Shown here: piece after piece, positions 1-64,000 of the stretch | Layout: each line of letters opens with the position of its first letter | Numbering within the stretch: the first letter of the stretch is position 1 | Assembly: GCF_964194155.1 (NCBI RefSeq) | Contig: NC_135887.1 | Span: forward strand, 8,184,001-8,248,000 | Origin: Cetorhinus maximus | Taxonomy: Eukaryota | Reading direction: 5' to 3' | Length of the DNA: 64,000 nt | The notes under the pieces: model-generated | The model's database searches: none | Told to the model about the DNA's origin: nothing | Seen by the model: the letters and a program-made list of their open reading frames with translations, nothing else | Translations under genes and position numbers: made by a program

Positions 1-1108
1 CTAAAGATACCTGAATTTAATGAGGTTTTACGTCTCTTGAAGGGAAGTTAAAACAAACACAAGATAGAAAACAAGGCTGTTGCCTTGCAATAGGAGAGAC
101 GGGCAGTTTTTTTTAGCTCAGTTGAAGCCTGGAGCCTGGAGAAACTGGATACAGGAAAGGGAACTGCAGGGAGCAGGTTGCAAAGAATGGAAAAAAAAAA
201 GGTCCCAAAACCAGGGAATGGAACAGGAGAAAGGTACCAAGAAGACAGTGAAGTCAAGGGAGAAGAATAGGAATCTGAACAAGATCCTGTTCACTGGGAG
301 TGAAAGTAAGGAGCAGAAAGGAAGATTCCAAGCTTAAAGGGAGAAAGCTGCAAGACGAAGCTTTAAAGCAAAATAGGCATGTGAGAAGCTTGAAGATCCA
401 AGGAGGCAGCTGGAGGTCTGTAGCACTTTACTATGGGCATGTGAAACAGTGGAGTTCTCTTGGCATGGTTGAGTATCTGAGAGAGAGTGCGTGGCAGAAA
501 GCTTGAATGCACGTGGTGATCAGGGGAGAGGAACCCCGGAAGGAGAGTTTGCAACCCTGGAGGTGGACCCTTGCGGAAGGCACCCGAGAGAAATTGTCAT
601 TTGGGAGAAGATTCCAAAATGGGTTCTTCGAGAGTGGAGATTGGAAACCCTCGTGTTAAAGCAGTGGTTCAGTGAGTCCGATTGGCTCATGTTGTTGCAA
701 GTGTCTGGGGGGAGTTGATGAGAGATCCACAGCATCTATTTGAGGTGGCATCTGTCACTTGGTTTCAGAGTAAGGTGTGCCTGGCCACACGTGACTATTG
801 GTTTACATTGTGTACTTACTGTGAACATGAGAGTATAAGGTAGCTTTTGTAACTTGTGCTACCCTTATGAATCTGTATATACCTGAAAAGGTATAGTTGT
901 GAGTGAAGGAGTATTGTAATATAGTTCACCTTTCTTGGCAAATAAATGTTTTATTCTTCTGTTAAAAGCTCATCAGCTGACTCCTGTGACTCTGTTCAGT
1001 AGCTGCCCTCCATGTTTCTAAACAAAAAGTGAAGGTTAGAACCTATCAAGTTGGGAACGACCCTGGGATCTGGCTTGACCAGTGGTAACATCAGCTGGGA
1101 TCATAACA
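1..1108 (+). mobile_element. Long LTR-like element (5' end outside window)
   Basis: No credible ORF; AATAAA near 940; ends ...GGGATCATAACA, directly abutting a LINE fragment. The TSD cannot be checked because the left end is missing. Confidence 0.45.
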
Positions 1109-1200
1109 CCTGGCATTTGTGTGGCGCGAATGTTACGTGCCACTTGTCAGCCCAAGCCTGGATATTGTCCAGGCCTTGCTGCATTTGGACATGGACTGCT
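1109..1200 (-). mobile_element. LINE RT fragment (same family as 24113-27460)
   Basis: GCCACTTGTCAGCCCAAGCCTGGATATTGTCCAGG is shared with 59418-59452 and is the near reverse complement of ~26658-26692. Confidence 0.8.
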
Positions 1201-1645
1201 TAGTGGGGTGTGCTCTTGGCTCTGAGCTAGAAAATTGTGGGTTCAAGCCCTGCTCCAAAGACTTGAGCACAAAATCTAGGCTGACACAATAGTATAGTTT
1301 GAGGGAGCGCTACACTGTCAGAGGTGCAATTTTTTGGATAAAATGTTAAGCTGAGGCTCTGTTTGCTCCCATGAGTAGATGTAAAAAAAAAATCCAACAA
1401 CACTGTTATGAATATGAGCAGCGGAGTTCCCACTTAGGCCATGGTCAATATTTATCCCACATAGCAACATCGTTAAAGCAAATTGTTTGATCATTATCTC
1501 ATTGATGCCTTTGAGAGCTTGCAGTGTGCAAATTGGCTGCCGTGTTTCCTGAATTATTATAGTGACAATACTTCGAAAGCACTTCATTGTCTGTGAAGTG
1601 CTTTTAGATGCTCTGAAAGATGCTATGCAAATGGAAGTTTTTTCC
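1201..1645 (+). mobile_element. Deu-domain SINE (SacSINE1/AmnSINE1-like)
   Basis: tRNA-like head with GGTTCAAGCCC, central GGTCAATATTTATCCC...GCAAATTGGCTGCCGTGTTTCC, and L2-type tail CACTTCATTG...GCTATGCAAATG. Confidence 0.7.
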
Positions 1646-1679
1646 CCTCAAATCTTATTCTCAACATAGAAGTAATGGA

Positions 1680-2640
1680 TTAGAGTAAAGGCAAAGTCTG
1701 TTTCTGAACTTGTTCAACTTTGATTGTTGAGAATAATCTTCGTGGGAGTCATTTCAGTGCAGATGGGCTGAGGTTGGTGGCAGAAGCAAAGATGTTTCGG
1801 ACATGGAAGTAGAGGACACGGTCAGAATCTCAGTTCAGAATCAAGTAAAGATCCCAAGTTTGCTAGATGTCTTGTTAAGTCTGAAACAATGCCCTGGGTG
1901 GGAGTGGTGATGGTGAAGATGAGGAGTTTGTGATGAGGTCTTCTGCTCTTTCCAGTGTTTAACTGGAGGAAATTGCGGCCTATCCAGGGCTGGATGCCCA
2001 ACAACACAGAGGCAGTGGAGGCGATTAGGGAGGTGGTGTCGAGGTCCAATTTGTATCTATGTATATGTGGAAGCTCAACTTGCCTTTCATTGGCTGTCAG
2101 TGCTTTGAGATGGCCAGTGGTCCTAAAAGGCACTATATAAATGCCAGCCATCATCGTCATCTTGTCTGCTGATGGTGTTACCATGGGACAGCATGTGAAT
2201 GAGGAAGGTGTGGGGGATGTCAATGATAGATCCTTGGGGGGACTTTGAGGTAATGATATGGGGGCAGGGTAAGAAACCATTACTGGAGATGTTCTGGCTA
2301 CGATCAATGAGATAACAGTGGAAGCAAGTGAAGGTAGTCTGGTTGAGATGGAGTAGGGTGGCATGGTTGACAGTATCAAAATCTATCAAGAGGCCAGGAT
2401 CCACAGTCATTATTAGAGTCGGAGAATGTCACTGGTGACCTTGGTTAGCGCTGCTTCAGCAGATGTGAAACCTGATTGGAGGCATTGAAATAGAGTTTTG
2501 GGGAAAATGGCATGGATTTGAGAAACAACATGTTCAAGAACTTAGGAGGGGGATTGGAGGTGAAGCATTCGTTTTAAAGCATGAGGGGATATCGGGAGTG
2601 TTGATTTCTGGCGTGGGGTTGAATTTTGTTGTTTTGAAAG
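1680..2640 (-). mobile_element. Degenerate L2/CR1-group LINE RT fragment, interrupted by a + strand SINE tail at ~2085-2150
   Basis: Minus-strand translation LLIDFDTVNHATLL...SPQGSII resembles RT motifs; frameshifted. Confidence 0.65.
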
Positions 2641-5600
2641 GTTTTCATTCATTCATTCCTCCCTAAAAAATGCAGATGTTGCACATGCCAGCTGGAGGTT
2701 AATTTGCTATTAAGACCATATGAATGAATTAAATATTTCATGGACTAAAGAAAATGTGATAGGAGGCCTAGAATGTCATAGTGAACAGGGCCGTATGCAG
2801 AGCTTAACAAAGCCTTTTTATTGTAACCCACAAATGGCTGAATGCAGCCACCAATTTATATTGGTTATTGAGGAGTGTTAATTTGGGGTATTGTTCGACT
2901 CCATTCAACCATCACTGCCACCAGCAATCAGGAGCTTGATTTATCTTTGCCTAGCTGATTAACACTTGTTTCAATTCACTGGAGTGATGGATACAGTTAA
3001 TCTGAGCTGAGTGCTGTGATGTGGTCACTTTGATCTCTTCATCGGGATTTTTAGGTCTATTTTATTGACATTTATTTAGGCAGGGCTGTTGTGTCTCATT
3101 TTACTTTCAGTGCAACTCACTGATTCCCAAAGAAAAGTTGTAAAAGCTTCTTGCTGCAATAAATAAACTCAGACACATTCTTTTTGGTAGTTTTCAATCT
3201 CTTATCCCTCGAATCTCATGCAGACAATAGCCTAACCTTGGTCCATGCCTGATGGACAGGTACCATTAGGTAAATCAGTTTTCAAAAGAAACTATTGCCC
3301 CTTTGGAATGGACAAATTGATCACAGAGGCCACTTCAATAGATTTTCTACCTTAAAGGAGGAAACTGGATTTAACTTCTGCATTCATTCTTAATTGGGTT
3401 TGGTGGCAGCACTGACTGATTGCACCCTGCTGTACAATATCAATGGCCCAAAATTCAGTAACAATGTGTGCTTCAGCATCAACTCACTGTTATTCCTGTT
3501 CACAAATGTCTGTATGATGTTGATCTCTCCTTAAAGTTGGCCATTGACTCATTGATGTACTTTCTCTGCCCCCCCAGCCTGCAGAGCTGCAAACCAAAAA
3601 TAAAGCCACAATCTGAACAAATGAGAAATGTGGTACTTGCTGAGATTTGGAGGCTAGAAATCGGGACAGCCTCTCTCGGTTAAACGACCCCCCGCTGTTA
3701 CAGACTGACTGACATTATTTTTAATTCGGGGCAGGATCACTGTGTGAGAGTGCAGGAAGCGGTTGGCAGGTGTGCACCACAAAAACCTGCTGATTTTAAG
3801 AACTGTGCTTCAGTTAAATTCTTAAGAGCTGTTTGAGCCTGAAGCAGGGATTTGGGGTGGGGGTGGCAGGAGCTGGACACTGCCAGGGGGACCTAAAGGA
3901 ACCATCCACATGGCTTAAAGTAAGTGCAGGGGAGGGGGGGCTTGCCGAACCCTTTCAGCTCCATAAAGGAAGGAGAAAGGTCGGAGATAGGGAGACACAG
4001 GACTCCATGTGGGAACACCCTCCTGCTTTCTGGTCTACAAGGGTTCTACATTAAAACTAACTTTTTTTTCAGTTTTCCCTGGCCTTTTCTGGACACTCTA
4101 CTTAGAGATGAGTACTCCTCTCCTCATGATATTCCTGTAATTGTAGCATCCAAAGCAACCCAATAGTCCTAGGGGGCTGGAACAGGAAACTCTGCCCTAC
4201 TGACCTTCGCTGGCCTGTGCACCCATGGGTGCCCGCAGTCCTCTGTTGCCTTGCTCAATTGGCCATTCATTATACATGAACCTCGACAGAGGTACTGTCA
4301 GGTTCTTCAACTGGAATCGACTGCAATCCTGCCTCCGTGAACAATCATGGGCGGAATCTTCCGCTCTGGCCAGCAGCGGGAATCATGGCGGGGGTGGCGG
4401 ACGCTTAATTTGGCGTTTCCCGACGGTGGGGAAATAGCTTGGAATTTTGTTCTCCCGGTTTTCAAGGCGGGTAAAGGTGGGTGGAGTTTCCCACTGAACA
4501 ATGTGGGGAGCCCATTTGCATTCATTAGCTTGTCCTGAATGCTCATTAAAAGGCCAGCTCACCACAATCCCCCCTCCAAATTAATTTCCCCCACCAGCGA
4601 CTGAGTAGAACGTCCTGTGTTGACGGCTGTATGTAATTGGGGTTACATTTGAGTTGATGTGATTTGCTATCTGTTTGTGACAGAGGCATGTAAAAAGGGG
4701 TGGAGGTTAAATTATTCAAGGACAGAAGCTACATGCACATTTCAAGCCTCACATGGCTTGTAAGGCACAATGCTTAAAGTCCTGACATTATGACAAGGCT
4801 GTGTTCTCTCTGTAGACTGTCTAGACTTATGGAGGCAAGCTGACAATTGCCTGACAGAGGATTCTCGCAGGTGGCTGTATTCACCCTGATCAAGACCCTC
4901 TTGTGCATACACAGTCATGTCTGAAGGGAAAGATCATCCACCTGTGGGTCCTCCAGGATGTGCTTCACCTGCAAGAGGTGGCCTGGGGCTGCCATGACTC
5001 GAAGGAGGCCTCCTGGCTCGGAGATGGAGGGAAACCAGTCAAGAGAAAGTTTAACTACATTCTCAAAATGTATCCATTGACAAATAGGCGTGGAGAATGC
5101 AGGCTTCAGGCACCCCTGCCTTGTTTATAGCTCTGATTCGAATGAGGCGAAGGGCCCATCACCAATTGGTACAGGTCCAGGGGGAGCAGCGGCCTGAGCC
5201 GCAAGAGGGGGCGGGGCCCGCGGAAGTCCCAGATGCTCCCAAAGAGGGGCAAGTTCAACCAAGACCAGTGGCCTGATCATTGGAATATAGAAGACGCTGC
5301 TCATATCTGGAGATGAGTGAAAGACAATACCACAGGCATCTTCGCTTGTCCAGGGAAGTGGTAGCTCACTCTTGCCACCCCCTCTGTGAAGAATCTGATG
5401 CCGCAAGGACTTGGAGGACATCCCATGCCAGTGGATTTGAAGGTTACTGCTGCACTGAGCATTTTTGCCAACGGGTCCGTCCAGGGCTTCAGTGGGGACC
5501 TTTGTGGCATTTTCCAATCGGCGACAACAAATGCATAAGGGAGGTGACAGATTTCCTTCTCACCAGAGCTCACCAGTATGTCCAATTCCGCATGGGTGCT

Positions 5601-5667
5601 GAAAGACAGGAGCTGTCGGATTCGCAACAATTTCCCGCAAGTGCAGGGTGTCATTGACTGCACACAT

Positions 5668-7092
5668 AATATAAAAGCAAAATACTGCGGATGCTGGAAA
5701 TCTGAAACAAAAACAGAAAATGCTGGAAAAACTCAGCAGGTCTGACAGCATCTGTGGAGAGAGAAACGGAGTTGACATTTCGAGTTGTTATGACTCTTCT
5801 TCAGAGCTACAGAGAAGTAGAAATGTGATGAAGTTTATACTGTTTGAAGCGGGGGGTGCTGTGGAGCAGGTTTATCTGGATAGAAAGCCAGCGCTAGCTG
5901 GGGACAGAGGAGAGATTGACAAAGATGTCATGAACCAAAGGACAAAGGGAGTGTTAATGGTGTTGGTACGGGCTGAAAAAGGTGCCAATAGCGCATTAAG
6001 GTGAGAAAGCAGAATGTGATAATAGCAGAACAAGAAGTGTGAAAGAGCAACATGAACAAGTAACATTAGGCCCTTGTGGGGGTGGGGTAGGGAGAGGGGG
6101 CGGTGGTGGGGGAAAAAAGGGACCGGAATAATTGGGATAAAAAGGGGGGGGGGTTAAAACAGTGAAAAAATGAATGAAAATAAAAATGAATAAAAATAAG
6201 TGGATAAAAAATAAAAAATGAATATTGATAAAAGAGATTTTAAAAAAAGGGGTGTTGATGGAGGACAGAGTTCATGGTCTAAAATTGTTGAACTCAATAT
6301 TCAGTCCGGAAGGCTGTAAAGTGCCTAGTCGGAAGATGAGGTGCTGTTCCTCCAGTTTGCGTTGAGCTTCACTGGAACATTGCAGCAGGCCAAGGACGGA
6401 CATGTGGGCATGAGAGCAGGGTGGAGTGTTAAAATGGCAAGCGACAGGGAGGTCTGGGTCATGCTTGCAGACAGACCGAAGGTTTTTCAGCAAAGCGATC
6501 ACCCAGTCTGCGTTTGGTCTCTCCAATGTAGAGGAGACCACATTGGGAGCAGTGAATGCAATAGACTAAATTGAGGGAAGTGCAAGTGAAATGCTGCTTC
6601 ACTTGAAAGGAGTGTTTGGGCCTTTGGGCGGTGAGGAGAGAGGGGGTAAAGGGGCAGGTGTTGCACCTTCTGCGAGTGCATGGGAAGGTGCCATGGGAAG
6701 GGGATGAGGTTTTGGAGATGATGGAGGAGTGGACCAGTGTGTCCCAGAAGGAACGATCCCTATGGAATGCTGACAGGGGGTGAGGGGAAGATGTGTTTGG
6801 TGGTGGCATCATGCTGGAGTTGGTGGAAATGGCAGAGGATGATCCTTTGAATGCGGAAGCTGTGGAGTGAAAAGTGAGGAGAAGGGGGACCCTATCATGG
6901 TTCTGGGAGGGAGAGGAAGGTGGGAGGGCAGAGGCGCGGGAGATGGGTCAGACATGGTTGAGGGCCCTGTCAACCACAGTGAGTGGGAAACCTCGGCTAA
7001 GGAAGAAGGAAGACATGTCAGAAGCGCCGTTTTGGAAAGTGACATCATCAGAATAGATGCGACAGAGGCGAAGGAACTGAGAGAGTGGGATA
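5668..7092 (-). mobile_element. 5'-truncated Penelope-like retroelement (RT C-terminus + GIY-YIG endonuclease + terminal repeat)
   Basis: PLSQFLRLCRIYSD, LVYCIHCSQCGLLYIGETKRRLGDRFAE, RKLEEQHLIFRLGTLQPSGLNIEF; 8-bp TSD GCACACAT at 5660-5667 and 7093-7100. Confidence 0.92.
5770..5808 (-). ncRNA. Minimal type I hammerhead ribozyme motif (Penelope terminus)
   Basis: Minus strand AGCT-CTGAAGA-A-GAGTC-ATAAC-AACTC-GAAAT-GTC-AACT. Confidence 0.65.
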
Positions 7093-10000
7093 GCACACAT
7101 GTGGCCTTGAGAGCTCCCTGGCAGCAACCTGTGAGATTCATCCATCGAAAAGGATTTCACTCTCTGATCTCAAAAGGCAGATCCAGTATGTTTGTGCTAG
7201 GTACCCAGGGAGCTCTTAAGATTGTTACATCTTGACCTACTCACAGATGCCACAGATTTTTGAGGGGCCTGAGCGTTTACACAGCTGGTTCCTCGAGGAC
7301 AAGGGGTGCCTCCAGAAGACGTGACTCATGACACCCATTCGGCATCCACATAGTGGTGCTGAGAAGAAATGCAATGCTGCACATTCTGCCATCAGATCCT
7401 GGATAGAGCAGACGATTAAAGATGCATTTCCGACGTTTGGACTGCTCATGCAGGGCTCTCCGATACTCACCGCAGAGTGTCCTAGATCATCGCTGCTTGT
7501 TGTGCCCTGCACAACCTTGCGCTGGGTGGGGGGGAGACAGGGAAAGAATGTGTTGCCTGAGGGAGAAATAGAGGAGCGAGACGTCTCCTCTGACGAGGAG
7601 GACGTTGAAGGGGATGGATCTGATGAGGGCCAGGATGTAGACCAGCCGCATGAAGAGCCCATCACACGGGTATGATGCATCAGATGTTCCCATGACAACC
7701 TGATAGCTACAAGATTCCAGGAGGAGTAAAGTGCAGACACATCCTCACAACAGTTAGTTGCTTTTGCCTTTGCTACCTGGAAGGTCCCATCACCTTGTAT
7801 TTCAGCGAGAAATTCTCTCGAAAGCTCAATGTTCTCATAATGATTATGGAAATATCAGCACTCACTGCCTGTCCTCATGATAGGATCATCCTTGGTAAGT
7901 CTGAAGCCACGGTTAACTGAATAGCCTTGGCATGAATGGTCACTGTGGAATGGGAACCGCACTCCCTTCTCACAGGTCTTGGGCAACTTTAGCACTTTCA
8001 CCCATGCCCTCACCAAGTTCGTGTGCATGGCAGCATATAAGCGACTTATAATCAAAATTACACAGGGATGCACTCAGGTCAGTCTGCCATCTGCTCAATA
8101 AGGCAGCCCGGTCCACACGTCACTCTTTCAGGCATAATCAGGTGCATGGCTCAACACAGAGCAGCTTCTTGAGAATGCCATATGTCCCTATCACAAGCTC
8201 ACCTCAACACAGAATGATGAGGCATCGTCTTGCTATTGCCATCCGATCACCATTAGGGCACCATGAAACAATAACCATTAACATCTAGATCATGCAGTAA
8301 GGTTTTGAGGTTTGTTGACGCTGTCCTCATAGGGAGTGCCTCACCGGGACTATGGTTTCCTGAGGTGCAACCACATGGAGCCCTGCAATCGGCGGAAGCC
8401 TGACAAGCCCCTGTCCTAGATGACCTTTTGCATTAGGGTGATACCTTGTGCAGTCATTCTCAACACAACAGCCAATCAGTAATTCTTTCCCATGTGGACC
8501 ATGAAGAAGCCTTATGAGAGTTGGCTTTGCATCATATTGAGAGCATCATAGTCCTCGAGGGGCTACAGCACACAAGGCTATAACTTAATACTACCTTAGG
8601 CAGTGCCTTTTTTCACCATCGTTGGAGTAGGGTGATCATTTTGTACTTTTGGCTACCTTCAAAGAGACCTGACATTTAATCCAAAACAACTGATGGTTTT
8701 GGTTAATTTTTTTTTTAAAAACTGTCAAATTGTTTTTTCAAAAAAAAAGGACAGTTTCCAGAATATGCCCTGAAGCCAATAATAATCACTTTTTTTTCAT
8801 CACTCTCAATTCCACTGAGATTCTCTTAATTTTTTTTTTCCAAAGCTTCAGAGAATCCAGTTTACCATTTGTCATAGCAACAGGAGTTTTAATCTTGTAA
8901 AACAATCATAATTCTTGGAATGGCTTATGCCTGCTGACAGAGAAATTAATAGCAAAACTGTAAATGGTGCCTTCAAAGCCACATTACTTATATGGAAGTG
9001 TGTTATTTGACTAAGTGCCATGAGCAATTGGATATGGAGCTGAATCCACCAAATGGGTTTGTCTTGACTTTGAGGTTTGATATGCTGACAGGCAAAAACT
9101 GAAAAGATGACCAATTTGTATTGCCAAAATCTATACCAAATTGTACTTCTAAGGACAGCAACTCAAAGGAACAGTAGGCCAGGAGTTGATGCGTACAGAA
9201 TCTGGAATTGCAGTCATTTTATTTGGACCTCTGAATGCTTGAATAAAGTCTGAACTGCGAGATTAAGGCTCGTTGAGCTCGGGAGGGAATAAAATCAGCC
9301 AATCACCCCTTCTGACCCGTGATGTTAGCCAAAAAGGTGCCGTTGTGGGGTGGGAGATAGGATCATGCTTGAGGAATCCAGCAAAAGTTACTTCTTAAAA
9401 GTGGGTACTGTCAGGTTAAGGTGAAGTCAGCTTTGTGAAAGGAGTCTCCAAGGATTGAAAATGTGAGTGATAGGAGGCTAACAAGACTCAGTCAATAACG
9501 GTCATAAGGCCTAACATCGGATGAGGCTGTAATTTAAGTTATGACATATTGGTCTGTTCATGCATTTACTAGGCCAGTTAATGTTGTGACACTTCCTTTG
9601 ATGATGGATATTGGGAAATGGGTTTAAGCTCGTTGGTTTATATTTTCTTAATTAAGGGCACTTTGTTAAATACATCTAATTAGTTGTAATGGAAAGTAAA
9701 AATCAATAAAGAAATAGCAACTTTCTCTGGACGGTATTATGTTTTGTGACTTGCTAAGTCAATGGTCATGCTTTATTTTAATTATGCACTGCGTTTCTCA
9801 TAATCACTGTGGCTTTCAGTTTACTGGGATTATGTTTGTACTTTGTCTGCCCATCTGAGACTGTTAATACTTTGCCTGTTCCTGCCAGGCCTAGATACAG
9901 ATTGTTTTAATCATGGGAGAGCTTGGTGTCCAGCATTGCTTTTCGCACGTTTGGAGAGGGTGGGGTACACAGTGTCTGTTTGTAGTCCTTTTCGATAAGC

Positions 10001-10189
10001 TCTGCAAATTTTAAAAAGCTCAGGTAATCCCACGTGTGTTAGACATTGTTTGAGTTGAATTCCGTTTAACATAAAGCCCAAATACTGCGAGGTGACCTCA
10101 TCCCAGGGTCTTGAATTGTTTCAATAAAACTGAAGTGACTGTATAAATGCAAACACAAAACCCATTAGATTTGGCTTTCAGGTACTGAA

Positions 10190-10940
10190 TGCTGAGAACA
10201 AGCAGGAGTCCAAAGTGTAATGGAATGGGTGCAGCTGCAACAACACTTGAGATGTTCAACACCATTTAGACCAAGGCAGTAAGCTTCATTGGTGCCCCCT
10301 GTCACTGGGCTCAAAATCTGACACCTCCACTATCAGTTGCTGCAGTGTGTATGATCTACAGGATGCACTGCTGCACCTAACTAAGGTCGCTTCAATAGCA
10401 CCACCTGGCCCTACCTCCACCCCACCCCTCTCTCTCTCTCTTCAGGTACCATGCTCTAAGAGGGCATTGGTGACCATGGTTATGTTTGGCAAGCTACTGC
10501 AGTGGTTTGCCATTGCCTTCTGCAGGTTCTGGCTGACCAGGTATATTCGACGGATTTGCAGGTTGATAGTCAACCTGTTTGGCTATGCTATGGATGCGCC
10601 TTCCATGGCCATCAAGTCCCAGAGTGGGACTCGAATCCAGAGTTTCTGGCTCAGAGGTAGGGGCACTGCCACTATGCCACAAGAAAAGCAAGGGCAGCAA
10701 TATCATGGGATCGCTGTCACTTCCTAGTTCCCTCCCAAGTCTCACACAACCTGACTTGGACATAGGTCCCCATTCCTCCACTGCTGCTGGTTGAAATCCT
10801 CGAATTCCCCGCAGAATGCCATGTGAGAGCTGTATCACAACAGAGATTGCAGAGGTTCAAGAGGTGACCTACCAACTTCTCTGGGCAACTAGGAATGGAC
10901 AATAAATGCAGCCTTGCTGGCATCACCCACATCCCATGGA
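10190..10940 (+). mobile_element. Degenerate 3' fragment of the 24-27 kb LINE family, interrupted by a SINE
   Basis: Ends GGACAATAAATGCAGCCTTGCTGGCATCACCCACATCCCATG, like 27412-27455. Confidence 0.7.
10490..10685 (-). mobile_element. tRNA-derived SINE (family B)
   Basis: Minus strand TGGCATAGTGG (A box)...GATTCGAGTCCC (B box); related copies at ~22145-22300 (+), ~28300-29250 (-) and ~32720-32840 (-). Confidence 0.7.
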
Positions 10941-12740
10941 AAAAATGTTTTTTAAGTATCTAATGACACCATTCTAAGCAGTTTTCACATTTCGTATCAT
11001 TCTTCAATCAGCCTGTTTTATCAATGTACAGAGTAGCCTGATGAGCGGTTTATGTCACATCTTTATGGCTGCAAAATAATGCAAGTAGGAAAATAGCCGG
11101 CTCAGTGAACTGTTTAATGTCTTCTGTCACTGATGCATGTCGGAATTTAGCATATGGCTCTCTATGAATGCTTAGTTTCCGACTTGCAATTGCTCTGAAT
11201 ATTTTACTTAATTCAAAAAGATTGAAAGCCTCTGGCAGGGAAGTATAGAGAGTGGAAATAAAAGCCCATTGCAGTAAGAGGTAGTCCCATAAGGTAGAGA
11301 CTGCATTGTACTCTTGGTGTCAGTAAGTCCAGAACTCTCCTGTCACCAAAATCACTGTCAAAACTGTAATGGAAAAAAGCCACAGCCCAGAATATTAGAC
11401 CATTTAAACTAACTTATGTAATTTCTACAACTAATATCAACTAAATGTAAGGCACCATTTGAGGCCCAGTTTGGATTATAACGATCAAAATCAGAATTCA
11501 TCAGTTGATTACGTCCACAAGGACTATATTCTTTTATTGTTAGGGGGAGAAAGATTCCTGTTCAGTGTTAAAATTTGACTACCTAGCTCACCGTTCTCTT
11601 AACAGTTTTTTATTCCCTGAAAACAGACGGGGCGGAATGTTCCGTGCACACTGGCGTCTGGGGTGTTTGGCGACGTGAGTGGACAATATGGCGAGAGGGC
11701 CAAAAAATTGGTTTCACGACGTTGTGGAACCAGTTTGCAATCGTTTGCTCTGCCCGTCAGTGGCGGGCCCCGTTTCCCGCTGTTGGATGTCAATAACCTC
11801 TTTGTAATGCCTCTGCGTCTCATTATAAGCCCAACCCGCCGGAATCATTTGGCGGGCCGCACTTTGAGGGGAACTATGGAGGTGAGTGCACAATAACGTT
11901 GCACAGCGCTTGCGTGGGTTGCCCATTGGACTTCAAGGTGGAGGCGTCTTGGGGGGGTCGAGGCGAATTGGTGGAGGGGGGTGGTGTGTGGCAACAGCTG
12001 CCCTGTGGTTGAGGCGAGACGGGGGGGCGGTGCAAGGAGTGCAAGGGCTGCCCTGCGGCTGATGGTAGTGTACAAGCACGTGTGGGGTTGGGAGAAGGGA
12101 AGTGGCCACACATCAGTGAAACCTTGTATAAAGTGACCATTCCTCCGCAGCTGAGATAATTCAGACGCAGCCACATTGATACGATTGGAGTCGGGCCTCT
12201 AGCTTATCTGCCCACTCAGGCAACGCAGAGTCATGAAAGTGCCACCAAGTGCTCCAGAGCTTTTCACTCCTCAGGCGCAGACTGCAAACTCATGAGTGTT
12301 TTAGTGGACTGCAGAACAGTTGGACGACTGGGCACATTGTACAATCTCCTCGCTAAAGCTGGCCGTAGAGCAGTCACTGCTGGAGGAGCTCACAGACCCT
12401 TGCAAAGTCATCATCCCGGTTTGGGCCAGTCTCCCCCATGGTTCGCGCTAACAGGGCAGCCTTGCAGTGTGGGTTAGGAGAATGCCTGTGCCCGAGCTGA
12501 GAGCACAGCATGCAGTCCAATGGGCAAAGCTGCTGGCAATCGGTCAGGTGGAGTGGGGCAGAGGAGGGTGGGGTTTCGGTCAGCCATGCAGTGCACTAAT
12601 CTCTGGCCATCCAAGTGGTGGCCAGCACTCTCTGGGATGTGTTAAGGGGCCTTTAGACTTAACCAAGAGAGGTTCTTAGGACACCCATGCTAACCCATGT
12701 ATCTCTCTCTTTCATCCTGCAGGAGGAGTACATCAGGAAC

Positions 12741-13965
12741 ATGGAGCCTGGTGAACTAGCTGTATGCCCCATGGCTTACAGAGAGCAGAGGCAATGGAGA
12801 AGAGAGCGACAGAGGCGCCTGGCTGTGCAGAGGCAGAAGCAGCACCCTCAGGAAGAAGGGGTGACTGGGGCTCCCACACACGCCGCTGAAGAGGCACAGT
12901 GACCCGTTGCTGGTCGGTGCCTAACTAGACCCAGGGCTCGTCGAGGCTGCCTTTCATTCCTGCAGATGACCAAGAGCCAGTGTCACCGTAGACTGCGCGT
13001 GTCTAGGGACTGGTCGGTCACATCTGTGAGCTGCTGCAGGATTTAGCACCAAAGGGGGCATGGAGGGCATCCACTGCCAGTGGCTGTGAAAGTGACTGCG
13101 ATGCTCAATTTTTACACCAGTGGCTCTTTTCAGGGCTCCACTGGTGACCTCTGTGGGATATCACAAGCCTCCCACCCCCACCCACAAATTCATCCATGAG
13201 GCCACGGATGCCACCTTCTCGAAGGCACACAACATTTCACCCGGGAGCAGGAAAGCCAGGATGCAAGAGCGCTGGGATTTGCCCAGATCTCAGGTTTCCC
13301 ACAGGTGCAGAGTGCCATCACGTGGCGCTCAGATCCCTGTCGCAACAAGTGGTCAACTATGTCAACCGCAAGGGCTCCCCTTTGCTGAATGTGTAGCTGG
13401 TCTGCGACCACCACAAACACATCTTGCAGGTCTGTGCTCGATTTCCAGGTAGTATCCACAAGTCCTACATTCTTAGTCAGTCACAGATTCCTGATGTCTT
13501 CCAGGGTCCACTGAGGCTGCAGGGATGGCTCCTCAGGGTCAAGGGCTATCCACAGAGGCCGTGGCTGATGACACTTGTGTGGCAGCCTCAGACTGCAGCA
13601 GAGTGAAGGTATAACAAGGCTCATGCTGCAGCTCACAACTTGGTGGAGCAGACCATCAGGATGCTGAAGATGAGGTTCTGGTGCCTGGACCAGTCTGGTG
13701 GAGCCCTGCAATATAGGCCACAAAGCGTGTCACACATCGTCGTCGTCTGCTGCGCCCTTTGTAACTTGCCGCTGCAACAGGGAGAGGAGATGGAGGAGCT
13801 GGAGGTCACCTCCAATGAGGAGGACGTCAATGGGATGAGAGTCAGGAGGTCCTCGAAGGTGAGGATGATGGTGATGAGGCCATTGCACTGGCCAGATGAG
13901 GCAAGCGTGCTCGGGAGGCCCTCATAGCTGCCGGATTTGTGGAGGATGATGACGACATGCAGTGA
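12741..13965 (+). pseudogene. HARBI1-like transposase pseudogene
   Basis: SFLQMTKSQCHRRLR, AVKVTAMLNFY, FPQVQ, NRKG, QVCARFPGSIH, KGYP, VEQTIRMLKMRFWCLD, VVCCALCN and an acidic tail; stops and frameshifts. The first catalytic D is deleted and the second reads V. Confidence 0.88.
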
Positions 13966-14639
13966 GGAGACACCACAGATTGTCACATTGTACCTGTGAA
14001 TGTTTGACTCCAGTCTGGCTTGTGGCAATGTGTATACCCCCTGTGAGAAGGCTCCTGTCATGGAGACGCAGCACAGGCCCGAATCGTTGCCTGATTCCAG
14101 GAGAATGATGACAATATGCAGTGAGGACGCTCCATACACCTTCACGTAGCCTCTGAGAATGTATGGCTGAGGGCCACTCGCACTCTGTGACCAGGGCCGT
14201 ATCCTACAGGGGCAGCCCTGAAACTTTAAATGCACCTGATCCTTTGTCAGCCTTCAGCACCTGACCCCTTCAGGACCACAGCGGCACCAGACACAGAGGC
14301 TGAAGAGATGGGGGGGCCAGCCCCACCTCAAAGCTACTGAGAGAATGATGGTGCTCGATGATGCCTACCCACGACATTCTGGCAGCAATGACGAGCACTG
14401 TCGAGGTGCAGGCATCAGTAATGTGTCCAGGGAGTGTGAGGCTGGACCCTCACTTTGGCCTGAAGGTTGCACAAAGCACAGAGAAGAGGCCCTGGACTGA
14501 GACACCTGCCTTTGTCTTGTGCAGGAACCAAGGTTTCACATCTGAGTGACATGAACCCCGCTCATCAAACAAGGAGCAATAAGCAGGGAGACATTCTTGG
14601 GAGATTACATAATATTCACAATTGTAAATACAGGAGATT

Positions 14640-16290
14640 AACACCCGTGCCCAGACTGTGCAACTACACCTTCTTAACCTTCCTAATCTTCCCTGACGCT
14701 ATGCCTTGGTGCTCCCTGGACGTCCACAGTGGAGGTGGAGGTAGCCTGTTGACTGCTATACCTGGACTCTGATGACCTTGGCAGGTGTCCTCTGGAGGGC
14801 CCCGACCTGCTTTTGGGGTCCAGCTATGTGGCAGTGGGACCCTCCTCGGCCTGTGGAGCTAGAGCTACTGGGGTCACAGGAAGAGGGGATTTGGATGGGC
14901 CGGACACTCCCAGAGTCATCTAGGTGGATGGCCCCGGGGCGTGCGCTTGCTGAACTCCTTCCCCATGGGGGCCTGAGGGGATGGGGTAGCTGGAGTGAAA
15001 TCGAGCTGCCCCAATCCCCCCCTCGTGTTGACACTGTTGGAGGCCAGCTATGGCGTCAGTGATGGAGTTCATCCCACGCAGCAGTGCAGGAGCGACGTCC
15101 TGGGCTAAGGTCTCTATGGTGGCCACCATCCTGCTAGTGTTGACCTCGGTGCGTTGCAATGCCAGCGCCATCACCTCAGACTGAAGGCGGACAGACTCCC
15201 CCATCGTGCCTTGCAATCTGAGGAGTGCAGCGGACATCCCTTCCTGATGTTCCCGAGCTTGGCTTTGCAGCTCCAAGTCCAGAGTTTCGTCATCTGACTC
15301 GGACTCAGCAGATTTCTGGCCTCCAGCCGTCCTCCGAGTGCCTGAGACCTGGGAAGTCCCTGCCACCGCCTGCTGTGGATCAGACAGTGCGACGTGCTCA
15401 CCAAATTGTGACCCTGAGGTTACTCTAGAACTAGGTCCCACCGAGGTGTGTGTCTCTGCGCTGGTGGAGGGTGTGGGTGAGCGCTGTGACAGGACTTCAA
15501 GAAGGGTGCCTTCAGAGGTTTCGTTGGGGCTTGAGATGAGGCCCTGGGTCTGTTTCCCAGATGTGCCTGCGAAAGCAAGGGGAGATAATTAGTGCAGGGC
15601 AGTGGCCTGCGAAACAGGACACATCACTCACAGCCTGGTTGTCTGAGGGATGTTGCACTGCTGGATCCTCATTGGTAGAGCACCACTGACCTCAGCGTCA
15701 GCACAGGAATGGTCCCGGTCATCGCCGGCCAGCTGGCTGGCTCTATTTTCAAATTCCATGAGAACCTTGACTTCAGGCATTCCTCCAACAGTCTGTGACC
15801 TCTCCCTTTTGTTGTGTGCCAGCTTGTCCTGCATGAATAGAGATGGAGAGGCCAGATGATAAGTATGCCTGGCATGTGTGGGTGGTGAGTGGTTCCACGG
15901 ACGGGATGGGGAAAATGAAAGTGTGTATGAGAGAGTGAATGGTGGTGTGTCCCTTGAACTATCAGTGAGTGTGATCCTTGTGGATGTGTGGGGTTGTGAG
16001 CGTGTGAGTTGAGAGTGATGAGAAGAGAGACTTACCCTGGCAGAACGAAGGTGATCATTCATCCTCTTGCGGCACTGGGTGGCTTTCCTCTTTTGCAGGG
16101 CATTGGTGCTAACCATCACTGCCACCGTCTCCCAAGCCGGATTGGTGATGTTGCTGGCCCTCCTGCGGCCAGGGCTGGGGTATAGGACATCATCGCAGGC
16201 CTCCACGATATCCAAAAGGCACTCAAGGTTCACGTCACTAAACCGGTCGGTGGGTGGGGGTGCTGCAGTCTTCTTGCTCTTTGTGACCAT
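14640..16290 (-). pseudogene. Spliced Myb/SANT-like (trihelix) DNA-binding gene of the Harbinger element
   Basis: Exon 16290-16036 (MVTK...RFSDVNLECLLD...AWETVA...TQCRKRMNDHLRSAR) then GTAAGT; exon 15828-15632 (DKLAHNKRERSQTVGG) then GTGAGT; exon from 15566 after TTTCGCAG. The 3' end is approximate. Confidence 0.82.
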
Positions 16291-17369
16291 GTCTTCTGTG
16301 CAGCAGTCCTGAGCTGGAAGCACGGAGAGGTGTGAGCGCTTTAAATATGGTGCCCAGCGTGAGGAAGCGCTGAGGTGATGGTGTTGCCGGCGAACAAGAG
16401 CTCGTCTGCCATCGAAACGGCATGCTTCCCGGGAATGCACAATTAGTGCAGCGGGATTGGGATGATACCGTGTGAGAAGCCGCCAGTCGGCAAATCGTCG
16501 TTTCTCCCGCCCGCTATCGCACTTAGTACAAATTTGGGACGATTCCCCCCTCAGTCTTTGTAGGTTTAACTTTCAATTAGGATTGAGGCACTGCTCGGGC
16601 ATCATCACTGTGATAAAGTGAGAGGTGGCCACACCTCACCGGAAACCTTCTTAAAATGACAGAGTCAAATCCTCAGATTGTCTTGTCCCCTGAGAGACCA
16701 GAGGAAGCGATGTTCGTCAGTCGAGCATTAAGACCCAAATTCCTGCTCTTTCCCGCTTATTGTCCTATTTGGTGAACTTTGCGGTTGCACAGCTACTGGT
16801 CTTAAAAATCTATGTGCATTATTTTCAGACTGAGCCTATGAAAATGCCTTTTTTTGATAAGTCACATTTATATAATTTTGAAAGTATTTGGAATATTGTT
16901 TTCCGGCTGTAACTTTTTAAAATGAGCAGCTGTTTTCTAGCGGTCACATTAAAGCTGTCGGCAGCTTTAGAAGTTGGTCACTATGCATTCCAGAAAGGGC
17001 AATATAGAGATTTATTGCAGGGCTTTCCATTGTATTCTTTTAATGGAGAACATGCGACCAACGCACTGCTCAATCTGGTGGATGAAGTGTAAATTCTGAA
17101 ATTAGTTAATTGGTAAAAAGGGCATTCCTGAAACCTTAAAGAAAGCCCATCTTATTCATCAGCATTTGCCTGCCAGACAGATGAAACATTAATACTGATG
17201 AATAGAACTGGGCCAAGAGTTCACATTTACAAAGAAAAGATGCAATGACGGAATAAATGCACTGAGTCGTGTGCAAAAATAGATTGCTATTTCAAATAAA
17301 ACCTAAGGAAAAGCTAATGGATTATTCCAGCATATTTCATTTTTGTCTATCCCAATGCATAGAATAGAA

Positions 17370-17640
17370 TCATAGAATGCTTTCAACACAGAAGGAGGCC
17401 ATTTGACCCCATTGTGTTCATACCAGCTCTCCACAAGAGCCACTCAGCCAGTCCCACTCCCTTGCTCTTTCAGTGTCACCCTGAAGATATTTTCCCCTTC
17501 ACGTGCCTATCCCGTTCCCTTTCGAAAGCCATAACTAAGCCTGCCCCAAAACACCTCCGCAGGCAGTTCATTCCAGATTCTAACCATTCGTTGTTTAAAA
17601 TAGGTTTTTCCTCAGACCAAAACACCCCCCAAAAACAATT
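17370..17640 (-). mobile_element. CR1-type LINE 3' tail
   Basis: ATAGAATCATAGAA tail, GAAGGAGGCCATTTG, TTCCAGATTCTAACCA. Confidence 0.6.
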
Positions 17641-19299
17641 AACATCATAAATCTCACTGCTTTGCTTAGGATCATGCTGTGTGAAAATTGGCTGCTACAT
17701 TTACTGACAAAACTCGTCCCCAGTTCAGTACCAACCGGTACTAAACTGACCAGTTTCTCACTTGGGCCACGAGAATGGCTAATGCAGGATATTATAACTA
17801 CACACTGGTGCAGAAGGGATTCGCTTTTGAGACTGTGGTTGGGGTGCATTGATCAGACAGAGCTATACACTATTGCTTGACCCAAGGGCATTTGCTTTCT
17901 GATATTGGGTAGTGACATCGGAGGAAAGAACGAGCTGATACCCTGCACCATGAAGGGAACAGACCAAAGAAAAGCCTCCGCTCCATCACTTGAAAGAAAT
18001 GAAATAAAAAAGATATTTTTTAAAAATGTAAAGTGACATGTCTGGAGCAAAATGCGGCCCTCATATGTTTTAAAAGTAATTTTAACTGTGCTGAGTGCCT
18101 TCACGTGTGACTACTTAAATACTGCAATCCTTTCACTAAAGCCCAATTGCCACAAACTATTTCACTCTATCAGGGCTGTAAATATATCAGGAACTGGCAG
18201 ATGTGCATTACTGACAGCTTAAGGAGAGAAAAGCAGCATGTTCAATTACAGCAAACAATTCAACTGGAAATTCTTGACGTGGATTCAAAATGTGATTCAT
18301 GGACTGACTAGCCCAAATAAGGAGCTGAATTTACTGCATCTTCAGGTTGTGACTCCATCCCAAACTATGAATATTTAGTAAAAAGGATTGTGGTCCAAGG
18401 ACAATCAAACTCGATTGAAAACGTTGAACATTGCGTTCGGAGAGTCAATTAGTACTCCGGCACTTGGATGTTTGGTGATTATAGGCATTGATTTCTACTG
18501 ATGTAAGGTGTGGATGTCACTGCCCCTTGAAGGCTGAGCAGTGGATTAGATTTTTCACCAAGGGTTCAGTTTTTTCAGCTGCATGGTTAGTGAAATAAGA
18601 GTTTAGGGTTTTTCAATGTAGTCAGAGTTTCATAGTTTCCCAGTTCACAGTAAAGCTGGAAACTTCGACTTGCCAGTTACCTACCATCGAGCAGGAGGTG
18701 AACTTGCATTTCATGGGTGTGTAAGAAACATCCTTGTCCTTCGATCACAGGTCCATTATGGTTTCTTTTCTTCCATCTCCAACATGTACCATATAGTAGT
18801 CCTTTCCTGTCTCGTTGTCTTTCCATTTGTCAACGCCAAAAATGCAATGTATTCCTTTTAGCATAAATTTAGACCAAAGTTTAAAAAGGAAATTTTAAGA
18901 TCCCGCGCCCCTGTTTTAAAAAAAAACAAAAACCACAAGGAATTATGATTTTATTTTATTGGTCCTCTTCTAACTAAACCTCATTTTAAGATGCACATTT
19001 TCATCTGCTTAATCTTAGTTTCAGATATGATGATTCCATTTCATGGTATCCTGAGCTGTACATCTTAATTTGTTTAGCAGCCAAGTGGCAGTTGTCTTCC
19101 AGTCAGAATGGTGTGTCAGTGAGTACATTGTAGTGTGTAGTGGTGATAACCGATAACCCACTGCTGCCTTCAGTTGGTGTCAGTCGCCACCTTGGTTGAA
19201 CTTATTCTCACACTATTATATTATATCTATTATATCAATGACTGTCTCTGTGCTACTTCCTGCTCTTGCACTGAGCTTCAAGGAAATTCATTCATATTG

Positions 19300-19810
19300 G
19301 CTCAAATTTCCACCGCTTCCTCAACTTTGTGTGGCCCTTCCCTGGCTCTTCCCTCCCCTTCCTAGATGTCTCAATCTCCATCAGGGAATGACATCTACTA
19401 CAAGCCCACTGATTCCAGAACTACTTGGATTATACTTCTTCCCACCCCACTACTTGTAAAGACCCCATTTTCTTTTTCCAATTTCATCAACTCTGTTGCA
19501 GCTGTGCTGGTTATACCACATTGTTTACCAAAACTTTGTAAATGCCTTCCTTTCTCTTCACCCTGGTTGACGAAGCCCCTGATCAATGTTTCCCCATTTC
19601 CTTTGCTTCTCCCCTTCTCTCTCCCTTTGGAACCATGATATAGTCCCCCGTGTTTTGAACCTTCCACCCCACCGGCCTCCATGCTTAACTGATACTTTGG
19701 CATGGCAGAAATGACAAAAATGGTGATTACTGCCAAACACGTCTTTCCCTCCTTTTTCTATGTTCCAAAATGCTTCTTCTGTAACACCCTGGTTCACTAT
19801 TCTGCCACCC
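19300..19810 (+). mobile_element. Old Penelope-like RT fragment
   Basis: Degenerate PFLDV...DIYYKPTDS...YLDYTSSHP...FSNF motifs of Penelope RT. Confidence 0.65.
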
Positions 19811-21324
19811 GACCACTGGTAGGAAGCAGAAGTTATTAAAATAAACTCATACTTATTAAGTGAAATAATTGCACGTTGGAATTTTTGAATGCATGTGCTT
19901 TCTAATACATCCCATAGCAGAGCTGATTGTTGAAGACAAGGGACCATTGCAACACAGACTGTTTCTGTTTGATGAAATTCTATTAGTACAATAATATATT
20001 TTTGTGAAGTCTGTCACTGTTAACCCAGAGAGATAAACCTAGCAGTGTTGATGAGATGGATGGTTTGAGTATGGAATATTCATTCCCTTCTGCTATTGAA
20101 TCCCCTCCTCCCCAACCCCCCCACCCACCACCAGCTTATAGAAAACTGATCTGTCACTTACCCTACTAATCATTCGGTGTTTAATGGACCCAAACGGAAC
20201 TAGGCTTTTAAAAGCCGTAGCATGTGTGACAGGAGCCTTTCTTGTACTGCGAAAGATCTATTATAATATGTGTTGTGCAGAACACTTCTTTGGTAATCAA
20301 CTGTAGATTTCTCAGTATTACAAGCCCTTTATCTTATGCATCTATCATAAACCTTAAATATGAAACATGGTGTCAAATGGTCAGAAGAGCAAATGATAAT
20401 GCATTCTGCCACTTATTGTCTCAGTAACTCAATCACAAATGAGTACAAAAGTTTTGTAGTCCTTACCCTGTGAAACTTGTGTAATTCCAGGCAGCACCAT
20501 GTATACCCTGAGATGATACATTCCCAGCTGTTAAAGGGTGAAGCTGCTCCTTTCACAGTGAATATTAATATTAAAGCTGCACATGGTGGGAGAACAGATC
20601 ATGCTGTGTCGCCAGTTCCGTTCTGTTGAACCCCAGCAAGAATTTTAGCGTCATTCAGTTCCCGTTAAATAAAGAGAAGTGTAAAGTATCACAGCTTTGC
20701 CAGGCTACTGTTGTCTTCTATAAAAAGACATGTTTGGAAAACCGATTTTCCTTTGTAAGCAGATGTTTGTGATGACGTAAATCTCACCTGAGAGGTGTCT
20801 TTGTATCACTATTGCAGCATAACATGACTGAGGTAAAAATGTTGCAGTGACTTAATCTCAAATTAAATAGCTTGCAAAAACTTTATTAATGAAGGAAGTG
20901 TTCAAATTTACAAATTGTTTAATTGTTGTCCCATTTTTAGTGGATTTCATTTTGGCTCTTTCCTCAAATCTCTTACTAAATGTTTGTGTTGATCGAAACC
21001 ATGTTATTCACACTGGGATATGGATTCTTTTCAATTTTAGATGAAACGAAGCCAATGACAGACTAAAGATTCCTGTAGCTAACCCAATGATTTGCTTAAA
21101 CCTCGGGCTCCAAAGAGTGCAGCCTCAGCACCAGTTTGGCTCGGTTAGTAACTCAGTCACCATTGAGTCTTAGAGCCTGAAAGTTCAAGCCTTTCCAAAG
21201 CATCTAAACAATGGGCCAAGCTTTGCTGGAAAGAATTACTGTCTGAATGACACACACCATTAACAAGCGGTGGCAACTCGTGGAAAGGAAGAGACACCCC
21301 ATGGATTGCGAATCACCACAAATT

Positions 21325-21610
21325 AGAAACACAGAAAATTTATGGCATGGAAGGAGGCTGTTCGGCACATCATTCCTGTGCTGGCCAAGAAAGAGCTATT
21401 CATCCTAATCTCTATTTCTGGCTCTACTTTGTAGCCAGTAGGTTATGGCACTTCAGCTGCAGATTCAAGTGTTTTTGAAATGCTGAGTGTTTCTGTTTCT
21501 GCCACTCTTGTATGCAGTGAGTTTCAGACCCTCAGGGTGAAAAAAAATTGTCATCCACTCTCCTCTAATCCTTGTGCCAATCGCTTTAGATCTATGCCTC
21601 CTAGTCATTG
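21325..21610 (-). mobile_element. CR1-type LINE 3' tail
   Basis: GGAAGGAGGCTGTTCGGC...GAGTTTCAGACCCTCAGGGTGAAAAAA, reverse of a CR1 3' end. Confidence 0.55.
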
Positions 21611-22144
21611 ACTAGTTGCTGGTCAATTTGCATCGCTTTGCAGTTAGCTTCATGAGAGCATCATCTCGCTCTTTCTTTAACCTCCATGTCATTTTCGTGA
21701 AGTTGCTGTATTTGCACATCAATCGCACATTAAACTCATCTCAGAAAGTTAAGTCTAGTCATTAATGGCCTTAATAGCCTTTTAATGCTGTAATAATTGT
21801 TTATAGCTGCCCATCAACTTCCCTTGCCCAGAAAATTATTAACTAGAAAGTGTCTCATTCCTTCAAGTTGTGAATTGTTTTCGATATGAAAATAGTCAAA
21901 TTTAAACATTTTACATTTTTTTTTGGACTTTTCCTTTCTGTCTGTCCCTTGTCTCTCTGATTACAAACTTTATTTCTCTTTTTTATTTCACTATGACATT
22001 GAATTCAAACTCTAATTCGGCCTCTTTTTCAGTTCTTCCTCTCTTTAGTTCTCAAATCTCAATGGTTAAGGAGATGCACTCTTTGCTGCATTGTTTACTA
22101 AGGTTCTTGATGCCCTGTTACCCTTACTGCACTATTTGGGGAGA

Positions 22145-22300
22145 TCAGGTGCCTCAGTCAGTAGCTTCCCTGTCTCTGAACCAGAAACTCTGGAGTCAAG
22201 TTCCACTTGGGACTTGTCCACCATGGAAAGAGCATTCATGACGTGGTACAACAGGTTGATAATCAGCCTCCTAATCCTTCCAACGCTTCCCCACTATTCC
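22145..22300 (+). mobile_element. tRNA-derived SINE (family B)
   Basis: CTCTGAACCAGAAACTCTGGAGTCAAGTTCCACTTGGGACTTG...CAGGTTGAT matches the reverse complement of 10555-10660. Confidence 0.65.
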
Positions 22301-22469
22301 TCAAAAGGAAAAGAAGTGTGCATGTGAAGAAACAAAACAGCAAACTGCGCTATTAGCAGCTTGCACTTCCAGCAACTCCTTGTCAAAACTTTTTAACACC
22401 TAAGTATGCACAAACAATTCGAACTAATAGGGCGCGCTGTGAGCTGTACCACTCCTATTACTTCAATTT

Positions 22470-22712
22470 AGTACTGAGGGGTGTTGAATGGTTAGGTGGG
22501 TGCCATCTTTCGGATGAGACATCAAACTCGGGTGCCATCTACCTGCTAAAGAATGTCAAAGATTCCATGACAGTGTCCTGGTCAGCGTTCAACCCTCGAG
22601 CACTGTCAGCAAAATAAATTAGCTTGTCAATCGTCTCATTGCTGTTTGTAAGACCTTGCTGTGTGCAAACTAACTGCCACATTTTTCTCCAAAACAACAA
22701 TGACTACACTTC
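22470..22712 (+). mobile_element. Deu-domain SINE fragment
   Basis: GGTGCCATCTTTCGGATGAGAC...ATTGCTGTTTG...TGCTGTGTGCAAACTAACTGCC...ACAATGACTACACTTC. Confidence 0.7.
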
Positions 22713-23699
22713 AGTAATATTGTCACTGGACCATGTTACGTCCGCAGCTGATGTTATTCGCTGAGCAAGCCAAATCCCAGAGGGAAACTTGCCTTACTGA
22801 TCATAACTTTTTTTTTGTATTTTGAAAACGAGGGAAAACTACTAATCCCAGAAGCGTATAATCCCAGAAGTGCTTTTAGGATTTTAAAATTAAAAGATTT
22901 ATTAACAAGAAGAAAACAAAAACTTAAACCCGCGAGATTAAAATTACACAGTTAAAACAGTCGTATAAAATACACCCCCAAAAAACCCACTTGGTCAGAA
23001 CACACAGGTAAACTACTTGGCAACAGCTCCCGTATACATTTTAACCAAAAAATTCATTAATATTACCCAAGGCAAAAACTGCTGCTACTTTAATATGGTA
23101 TACCACACAACTTCTCACTCTCTTCCACTCTGCAGTGGATATCCCAGAAAGAAGGGTTCAGAAGCAGACTGCTTTCTAAAAACAAAAACTTCTCTGGCTT
23201 GAAACTGGATGGATGCTTCAAATTCACAACTTATCTCAGCACAGAGCTGGTCTCAGCACATCTCCCCCACACAGCCAACACAATTCAAATTAACATCTCC
23301 CTTAAGTATTTTTTTCCCTTTCACCCGAGATTCCATTGTCCTAAGCATTTCTTTGAACTAATTTTTTTCCAAAATTTATAAGTTCTTCATGCTTTCCTAT
23401 TGTCTCCATTTTCAGGTAAAATAAAGTTTAATAACCTTCCCTTATTTACTTATGAAACCTTTGGAACTTGTAAAAGTCCCTTGTCACTTCTAAACTCCCT
23501 TTCAAATTTAGCAGCTGAAAAGTCAAGTCCTTATCTATCACCTAATGCAAATTTGAAAACCCAACCCATTTACTTGTATATTCAATTTCACCATAGCCTC
23601 TCATTACAAATGCATGCATCCATCAACTTTACCTTTCATCTCTGCTTCCACAGACAAGCTGTCTTTACGAACCTTCCCCCAGTTTAATCACACACACTC

Positions 23700-23813
23700 T
23701 CTCCCTCTCCCTCTCAACACTGTCCTCTCCCAGCTACAACACAGGACTACTCCCTCTCCCTTTCCCTCTCTCCCTCTACAACACAGGACTACTCCCTCTC
23801 CCTCTCTCCCTCT
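23700..23813 (+). repeat. CT-rich minisatellite running into the gap
   Basis: CTACAACACAGGACTACTCCCTCTCCCT occurs twice, ~43 bp apart. Confidence 0.75.
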
Positions 23814-24062
23814 NNNNNNNNNNNNNNNNNNNNNNNNNNNNNNNNNNNNNNNNNNNNNNNNNNNNNNNNNNNNNNNNNNNNNNNNNNNNNNNNNNNNNNN
23901 NNNNNNNNNNNNNNNNNNNNNNNNNNNNNNNNNNNNNNNNNNNNNNNNNNNNNNNNNNNNNNNNNNNNNNNNNNNNNNNNNNNNNNNNNNNNNNNNNNNN
24001 NNNNNNNNNNNNNNNNNNNNNNNNNNNNNNNNNNNNNNNNNNNNNNNNNNNNNNNNNNNNNN
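23814..24062. other. Assembly gap (249 N)
   Basis: Run of N. Confidence 1.
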
Positions 24063-24112
24063 AATACCACCATATTACCAAAAATATTTTTAAAATAACA
24101 TCAATCTTCACA

Positions 24113-27100
24113 ACTAGCACTCTGGGGGACCCAGGATAATGCCCTAGGGACCCAGGTTCGAATCCCATGATGACAGGTGGTGGAATTTGAATTCAATAAA
24201 AATCTGCAAGTCTAATGAAGACCATGATCCATCTGGTTTACTAATGCTCTTCAGGGAAGGAAATCTACTGTCTTTACCTTGGTCTGGCTCTAGACCGACA
24301 GCAATGTGGCTGTCCTTTCAGTTGTATCAAACCACTGAAAAAAGTCAATAAAAAGGAGTGAAACTGGATGGATCACTCGGCATCAACCAGGCACTGGAAA
24401 TGACAACAGCAAACTTGGCCCTGTCAACTCTGCAAAGTCCTCCTTACTAACATCTGGGGATTGTGCCAAAATTGGGAGAGCTCTCTCACAGACTAGTCAA
24501 GCAACAGCCTGATGTAATCATACTCACGGAATCATACCTTACAGACAATGTCCCAGACACCACCAACACCATCTCTCGGTATGTCCTGTCCCACCAGCAG
24601 AGGTGGCAGCACAGTGGTATACAGTCGGGGGAGGAGTTGCCCTGGGAGTCCCCAACATTGACACTGGACCACATGAAATCTCATGGCATCAGGTCAAACA
24701 TGGGCAGGGAAGCTTCCTTTTTTTTTTATTCATTCAAGGGATGTGCACTTTGCTGGCTGGGCCAGCATTTATTGCCCATCCCTAGTTGGCCTTGAGAAGC
24801 TGTTGGTGAGCTGACTTCTTGAACTGCTGCAGTCCATGTGGTGTAGGTACATCCACAGTGCTGTTAGGAAGGGAGTTCCAGAATTTTGACCCAGTGAAGG
24901 AACAGCGATTAGTCCTGCTGATTACCATGTACCGTACCCACCCCATCCCCCCAAACTGATGAATCAGTGCTCCTCCATGTTGAACGCCACTTGGAGGAAG
25001 CACTGAGGATGGCAAGGATGCAGAATGTTCTCTGGGTGGGGGACTTCAATGTCCATCGCCATGAGTGGCTCAGTAGCACCACTACAGTCTGAGCTGATCG
25101 AGTCCTAAATGACATAGCTGCTAGACTGGGTCTGTGGCAGGTAGTGAGGGAACCGACAAGAGGGAAAAATGTACCTAGCCTTATCATCACCAACCTGCCT
25201 GCCGCAGATGTATCTGTCCATGACTGGATTGGTAGGAGTTACCAACGCACAGTCCTTGTGGAGACCAGGCCCCATCTTCACATTGAGGATACCCCCCATG
25301 TTGTGTGGCACTACCACCATGCTGACTGGGAATGATTTTGAACAGATCTAGCACCTCAAGACTGGGCAACCTTGAGGCTCTGTGGGCTATCAGCAGCAGG
25401 AGAATTGTACTCGAACACAATCTGTAACCTCATGGCCCGGCATATCCTCCGCTCTACCATTACCATCAAGCCAGGGGATCAACACCAGTTCAATGAGGGC
25501 ATGCCAGGAGCAGCACCAGGCATACCTAAAATTGAGGTATCAACCTGGTGAAGCTACAACACAGGACTACTTGCATGCCAAACAGCATAAGCAGCAAGTG
25601 ATAGCTGGAGCTAAGCGATTCCACAACCAACAGATCAGATTTGAGTCCCGCAGTCCTGCCACATCCAGTTGTGAATGGTGGTGGACAATTAAACAACTCA
25701 CTGGAGGAGGAGGCTCAACAAATATCCCCATCCTCAATATTGGGGGAGCCCAGCACATCAGTGCAAAAGATAAGGCTGAAGCATTCGCTACAATCTTCAG
25801 CCAGAAGTGCCGAGTGGATGATCTGTTTTGGCCTACGCCAGAGGTTCCCAGCACCACAGATGCCAGTCTTCAGCCTATTCGATTCACTCCACGTGATATC
25901 AAGAAACGGCTGAAGGCACTGGATACTGCAAAGGCTATGGGCCCTGACAATATTCCAGCAATTGTACTGAAGACTTGTGCTCCAGAACTTGCCACACCCC
26001 TAACCAAGCTGTTCCAGTACAGCTACAACACTGGAACCTACCCAGCTATGTGGAAAATTGTCCAGGTATGTCCTGTACACAAAAAGCAGGACAAATCCAA
26101 CCCGGCCAATTACTGCCTCAGCAGTCTACTCTCGATATCAACAGAGTGATGGAGGGAATCATCAACAGTGCTATCAAGCAGCACTTGCTTAGCAATGACC
26201 TGCTCATTGACGCTCAGTTTGGGTTCCGCCAGAGCCATTCAGCTTCTGACCCCATTACAGCCTTGGTTCAGACAAGGACAAAAGAGCTGAACTCCAGAGC
26301 TGAGGTGAGGGGAACTGCCCTTGACATCAAGGCAGCATTTGACCGAGTGTGGAATCAAGGTGCCCTAGCAAAACTGGAGTCAATGGGAATTGGGGGAAAA
26401 CTCCCCACTGGTGAAGTCATACCTAGCACAAAGGAAGATGGCTGTGGTTGTTGGAGGTCAATCATCTAGGTTCCAGGACATCACTGCAGGAGTTCCTCAG
26501 GGTAGTGTCCTAGGCCCAACCATCTTCAGCTGCTTCATCAATGACCTTCCTTCCACCATAAGATCAGAAGTGGGGATGTTCACTGATGATTGCACAATGT
26601 TCAGCACCATTCGTGATTCCTCAGATACTAAAGCAGTCCATGTCCAAATGCAACAAGACCTGGACAATATCAGGCTTGGGCTGACAAGTGGCAAGTAGCA
26701 TTCGTTTCACACAAGTGCCAGGCAATGACCATCTCCAACAAGGGAGAATCTAGCCATCGCCCCTTGACATTCACTGGCATTACCATCATTGTATCCCAAC
26801 TATCAACATCATGGGGGACACCATTCACCAGAAACTGAACTGAACTAGCCATAAAAATACTGTGGTCACAAGGTCAGGGGCTAGGAATCCAATGGCAAGG
26901 AACTCACCTCTTGACTCCCCAAAGCCTGTCCACCATCTACAAGGCACAAGTCAGGAGTGTTATGGAATCCTCTTCACTTGCCTGGCTGAGTGCAGCTCCA
27001 ATAACACTCAAGAAGCTCGACATCATCCAGGATAAAGCATCCTGCTGATTGCCACCCCATCCACAAACATTCACTCTCTCCACCACTGATGAATAGTTGA

Positions 27101-27460
27101 AGCAGTGTGTACCATTTACAAGATGCACTGCAGGAACTGACCAAGCCTCCTTAGGCAACACCTTCCAAACGCATGACCACTGCCATCTTGAAAGACAAAG
27201 GCAGCAGACACATAGGAACACCACCACCTGGAAGTTCCTCTCCAAGCCACGCACCATCCTGACTTGGAAATATATCACCGTCCCTTCACTGTCGCTGGGT
27301 CAAAATCCTGGAACTCCTCGCCTAACCACACTGTGGGTGTACCTGCAGCACATGGACTGCAGCGGTTCAAGAAGACAGCTCATCATCATCTTCTCACAGG
27401 CAATTTTGGATGGGCAATAAATGCTGGCCTAACCAGCAATGCGCACATCCTATGAATTAA
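24113..27460 (+). mobile_element. Near full-length CR1/L2-group LINE (APE endonuclease + RT), decayed, preceded by a tRNA-like head
   Basis: APE motifs QPDVIILTESYL and WVGDFNVH; RT motifs KAMGPDNIP, QFGFRQ, LDIKAAFDRVW, GVPQGSVLGP, FTDDCT; tail GGGCAATAAATGCTGGCC...CACATCC; B box GGTTCGAATCCC at 24155-24166. Confidence 0.9.
24719..24910 (-). mobile_element. Antisense 3' tail of the same LINE family nested in the LINE
   Basis: Poly-T then ATTCATTC...GGCCAGCATTTATTGCCC; TCCT duplicated on both sides. Confidence 0.8.
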
Positions 27461-27834
27461 TAACTTTAAGGGCTTAAGGCAAACTGCAAGTTCTTTTCAC
27501 CTGTTATCTCCCACTCTTCTCCCCCTGCCCCAATACCTGTCAGCTTGGTTGCCTCTCTCAGTGTGATTTCCATGATGTGTCGATTATGCGCAGTCTTGTG
27601 CTATGGATATATTTGGATGCAGCCTTGAAACAATTCCAATTAATTTCACTTGGGACACTTGCTGCTGGGAGAGGAGACCCTGATCCCATTAGTCTAGACT
27701 GAATTCAGACTCAGGTTCCAGGTTTGAAAGGGGAATTGATTAATCAACTATGCCCCAAGGCTCCCTCTGGCATTTATTGTATCCTGATTTAAATTGAGCC
27801 CTTGCTTAGTAGGATACTTAAGCAAGCTTTCTTT

Positions 27835-27935
27835 TGTAATAAAATCCAAAATTACTGGAAATACTAAGCAGATCTGGCAGCATCTATGGAGAAAGAAATG
27901 ACTAATATCCAGGTCGATGATGTGTCTTTTTGAAG
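27835..27935 (-). mobile_element. Degenerate Penelope terminal repeat
   Basis: CTGGAAATACTAAGCAGATCTGGCAGCATCTATGGAGAAAGAAA is similar to 5720-5770. Confidence 0.6.
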
Positions 27936-28374
27936 TTTTGTTGTGAGTTTGACCTAATGAGTTTTCCTTTTCTCCCTCTTGCCGGAGTTCTCTTGAGGAC
28001 AAGTTGATCTTGTCCGTCTCATTTTCCTCTGCCTAATCTTTTTGTCTTGTGTTAGGGATACATTTGGATGCAGAAATTAAGCTGTTCAAACCCATTTCAC
28101 TTGGGACCCTTAGCTGATCTTGCTAAAGTTTGAAATCTCCTAATTACCTGATGAGAGACCTGTTACGAATTACAGCTTTTAGGCTTCCCACATCTAGAGA
28201 CGCGTGAGACAGGCAAACCACATGATTGTGTCTGTTTTCTGTAGCTTGTTTTGCCTGGGAATAGGTTGCTAGGAAGCCCAGAGGCTGTAGCTTGAAGGAT
28301 CAAACATAGCCGACCAGGCGCCTCTCCCACTCTTACCACCTGCCATAGGCATGTTGGAAGGGTTTGCAGGTTGA

Positions 28375-29134
28375 AACAACATCCTGAATAAGCTCACTAA
28401 CACAAAATGGGGAGCAAGCTCGAAAACATTGCGAACCAGTGCACTTGCTCTTTGCTATTCCACTGCCCAATACGCCTGCCCTGCATGGGAAAGATCTACT
28501 CATGCTAAGAAGATGGATGCCGTTCGGAATGCAAGCTGCCAACTTATCACAGGTTGTTTAAAACCAACAAACACCAACAGCCTATATATCCTGGCGGGTA
28601 TTGCTCCCCCTGATATAAGAAGAACGGTAGCCAGCAAGAAAGAGTGACTCCGTCAAACATCAGATGAGAGGCACCCTCTACATGGTCATACACCTACACC
28701 CAGCCGCCTAAAGTCAAGGAAGAGCTTCATGAACAGTGTTGTTCCATTACAATCAACCCCATCTGAAGCCCACATCGCCTTGTGGAAAGACCTGCTCGCC
28801 AGTCTCGAACAACCCCCAGCGATGGAAATTCTACCGGATGAAAGCCTTCCCCCAGGAGCTAATTGCAACTGGGTAATCTGGAAGTGCCTTAACAGACTTA
28901 GGACTGGTGTAGGTCGTTCAAAGGTGTCACTAAGCAAATGGGGATATACAACCAGCCCGACAGCTTGTGAATGTGGAACTGAGCCACAGACTATGCAACA
29001 TCTCCTGCAATGCCTAGCGCTAGAGGAACCCTGCACTGTTGCAGATCTTGCCGAATTCAACAACAAGGCGCAAAAATGTGTCCAGTTCTGGCTGGGCCAT
29101 GTATAGACTGTCCGTGGACACGATAAGAAGAAGA
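28375..29134 (+). mobile_element. 5'-truncated Vingi/Ingi-type LINE inserted in a family B SINE
   Basis: NNILNKLTNTKWGAS..LRTSALALCYSTAQYACPAWERSTH...LAGIAPPDIRR...WKCLNRLRTGVGR...CECG...TMQHLLQC; tail GGACACGATAAGAAGAAGA; SINE halves on both sides. Confidence 0.85.
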
Positions 29135-30219
29135 TCAGCCTGTTTGACTGCGTTTTGCACGTACCTTTCTTGGCCATCAAGTCCTAGAGTGGGACCTGAA
29201 CCCGAACTTCTGGCTCAGAGTTAGGGACGCTACCCACTGTGCCATAAGACACTGCCCTGAGGCATTTTGCCAGAATGATAATTATCTGTGTCAATCTCAC
29301 AGCCATTCTTCAAAAGATATCCTGACATTTACTCATGAAACAGGCTTTGTAACCTTAAAGTAAACTCATCACAAAATTAATTCTATTGGAAAAAAAATTC
29401 TTTTTTGAAGTTACCGTGCTTTTTACTTAAAGCCTCTGGGTAATTTAAATATCAAAGTAAATTATTCCGTGCTTGGATATTTCTTCCGTAATTGAATCTT
29501 TCTTTATGCCCCCCTGGTGAATATTATTGACATCTTGTTGTGTTCCTTTTAATGAACATCTCACTCAGAATGTTACATAAAAGTCTGTTGCCCTGACCGA
29601 TTTCTAAATCTACGAGTGTGGATGGTGGTGCTTTAATGAGGATGAATTAGTTGGCAGATCATTGTAATGTGCTCTTGGTACTTTTTGCACAGCCAGTTCC
29701 CAGCTGCGGCCCTCAAACTGGCTGTCTGCAGGGAGTACGTGTGCACTCTTACACTGGCTGAACGGAGGGATTGAACTTGGAGCAGATGGGAAGTACTGGT
29801 TCTGATTAGCATATGACGCGTTACATAAGTGATAACTGAATAAGTGCCATTGTTCATGAGGCAGGCTTATATGATCACATTTTTTTAGATACTTTTTGAT
29901 TAGAAGTGTGGCTCTTAATTTCACCACCTTGCTATTTCCAGTGATGGTGCTGAAACTGAAACAGGGCAAAGTATGGATGCTGCTTGCCTGACTGGTCTGT
30001 CTGAGCGGCCCTGTTCCCGCTCCTTACTTAAAGAAGCACAATAGTCATGCCTAATGCCACCTGGATCTCGTAGTAGGGAGGGGAGTGAGTTGAGATTTTC
30101 CTTTGGTTTACATATACACCCACGCTACGCTCACTAGCAAACGCATGCTTTTTTTAAAAAAAAAGAATGTTTCCCAACATATTTTTTTTATAAGAAACTA
30201 AGTTTGTTGGAGCAGAACA

Positions 30220-30905
30220 CCTTCAGTCTGTCCGCAAGCATTACCCAGACCTCCCTGTCGTTTGCCATTTCAACACTCCACCCTGCTCTCATGCCCACAT
30301 GTCTGTCCTTGGCTTGCTGCATTGTTCCAGTGAAGCTCAACGCAAACTGGAGGAACAGCACCTCATCTTCTGACTAGGCACTTTACAGCCTTCCAGACTG
30401 AATACTGAGTTCAACAATTTTAGATCATGAACTCTCTTCTCTATCCCCACCCCCTTTCCGATCCCCCCCCCCTTTTTTTTTCCAATAATTTATATAGATT
30501 TTTCTTTTCCCACCTATTTCCATTATTTTTAAATGTATTTCCATCCATTGTTTTATCTTTACCTTTTAGCCTTTTTCGATTCCTTCACCCCACCCCACCC
30601 CCACTAGGGCTATCTGTACCTTGCTTGTCCTGCTTTCTACCCTTAATTAGCACATTCCTTAGATAATATCACCACCTTCAACACCTCTTTGTCCTTTTGT
30701 CTGTGACATCTTTTGGTTATCTCCACCTATCACTGGCCCTCTATCCAGCTCTACTTGTCCCGCCCCCCCTTAAACTAGCTTATATTTCACCTCTCTTATT
30801 ACTGAGTTCTGTTGAAGAGTCATATGGACTCGAAACGTTAACTGTGCTCCTCTCCGCAGATGCTGCCAGACCTGCTGAGTTTTTCCAGGTATTTTTATTT
30901 TTGTT
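30220..30905 (+). mobile_element. Penelope-like element 3' end (GIY-YIG tail + terminal repeat)
   Basis: EAQRKLEEQHLIF.LGTLQPSRLNTEFNNF; terminal GCAGATGCTGCCAGACCTGCTGAGTTTTTCCAGG. Confidence 0.9.
30805..30843 (+). ncRNA. Minimal type I hammerhead ribozyme motif (variant core)
   Basis: AGTT-CTGTTGA-A-GAGTC-ATATG-GACTC-GAAAC-GTT-AACT; perfect stems I and II; palindromic AACGTT. Confidence 0.65.
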
Positions 30906-31576
30906 ATAAGTTTGTTGGAGGTTCAGAAGAAAGAGTCCCAGTACATGGGGGAAAAGGGGAGCTGGAAGAGGTCAGGTGGTTGCCATGGTTTTTTGAGATG
31001 ATTCTGTCTGTTGGTAATACCGCCTGCCTTTATAACTGGACAGCTTTTAGCCAGTTTGTGAGAGAAAAGCTTGAAAATGCTCTACTGAAAATCAAGTATT
31101 GGGCTATAAGAGACTTGCTGCATCATGTTGGGACTGACTGTTTTTGGTTAATTATTATGGTTTCTGTAGTTACAGTGCAGGGTAAGTTATCACCTTATGA
31201 TTCATGGTCTGTAGGTAATATATACTCATGAGAAATAAATTAGAATGCAATGAGGGCAAAGGGATTTTCAAGTCTTCTAAATCCCATAAAGCTATGGAAA
31301 AGATTCCAGATAATTAACCTGTTTCAAGTGCTACTGTTGTCCCTTTGATGCATTTTCAGGCAAGTGGTCCATTGTAGGAAGTGCATCCAAAGACCACAGC
31401 ATCAATCAGCAGGACAAGTTAAACTCGAACTTTTAAAAAAAAACAAATGGGCGGGGCCGGAAATTCCCACCGAAAGTCAATGGAATTTTGGCCACCTCTC
31501 CAAATTTTCCATCCCGCCCGTGAGATTTCCCGCCACGCGCAGGACCGGCAAATCCCAGCCTATGCGTGGGAACGGG

Positions 31577-32697
31577 TGCGATGACAGACCACCATGACAT
31601 GATGCTGCCATCTCTGTTTTGTTGTGATCGCGAGGAAGACCATGGGTTTTTAAAAAGGAATTCAAAGTCCCAGTTATCAACTGAAAGAAACTAAGCCACA
31701 AGGCTTCATGTTTTAAACAAAAACTTGTACTGTATAAGGATTAAACAAAACAAGCATTACTAATTTAACACTATATTTTATTCTTTAAAACCAAGTACCT
31801 TAGTAGACCACGTTCTGTTTTGTTTTGTTTTAAATTCAATTGACAAGTTCTCTATGTTGTCCAGGATCCTAAGTGTTCTTTCACTTCTCCTGGGACCAAG
31901 GTGTGTCGCTGCTTTTAGGAATTCAATTTGATTCTCCTCCGTATTCCTGCTATTCTCCGAGGTATGAGATTCCCCAGGACCCTTCCGTTAGTATTAGGTC
32001 AGACGACTCTGGCTCCAACTCTGTTTAAGCACCTAATACCTAACGATGTGGACACCCCAACTCAAGCCTGGGTTTCCCTGCCTTCCTGCAGAGAAGTCCA
32101 CTGCTCCTGGTAGATTTCTCTCTCTGCTTGTCTCAAAGCTGTTTCCAGGCCTCAACTAACTATTTCTGAGAGAAATAAAAACACGCAGATAAACCCAAAA
32201 CAAAGGACTATCTCCCTGTATAACCTAACTCCATAGCCACGTGGCAGACTTCGGGATGTTCCAAACAAAAATATAAACTAATTAAAAAACCCATTGATTC
32301 TGTGACCCACATGAATAATTTATACCTCTTAGGAGAAATAATGTCCTATTTCCAGATTTGTTGGCTCCACCAGGAACCTGCCCCCGCTCCCCCCGTCCAC
32401 CCCAAAGGTACAAAGGTGCTTTTAGCTTCTTTGATCTGGGAACTACATGAATAAATTCCTTAATGAAATAACTGTAGGCCTCCTGTCCTTATCAAGAGCT
32501 CAGTGTTGGGCCACCCATTGTTTAAGCCTTCTCACTCGGACCTTATTAAACACAGGTTACCCTTTGAACTGTAATTACCCCAGGTCTGTTTACCCATTTC
32601 TCAACCAAGAGTTTCCATTTATTTACATTTAAATTCAATTCCGAAACTAGAAGTTATTTCCTAAATCAATGTTTTTTTATATAGGCGTGCATTCACA
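31577..32697. mobile_element. Possible solo LTR
   Basis: TG...CA termini (TGCGATGAC...ATTCACA); composition resembles the other LTR-like stretches; no TSD found. Confidence 0.3.
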
Positions 32698-33009
32698 CGT
32701 AAGTTTTTCCCTTTGAGGAACAGTGGGGAGGTGATGCGAGGACTCCCGGGCTGATCTTCAGCCTATTGAACTGCTTCATGAACGCTCCTTCCAATGGCCA
32801 GCAAGTCCTGGTGTGGGGCTTGAACCTGGGAGCTTCTGGTGTAAGTTAAGATGAGGGGATTTTGGACGAGTTTGCTTACTTAGGGTGGAAGATGGGAGGC
32901 TGGCTATGAGAGCATAGAGTTAACAAAGGTATGGATGAGGGTTTCAGCAGCAGATGAGCTAAGGCAGGGCCAGAGTTAGGCATGGCATAGAAATTAGAGT
33001 CAGATCGTT

Positions 33010-33247
33010 CAGGAGTGTAAGAAAGAAACACTTAAAGATGCAAAGGGTAGTAGAAATTTGGAACTCTCTTCTGCGAATGGCAATTGATGCTCGATCAGTT
33101 GTTAATTTTAAAACTGAGGTGGATAAAGTTTAGTTAAGCAAAGTTATTAAGGGATCGGGGGCAAAGATGAGCAAATGGATCAGCCATGATTCATGAACAG
33201 CAGAATTGGGTTGAGAGGCTATATGGCCTACTCCTGTTTCTATGTTA
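33010..33247 (+). mobile_element. CR1/HER1-type LINE 3' end
   Basis: GATCAGCCATGAT...ATGGCCTACTCCTGTTTCTATG. Confidence 0.75.
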
Positions 33248-33649
33248 GGTCCTGGTGAGGGAGTGGATGTGCGGTTGGAAATTCATTTTGGAATTAAATA
33301 GAACAAAAAAGTTGCGAACAATCCTTTAAACTATGTCATAAGCACTGCGCAGATAATACAATGAGAATAATTTACATAACTTTGTCTCTTTCTTCCCAAA
33401 CATGTGCCTTTTCAGGGAGAAAAGAGCAACCTACATGAACTCGCGGTGCTTCCATCATAACATTCCTATCTTTACTTGAAGCTTTTTTGTATTTATGTAT
33501 TTTAGCTTCATGTGGTAAAATTTCTGCTTAGCTAAGACAAACACTTGCTTTTCCAATAGGTTTTCACTCAACAGATAAGGACAATGGCCTGGATTTTGCA
33601 GACAACAGTCTCTGGCGAGTTAAGCTCAGAAATTGCTGTCCAAGTTCTC

Positions 33650-33925
33650 TTTATTTTATTCGTCCTTGGGATGTGGCCAACAGTCATTGCCCATCTCTAT
33701 TTCAGAGGGCAGTTTTAAGAGTCAACCACATTGGGTCTGGAGTGAGGACAGCAGATTTCCTTCCCTGAAGGATATTAGCCAACAACAATCGACTATGGTT
33801 CCAGATTTTTATTGAATTCAAATTCCACCATCTGGCGTGGGCGGGATTCGAACCCGGTTCCCGAGAGCATTAGCCTGGGTCTCTGGGTTACTAGTCCAGT
33901 GACAACACCGCTATGCCATCGCCCC
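33650..33925 (-). mobile_element. tRNA-derived SINE (family A) with LINE-shared tail
   Basis: Minus strand TGGCATAGCGG (A box), GGTTCGAATCCC (B box), GAAGGAAATCTGC, and tail GATGGGCAAT...CACATCCC. Confidence 0.85.
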
Positions 33926-35219
33926 TTTTAGACACTTCACTGTAACAGTATCTCACGGACAGACTTGACACGTAAATACATGGAATGCCATAACGTTGAG
34001 GTATTTATGCAATAGAAAACATGCCCAAAAAGTTTAGGGATTGTCCATTTTAGAGTGAGTGAATTTTTAATAAAGTTGCGATCCTTAATCCCTGCCAAAT
34101 ATCAGCTCTGGCACTGAAAATTAACTTTTAAACATACTCTGTCTGGTTCCTTCAGACTTCGATTATCAGAGATATTTTAAAACTTTAATTTTTAACTTTC
34201 CTTCTGGCTCTTCTCTCTCTCTTAATTCCATCTTTCTTGCCCTCTTTATTCCGCTTTCTATACATAACTTTACATTGAATTCAATATTCTAACTTCCTGT
34301 TCAGACTCTGTGTGCTTCAGGAAGATTTCAGACAGGGATGTGAAATAAGTGCAGCATCCATTACATGAAGTGAGCTCCTGGGCAGAGCAGTAGAGACTAT
34401 AATAGGATTTGAGCATCTTTCTAGATGGATGAATAAAGATGGGCCAAATGGCCTTCCTTATCCATAATTATTTAATGACCTTGTAATGGCTATTCATCAA
34501 ATCTATGTTATTGAAAAAAACAATTGAAAGCATTCAGCCTGTAACATGGCTCTGCCCTGCCCTCTGCTGTGTGTGGCAGTCTTTTGCCACTGATTTGCCT
34601 CTTTTTTCCATGCTTTTATTTTATGTGAAATCATAGAGTCACTCAGAGCTCCTGAAAATTAGATGGTTTCTGCTCCGATCCTGCCACCCTGCACACTCTC
34701 AACATAATGAACAAAATGTAATCTACAGTAGCTCTGACTAAATGCAGAGTATAAAGGGGGAACAAATTATACAATTGAAAAGAAATTAGCATACAAGATA
34801 AACTAATCATGACTATGGGTATCTTGTAGCAGTAAGCAATCATTTATAACCCTTTTGTAAAACTGTGAAAGATGAGCATTTCATATTGGTACAGACTGAT
34901 TTTTAAGAAGTTAACCAGAGGTTTGTTTATCATAACCTGCTCATTGTGGATAAATATGATGAAAGCTGGAGCTACACCAAGGTCTGCTCCATTGGTATTT
35001 AGAGATGAACCAACAGTGAGTTTGATCCCAAACCTCATATATTCCATGACTGAACTACAGCTCCTATTTAGATTAGCTTCTCTTTAATCCACTTCATTTT
35101 ATCTCCTTGTTATTTTGGTATATTTTGTCTCTTCAACATTCCTTGGTCGAGGAGATTGCCAGATGATCTCCCCTACTGCAGCCCACACCCCCTCCCAACG
35201 CCAATCCAGCCCAGCCTCT

Positions 35220-35615
35220 TTTTTAATTTATTCTTTCAAGGGATGTGGGCATCACTGGCTAAGCCAACATTTGTTGTCCATCCCTAATTGCCCTTGAGAA
35301 GGTGATGGTGAGCTGCCTTCTTGACCGCTGCAGTCCATCCAGTGCAGGTACACTCACAGCGCTGTTAGGAAGGGAGTTCCAGGATTTTGACCCAGCAACA
35401 GTGAAGGAATGGTGATATAATTGGGGTGGTGTGTGACTTGGAGGGGAACTTCCAGGTGCTGGTATTCCCATGCATCTGCCTTTATTCTTTTAGTTGATAG
35501 AGGTTGCGGGTTTGGAAGGTGTTGCTGAAGGAGCCTTGGTGAGTTACTGCAGGTGCATCTTGTAGATGGTACATAAGGCTACCACTTTACATCTGTGGTG
35601 GAGGCAGTAGGTGTT
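35220..35615 (-). mobile_element. 3' fragment of the 24-27 kb LINE family
   Basis: Reverse complement of ~27080-27460. Confidence 0.85.
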
Positions 35616-35869
35616 TGAAATAAATGTTGTCAAATCGTTTGTAAGTAAAGGCTAAATGGTGCAGGAGAGGGCCCAGTATCACTTGTCACATTGAATTTTT
35701 GGCTCAGATTAGGTCCCAGTTTGTTTTGTGGCCTTGACTAGTTGAGGAAAACTAAGCAAACCTTTGCCATTGAAAGACAATTATCTTAACCTATTGACCA
35801 GGTAGTGTGCAATACTGGATTACACTGATTTACCTGGTAGTTTTCCCTCCCTTAGGAACGTCAATACAG

Positions 35870-37290
35870 ATAGATGTGAGGTAATATATTTTGGTAGGAA
35901 GAATAGAGAGGTGGCTTATTACTTGAAAATTGCAAGTCAATGTGGGATACAGTAACAAATGGATCTCGGAGTACAAATACATCAGTCAATAAGTGTTACT
36001 CCATAGTTTAGCAAGGCTATAAAAAAGCAAACCAAGCACTAGGCTTTAATTCTAGAGGGATAGAATTGAAAAGTAGGGAAGTTATGCCAAACCTACACCG
36101 GACCTTGGTTGTAGTACTGTGTGCCATTCTGGTTGCCATATTATAAAAAGGAAGAAGAGGCACTGGGGAGGTTGCAAAGATTTGCAAGGGTGATACCTGA
36201 AATATGTGGTCATGCATATCAAGAAAGGATTGATAGGCTGGTTCTACTTTCTCTTAAAAAAAAAGGGCTGAGGGGTGACCTTTTAGAATTATGAAAGGTT
36301 TTGATAGAGAGAATGTTTCCTCTTGTGGGGAAGAGCATAACTAGAGGCCATTAATAATGACCAAGAAGTCTAACAGGGTGCAGAATACTGCGTTTGTTGG
36401 GCGGGCGCACACCGACCCGAACGAGCGTAAAATGACGCGCGATGACGTCAGGGGAGCGTCCCGACGTCATTGTGCACTTGCGCGATATTTCGGTCGGTGG
36501 GCGCACACGGTAGTCGGCAACGCGCCCGCCGACAATTAACCGGCCCGTTAGGGACATTAAAGTTCTAACTAAATGAAACTTTTTGCTGCCTGGTTGGTGG
36601 GCAGGCGAAAAGGCCAGGCGGCCTTTGGATTTTTTGTGAAACCTCATCCACGGGCGGGATGAAGTTTCGATCAGTGATTAAAAAAAATAAATAAATAAAA
36701 CTAATTTCTGACATGCCCCTGCTCGTGTGGGGACATGTTATTAACATTTTAAAATTCTTTATTTTTTAGTTTCAAAGTTCTTCAGCTCCCTGAGGCAGCT
36801 CTGAGGCTCGGGGAGCTTTTACTGTGCGCATGCGCACACTTCCGCGCTTGCACTCCTCCCACCCCCACCCCGGCAGCGCTGAACGCTGGAGCGCGTGTTT
36901 CACGCTGGCTGGCCGTTAATTGGCCCACCAGCGTGAAATCCACGCCCGGGCCCGATTGCGGGCGGCGGTCGGCTTCCTGGCCTCTCCTGGGCCTGCCCAC
37001 AGCGCCCGCCCGACGAGGGCAAAATGCTGCCCAGGGAGTTCAGCAGAAACTTCTTTACCCAAAGAGTGGTAAAAATGTGGAACTCGCTTATGACAGAGTG
37101 TGGGTGAGGCGAATAGTGTAGATGTATTTAAGGGGAAGTTGGACAAGTATCTGATGGAGAAATTTATAGAGGTTTACAATGGTAGATTTAGTTGAGGAAA
37201 GATGGGAAGAGGCTCAACTGAAGAAAAACACCAGCTCGGACTGACTGGGCCAATGGCCTGTTTCGGTGCAATATTTCCGACGTAATCCTT
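35870..37290 (+). mobile_element. CR1-type LINE 3' fragment interrupted by a MITE
   Basis: CR1 ORF2 C-terminal region; reads through as AAGTCTAACAG|GGAGTTCAGCAGAAACTTCTTTACCC once the MITE is removed. Confidence 0.8.
36377..37031. mobile_element. Harbinger-type MITE, CpG-rich
   Basis: 3-bp TSD CAG (36374-36376, 37032-37034); imperfect TIRs; homologous in reverse orientation to 46146-46690. Confidence 0.85.
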
Positions 37291-38347
37291 ATCTTGGCCT
37301 TTCCGCTTATACGATAAGTTAAAGAAGGAACTCCACATAGAAAACATGGCATAAGCCCATACGGACTTTATCAGAGCATTTAATAGTTGCCAACTAGAAT
37401 GGGCCACTGGAGTGCATGGAACTAAACATCCAAAATTTCAGATGAATACAAAAAATAAAAATCTAAAGAAAATCGGGGAGTTCCCATCGAGAAAAGGTCA
37501 CTGGGATCTGCCGCTCTTAAATTAGAAAGCAAGCTATTTTTGTTGTTGTCCAGCTCTCATTCACCTCATGGACAACACTTGTTTCTTCTTGTGGTCCTGC
37601 AGTGAAACCTTTTGGATAGCCTGACTCTAATAGTGAAATAAATAGGTGCCACCAATAGCTTGATTGGGTTATAGATTTTTTTTAAAGGACCTGAGTGTTT
37701 TGTTTCATTCACAAAATGGCTTTGTTTTACTGAATTACTTCATACCGATCATAAAACTGAAGAGATGCAATCATTTGGGTTCATCAGCTGAACCGCAGCA
37801 AGAGACAGTCTAAATAAATAAAGCTGCATAGGCCAGAACTGGTTCAAGGCAGGTCATTTCATACAAGTCTTCCTTTATTCTCCCCTCATTTAAGAGATAC
37901 TGTAGGAATTGTAAATCTTTCAAAAGCCATTTCATTATCTCCTTCCTTTTATAGAGATTGTCTTATCACTTTGTACAGACTGATGCACAGAATAATTGTC
38001 TCTAATAAACAGAGGACCATTTTAGTACTAAACTCTAATCATGTGTTGTGGATTGCATATTTACAATTAGCATTGACAGTATAATAACTAGTTAGTTGTG
38101 TTCAGTCGTAAAATTGCTGTTCTGTTTTTTGACCTACAAGAAGCAAAATGAAAACCATTGTATTCTACTCCAGATAAGTCATTTTTCATGCTTAAGGGTT
38201 TGAATTATACAATAATTTGAATTGAGTGAATTTGAATTTTAAATAGATGGTACCAGTTAAATGTCCCTTGCACTTATTGTTACTTTGAGTATATTAGAAC
38301 AATTCTTAAAACGAGGAGCTTGGGTAATATGCATTAAGGATCTTTAT

Positions 38348-39285
38348 CATCAGTGTTATCTCCAAATTTGCAGATGACACAAAGCTGGGTGGGAGGGTGA
38401 GCTGTGAGGAGGATGCAGAGATGCTTCAGTGTGATTTGGACAAGCTGAGTGAGTGGGCAAATGCATGGCAGATGCAGTATAACGTGGATAAATGTGAGGT
38501 TATCCACTTTGGTAGCAAAAACAGGAAGGCAGATTATTATCTGAATGGCTATAAATTGATAGAGGGGAATGTGCAACGAGACCTGGGTGTCCTCGCACAC
38601 CAATCACTGAAGGTAAGCATGCAGGTGCAGCAGGCGGTAAAGAAGGCAAATGGTATGTTGGCCTTCATAGCGAGAGGAGCAGGGGTGTCTTGCTACAATT
38701 ATATAGGGTCTTGGTGAGACCACACCTGGAATATTGTGTGCAGTTTTGGTCTCCTTATCTGAGGAAGGATGTTCTTGCTATAGAGGGAGTGCAGCGAAGG
38801 TTTACCAGACTGATTCCCGGGATGGCAGGACTGACATGAGGAGAGATTGAGTCAGTTAGGATTATATTTGCTAGAGTTCAGAAGAATGAGGGGGATCTCA
38901 TAGAAACCTATAAAATACTAACAGGACTAGACAGAGTAGATGCAGGAAGGATGTTCCCGATGGTGGGGGAGTCCAGAACCAGGGGTCACAGTCTGAGGAA
39001 ACGGGGTAGACCATTTAGGACTGAGATGAGGAGAAATTTCTTCACCCAGAGAGTGGTGAGTCTGTGGAATTCGCTACCACAGAAAGTAGTTGAGGTCAAA
39101 ACATTGCATGTTTTCAAGAAGGAGTTAGATGTAGCTCTTGGGGTGAAAGGGATCAAAGGATATGGGGAGAAAGTGGGAGCAGGCTATTGAGTTGGATGAT
39201 CAGCCATGATCATAATGAATGGAGGTACAGGCTCAAAGGGCTGAATGGCCTACTCCTGCTCCTAGTTTCTATGTTTCTATGTTTT
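38348..39285 (+). mobile_element. CR1 (HER1-like) LINE, 5'-truncated, well preserved
   Basis: KFADDTKLGG, LQCDLDKLSEWANAWQMQYNVDKCEVIHFG, RRNFFTQRVVSLWNSLP; (TTTCTATG)n tail. Confidence 0.93.
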
Positions 39286-39502
39286 TTGAAGAAAATAACC
39301 TAAGGTAGCAAGTCTCCTTTTGAAGTCATAATGTGATAATTCGAGATAACTTCAGTGTCCTGGAGGTAAAATGGTCAGATCAGAGACAACCATATAGGAG
39401 TGAAAGTGTAAACAATTGCTCAGTACAACATATGAAGCAAAGTTTTACATTGCCTTGCGTAAGAACAATAATCGCCCTTCAAATAATTAATTTGTATGTT
39501 TT

Positions 39503-39803
39503 TTTAATTCGTTCATGGGATGTGTGCGTCGCTGGCTAGGCCAGCATTTATTGCCCATCCCTAATTGCCCTTGTTCACAGGGCATTTTCTTTTAAGAGTC
39601 ACATGTAGGCCAGACCAGGTAAGGACAGCAGATTTCCTTCCCTAAAGGGCATTAGTGAACCAGATGGGTTTCATAGTCATCATTAGATTTTTAATTCCAG
39701 ATTTCTTTTATTGAATTCGAACCCAGGTCGATCCCAGGTCCCCAGAGCATTACCCTGGGTCTCCAGATTACTAGTCCAGCGACAATACCACTATGCCATT
39801 GCC
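39503..39803 (-). mobile_element. tRNA-derived SINE (family A)
   Basis: Minus strand TGGCATAGTGGTATTGTCGCTGGACTAG...GGTTCGAATT...GGAAGGAAATCTGC...GGGATGGGCAATAAATGCTGGCC. Confidence 0.85.
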
Positions 39804-40699
39804 AATGCTGTGAAGCGTTTTGGAAAGTTTCCCATTAGATATTATGTTAATGCCACATGCTTTCATTCTCTTCTTTCTTCATCAGCATTGATTGGTAACC
39901 TGGAAGTGACTGAGCATTTGGATTCCCCTGACCCTTCCAGTTAAATCTGATGTTCCATATAAGGCTGAAACATTGAGAGCACACTTTGGAAGAGCAAATT
40001 TTACAACGGCTTCAGAAAGGACTTTGTAGGAAGTGGGACTAGAATAATGGAAAGGACGCAGGCAGCTATTTTAAGGTGGAACCTCTAAGGAACAAAAGCA
40101 CAACACATTAAGACCAAAAATGCAATTGCTAAATAAGGAGATGAAAATTTACCTCCTAACCATTTATATATTAAAAAAATAGTTTAAAAGAATGCAGGAG
40201 AACAGGAATGGGAGATCTACAATATCCAGTTGGGGATAATTAAAAGGAAGAAGCAACCAGAAATGTGGATATCAACAGAAGCAAAAAATATTTCTGCTCT
40301 GAGATAATGGCCGATCTCATGTGGCAGTGCTCCTGGACAGTTGGAGGCTATGTTGTCAGCGGGGTGGAGGCGGGGTGGGGGGTGGAATTACAGGGATGGC
40401 GGTAGGGTGCACATCTCCATTGAGAGAATTTGGAAGCAAATTTGTATAGGTACATTTAGACTGTGACCTTGGTGTCAATGTGAAGCATAGGGTTGACGCT
40501 ATAGATGCAGCATAAATCTGGAGCCTGGGGCTTGACTGAATCTGGAGAGAAGCTACATGAGGCTACTTGGGGATGTAGTCCCCACACTGCCTGCACTTTA
40601 ATAACAGATGAAATGCAACTCTAGTGCGGGTGTAATACTATTATTATTTTTAGCTAGCATTGGCAAAGAAAGTAGAAGTTATAAGAAAGGTTCTGTCAT

Positions 40700-42250
40700 T
40701 TAAATTTGCGACTGATAGAAAATATAAAGCTAAATCCACAAGGTCATTAAGCAGTATTGCATCTATAATAAACTACATCTGGTAACTATTCTTAGGAGCG
40801 TTGAAAACCTGAAGATGAGCAATATATTCCAATATTCCAGAAAGGAATGAAACCTGAACCAAAATATAATGGATCAATAGCCCAACATCTATAATGGTAA
40901 AAATGCTGATATCAATGTAAATAATGTTACTGATGCTCTTCAAAAGACCACAGAAACCAGGCACAGCGGTCAGCATGTAACAAGGAAGCTATCACTGATA
41001 TAATGGAATTCTTTGTAAAGATGCCATGCTAATAGATGAGTGTTTTTTAGTGAATACAATTTACTTGAATTTTTGGGGTAAAGTTCTACGTGAGAGTTTA
41101 AGGAAGGAAATCAATGGATCACAAACCTGCTCAGCAGGACAAGAAGTAAAGTGATCATGAATAGGAAAAGCTCTGTTTGGCAGGGATCTCTTCTCCTGTT
41201 CCTACTATTCATAAATTACTTTGGCGAGAGCATCTCTTGTATCATTATAAAATCGGCCGATAACATCAAGTGTCAAGTATCAGGGAGATAACAGGGCTGG
41301 AAAGATCTGGATCAATTAAGCGCATAATTGCAGTAATTCCATCTGCTATTCCATAGTCTAAGTGTAAGAAAACCACAAGTGAAATAGGAAACAGTAAATG
41401 TACATGATGGAAGGATGTGTAATAGTGGGGGAGGAAAAGATTTGGACGTGATTATTCACTAAAAGCTTCCAATCAATGTAAGTACATCAACAAAACTAGT
41501 TCAATACTATGGCATTAAACAATAGATCAAATTTATTCCAGTGTTGAGTATATCACTGCTGAGACAGCGGTTGCAATATTGTTCACATCTTTTTAGGCTC
41601 CACCCTTTCAAAAAGATATTGATGCACAAGAGTAGATTCAGGAAAGTTAAAGATGAGAAGCGACTGGCAGAATAAAGATGATCAGTGATCCAGGTACAAG
41701 ATGCCGAGAGGCATAGATATTGTAAACGGAAGCAGGCAATTTGATGCTGACTCAGAGTACTGAACTGAAGGATATGGGCTTAAAATTTTAAAAGCCTGAT
41801 TTAAGATTAGATTTTTTTACAAAAACTATTTTTCCACAGGATCTTGGACATAGTGAGCAGATTATAAACAGAAACATTGGTGCTGTATCATGTACCTCCT
41901 CAAAAAAAGGCAGTTGGCTAATGTTTGACTGGGGATTGAGCTAGAATATTTCAGATAGTTATAGATGGTTATACTCTAATTATCAAATACTACACACGAC
42001 ACTTGTTTCTGTGCCACTGAGGTCAGGAAGCAGTATTACCTATTGAAGTCAGACTAAGGCTGAATAGTGGAGATGAGGGATGGATGAATATCCTGGAGTT
42101 TTGTTTGAATATTTTTGGTGATCAGGGAGTATTTTAACGGAACCTTCCCCCAGGGGATTAATAGACTGAGACGAATCAGTGGCAAGGTGGATGGTACTTA
42201 GGTTGTGGAATGAATGGGCTTGTTTGGCCAAATTGCGAATGCTCATTCTA
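40700..42250 (+). mobile_element. Highly eroded CR1-group LINE
   Basis: Traces of RT (GCCGATAACATCAAG) and a CR1-like 3' end GAATGGGCT...GGCCAAAT; no ORF. Confidence 0.4.
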
Positions 42251-42324
42251 TAAACTTTATAGCAGCAGATGATTGGTCATTGAGTAGACAGGACATGATT
42301 CAAAGTGAGAAAGGGGAAATTTAA

Positions 42325-42858
42325 AAACAAAAAGCTAAAAGCTACTGCGGATGCTGGAAATCCAAAACAAAAACAGAATTACCTGGAAAAACTCAGCAGG
42401 TCTGGCAGCATCGGCGGAGAAGAAATCAGTTAACGTTTCGAGCCTTCATGGCCCTTCGGCAGAACTGAAGCATAGTTAGAAGAAGGGAGAAATATAAATT
42501 GGTTTAAGGTGGGTGGGGGGGGTGGGGGGGGAGAGACACATTGAGGGTGTGGTGATTGTGGAGATGAGCAGATAATCAAAAGATGTCACAGACAAAAGGG
42601 TCAAAGAGGTGTCGAAGGTGGTGACATTTGTCTGAGAAAAGTGCTAATTAAGAATGGAAGACAGGAGATTCAAAGTACAGCTCTAGTGGGGGTGGGGTGG
42701 AAAGACTAACAAGGTTTTAGTTTAGATTTAAAAATAATGGAAATAGGTGGGGAAAGAAGAATCTATATAAATTATTGAAAAAAAAGGGAGGGGGGGGCGG
42801 GGAAGAAACGGGGTGGGGATGGGGGGAGGGGGAGTTTAAGATCTAAAGTTGTTGAGTC
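42325..42858 (-). mobile_element. Penelope-like element 3' terminal region
   Basis: Reverse-complement homolog of 30410-30905; CTGCGGATGCTGGAAATC...CTCAGCAGGTCTGGCAGCATC. Confidence 0.88.
42428..42466 (-). ncRNA. Minimal type I hammerhead ribozyme motif (variant core)
   Basis: Minus strand AGTT-CTGCCGA-A-GGGCC-ATGAA-GGCTC-GAAAC-GTT-AACT. Confidence 0.6.
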
Positions 42859-43637
42859 ACCAATATTCCAAGGGGAAATTTAGGTGTGGTAACGGGAAAT
42901 ACGTCACATTATGATTGGCCAATGCATAGAATGAACTTCTGAGTACAGCCACCTTACGCCTTAATGAAACACTGGAGTATTGGAGGCAAAATCTTTGTCA
43001 TTTACATGACATTACAATTATAGCATTGGCGTGAAGCACTTTTTCTTCACATCAGCACTAGAGTTGTATAAATCCAGAGTTAGGCCCCGACCTACCTCTG
43101 GAGCAGGGAGCTTCTCCACTTTGCTTCAGTCAAATTAGCTTCTGACCATGGATTTATACCTCAAATCTGGCAGAGTAGTGGAGATCAAAGCATCTTCACA
43201 CACACTGTAATGTGAACAGGTTATAATGTAAGTACAGCGTAAGGCCTAGATGCTGGGAGAAAAGGCATTGTTTTTCGGGATTATTGAGCTGATTTATTCA
43301 ATTGATCTTATGAAAGAACTGATGGCGCCGTGACCCTTCAGAAATGACTATTGTCACTCAACAAGCATGACTTTGAAATACTTCGGCTGCATTTTCACAA
43401 TAAGTGTTTCGAGCTGCAAATTGTGTGTTTTTTAAATATAACTGAAAGAGCAAGCGTTTGTGTAATTTTTCACAGGTAATTTTTGAAAATGTTTTGATAA
43501 ATTATTTCCCATCAATATACCCTCACAGTTTAAAGTATGGTGCGATTTGGGTTTGTTGCCTGATATCTAAAAGTAAATTGTTAAGCTCTTAAAATATTTG
43601 GTTATCTCGTTCGACGTGGACAGGACACTGAGATTAG

Positions 43638-43910
<273 letters not shown>

Positions 43911-46145
43911 TGAAGTTGCCTGTAGGCAGTGCAAGTGGCTGTTACCTCCCAGTGTTTCATTAAGGCGTAAGGTGGTTGTGATCCCTTTTCATTTGACACA
44001 TGGAAAGATTTAACTTTAACTTATCTACAATGGATATTTTTGTTGTTCCTCTCTCCTAGCAGCTTTAGACAATAAGATGTTCAGAAATTTGCTGCTTTAA
44101 GAGATAATAATACCGGGGAGGGGGAGGCGGGGGTGCATTTTGCATGATTCATGTTTTCACTTAATATGGAGGAACAGCAGATTGCTACACACAGCTCACT
44201 CTGTATGGAAGGAAAGCTACTCCCAAGTAAATGCTACTTCTTAGGGCTGTATTAAACATCAGATTTTGCCCTGAGCCCGAGGAGAGCGGGAAGTGGTATT
44301 TCCAAACAAGAAGGCGGCAATTTACAATGTGAGTCCTTTCCGGCTGCAATTGTGCCCCTCGTCTTGGTCAGTTTCCCAATGGCAGGAAAGCTAACATCCC
44401 AGTATCCCAAGGCGGGGATAGTGCACTGAGTCACTGGGGCAATTTTAACCCCACTAAAAGAACAGGCGTATGTGGATCGAGCCGGATGTTCAAATGTTAT
44501 TTGACTCCCCAGCCAACCCAGTCTGCTTGCTTCTGGTTTTAAAGGGGGAGGGGTGGGGGCAATGGGCAGGCAAACAGCCAGTTCGCAGGAGGGGTGTTGG
44601 CAATTTAAATATTATAAATCTTTCACCCACAACACATGTTCAGCTCACTGGCCTGTGTTTTTGTATGTCATCCTTTTAAAGGCTGTTGGTAGGTTAAGTT
44701 AGTGTTCAATTTTCAGGCTCTGACTCCAGTTTCTAATGATTCTTCAAAAATGCCGGTAAGGATATTATTAATATCATTAGCCTTCTGTTTTGAGCTGCGG
44801 TTTCTGAAGCCCTCCTTTTACTTTGGAGTAGCTTTTCTTCCATACAGAGCTACCTGCCATTCCTCCACATTAGGTGAAAACATCAATTATGCAAATGCCC
44901 TTTACTATTATTATTTCTTGAAGCAAATTTCTCAACATTTTACTGTCTGAATCTGCTAGGGAAGGGGAGGAACAAAAATATCCGTTGTAGATAAATTTCA
45001 AAGTTTTTTGTCTTTAATTTTTTATTAGTGACCACCTTAAGTGAAATTACACTTTCCTTTAGTACTTACCAATTCCCCGCACCCCCGTTCCTCCATGGGA
45101 ATGTTACTTCCAAGTTGGTTGTGTGTCTGGTGGTTAATCAAGGGCACCAGCAGCAAAATGACTGATGGCTGCTGTTCAATTAAGTGGAGCATCACTGTGG
45201 AAGGTAAGTGTCGTTTAGAGAACAGGAGAGTTGTTAATTCAAATATGTTCTGAGAAGATTTGTTTTGAATTAAGCAGACCTGACGAATCCAGGGATGCAG
45301 TCATTAACAGGATTTCCATCGCTCTGTGTTTTACCAGCAACTGTAGTCATTTCACGTGAAAATATAATAAAACCTCTGTTTAATGTGGTGGATCGACCTG
45401 TATCAACAGGTGATTCTGCTGCACAGAATATGCTGGGATGCAGTTGCTTGTATTCACAGCTACAAACGTTAGTCTGTTCAATTTTGGTGATCAGCACTAG
45501 TTTAGAAGGACTTGAATTGGTGCTGATCTATCCAACAATCAGTGCTGACGTGGAGTATCTCTGCCTTCAGTCAGGGCTGTGGGCACACAAGTTCAATCCA
45601 TGCCAAACTAGCAAATGAAGACAATAACCCAACTGAAGCTTTACTCACCTGTCTGAGGACAAACAACACGGCAGCTTTTCTATTACTTCTCCAAGTAAGG
45701 TTCGATCCGATAGTGATGAAATCAAGTTAAGAAGATCTGATGATTTTCACTTACCGACAATGAATGTCTCCAACTGATAAATTAACTTGCAAGACCAATT
45801 TGATAAATAAAGAATATGGTGATCTCGAAGAAATGGCGATGGTGCTTATTGGATTAAAAATGGCTTCATGTTACAAATTAAAAATTAGAATTAAAGCTAC
45901 AGAAAAGTACTGAAAGCTGTGGGCCAACCTTCAGAATACCACAGAGATGCAGCATCCACCGTCCTGTAGACTTTCCACAACTCTGGCATAATTGGGAGTC
46001 TCACCGCTGCTTGTTCCTCGTATTTCCAGGAAGTGAGCCTGCCACAATATGGCAGCAAATGATGCCAACAATAACAGCCAGTTGCATTGACATGTTACAT
46101 AGTCTTTACCGCACAGAAACAGGCCATTCAGCCCAACGGATCCAT

Positions 46146-46690
46146 GGCCTGAATTTTCAGCTTGGCGGGCAGGCGCGATCGGCGGGCCTGGGAGCGGTCG
46201 GGAAACTGACCACTGACCGCGATCGGCCTCTGACCGTGATCTCACGCTGGCTGGCCAATTAGCGGCCAGCCGGCGTGAAGCACGCGCTGAATAGCTCAGC
46301 GCTGCCAGGGTGGGGGACGGGAAGAGGGCGGGCGATGACGTTTTTGCGGGCGCCGGCGAGCGCTGAGAGAAAGCTCCCTGGAGGCTGAGAGCTGCCTCAG
46401 GGAGCTGCAGGCCCGAAAACCATGAAATAAAGTTTTGAAAATCAGGGGAAAAAAATGCCCAAGCGTCACAATCAGGCACCTGAACATACAGATGATAAAA
46501 ATGCTGTCCACTGGTTTTTATTTTATTTAATAACGGAAACCTCATCCCGCCCTTGGATGAGGCTTGATGAAAAATGCAAAGTCCGTCTGGCTGATTCGCC
46601 CGTCCGCCAACCCGTAAGGTTGGACGAGCCACGAAAAATCGGAGACAATTGCGCCGTTAATGGGCACCTGCGGGAAGTAAAATTCAGCCC
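46146..46690. mobile_element. Harbinger-type MITE, CpG-rich
   Basis: TIRs GGCCTGAATTTT / AAAATTCAGCCC (11/12); 3-bp TSD CAT at 46143-46145 and 46691-46693. Confidence 0.9.
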
Positions 46691-46853
46691 CATGTCTGTG
46701 CCTTTACTCCACTAAGCCTCCTTCCACCCTTCTTCATCTAACCCTGTCAATGTATCCTTCAAGCCTTTCTCCCTCACGTGGTTATCCAGACCCGGCTTAA
46801 ACCCATCTCTGCTAGTTGCCCCCACTACCACTTGTGAGCGAGGGTTCTACATT

Positions 46854-47069
46854 TGTAATGACCTGACGTTCTGGACAGGTTTCTACCAGAAACAGATAAC
46901 TTTATTGCAGAGAGCTTTTCAGATGCTACGTGCATGAACCAGGGCCTTGACGAGAAAGCCCCACCCACCCGGATTACCCCCGCTTGGGCCTCATTGGTCG
47001 GAGCCTCCAAGAGCAATCACGTGACCTCCCTGATAGGCCACAGGAAAGGCTGTACCTTCAGTTACTACA
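46854..47069 (-). repeat. Gypsy 3' LTR (216 bp)
   Basis: TGTAATG...TACTACA; minus-strand AATAAA; adjacent to the PPT. Confidence 0.92.
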
Positions 47070-47080
47070 TTTCCTCCCCC
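47070..47080 (-). promoter_or_regulatory. Polypurine tract
   Basis: Minus strand GGGGGAGGAAA immediately before the 3' LTR. Confidence 0.85.
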
Positions 47081-49020
47081 TTTGGTTATTTTTTTACTGT
47101 TTCTATTTACAGAGAATATTTGAATATCCCACAACATATGTGTATATATACAGCTCAGGTGATTAAAAATGAAGTCTCTGAGGTGCTTTTCCTTATTTGG
47201 TTAGAGTGGTGTAGCTCTACCACTTGAGGTTCTTCCACTGGATTGACATGTTAATGAACTGCAGCACCAGGTACATCATTAGAAAGTGGAATTTCAGGGT
47301 TCGGCAACTCTACGGAGACATTGGGCCTGTCTATTCTAGCGCAGTCTGTCACCTCAGGGATTAATGGTTCACCGTTACTCACAGGCGGAACAGCTGGTTG
47401 TTGGAATGTCTCTCTATTCCTAAAATGATCCACATGTTTGCGAATAATTCGGTCTTCCACTTCCACCTGGAAGGACAAAGGACCCGTTTCTGAGACAATT
47501 GTACAAAGGACTCAACAAGATCCCCTTCTAAAATTCTGCACAAAAACTGTGTCTCTTACAGTGAATCTTTGAGCTTTGCTATGAATATTGTGATTCAATT
47601 TTTGATTACTCTGATTCTTCTCTGCCTTCCCCTCTTAAGTTTGGAACAACCAGATTTAACCTTGTACGTTGTGTCAATAATTCAGACGGCATTGAACCTG
47701 TAGTTGAATGAGGCCTTATACGATAATCGAGAAGAAAGCGGGAAAGTCGAGTTTCTAGAGTACCTTCTGATAACCTCTTCATTCCAGATTTGAAAGTTTG
47801 CACAGCTGTCTCAGCTAAACCATTTGATGAGGGATGGTATGGGGCTGTTTTAATATGTCTGATTCCATTTAAACCCATGAATCTCTGAAACTCTGTGCTG
47901 GTAAAGACTGTACCGTTATCAGAAATGATGACTTCCGGTAGGCTTTTCGACATGTGCGCTCAATGTCGATGATCTGACTTCATTCACATCCATCTATTTA
48001 GAGTGCGCATCTACGATCAATAAAAACATGGTACTTAAGAATGATCCTACATAATCAATATGTAGTCTACCAAGGTCGACCAGGCCACTGCTATTATGCG
48101 GTGGAGCTGAAACAGGCAACTTCATGTTGCTGCTGGCAATGGAGACAGTGCTTGGCCATGCTTTGAATGTCACTGTCTATGCCTGGACACCAGAAAATGC
48201 GTGAGCATTTTCATCTTTGATATACCTGGATGCGCACTGTGAAACCCTGTCAAGAATTATTCCCTTCCTTGCGAAGGGACGACAGCTCTTGATCCCTACA
48301 GCAGGATTCCGTCTTGACAACTCAACCCTGTTTTTCGGGCATGGAATGGTCTCAACTCTTCAGACACTGGTGAATTTGACCACCCGTGTAATACAAGGTC
48401 TCTGCCTTTTGACAAAATTGGATCTCTGTTTGCCCAATTCCTAATTTGCTTCATGCACGCAGGCAAAGAATCCAAGAAATTCAGCACAAACACAGCTACT
48501 TGTGGCACTGGAGCATGTACTATGCTATCTGGTAACAGGAGATTACTGAGTGCGTCCCCATTTGCAATATACAAGCCAGGACGGTGCATAAAGGTATACT
48601 CATAAGCAGATAATATCAAAGCCCAACATTGAATTCTTGCTGATGCTATTGGTGGAATGGCCTTATCCTCACTGAATAAACCCATTAATGGTTTAGGGTC
48701 CAACACAAAGGTGAAGTATCATCCATGCAGGTACTGGTGGAATATCTTCACTCCGAATATCACCAATAAACCTTCCTTTTCTAGTTGGGAATAATCCTTT
48801 TTGGCTGTGGAGAGTGTTTTGGAGACATAGCCAATTATCCTTTCTGATCCCCATCTTCCATTCTATGTGGTAACACAGCCCCCACACCATAAGGAGATGC
48901 ATCACATGTTTCGATAGGTCATAGTGTACTGATAAACGTGATGAATGTAATAGCTTCTTAACTTTCACAAAGGCTTCTTCTTGTTGTGAATTCCACGACC
49001 AACGATGATTTTTTTTTTTA

Positions 49021-49192
49021 AAACAAAAACAAAAATACCTGGAAAAACTCAGCAGGTCTGACAGCATCTGCGGAGAGGAACACAGTTAACGTTTCGAGTC
49101 CGTATGACGTTCTGATGAAGAGTCATACGGACTCAAAACATTGACTGTATTCCTCTCCGCAGATGCTGTCAGACCTGCTGAGTTTTTCCAGG
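49021..49192. mobile_element. Fold-back Penelope terminal fragment (71-bp inverted repeat) with hammerhead motif
   Basis: Arms 49038-49108 and 49122-49192, 67/71 complementary, with a 13-nt spacer containing CTGATGA. Confidence 0.9.
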
Positions 49193-50705
49193 ATATTTAT
49201 CTAGTTTGGCTGCCTTGCTCACGGTTAATATATAGTCCTCACAAATGCATATAGTTTGGTCAGGTTTCACCACTGGGACTATGGGCCCTATTGGACAGGC
49301 TGAATGATGTCCAGCTTTTCTAATTGGCACAGTTCTGCATCCACCTTCTCCTATAAGGCATAAGGCACAGGTCTGGCCTTAGAGAAACGGGGAGTTGCCT
49401 GAGAATGCGCATATATTTTTGCTTGCAAGCCGTTTAACTTCCCTAGTTCATCACGAAATACACTGTCATATTTCCTTAGCAGTTCAGGAACTCCACCTGT
49501 TCGCAAGTGAAATATTTCCAGCTGAGCTTGATGTTTTGTAAGACTAAGTCCTTCATCTGTCACTATGGTCACTGGAAGCTGGGCTGTCTGTCTATAGGAC
49601 ACAAGTACTGTGGCGATGCCTTTTACCCACGTGGATTCTCCAGTGTATATCTTCAATTGAGCCATTGTTCGCTCCAGGTTCAGTGGCTGGGTACCTCCAT
49701 TAACTTGGAGTGTGACAGTAATGGGTTTGGTGTTTACCGCTGTGACATTATACGGGGAACAAATGTTGGTATTGGCAGCTTCAGGTTCTGTTGCATTATT
49801 CAATTGAATCATATTGGGTAGCTGCCTTATAGGGCTGTTTCAATTTTGCCCTGCATTGCTTTATTACATGAACTTTTTTAATGGCAGTAATGGCATTCTG
49901 CCTCCTTGAATCTGCAGGTGTCCGGTATGTGGTCACCCCAAATATATAACAGATTAACCTTGGAGTCGCTGCTGAAATGTATCTACTAGGCCTTTTTCGA
50001 TTTCTAACAGCAGAGATTGCCTCTCGCTTCGCTGCTGTGTCTCTGGTTTTTGCGCTACTCCCGGCGATAGGCTCCCGCCCCACATGAAGGACAGCGCCGT
50101 GTTGTACATGTTGTAAAGCCTGTGAGTCTCTCGCAGCACTTTCCATGGCTAGCGCTATTTCCATGACGCACTTCAAATCGATGTTAACTTCGAGTAAATG
50201 GCGCTGAGCTCCACAAACTGCAGCATATTACTTGTGTGTGTCTCCGAAGTTGCAGTGCTCTGTCAACTGCTTCAACTTCACGATATGAGTTGTGATGGAA
50301 TCTCCTGGGCCCTTACTCTGGAATTAAACTTAAACTTCTGCATTATTACGGATGGTTTCAGCTGGTAATGTGTTTTCACGAGTTCTACAAATTCATTAAA
50401 GGACTTAGAATTAGGCGTGTTCAGGGCCTCAGGCTGCAGATGAGATTGTATGTCTTGCTACCACATAAGCACAAAAGGATTGCCTTCTTCTTCTCCTCTG
50501 TGATAACTTTGTTTGCTATGAAATAAAAATCAAGGAGCTCTACATACTGGCTCCAGTATTCCAAAGCCGCATCGTAAGGATCGATTCTGCCAAAGAGTGA
50601 TATGACTGGTGAGTGTTCTTTTCTCCTAAGATTTGATGTATGTTTTGACCCAGCAGTTGGTAAAGCTGAATTATTTAAAAATCTCAGAGGGAAACTTTAA
50701 ACAAC

Positions 50706-51385
50706 TGTCATAACCTATAATTTTAAGTGGTATGTTTGAGATGCAGTTCTAAATTCAGGAATCCGACCGCCAGTCCTCAAGAGGTTTCATATTAAACTAA
50801 ATGAAACATTTTATTAAGTTACAACACGTTAAACACATACACATGGCTACCAATTACTACTATCATAACTTTTAACAAATTCCCAAACTAATCTCCACTA
50901 AGGCAACAGCAGCCCATAGGTTTTGAGTAGACATCAGGCAAAGCATTTTTACCTTACAAATTCGCTTTGGTTCCTTGCAGATACTGTGGTAGGCTTAGAG
51001 GCTTTGATCTTACATTGCCTCTGCCCTGCACACACATAACTGCTTTCAGTTATACCTAGCACATCACATTGAATATAAACTCTCACTGTATCACCGGCCC
51101 CTTTGAACTCCACCTCTTCTAACAATAAAACCCCTTTCATAGTGCCATTTTATTAGTAATATAAACATTGCTTGGTCTCTGCTAGCTAGGTGCCAGAGTT
51201 CACTCCCCTTCTTGAATGCTCTATTCAACAAAATGCAAATGCACTCTACCTCTCTTACATCTCAAAACTACTATACATCAAAGCACCCAGACTAGCTGGC
51301 TTTAATCCAGTTAAGACACACCCACAGACTCAACCTCTATTTTAAAAGAAAAATATTTTCCGATAATATTAATAGCTTCATGACA
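50706..51385 (-). mobile_element. Solo-LTR-like insertion in the Gypsy 5' leader
   Basis: Termini TGTCAT...ATGACA (perfect 6-bp inverted repeat); minus-strand AATAAA at ~50810; no TSD seen. Confidence 0.55.
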
Positions 51386-51425
51386 ATGTACTCACATTAA
51401 CAAGGGGAGATGCAGCATCGGAGCT

Positions 51426-51443
51426 ATTCCATCCTCATCGTCA
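51426..51443 (-). promoter_or_regulatory. Primer binding site, tRNA-Ser(GCT)-like
   Basis: Minus strand TGACGATGAGGATGGAAT versus expected TGGCGACGAGGATGGGAT (15/18), 2 nt from the 5' LTR. Confidence 0.75.
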
Positions 51444-51445
51444 AA

Positions 51446-51570
51446 TGTAATGACTTGACGTACCGGACAGATTTCTACTAGAAACAGATAACTTTATTAC
51501 AGAGAGCTTTTCAGATGCTACATGCTTGGACCAGGTCCTTGACAAGAAAGCTACACCTTCAGTTACTACA
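51446..51570 (-). repeat. Gypsy 5' LTR (125 bp, internally deleted)
   Basis: Homologous to 46854-47069 but 91 bp shorter. Confidence 0.92.
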
Positions 51571-52334
51571 ACATTCTAACCACTCTCTTGTACTTATGGC
51601 CCCTACTTCTGTGTTCCCCTTCGCTACCTCTAGTCTATCAAACCTTCTCATAATTTTAAAGGCCTCTGTCAGGTACCCCTCAGCCTTTTCTCTTCTAAAG
51701 ATAAGAGCCTGTCCTGTTCAATCTTTCATGCAGCGCCTTTAACATAGAAAAGTATCCCAAGATGGTTCACAGAAATATAATGAAGCAATAATTAATGCTG
51801 AGCCAAAGCAAGAGACATTAGGGGATTAAAAACGTGGTCAAAGAGTTGGGCTTTGAGAAAGGGTCTTTAAGGAGCAGCATGATAGAGGGTTACAGGGTGG
51901 AAATTCCAGAGTTTGGGCCATTGTGATCAATGGTGAGGCAGCTAAAGTGGTTTCAGGATATCCAAGAGGCCAGAGTTGGAAGAACACCGATCTCTTAGAG
52001 TCTTATAAGGCTGAGGAATGTACCAGTGAAAGATATTTGAATGTGAGAATCAGAGCTTGAACCTGACGGAACATCACAATGGGTCACAATAGGTAGGGGA
52101 AAGCCTTAGTACATCAATATTAAACCAGTAGCTTCAAGTTCCTTTAACCACTCTAGTCTTGGTTGTTCAGTGAGATGAATAGCCAAATAATCTCCATTTT
52201 GTGATGGTGGCTGGGGGCTGCATGTTGACTTGGATACCGGGAGAACTTCCTATCCTATCTCTTTTGGCTCCTGAGCAGGTAGATATGGTCCCTGTTTCAT
52301 GCCTGATTTGAAATATAGCACTTCCCTTGTGTTG

Positions 52335-52500
52335 GGGTTGGTTAGCTCATGGCCTAGGTGGCTAGAGTCTGATTCAGAATGACGCCAATGGCGCATGTTC
52401 AATCTCCGTTCATGGAGCTCTGCCTCCTCATCTTGCCCCATGCTTGTGGAGTGGTGCCCCTCACGCTATATATAACCAATTGTCACTCTTTAAGAAAAAG
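52335..52500 (+). mobile_element. Degenerate tRNA-derived SINE
   Basis: GGTTAGCTCA...TAGAG...GACGCCAA...GTTCAATCTCCG resembles a tRNA-Ile-like head. Confidence 0.4.
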
Positions 52501-53134
52501 AGTGGACCAGGGTGAATTGCCCTGCCTCCCTTCTTCTGTACTGCATTGCAGTATCAACTTGGATCATACGTTCAAATCTTGAACCTTCAGACTCTGTTGC
52601 TAATGTGCTATTGCTGGGCTGAGCTGACTCTTGTTACTGACAGCAACAAAGACTTTAAAACTAATTTGAAGCTGGATTTTCAGTCTCGATTTGGGGGAGG
52701 GAAGGGCATTGTTGTTGTGTTAAAGGGTAAATCCCACGTGTTCTATGACAGCTGTGGAAATAAGTTTCAAGAGACAGAAATGACTTGTAATCTGTGCTCC
52801 TGTAACTATATTACATAAATGGCTGCTGAATGAAGAGAACGAGGAGAATTCAGACACATGAACATATATTACTCATGTACAATCCTGTCAATTTACTCCT
52901 GTGCCACCTCAAGTCTGTTAAAACCTTCTCAATATCAAATCCTTCCATGTTGGCTAGTGAATTTTCATCTCATTTTATATCTGCAGGAGTGGGTAAATAA
53001 ATATCCTTGGCTTATCAATCAGTCCATCTGTTAAGAGCAGTTACCTTCTTCAGTGACAATACAATGTCCCTAAAATAACAGAGGTTCCCCAGGTCCCTTC
53101 CCGTAACTCCAGAAGAAATGGCTGTCTTCAGCTA

Positions 53135-53380
53135 CAGAAGCAGGAGTAGGCCATTCAACCCCTCCATCCTGTTGTGCCATTCAGCTGGATCACCAACATC
53201 TCAACGTCGTTTAACTGCCTTTACTCCGTACCCTTGATGCCCTTACCCAACAAAAAAAACCAACCAACCTCAAGTCTTGAAATTTTCAATGAATCCAACA
53301 TGAGAAGTGTGCAGATTTACAATGATTTGCTTAACACGTGCCCAGATTTCCTGAACCAGGCAGTTTGTTCTTGGCCTTTA
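53135..53380 (-). mobile_element. CR1-type 3' tail
   Basis: GAAGCAGGAGTAGGCCATTCAACCC...GTACCCTTGATGCCCTTACC. Confidence 0.7.
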
Positions 53381-54393
53381 TGACAATGCATGAAAATCAG
53401 GAAAATGGCTTACATCACTTCCTGTTTGGGGTGAAGCAGCGCATCATAGTCGCATAATACATTGCTGTAAGTCATGGGAAATGATGTAAAGGGAAGTGTT
53501 CGTGTGTGGATGTTGGTGAGGATGGGATCAGGCTTGATTTGGGATGTTCTCCATGCTGGGAAGATCTGCCAATATCGGCTTTCTCTGTCCGCCTAGCAGA
53601 AATGCCGCCTGGGCGAGAATTGCTGGCATTGAAGGCAATGTATTTACTTGCCACAAAGAGCTTCTCCTTTTCAGGTGCTAGAACTGGCCAGGAAGCAAAT
53701 TAGAAAGAAAGTTAAATACGATCCAACTGGCCTTTACAACACACATCCCCTGGGCTTGTCTAAAGCTCTTGTCAAATGTGTGAACACAGGTCGAACCATG
53801 GTAAGGCTGAGACCCAAGAAGAAGGGAGTGCTTTGCCAGTGCCAGAAGTCTGAAGTAAGTGGCAGACACATTTCTGACAAATCCCTCATTTGAGTTGAAC
53901 ACAGTGTCCTTTTCATATCACCTCCAACGGTTCTGCTGCAGTGAGACTGTTAGTGTTGATGCCTGCCAGTCCCACCTGTTAGATACAGCAGCTGGCATCC
54001 AAACAGAATGAGACAAGTGGCTGCATTTTCTCCCCTGGCAGCTGCTGGGACACTTTAGACTGGTTTCAACTCTAAGAGAACATGTGCAGGGACAAACAAC
54101 AGAAGTACCCACAAGCTTTTACTCTGTCATTCAAATTCTACATCTACAGCAGAGTCACTTATTCAGATCCAGAGGTATGTTTAGCTTAGTTTTAATAAAC
54201 TGAGCAATCTGTCCAACTAGAACAGATGTAGACTAGGTTTTATAAAAAAAAAATATATGTATAAAATATATTTTGTTCTTTTCAAACTGTATCCTTCTCC
54301 TCTACTCCTCATGTACACTGAATACTGACTGCCAGTGCAGCCAAATGGCCATAGCTATCTCTACCAGTTCTGTCTGTCAGCTAGCAGTCATCA

Positions 54394-54623
54394 TGATACA
54401 TCAGTATTAATGGTACGTTAATTATACTGTTAAAATACACCGGTGAAGAGCATTGTTTAATTAAGTACATAGAGCACTTATAAAGAGAGACTGCTGGGAC
54501 GCTGTGGGTGGTAGGTAGGGAGCTGAGGTATGTAATTCCGCATTCTGTAAATAAACCTGTTATCAAGAAAAGTATCAGTGTCTAGTTCCATGCTTCACCA
54601 ACTGGCTTGGGATTGAATTAACA
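54394..54623 (+). mobile_element. Short solo LTR (230 bp)
   Basis: TG...CA termini; 4-bp TSD ATCA (54390-54393, 54624-54627); TATAAA at ~54478 and AATAAA at ~54550. Confidence 0.7.
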
Positions 54624-55231
54624 ATCAGAATTATAGTCCTGTGAGCATTTACGTTCTCCTGGGATTTGAAAGTATCCCTTGTCCATTGCATGGGAAAAGT
54701 CAGTTGAAATGCAAATTAAAGAGAAATTTCAGTTGATTTCCCCTGTTTCCTGCCAGCAAGTGGCACCTTGTCTCCGTTTAATTTTTGTTGACACGTCAAA
54801 TTGTTATCAGTAACCATGGCACCATACACACCAAATCAGTTCTGATTTCTATAAAAATACACACTTACTGTTAACTCCGTCTGCTTTTTTGTGAATTGAG
54901 ACATGTCTTTGTAAGGAGGGAAAGATTTCATCTGACACTCTCACACTGCACACAAATGCATTCTAGCCTTTCGTTTTTCCCTTGTTTGATTAATGTTCAA
55001 ATGCACCGGCATTTTACAGATCACTCCTATACACTTCCAGATTTCTTCCTGCTTCATCAAATTCAATCATCCCATTTATAATCAACGCATTATTGTGTAT
55101 TGAGTATTCTCATATTATGTGCACTATTTCTCAACCATTATCACAGCTGCTGCAGCTCCCCAAACCTTGTGAACGGATTCTATTTCTCTTGTACATTCTG
55201 CTGCTGTTCCACAGCAAATATATAGATCGTG

Positions 55232-56124
55232 TGTTACGACCGGGATGGGAGAAGTACACGAATTATCGAGCCCCACTACTCCGCAGGCTGTACCATTCAT
55301 TTAAATGTTTAATTTTCTCACCAAAATGGTCAGTTGTGTTCCTGTACCTCTAGTATCAAGAAGAAAAGAGACTCTGACAAGACTTCTTTAATTTATTTTA
55401 TAAACAAACCTTTTAACAGGTTGCAAGTACTAGTTAATACATCATTGCAATTAGGGAGTATAACTATCTATCTCTTCCTAAAGAGTTCCCCCAGCACGTG
55501 CACACACAAGCATGCACATCCATGCACACACAGACACACAAAGGACAAACAGATAGAGTCTCTCTGCAGAGATGGGCTTTGGAGGATGGGCATTCTAAAG
55601 TAAAGGATAAAGTCCACAGGGTCTCGACGCTGTTGAGTGCTCTCATGTGAAGATGGGCTGCTAGTCCCGTTGGACATCTGCATGTTCTCACCGTAGGTCT
55701 CAGCTTTGCAGGTCCAAATGCAGACGGGTTACATGTAGATGAGGGTTCTCTGGCTAGAGGTTGATAGCCAAACACAATTTTAGGCAAGGTAGGGAGAGAG
55801 GGAGCCAGTCAAGGTAACCTTCTTTCTTCAGCTTATTTTCCCACAAGACTGCCTTCAAAACAAGCAGGTTCACAACTTCCCCCTCCCTCTCATGTGACTG
55901 CCTCTTTCGTCTCCCAGCTTTTCATTAAGTGTTTTGCAGTTCAAACAAACAACTCCTTCTCAAGCACCATATAGGCCAGGTGATTTCTTGGAAGAGGCCT
56001 GCTTGTTGACAGGTGAACTTATGGCCTTTTTTTAAAAAAAAAGCCCCAGGTTAGCTTCCAGGTCACGCCAAGCCCTTCCATTTTGTAAAAGAATACTTCA
56101 GTCTTGAGAGATATGATTCTAACG
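55232..56124 (-). mobile_element. Possible solo LTR
   Basis: Starts TGTTACGACC like 22734; minus-strand AATAAA at ~55393; right end and TSD uncertain. Confidence 0.35.
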
Positions 56125-56460
56125 CCTGACAGCTCTTGCAGCCAGTTGCCAGGCACGGACATGCTACTGGAATAAAGGGAATCAGGATGCAAGCGGTGGT
56201 GCAACATCTTAAGACTCCTGTTTGCTGTGCAATTATCCCTGGTGGAAAGTACATTCATGTGAATATGGCGAAGAGGAGAGTGGGCTTAACGTTGATGCCT
56301 TCCGTGGTTTAATAGCTCGCCTGCCCTCACTATCTAGACTCACACATGAAGAATGTGGGGGAGTAACTATGCAACTGTAGTCTAAGGAATAAGTTCCTTC
56401 AAGAACTGAGAGGAAATGCTAAATAAAATGGTCACACAAAGAAATGATTGATTCCTTTAG

Positions 56461-56784
<324 letters not shown>

Positions 56785-56994
56785 TGAGCCTCTACTCAAA
56801 TGCACATTAAATTGCATCATTTGGAAAGCTCACCAGTGCTATTATGAGCTGCGATCCCTTAATTCAAATGAGTTTTGTCATGATGAGGTAGAGGCCTGTT
56901 AACACCCTGAGAACCTTTTGAAAATAGTATAGAACATTAAGATCGGGAAATTGTTGGATGCAACAACAAAAGAAAAGGTTAAGTGAAGGTAGAT

Positions 56995-58525
56995 AAAAAT
57001 TAATAGATTATTGTTGAGAAAAAGAGACATGCTATCGAAGCCCTTCACCTTGCACGCATCAGGACAGACACAAAAATGCCAAATTTCCAAGGGAGTAACA
57101 ATTTAAACTGCATGAGATAAGAGTGCTGATTGGTTGGCAAGTTGATTCTGATTGGTTGAGGCATTGCCATGGAGAATGCACCAGGGAACTATTGTCCCCC
57201 ACACGTTTGTTTAATTGGGAAAAGGCGCAATGCCTGGTACATGTTTCTTTTGCTTGCAGAGGACAGGTCCCTGCTTATGAATATAAGTAGCTTTTAGCAA
57301 ATGCAAATGAGTTACATTGTGAGCCTGACTGATGGTTTTATAGGGAACAGCCTAGCGAGCTCCCTTTCCTCGATGTGCTAGTTGAGAAATCGGCTAATGG
57401 ATTCTCTACTACTGACTACCACAAGCCTACCTTCACTGGCCAATATACACATTTGGATTCTTACAGCTCCATGCACTATATGATTGGCCTTCACTGCAGT
57501 ATCATAAATAGGGCCTGAGCCATTTCTTCACTCTGCAAAAATAGGACACATCAAAGCTATCCTGTGGGATAATGGCTAACTCAAATCAGCTCATTGCCTA
57601 ATGTGTATTGTGCAAACTTATGAATGGGCCTAAGGTCGTCACTTTCAGACCTGAAAGGTGCCCAGTCTACCTCCGATTACCCTGGAATGGCAAGGTATCT
57701 CGAGCAATTTGAGCAATAGGTGAAGCCAGCTGTTTCACACTGCTACTGTGCAGTAGCAACAGGAGTGGTACTTTCCACAAACAGGATGCTGCCATCAAGC
57801 CAAAAAGACATTCTGCCTACCACGCAAGTGAGTAATGTGGTATATGGATTTCAGTGCTGGTGCAATGGCAGGTACGTAAGCCATACTCCCCAACATCTGG
57901 CAGCTCCTATCAATGGCACATCCCTTCAACGGTTTGCAAAAAGGCAGAATACTGACCGTACTCAATCAGCATGTGCTTGCAAACCTCAGAACACAATGTC
58001 ATACGTTAAATATGATTCTGTGATTCAGTAGCACTTGCTGAACAATCCCGAGTGTGCCAAGAATTACACTAAAAATCAATTTAAGATTATCTGTCGGGCT
58101 CACTTATGCTTGTTAGAAGCTACATATATTCTCACACAGGGCCCTGTCTTTTGCAGACAGAAGCAATATGTGCACACTTTGCACCTTTTTTATAATCTAA
58201 ACAAAAGCTTAGGGAACAGTCATTCCCTGGTTCATTCCCCAGGGCAATGCTTTGGCCAGTCAGAATCGACCTGTCTGGTTTGAATTTGAACAAAGTTGCA
58301 GAGCTCACTGCTCCATGCTGCATTCTGCATGGCAACGCCTCCACCTATCAGAGTCCACTTGCCAACTAATCAGTGCTCTCTTCGCATGCAGTATAAATTG
58401 TTGTTCCCCTGTTACAGTTTGCGAATTTCTTGGGAGCTATTCTGATGAGTGCAAGACAAAATGTTTAGATAGCCTGTCTCTTTTTTCAGCATTACTAAAG
58501 CTCTGTACTACTAAACAACTAATTA
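56995..58525 (+). mobile_element. Penelope-like element of a second family with an inverted 5' terminal repeat
   Basis: ELPFLDVLVEK...HKPTFTGQY, SNVVYGFQCWCNGRYV (GIY-YIG), HLLNNPEC...LLEATYI; ~57000-57230 is an inverted homolog of ~58190-58500. Confidence 0.85.
58437..58472 (+). ncRNA. Degenerate minimal hammerhead motif (second Penelope family)
   Basis: CTATT-CTGATGA-GTGCAAGAC-AAAATGT-TTA-GATAG; inverted copy at 57033-57066 (-) reads TGTC-CTGATGC-GTGCAAGGT-GAAGGGC-TTC-GATA. Confidence 0.5.
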
Positions 58526-58661
58526 AAAGATTGAACTGGCTAATATTTCTAGTGAAGAATATCTCATCTCTATGTGAACATTCAGTTGAGAAGAATTAAG
58601 CAAAGTAACTGGAAGGTGGTATACAGTGTGTTAGAGCGATAGGTTTTTAATTTTTTATAAA

Positions 58662-59750
58662 ATTTCATTCATGGGGTCTGGGCTAGGCCAGCATTTATTG
58701 CCCATCCCTAATTACCCTTGAGAAGGTGGTGGTGAGCTGCCTTCTTAAACCGTTGCAGTGCATGTGGTGTAGGTACATCCACAGTGCTGTTAGGGGAGTG
58801 GTTCCAGGACTTTGACCCAATGAGAGTGAAGGAATGGCCATATATTTCCAAATCAGGATGGTGTGTGACTTGGAAGGGAACTTCCAATTGGTGTCTGCTG
58901 CCCTTGTCCTTCTAGATGGTAGCGGCCATGGGTTTGAGAGGTTCTGCCTAAGGAGCCTTGGTGAGTTCCTGCAATGCACCTTGTAGATGGTACACACTGC
59001 TGCTACTGTGCATCAGTGGTGGAGGGAGTGAATGTTTGTGGTTGGGGTGCCAATCAAGTGGGCTGCTTTGTCCTGGATGGTGTCAAGCTTCTTGAGTGTT
59101 GTTGCAGCTGCACTCATTCAGGCAAGTGGAGAGTATTCCATCACACTCCTGACTTATGCCTTGTAGATGGTGGACATGCTTTGGGGAGTCAGGAGGTTGA
59201 GTTACTCACTGCAGGATTCCCAGCTTCTGATCTGCTCTTGTGGCCACAGTATTTATGTGGCTAGTCCATTTCAGTTTCTAGTCAATGGTAACCCCGAGGA
59301 TGTTGATCGTGGGGGATTCAGTGATGGTAATGCCATTGACTGTCAAGGAGCGATGGTTAGATTCTCTTTTGTTGGAAATGCTCATTGTCTGGCACTTGCT
59401 TGGATCGAATGTTACTTGCCACTTGTCAGCCCAAGCCTGGATATTGTCCAGGTCTTGCTGAACTTGGACATGGACTGCTTCAGTACCTGAGGAGTCATGA
59501 ATGGTGCTGAACATTGTGCAATCATCAGCAAATAGCCCCACTTCTGACCTTATGATAGAAGGAAGGTCACTGATGAAGCAGCTGAAGTTGGTTGGGTCTA
59601 GGACACTCCTGCAGTGATGTCCTGGAGCAAAGATGATTGACCTCCAACAACCACAACCATTTTGCTCAGCGCTACGTATGAATCCAACCAGTGGAGAGTT
59701 CTCCCCCTGATTCCCATTGACTCTAGTTTTGCTCGGGCTCCTTGATGCCA
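58662..59750 (-). mobile_element. 5'-truncated copy of the 24-27 kb LINE family
   Basis: FSCFISDLPSIIRSEVGLFADDCTMF...QQDLDNIQAWADKWQVTF; same 3' tail. Confidence 0.92.
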
Positions 59751-60359
59751 TAATTCTCTATTAATTCCTGATTTGAAAGGCACTGCTGTAGAGAAATGCT
59801 GAACAGGGACCACACAGCAGCCCATGGGAGATATTGATCCAGCTTATAGCAACTATGTTACTGGGTGAGCTCCTAGTCACGTACCCATTTAGTCCAGAGA
59901 ACAGGAGAGGAGAAAAGTTTACTTACACTCTAACAGCAGCTTGGGCCTGTAGAAGCCTGTGCTTTTCCCAGTGTTATAAACTGAACAATCCTTATCATTT
60001 CAGCTGAAGTCAGCTTCATTATTATGCAGGTTGGAAACCCTCAGTAATTGTCCCCTACTGAATCTTCTGTACCTGTGGCTATGGTATGGTAGGGAAAATA
60101 GGATAGTCCCTGCAACTTGACCTGCAGGTTTCTAGTCCAAAATGCTTTGAATTTTAGTGCAGTGTGGTGTAATGTTAACACCACATTGACATTCCTCAGA
60201 ATTCGGCACTTTGGCATCACTGGTGAGACTATCATGATCAGGTGGCCTTCCGATCTTGGTGCTGCATGTTGTCGGCAGAACAAGTGGTGTGGATTTTTTA
60301 AACCTGTAAGTTTAAAGTTCAATGAGAGTTTAATGGTGTGTTGAATGCATTTCTAATAG

Positions 60360-60640
60360 GGAAAGAAAGAGCCTGCATTAACATAATGACTTAACCTTGC
60401 TCTCAGGACATTTCAAAACACCTTACAAACAATTTGTTATTTTTGAAGTTGACCAATAGGCAAATATGGAAGCTGATTTGCCCAGAAATGTTGAGGTGGG
60501 AAATGGTAATCAAAAGAAGAGAATTCCACGTTCTCCTTTGAACATATCAAACCACCGTGAAATCCTTTACATCCACCTGAGTGATAAAAGGGCCTCATTT
60601 AAAATCTCATCAAATAAAGAGCACATCTGACAGGAGCATT
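60360..60640 (-). mobile_element. Degenerate Deu-domain SINE
   Basis: CTTTACATCCACCTGAG...GGGCCTC, and tail GAAAGAAAGAGCCTGCATT. Confidence 0.55.
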
Positions 60641-61489
60641 TGAGAGGGAAAAGACAGTTATATGACTGAGAAATCATGAAAAAAATCCTTCATTCAATGA
60701 TGAGGCTCTTAGATAATATCAAATATTGGTACTTTTTTGAATATAAAAGCTATGAATGTCATAACAGGGAGGATGCATGGATGAATATTTGCTGTTTTAG
60801 TTCAAATGCCCACATCTAAATTTGACATTCAGAGTTAAAAATAGTTGCCTCCTAATTTTAGCTCAGATGCTGGTATTTTTTTCCCAGTGGTTGCAGATTA
60901 GTTTAAGCTGCTGAAGAATATCAGAAAAACACATTATTAAGAACTGTTCCAGTTGCATTGTGCAGTGACATAGCAAGTGCATCACTATTTCCTCTGATAT
61001 TTCTCGTGAAATGGTAGATTTGTTGGTGTAGAATGTGTTTGCAATGTTGCCACACATTGTGACTGGAAGTGTTCATAGCACCCACCCCCTCTTAAACTTG
61101 GAATCTGCAGAGGAAAACTGAAATCCTTTCAAATATTTACAGATGATTTACATGCCTGTTTTCTTTGTGATGGTGGGGAAATGTTTTGAGACATGAGGGA
61201 AGGTTCTTGGCTATGGGTGAACAGGCATGGATTTATACACATTTGGATTTTTGTTTGTGAACTTTGTGTTCCTACAGTTCTCAAGTCTAATTATATAACT
61301 TCTATCTTCAGAGATAATGCTAATTCTTCAGTACTTAGCTCAATAGTGAAACTTAGTTCACTGTTGTGCCTGGCAATGTTGGTAGCTCTACATTGTTTAT
61401 AAATCAGTGAGGATTGTGCACTTGAAGTGAGATTGAAAATGAGACATATTCCTGGCATAGAGGGCCCCAACTTAAGTTGCCAAGTTGTT

Positions 61490-61672
61490 AAATCCATAGC
61501 TGCGTTTAAGGGAAAGCTAAGTGCGCAGATGAAGGAGAAAGGAATAGAAGAATATTGATAAGGTTAGAGAAAGTAAAGTGAGAGGAAGCTTATGCAGAGC
61601 ATAAACACCAACATAGACAAGTTGGGCTGAATGGCTTATTTTTGTGCTGTAAATTCAGTGTAATTCTATGTT
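61490..61672 (+). mobile_element. CR1-type 3' tail
   Basis: TTTAAGGGAAAGCT...GAGCATAAACACC...TTGGGCTGAATGGC; similar to 37125-37270. Confidence 0.7.
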
Positions 61673-61770
61673 TTTCTTTATTCTTTCATGGGATGTGGGC
61701 GTCACTGGCAAGACCAGCATTTGTTGCTCATCCCTAATAGCCCTTGAACTGAACGGCTTGCTAGGCCACT
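61673..61770 (-). mobile_element. SINE family A 3' end
   Basis: Minus strand GGCCTAGCAAGCCGTTCAGTTCAAGGGCTATTAGGGATGAGCAACAAATGCTGG...CACATCCCATG. Confidence 0.75.
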
Positions 61771-62100
61771 TTGTGATGTCTCAAAGCGCTTTACAGCTAA
61801 TGTAGGAAATGTGGAGGCCAACTTACGCACAACAAGCCCCCACAAATAGTAATGGGATAGTGACCAGATGATCGGTTTGTCTGATGTTGATTGAGGGATA
61901 AATATTGGTCAGAGCACTGGGGATAACTCCCCTGCTCTCCTTTGAAATAGTGCCATGGAATCTTTTACATCCACCTGAGAGGGCAGACACCTCATCTCAT
62001 CCGAAAGACAACACCTTTGAGAGTGCAGCACTCAGTACCGCAGTGGAGTGTCAACCTTGATTTCTGTGCTCAAATCCTAGAATGGGACTCAAAGGCATGA
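61771..62100 (-). mobile_element. Deu-domain SINE (SacSINE1/AmnSINE1-like)
   Basis: TTGAGGGATAAATATTGG...AACTCCCCTGCTCT...AAATAGTGCCATGGAATCTTTTACATCCACCTGAGAGGGCAGAC. Confidence 0.8.
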
Positions 62101-64000
62101 ACTGAACCATAGTTAATGCACATAAAAAAAAACACAACTGCCATCCAAACAGTTCATATTGCAGACAAAAACCAATCACTGTTGTTGGATTTAATGCACT
62201 GTGTAGCTGTGCTGATGATGGTACAGGGAATAAATGATACCAGTAATAACTACAAAACCAGATGCCTCACAGCTCAGCTGATCCAAAGATGATCAGTATG
62301 TGCCAGGGTTCATATCACTCCTCATAAAGATCTTGTGGCAAAGTTCTCTCTCAGTTGGATAGCCTGCCAATGCTGAATGTCAAGGCAGATACATGGAAAA
62401 TTGCCATGGGCACTGTTATTGCTCTTCACATTGAGGAAATAAACACAATAGTTTCTACAAGTATGATCTTTACAATGAAGTAATGAAGCATTACTGTTGA
62501 GTGACCTGCTGAGAGGTGCATGATAGCAGCTTGTCAACAACTCTCCATCTGGGTTTTCTACCTTCTTTGAGGATGCAGCATCCTTGTTGATCAAGCCTAA
62601 TGTTCCTTACCCAGGAACCCTTGCTCAAAAGTTTGGTAATTATTATTTAACTAGAGAATACATCTGGACCGTTTATTACCTTGGAACAAAAACGGAGCAT
62701 ATTGAGCTGATGTCCCATCAGTCAATTGCAATCCACTGCTGAGAGTGAAGTCTGCAAACTCAGTTAAACGTTTAGCGCATCCTTACTGACAAAGCACAAA
62801 ATGGGTTAAAAATTCAAAACTAGTGAGTCTTACTCAGAATGAATGTGGCTCAGTAGCAGTAATTTCCACCACAATTCTATCTGACCACTTTAGGGACCAG
62901 TTATAGAATGGTGACTGAAACCTGGCTAGGATTAACCTTAAGTGGATATTTTCCAAGGGCCCAACTCCCCTCTTACCAAGGATTATTAAACTGATATCTT
63001 GCCAATTGGCTTGTGTTCAGGGAGGCTCAGTTCTCAAATCTCTGAAATGTCTCTCGGCATTGGCTGCCGGTATAAACCTATGCTGCAGCGTGAATTTTTG
63101 TCCAGTGGTTATTTGGTATTTTTGATCACCCGATCCTTAAGTGTTCCATGACCTTTTCCCTTGGCCACTCAGTTGTGGATCTGAGGTCGCAGAATCTACC
63201 TCTGGTCATCCCTCCGGTTCAAAACCTGGTAAAAGTGTCCTTCAGGACATGTCAATGCACACCAGAGTACGCCTTTTAAATTAGCAAAAGTTGTGAATCT
63301 ATTGCAGTACAGGACATCTCCTTACAGCTCCCTTTGCTGACCACAGAGACCATACTGTGCAATTTACTGCAAATCCATGGACAATTCCATACATATTTAC
63401 ATAGTATTTTATGAGAACCTTTCTGATTACAGATTTCTTAGGTCCTACTTGCACAGGCATCAGAAGAACAGCAAAGAAAAGTAGCTACCATTCACAGACA
63501 CCATTTTCCTCCTAGTAGTTAAACCAGAGGAAGCTTATTATTATTTTGCAGGTATGTTGTCCTTTTTTCCCCTGATTTTCTCCCCTTTCTATTGTAGGTG
63601 GGAAGGGGGAGAATGGCCAGGCACAAACTTCTCCCACATGGCTATCTGCTAGTTAGCAGTTATCAGGAGACACCTAATAGCAGCCTGGTTAAAAACTCTC
63701 CATTCAACTTTGCCTGGCCCCGAGGGAGACCTTGTGGTGTGGGCACAGGGTGAGCCTGTGTCCTAACCCTGCTTGGTGCAGTGCCCTGATACTCCAGTGT
63801 CACACAGCCCTGCACACGCCCCCAAGAGAACTCTAATATTAAAGCCACATGTCAGTCCTACATATGGTCACTGATCAAGTAACATCCCTTTTTTTTTTGT
63901 CTGCTTTTGTTGACTTGAGAAATTGTTTAAATGATGATCACATCGTCGAGGGAACTAGTTTTAAGGGAAGTGCAGGCCCTGCCAGAAATAGACAGAAAAC

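Follow-up and report, generated by a model that had tools for sequence, protein, structure and literature searches.

A Zenon LINE with a tRNA-like head in Cetorhinus maximus, a candidate Pol III-transcribed coding retrotransposon and source of SINEs

Described relatives of the element

Zenon LINEs lacking ORF1 and ending in poly-A have been published from elasmobranchs (CarCar_Zenon-1, ScyCan, RhiTyp, SquAca, and HypSab; Stuart et al. 2026, PMC13343379). The main text of that study mentions neither 'tRNA' nor 'polymerase III', though its consensuses carry the head that we analyse here, and it leaves the head, the avoidance of T-runs, the missing AUG, and the derived SINEs undescribed. In Lepidoptera, the Persaeus SIDEs of Zenon illustrate how LINEs repeatedly and independently give derivatives that keep the 5' and 3' parts and amplify (Wang et al. 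2019, PMC6740152). Persaeus resembles the shark elements in consisting of amplified internal-deletion derivatives of Zenon LINEs, but it is described as having no tRNA homology or Pol III promoter, whereas the shark derivative is a full tRNA-headed SINE (PMC6740152). The SINEs associated with Bov-A/Bov-tA, RTE, and Vingi also derive their 5' and 3' parts from one LINE (Kojima 2018, PMC5786205); in the account given there, the tRNA head of these bipartite derivatives was added after the deletion, whereas in Zenon the coding LINE is already headed. The HE1 V-SINE and the HER1 CR1 are, like Zenon and its SINEs, an elasmobranch tRNA SINE and a CR1-group LINE with a common tail (PMC3747384). The Zenon tail is unlike the canonical CR1 tails printed in the supplement of PMC7245038, and the CR1 copies of the genome studied here fall in another clade.

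Coding LINEs are usually attributed to Pol II and non-coding SINEs to Pol III. This division would not hold for a LINE that combines a tRNA promoter with a terminator-free ORF, and Zenon would then offer a natural case for asking whether Pol III can make a long translated RNA. The natural Pol III RNAs that we know of are far shorter and non-coding. R2 elements are coding non-LTR elements made by a route other than Pol II: they are co-transcribed with rRNA, and their uncapped RNA uses non-standard initiation. Their RNA is processed by a ribozyme (PMC5786205), whereas searches of the Zenon 5' region for a ribozyme or any other Rfam family gave no match in five loci (E≤1) and only weak ones in six (E≤10).

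A dead copy of an elasmobranch Zenon LINE

The element at 22714-27463 of the window (the 64,000-nucleotide stretch of contig NC_135887.1 that we analysed) is a dead copy of a Zenon LINE. It starts on the plus strand with a remnant of the tRNA-like head (22714..22733) ending in …ATTGTCACTGG-ACCA; its first ~17 nt, and with them most of the A box, have been lost or have decayed, as the initial annotation had noted for this box. The head is then interrupted at 22734..24112 by a TG…CA insertion that is likely a solo LTR, later than the LINE and foreign to it, and that is flanked by a 4-bp duplication with one mismatch. A search for the insertion gave 2,764 candidates. Of seven other copies followed to their ends, four closed at about 1.0 kb, and two of these four had a 4-bp duplication. 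The sequences on either side, 22714-22733 and 24113 onward, are halves of one head. That an LTR splits the head had been recognised before; a second nested insertion had been overlooked, at 24720..24909 on the minus strand, where an antisense 5'-truncated copy of the same LINE contributes its poly-A as the T-run near 24720.

The rest of the head and the non-coding body common to SINEs occupy 24113..24323 (plus strand), starting ACTA-GCAC…, with the B box GGTTCGAATCC at 24155-24165 on the same strand. This body ends in TCAGTT at 24318-24323 and is followed on the plus strand by a LINE-only leader (24324..24439) and by the endonuclease, whose motif LLTNIWG lies at about 24440. The initial annotation was right that the head runs into the APE-RT frame without poly-A, SINE tail, or ORF1, but the distance from the end of the body is roughly 120 bp and not the 150 bp or so that it gave. 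The single APE-RT ORF (24440..27408, plus strand) is disrupted by stops and frameshifts, and the 3' tail common to SINEs (27393..27463, plus strand) closes in a short A-rich tract. Identity to the family majority is 89.8% over 24913-27463.

We identify the family, on sequence grounds, as the elasmobranch Zenon LINE of the CR1 group. The family majority and the sister copies have a single ORF with APE and RT and no ORF1, Pfam PF14529 and PF00078 match the sister copies of this ORF, and a poly-A tail is present. The majority and CarCar_Zenon-1 have similar lengths (3291 versus 3288), and their first 400 nt, the part compared by motif search and by eye, are nearly the same letter for letter. An absent ORF1 is the rule in Zenon, as previously reported (PMC13343379). 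In the RT tree (FastTree), which contains no named Zenon protein and has support below 95, the family stands apart from the CR1 of this genome and near one lepidopteran and one amphioxus protein. Earlier labels (HE1/HER1, MetaSINE, and Daphne) were dropped after the comparisons with CR1 tails, published Zenon, and printed SINE domains. By eye, the body showed no likeness to the printed domain alignments of the Meta, Deu, and UCON3 SINE superfamilies, and we take the body of HE1 to be different as well.

The head, T-runs, and transcription

We selected other copies by their coding or leader sequence, and in 66 of 86 a head with A and B boxes lies upstream (87 were examined, of which one lacked the anchor, and gaps of up to 700 bp were allowed for nested insertions). 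Their 5' ends are concentrated, with 55 copies starting at most 12 nt, and 44 at most 3 nt, from one common 5' end, the cluster lying 10 nt upstream of the A box. Type 2 Pol III promoters have an A box near +10 and a B box 30-60 nt downstream; the family majority has this spacing, with the boxes at element positions 11-21 and 75-85. Seven published Zenon consensuses from five elasmobranch species, including sharks and one ray, begin with the same head. The consensuses of hagfish (two) and coelacanth (one) start differently, without the head, and have T-runs within their first ~400 nt. Among 80 metagenome relatives, a B-box motif was found upstream of one, and relaxed ARAGORN calls were noise. 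Comparison with tRNAs did not single out a parent of the head: Rfam tRNA gave no match, ARAGORN called a tRNA in only 4 of 52 loci, and the best scores against tRNA genes (22 gene sequences of five isotypes) were for Val(tac) (z 4.3) and Thr(tgt) (z 4.8).

The tRNA-headed LINE proposed from this one copy is thus real and family-wide, and its lineage extends to five elasmobranch species. The copy survey and the published consensuses exclude the case that had been named as its refutation, in which other copies have another 5' UTR or an ORF1 and the junction is unique to this locus. SINEs are frequent, and about 230 bp separate head from ORF at one older-head locus (L158/L323), which could suggest that a SINE and a truncated LINE became adjacent here by chance. 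This is refuted by the survey, by the consensuses, and by contigs of two other organisms that bridge body and ORF, and we give it practically no credence.

The majority is also depleted of T-runs. On the sense strand its 3.29 kb contain 14 A4+, 11 C4+, and 9 G4+ runs and no T4+, such that the non-template strand is free of T4+ up to the 3' end, as in a Pol III unit. The ORF has 4 TTT versus 13.0 in synonymous shuffles (0 of 5,000 as low), T4 number 0 versus 4.4 in base shuffles (P 0.012), and five-base windows holding four T occur once where 6.7 are expected (P 0.0075). The majority of the older subfamily also lacks TTTT over 2985 positions (the majority excludes three of the 20 extended loci, L045-L047, and the test on the older subfamily excludes L323). 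In the same genome, six CR1 majority segments have 3-6 T4 each (two of eight CR1 queries yielded no segment), and Tx1-like copies of equal T content have 9 T4 in 5.0 kb and 4 in 3.0 kb. All 80 related metagenome LINE ORFs contain T4, and their observed/expected TTT has a median of 0.99 and a minimum of 0.59 (n=75), versus 0.31 in Zenon. These comparisons should be read knowing that most control LINEs are T-richer than Zenon, that the T-poorest has only one T4, and that Penelope-like rows were set aside since their coding strand was unconfirmed. Among genomic copies, we saw no avoidance of changes creating TTTT (C→T at 10/189 versus 1524/25673, like other sites), a rate that is uninformative because the copies are dead.

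The promoter boxes and the avoidance of T-runs, with no TTTT along 3.3 kb, make it likely that Pol III transcribes the element from end to end. TFIIIC would bind the internal boxes, and Pol III would initiate some 10 nt upstream of the A box, pass through the terminator-free ORF, and terminate at a flanking T-run; the encoded protein would then copy the RNA starting at the shared 3' tail. Alternatively, the LINE could use a Pol II promoter, located in its head or body or in the flanking DNA, the tRNA head being a captured passenger or auxiliary and the T-poverty a result of other RNA pressures (U-rich decay, splicing or polyadenylation signals, RT slippage). Coding LINEs are indeed taken as Pol II units (PMC5786205), and the lepidopteran Zenon derivatives do without a Pol III promoter (PMC6740152). 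Moreover, TT is low throughout the majority (o/e 0.71), lower than terminator avoidance requires, and the absence of TTTT is by itself not significant when codon usage is fixed (P 0.089). However, other LINEs of this genome, under equal Pol II pressures, are not depleted, both boxes are retained across sharks and a ray, and the 5' ends of the copies gather 10 nt ahead of the A box; the in-frame AUG would be absent under Pol II as well. We therefore see Pol II transcription as not very likely, and find it somewhat more probable than its negation that Zenon is a Pol III-transcribed coding LINE shedding ready-made SINEs.

An uncapped RNA would need a non-standard start, either at a non-AUG codon or by a -1 shift from a conserved out-of-frame AUG. 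The family leader is Arg-rich and open in the endonuclease frame, with no in-frame AUG before the endonuclease; the first one lies past it. The conserved AUG is out of frame in 43 of 65 copies without an indel there, and the present copy has GTG in its place (24358). An in-frame-AUG subfamily was considered and rejected, since the open frame of L126 comes from a private deletion. The five shared variants of the leader are scattered over all codon positions and single out no frame as the selected one; the endonuclease frame is clear, with 9 of 11 variants at third positions. The full scenario makes elasmobranch Zenon a natural protein-coding retrotransposon transcribed by Pol III. Its uncapped mRNA of 3.3 kb would have been cleared of terminators before sharks and rays diverged and would be translated with no in-frame AUG, and the element would shed SINEs in one deletion step; in our judgement this has about even chances of being correct.

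SINEs and their junctions

Three SINEs of the window, all on the minus strand, have a head or body and a tail in common with the LINE. The SINE at 39499..39803, of the younger subfamily, joins the tail at element position 292. The one at 33650..33925 is decayed, its body ends near position 293, and ARAGORN calls a tRNA-Thr on its head. The third, at 61672..61770, is a 5'-truncated fragment of the older subfamily that has the junction TCAGTT|CAAGGG, as first reported, at position 315. The initial annotation had thus correctly seen the common head, body, and tail, but it had assumed one junction where there are two, at ~292 and at 315. Their motifs have 2,880 and 1,717 exact matches genome-wide, respectively. 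In both forms the ends are colinear with the LINE and the middle is missing, as in a SIDE (internal-deletion derivative), and head-to-tail joints also occur in runs of three organisms.

Each junction goes with the head of one LINE subfamily. Position-315 SINEs have older-type heads in 15 of 15 cases (three of them marginal), and position-292 SINEs have younger-type heads in 14 of 15; the tail variants follow the same partition. LINEs with older-type heads exist (9 of 67), and of 15 older-head LINEs 11 carry linked older ORF alleles (the diagnostic sites were defined on the copies that they classify, and nesting was judged by agreement at these sites, not by a head tree). The match of junctions and heads points to repeated internal deletion of the LINE. 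Because promoter and tail lie at opposite ends, an internal deletion of any kind would still yield a complete SINE, and the products of at least two of them would have amplified. In four deletions, each seen once, LINE-only sequence is retained on both sides (319→3188, 331→3178, 516→2969, and 652→3085). The two possibilities raised initially, that an ORF1-less LINE captured a tRNA promoter and that the SINE arose from it by internal deletion, are compatible and both find support here. Zenon would then provide a one-step route to the birth of a SINE and an origin for the SINE 'body', which is treated as an open question in PMC5786205.

In the opposite order, an independent tRNA SINE would have given its 5' module to Zenon, and template switching, not fresh deletion, would keep the heads of its descendants, the present SINE subfamilies, matched to the LINE. 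SINEs are well known to exchange modules (PMC5499810, PMC4824008, PMC5786205), and mosaics exist: 3 of the 15 older-head LINEs have younger ORF alleles, and one is a tie. Older heads on younger ORFs imply that heads are exchangeable, which fits recombination with SINEs too. The two amplified SINEs differ by at most one base in where they enter the tail (3216-3217), and a 315 form that lost 23 nt could therefore have given rise to the 292 form. The initial capture of the head is older than the oldest copies seen. Against a SINE origin stand the subfamily-specific head and tail variants of the two SINEs, the deletions that retain leader and ORF sequence, and the lack of a foreign-tailed SINE with a Zenon head among 18 head-to-tail junctions, from a search that targeted the Zenon tail only. 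We consider this order unlikely and retain internal deletion of the LINE as the preferred source of the SINEs.

We inspected 12 full-length LINEs and 6 SINEs for target-site duplications and saw none that was convincing, and the proposed count of heads within one such pair was therefore unusable. In a 580-kb sample taken at fixed positions, Zenon and its SINEs make up ~9% of the sequence (summed matches), and are thus a main component of these genomes.

Zenon copies and the tRNA-like head

The Zenon LINE at 22714-27463 (+) has a head with tRNA-like promoter boxes that is interrupted by a TG…CA element (22734-24112). The B box (24155-24165) follows this element, and then come a non-coding body ending at 24323, a leader specific to the LINE, a broken APE-RT frame from ~24440 to the tail, and the tail itself (27393-27463). 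The copy diverges by ~10% from the majority sequence of the family and has mostly lost its A box, and is thus dead. The TG…CA element is flanked by ACCA and ACTA, a 4-bp duplication of family-head bases with one mismatch, and is likely to be a solo LTR; the 4.0 Gb genome has 2764 candidates, and other copies are ~1.0 kb long. At 24720-24909, a 3' fragment of another Zenon copy lies in antisense orientation.

The initial annotation had read this head as part of the LINE. We searched the genome three times using the leader and the start of the ORF as queries, excluding the head, and could anchor 86 of 87 non-self loci. Upstream, 66 of them reach the head, 15 only the body, and five end at the leader. 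The 5' ends of 55 copies fall within 12 nt of one start point (44 within 3 nt), and we found no convincing case of target-site duplication at 12 full-length LINEs and six SINEs. In a fixed-position sample of the genome (580 kb, 58 stretches out of 60 requested), eight copies reach the ORF start, six of those the body, and four of those six the head. The bridge from body to ORF is also present on contigs of two other organisms. The tRNA-like head is real and, being carried by most anchored copies, is a family-wide feature of elasmobranch Zenon rather than an oddity of this locus.

Other Zenon copies in the window are 5'-truncated or fragmentary: 58681-59750 (-), 35213-35617 (-), 1109-1201 (-), and the much older (~71%) 10683-10937 (+). 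The window also contains a repeated element at 12096-16572, with long open frames of 314, 222, and 206 aa on the minus strand and seen at several sampled loci, and pieces at 48299-50227 (-) that, judged by eye, resemble the protease, RT, and RNase H of LTR retrotransposons. A high-copy tandem repeat entirely fills two of the 58 sampled 10-kb stretches (L052 and L105).

Family identity

The majority sequence, built from 22 pieces of 17 loci, is 3291 nt long and consists of head, body, a single frame of ~975 codons, tail, and poly-A. Pfam searches of natural copies detected PF14529 and PF00078. The FastTree reconstruction separates the RT from the CR1 copies of the Cetorhinus genome and places it, with little support, close to proteins of invertebrates and amphioxus. 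The family is already known: PMC13343379 describes elasmobranch Zenon in five species, lacking ORF1 and with poly-A. In its supplement, where ~400 nt of each consensus are visible, the head starts seven Zenon consensuses and is absent from those of hagfish and coelacanth. The terms "tRNA" and "polymerase III" had no match in its main text. The literature searched, which covered few subscription papers and neither Repbase nor Dfam, describes neither a Zenon with a tRNA head nor a LINE transcribed by Pol III; within it, the head and its consequences are undescribed.

Close relatives of 935-983 aa (P0015, P0017, P0022, P0024) are encoded on contigs of 3.6-4.1 kb, barely longer than one ORF, as expected of elements without ORF1. 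Five public predicted shark proteins (P0002, P0004, P0006-P0008) hold spliced-in pieces of the Zenon ORF (65-76% identity), which are likely annotation artefacts.

T-runs and translation start

In the majority, the A box lies at 11 and the B box at 75. Its sense strand lacks runs of four Ts; the corresponding counts are 14 for A, 11 for C, and 9 for G. The expected number of TTTT is 4.4 under a base shuffle (P 0.012) and 2.1 when protein and codon usage are preserved (P 0.089). Under the latter null, the ORF has 4 TTT vs 13.0, and none of 5000 shuffles was as low; interrupted T-runs are also scarce in the majority (1 vs 6.7). The older of the two Zenon subfamilies is likewise depleted. Within this genome, neither the six majority segments of CR1 nor the two Tx1-like copies, which equal Zenon in T content, are depleted. 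All 80 related metagenome LINE ORFs, mostly T-richer than Zenon, contain TTTT; those closest by score have 36, 20, and 4. Selection for Pol III read-through predicts such a depletion, which is not proof of it. We lean towards elasmobranch Zenon being transcribed by Pol III and shedding SINEs.

The control element L092:374-5405 (+) is an apparently intact Tx1/L1-type element, with an ORF1 of 538 aa (ZCCHC3-like RNA-binding domains and a zinc knuckle) and an ORF2 of 1141 aa (APE, RT, and zf-RVT).

The frame of the majority is open from ~position 302, and an Arg-rich stretch resembling the basic N-terminus of P0015 precedes the endonuclease, beyond which lies the earliest in-frame AUG. Another AUG, 92 nt upstream of the NIWG motif, survives in 54 of 65 copies, and in the 43 free of indels it is out of frame; the ray Zenon consensus has equal spacing (counted by eye). 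Translation would have to begin at a non-AUG codon or involve a -1 shift, a requirement for an uncapped Pol III RNA but equally for any reading of the Zenon sequence.

SINE types and their origin

Two junctions to the tail, from element positions 315 and 292, gave 1717 and 2880 exact motif matches (0 for either reversed control) and are two amplified SINE types. We defined the older-type head by eleven sites from seven older SINEs. Among copies chosen by junction only, the head was older-type in 15/15 for the 315 junction and younger-type in 14/15 for the 292 junction, whose motif includes one of the sites. The older-type head is also found in 9 of 67 LINEs and in the spiny dogfish Zenon consensus. 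With ORF-allele sites defined on the same copies that they classify, the 15 LINEs with older or intermediate heads carry linked older alleles in 11 cases, younger in 3, and tie in 1, and all 29 younger-head copies score younger. Head-to-tail junctions number 18 in 210 loci: 13 belong to the two amplified types, and of the five others, four keep LINE-only sequence on both sides. Such joints also occur in sequencing runs of three other organisms.

The simplest reading is that SINEs arise by repeated deletion from the contemporary Zenon LINE. Repeated internal deletion is similarly described for the Zenon of moths and butterflies in PMC6740152. Alternatively, SINEs and LINEs may have exchanged heads by template switching: the LINE copies L317/L125, L345, and L336 combine an older-type head with younger-type ORF alleles, and are either intermediates or products of head swaps. 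Either the LINE or a SINE may have been the first to carry the head.

The tail is shared by a third, much older SINE-like group whose body has diverged (L073 (+) ~2560-2960, L096 (-), L085, L099, and L063); one copy of this group retains the LINE leader and the end of the ORF. In L074, a LINE copy of the same age, the body is continuous with the ORF.
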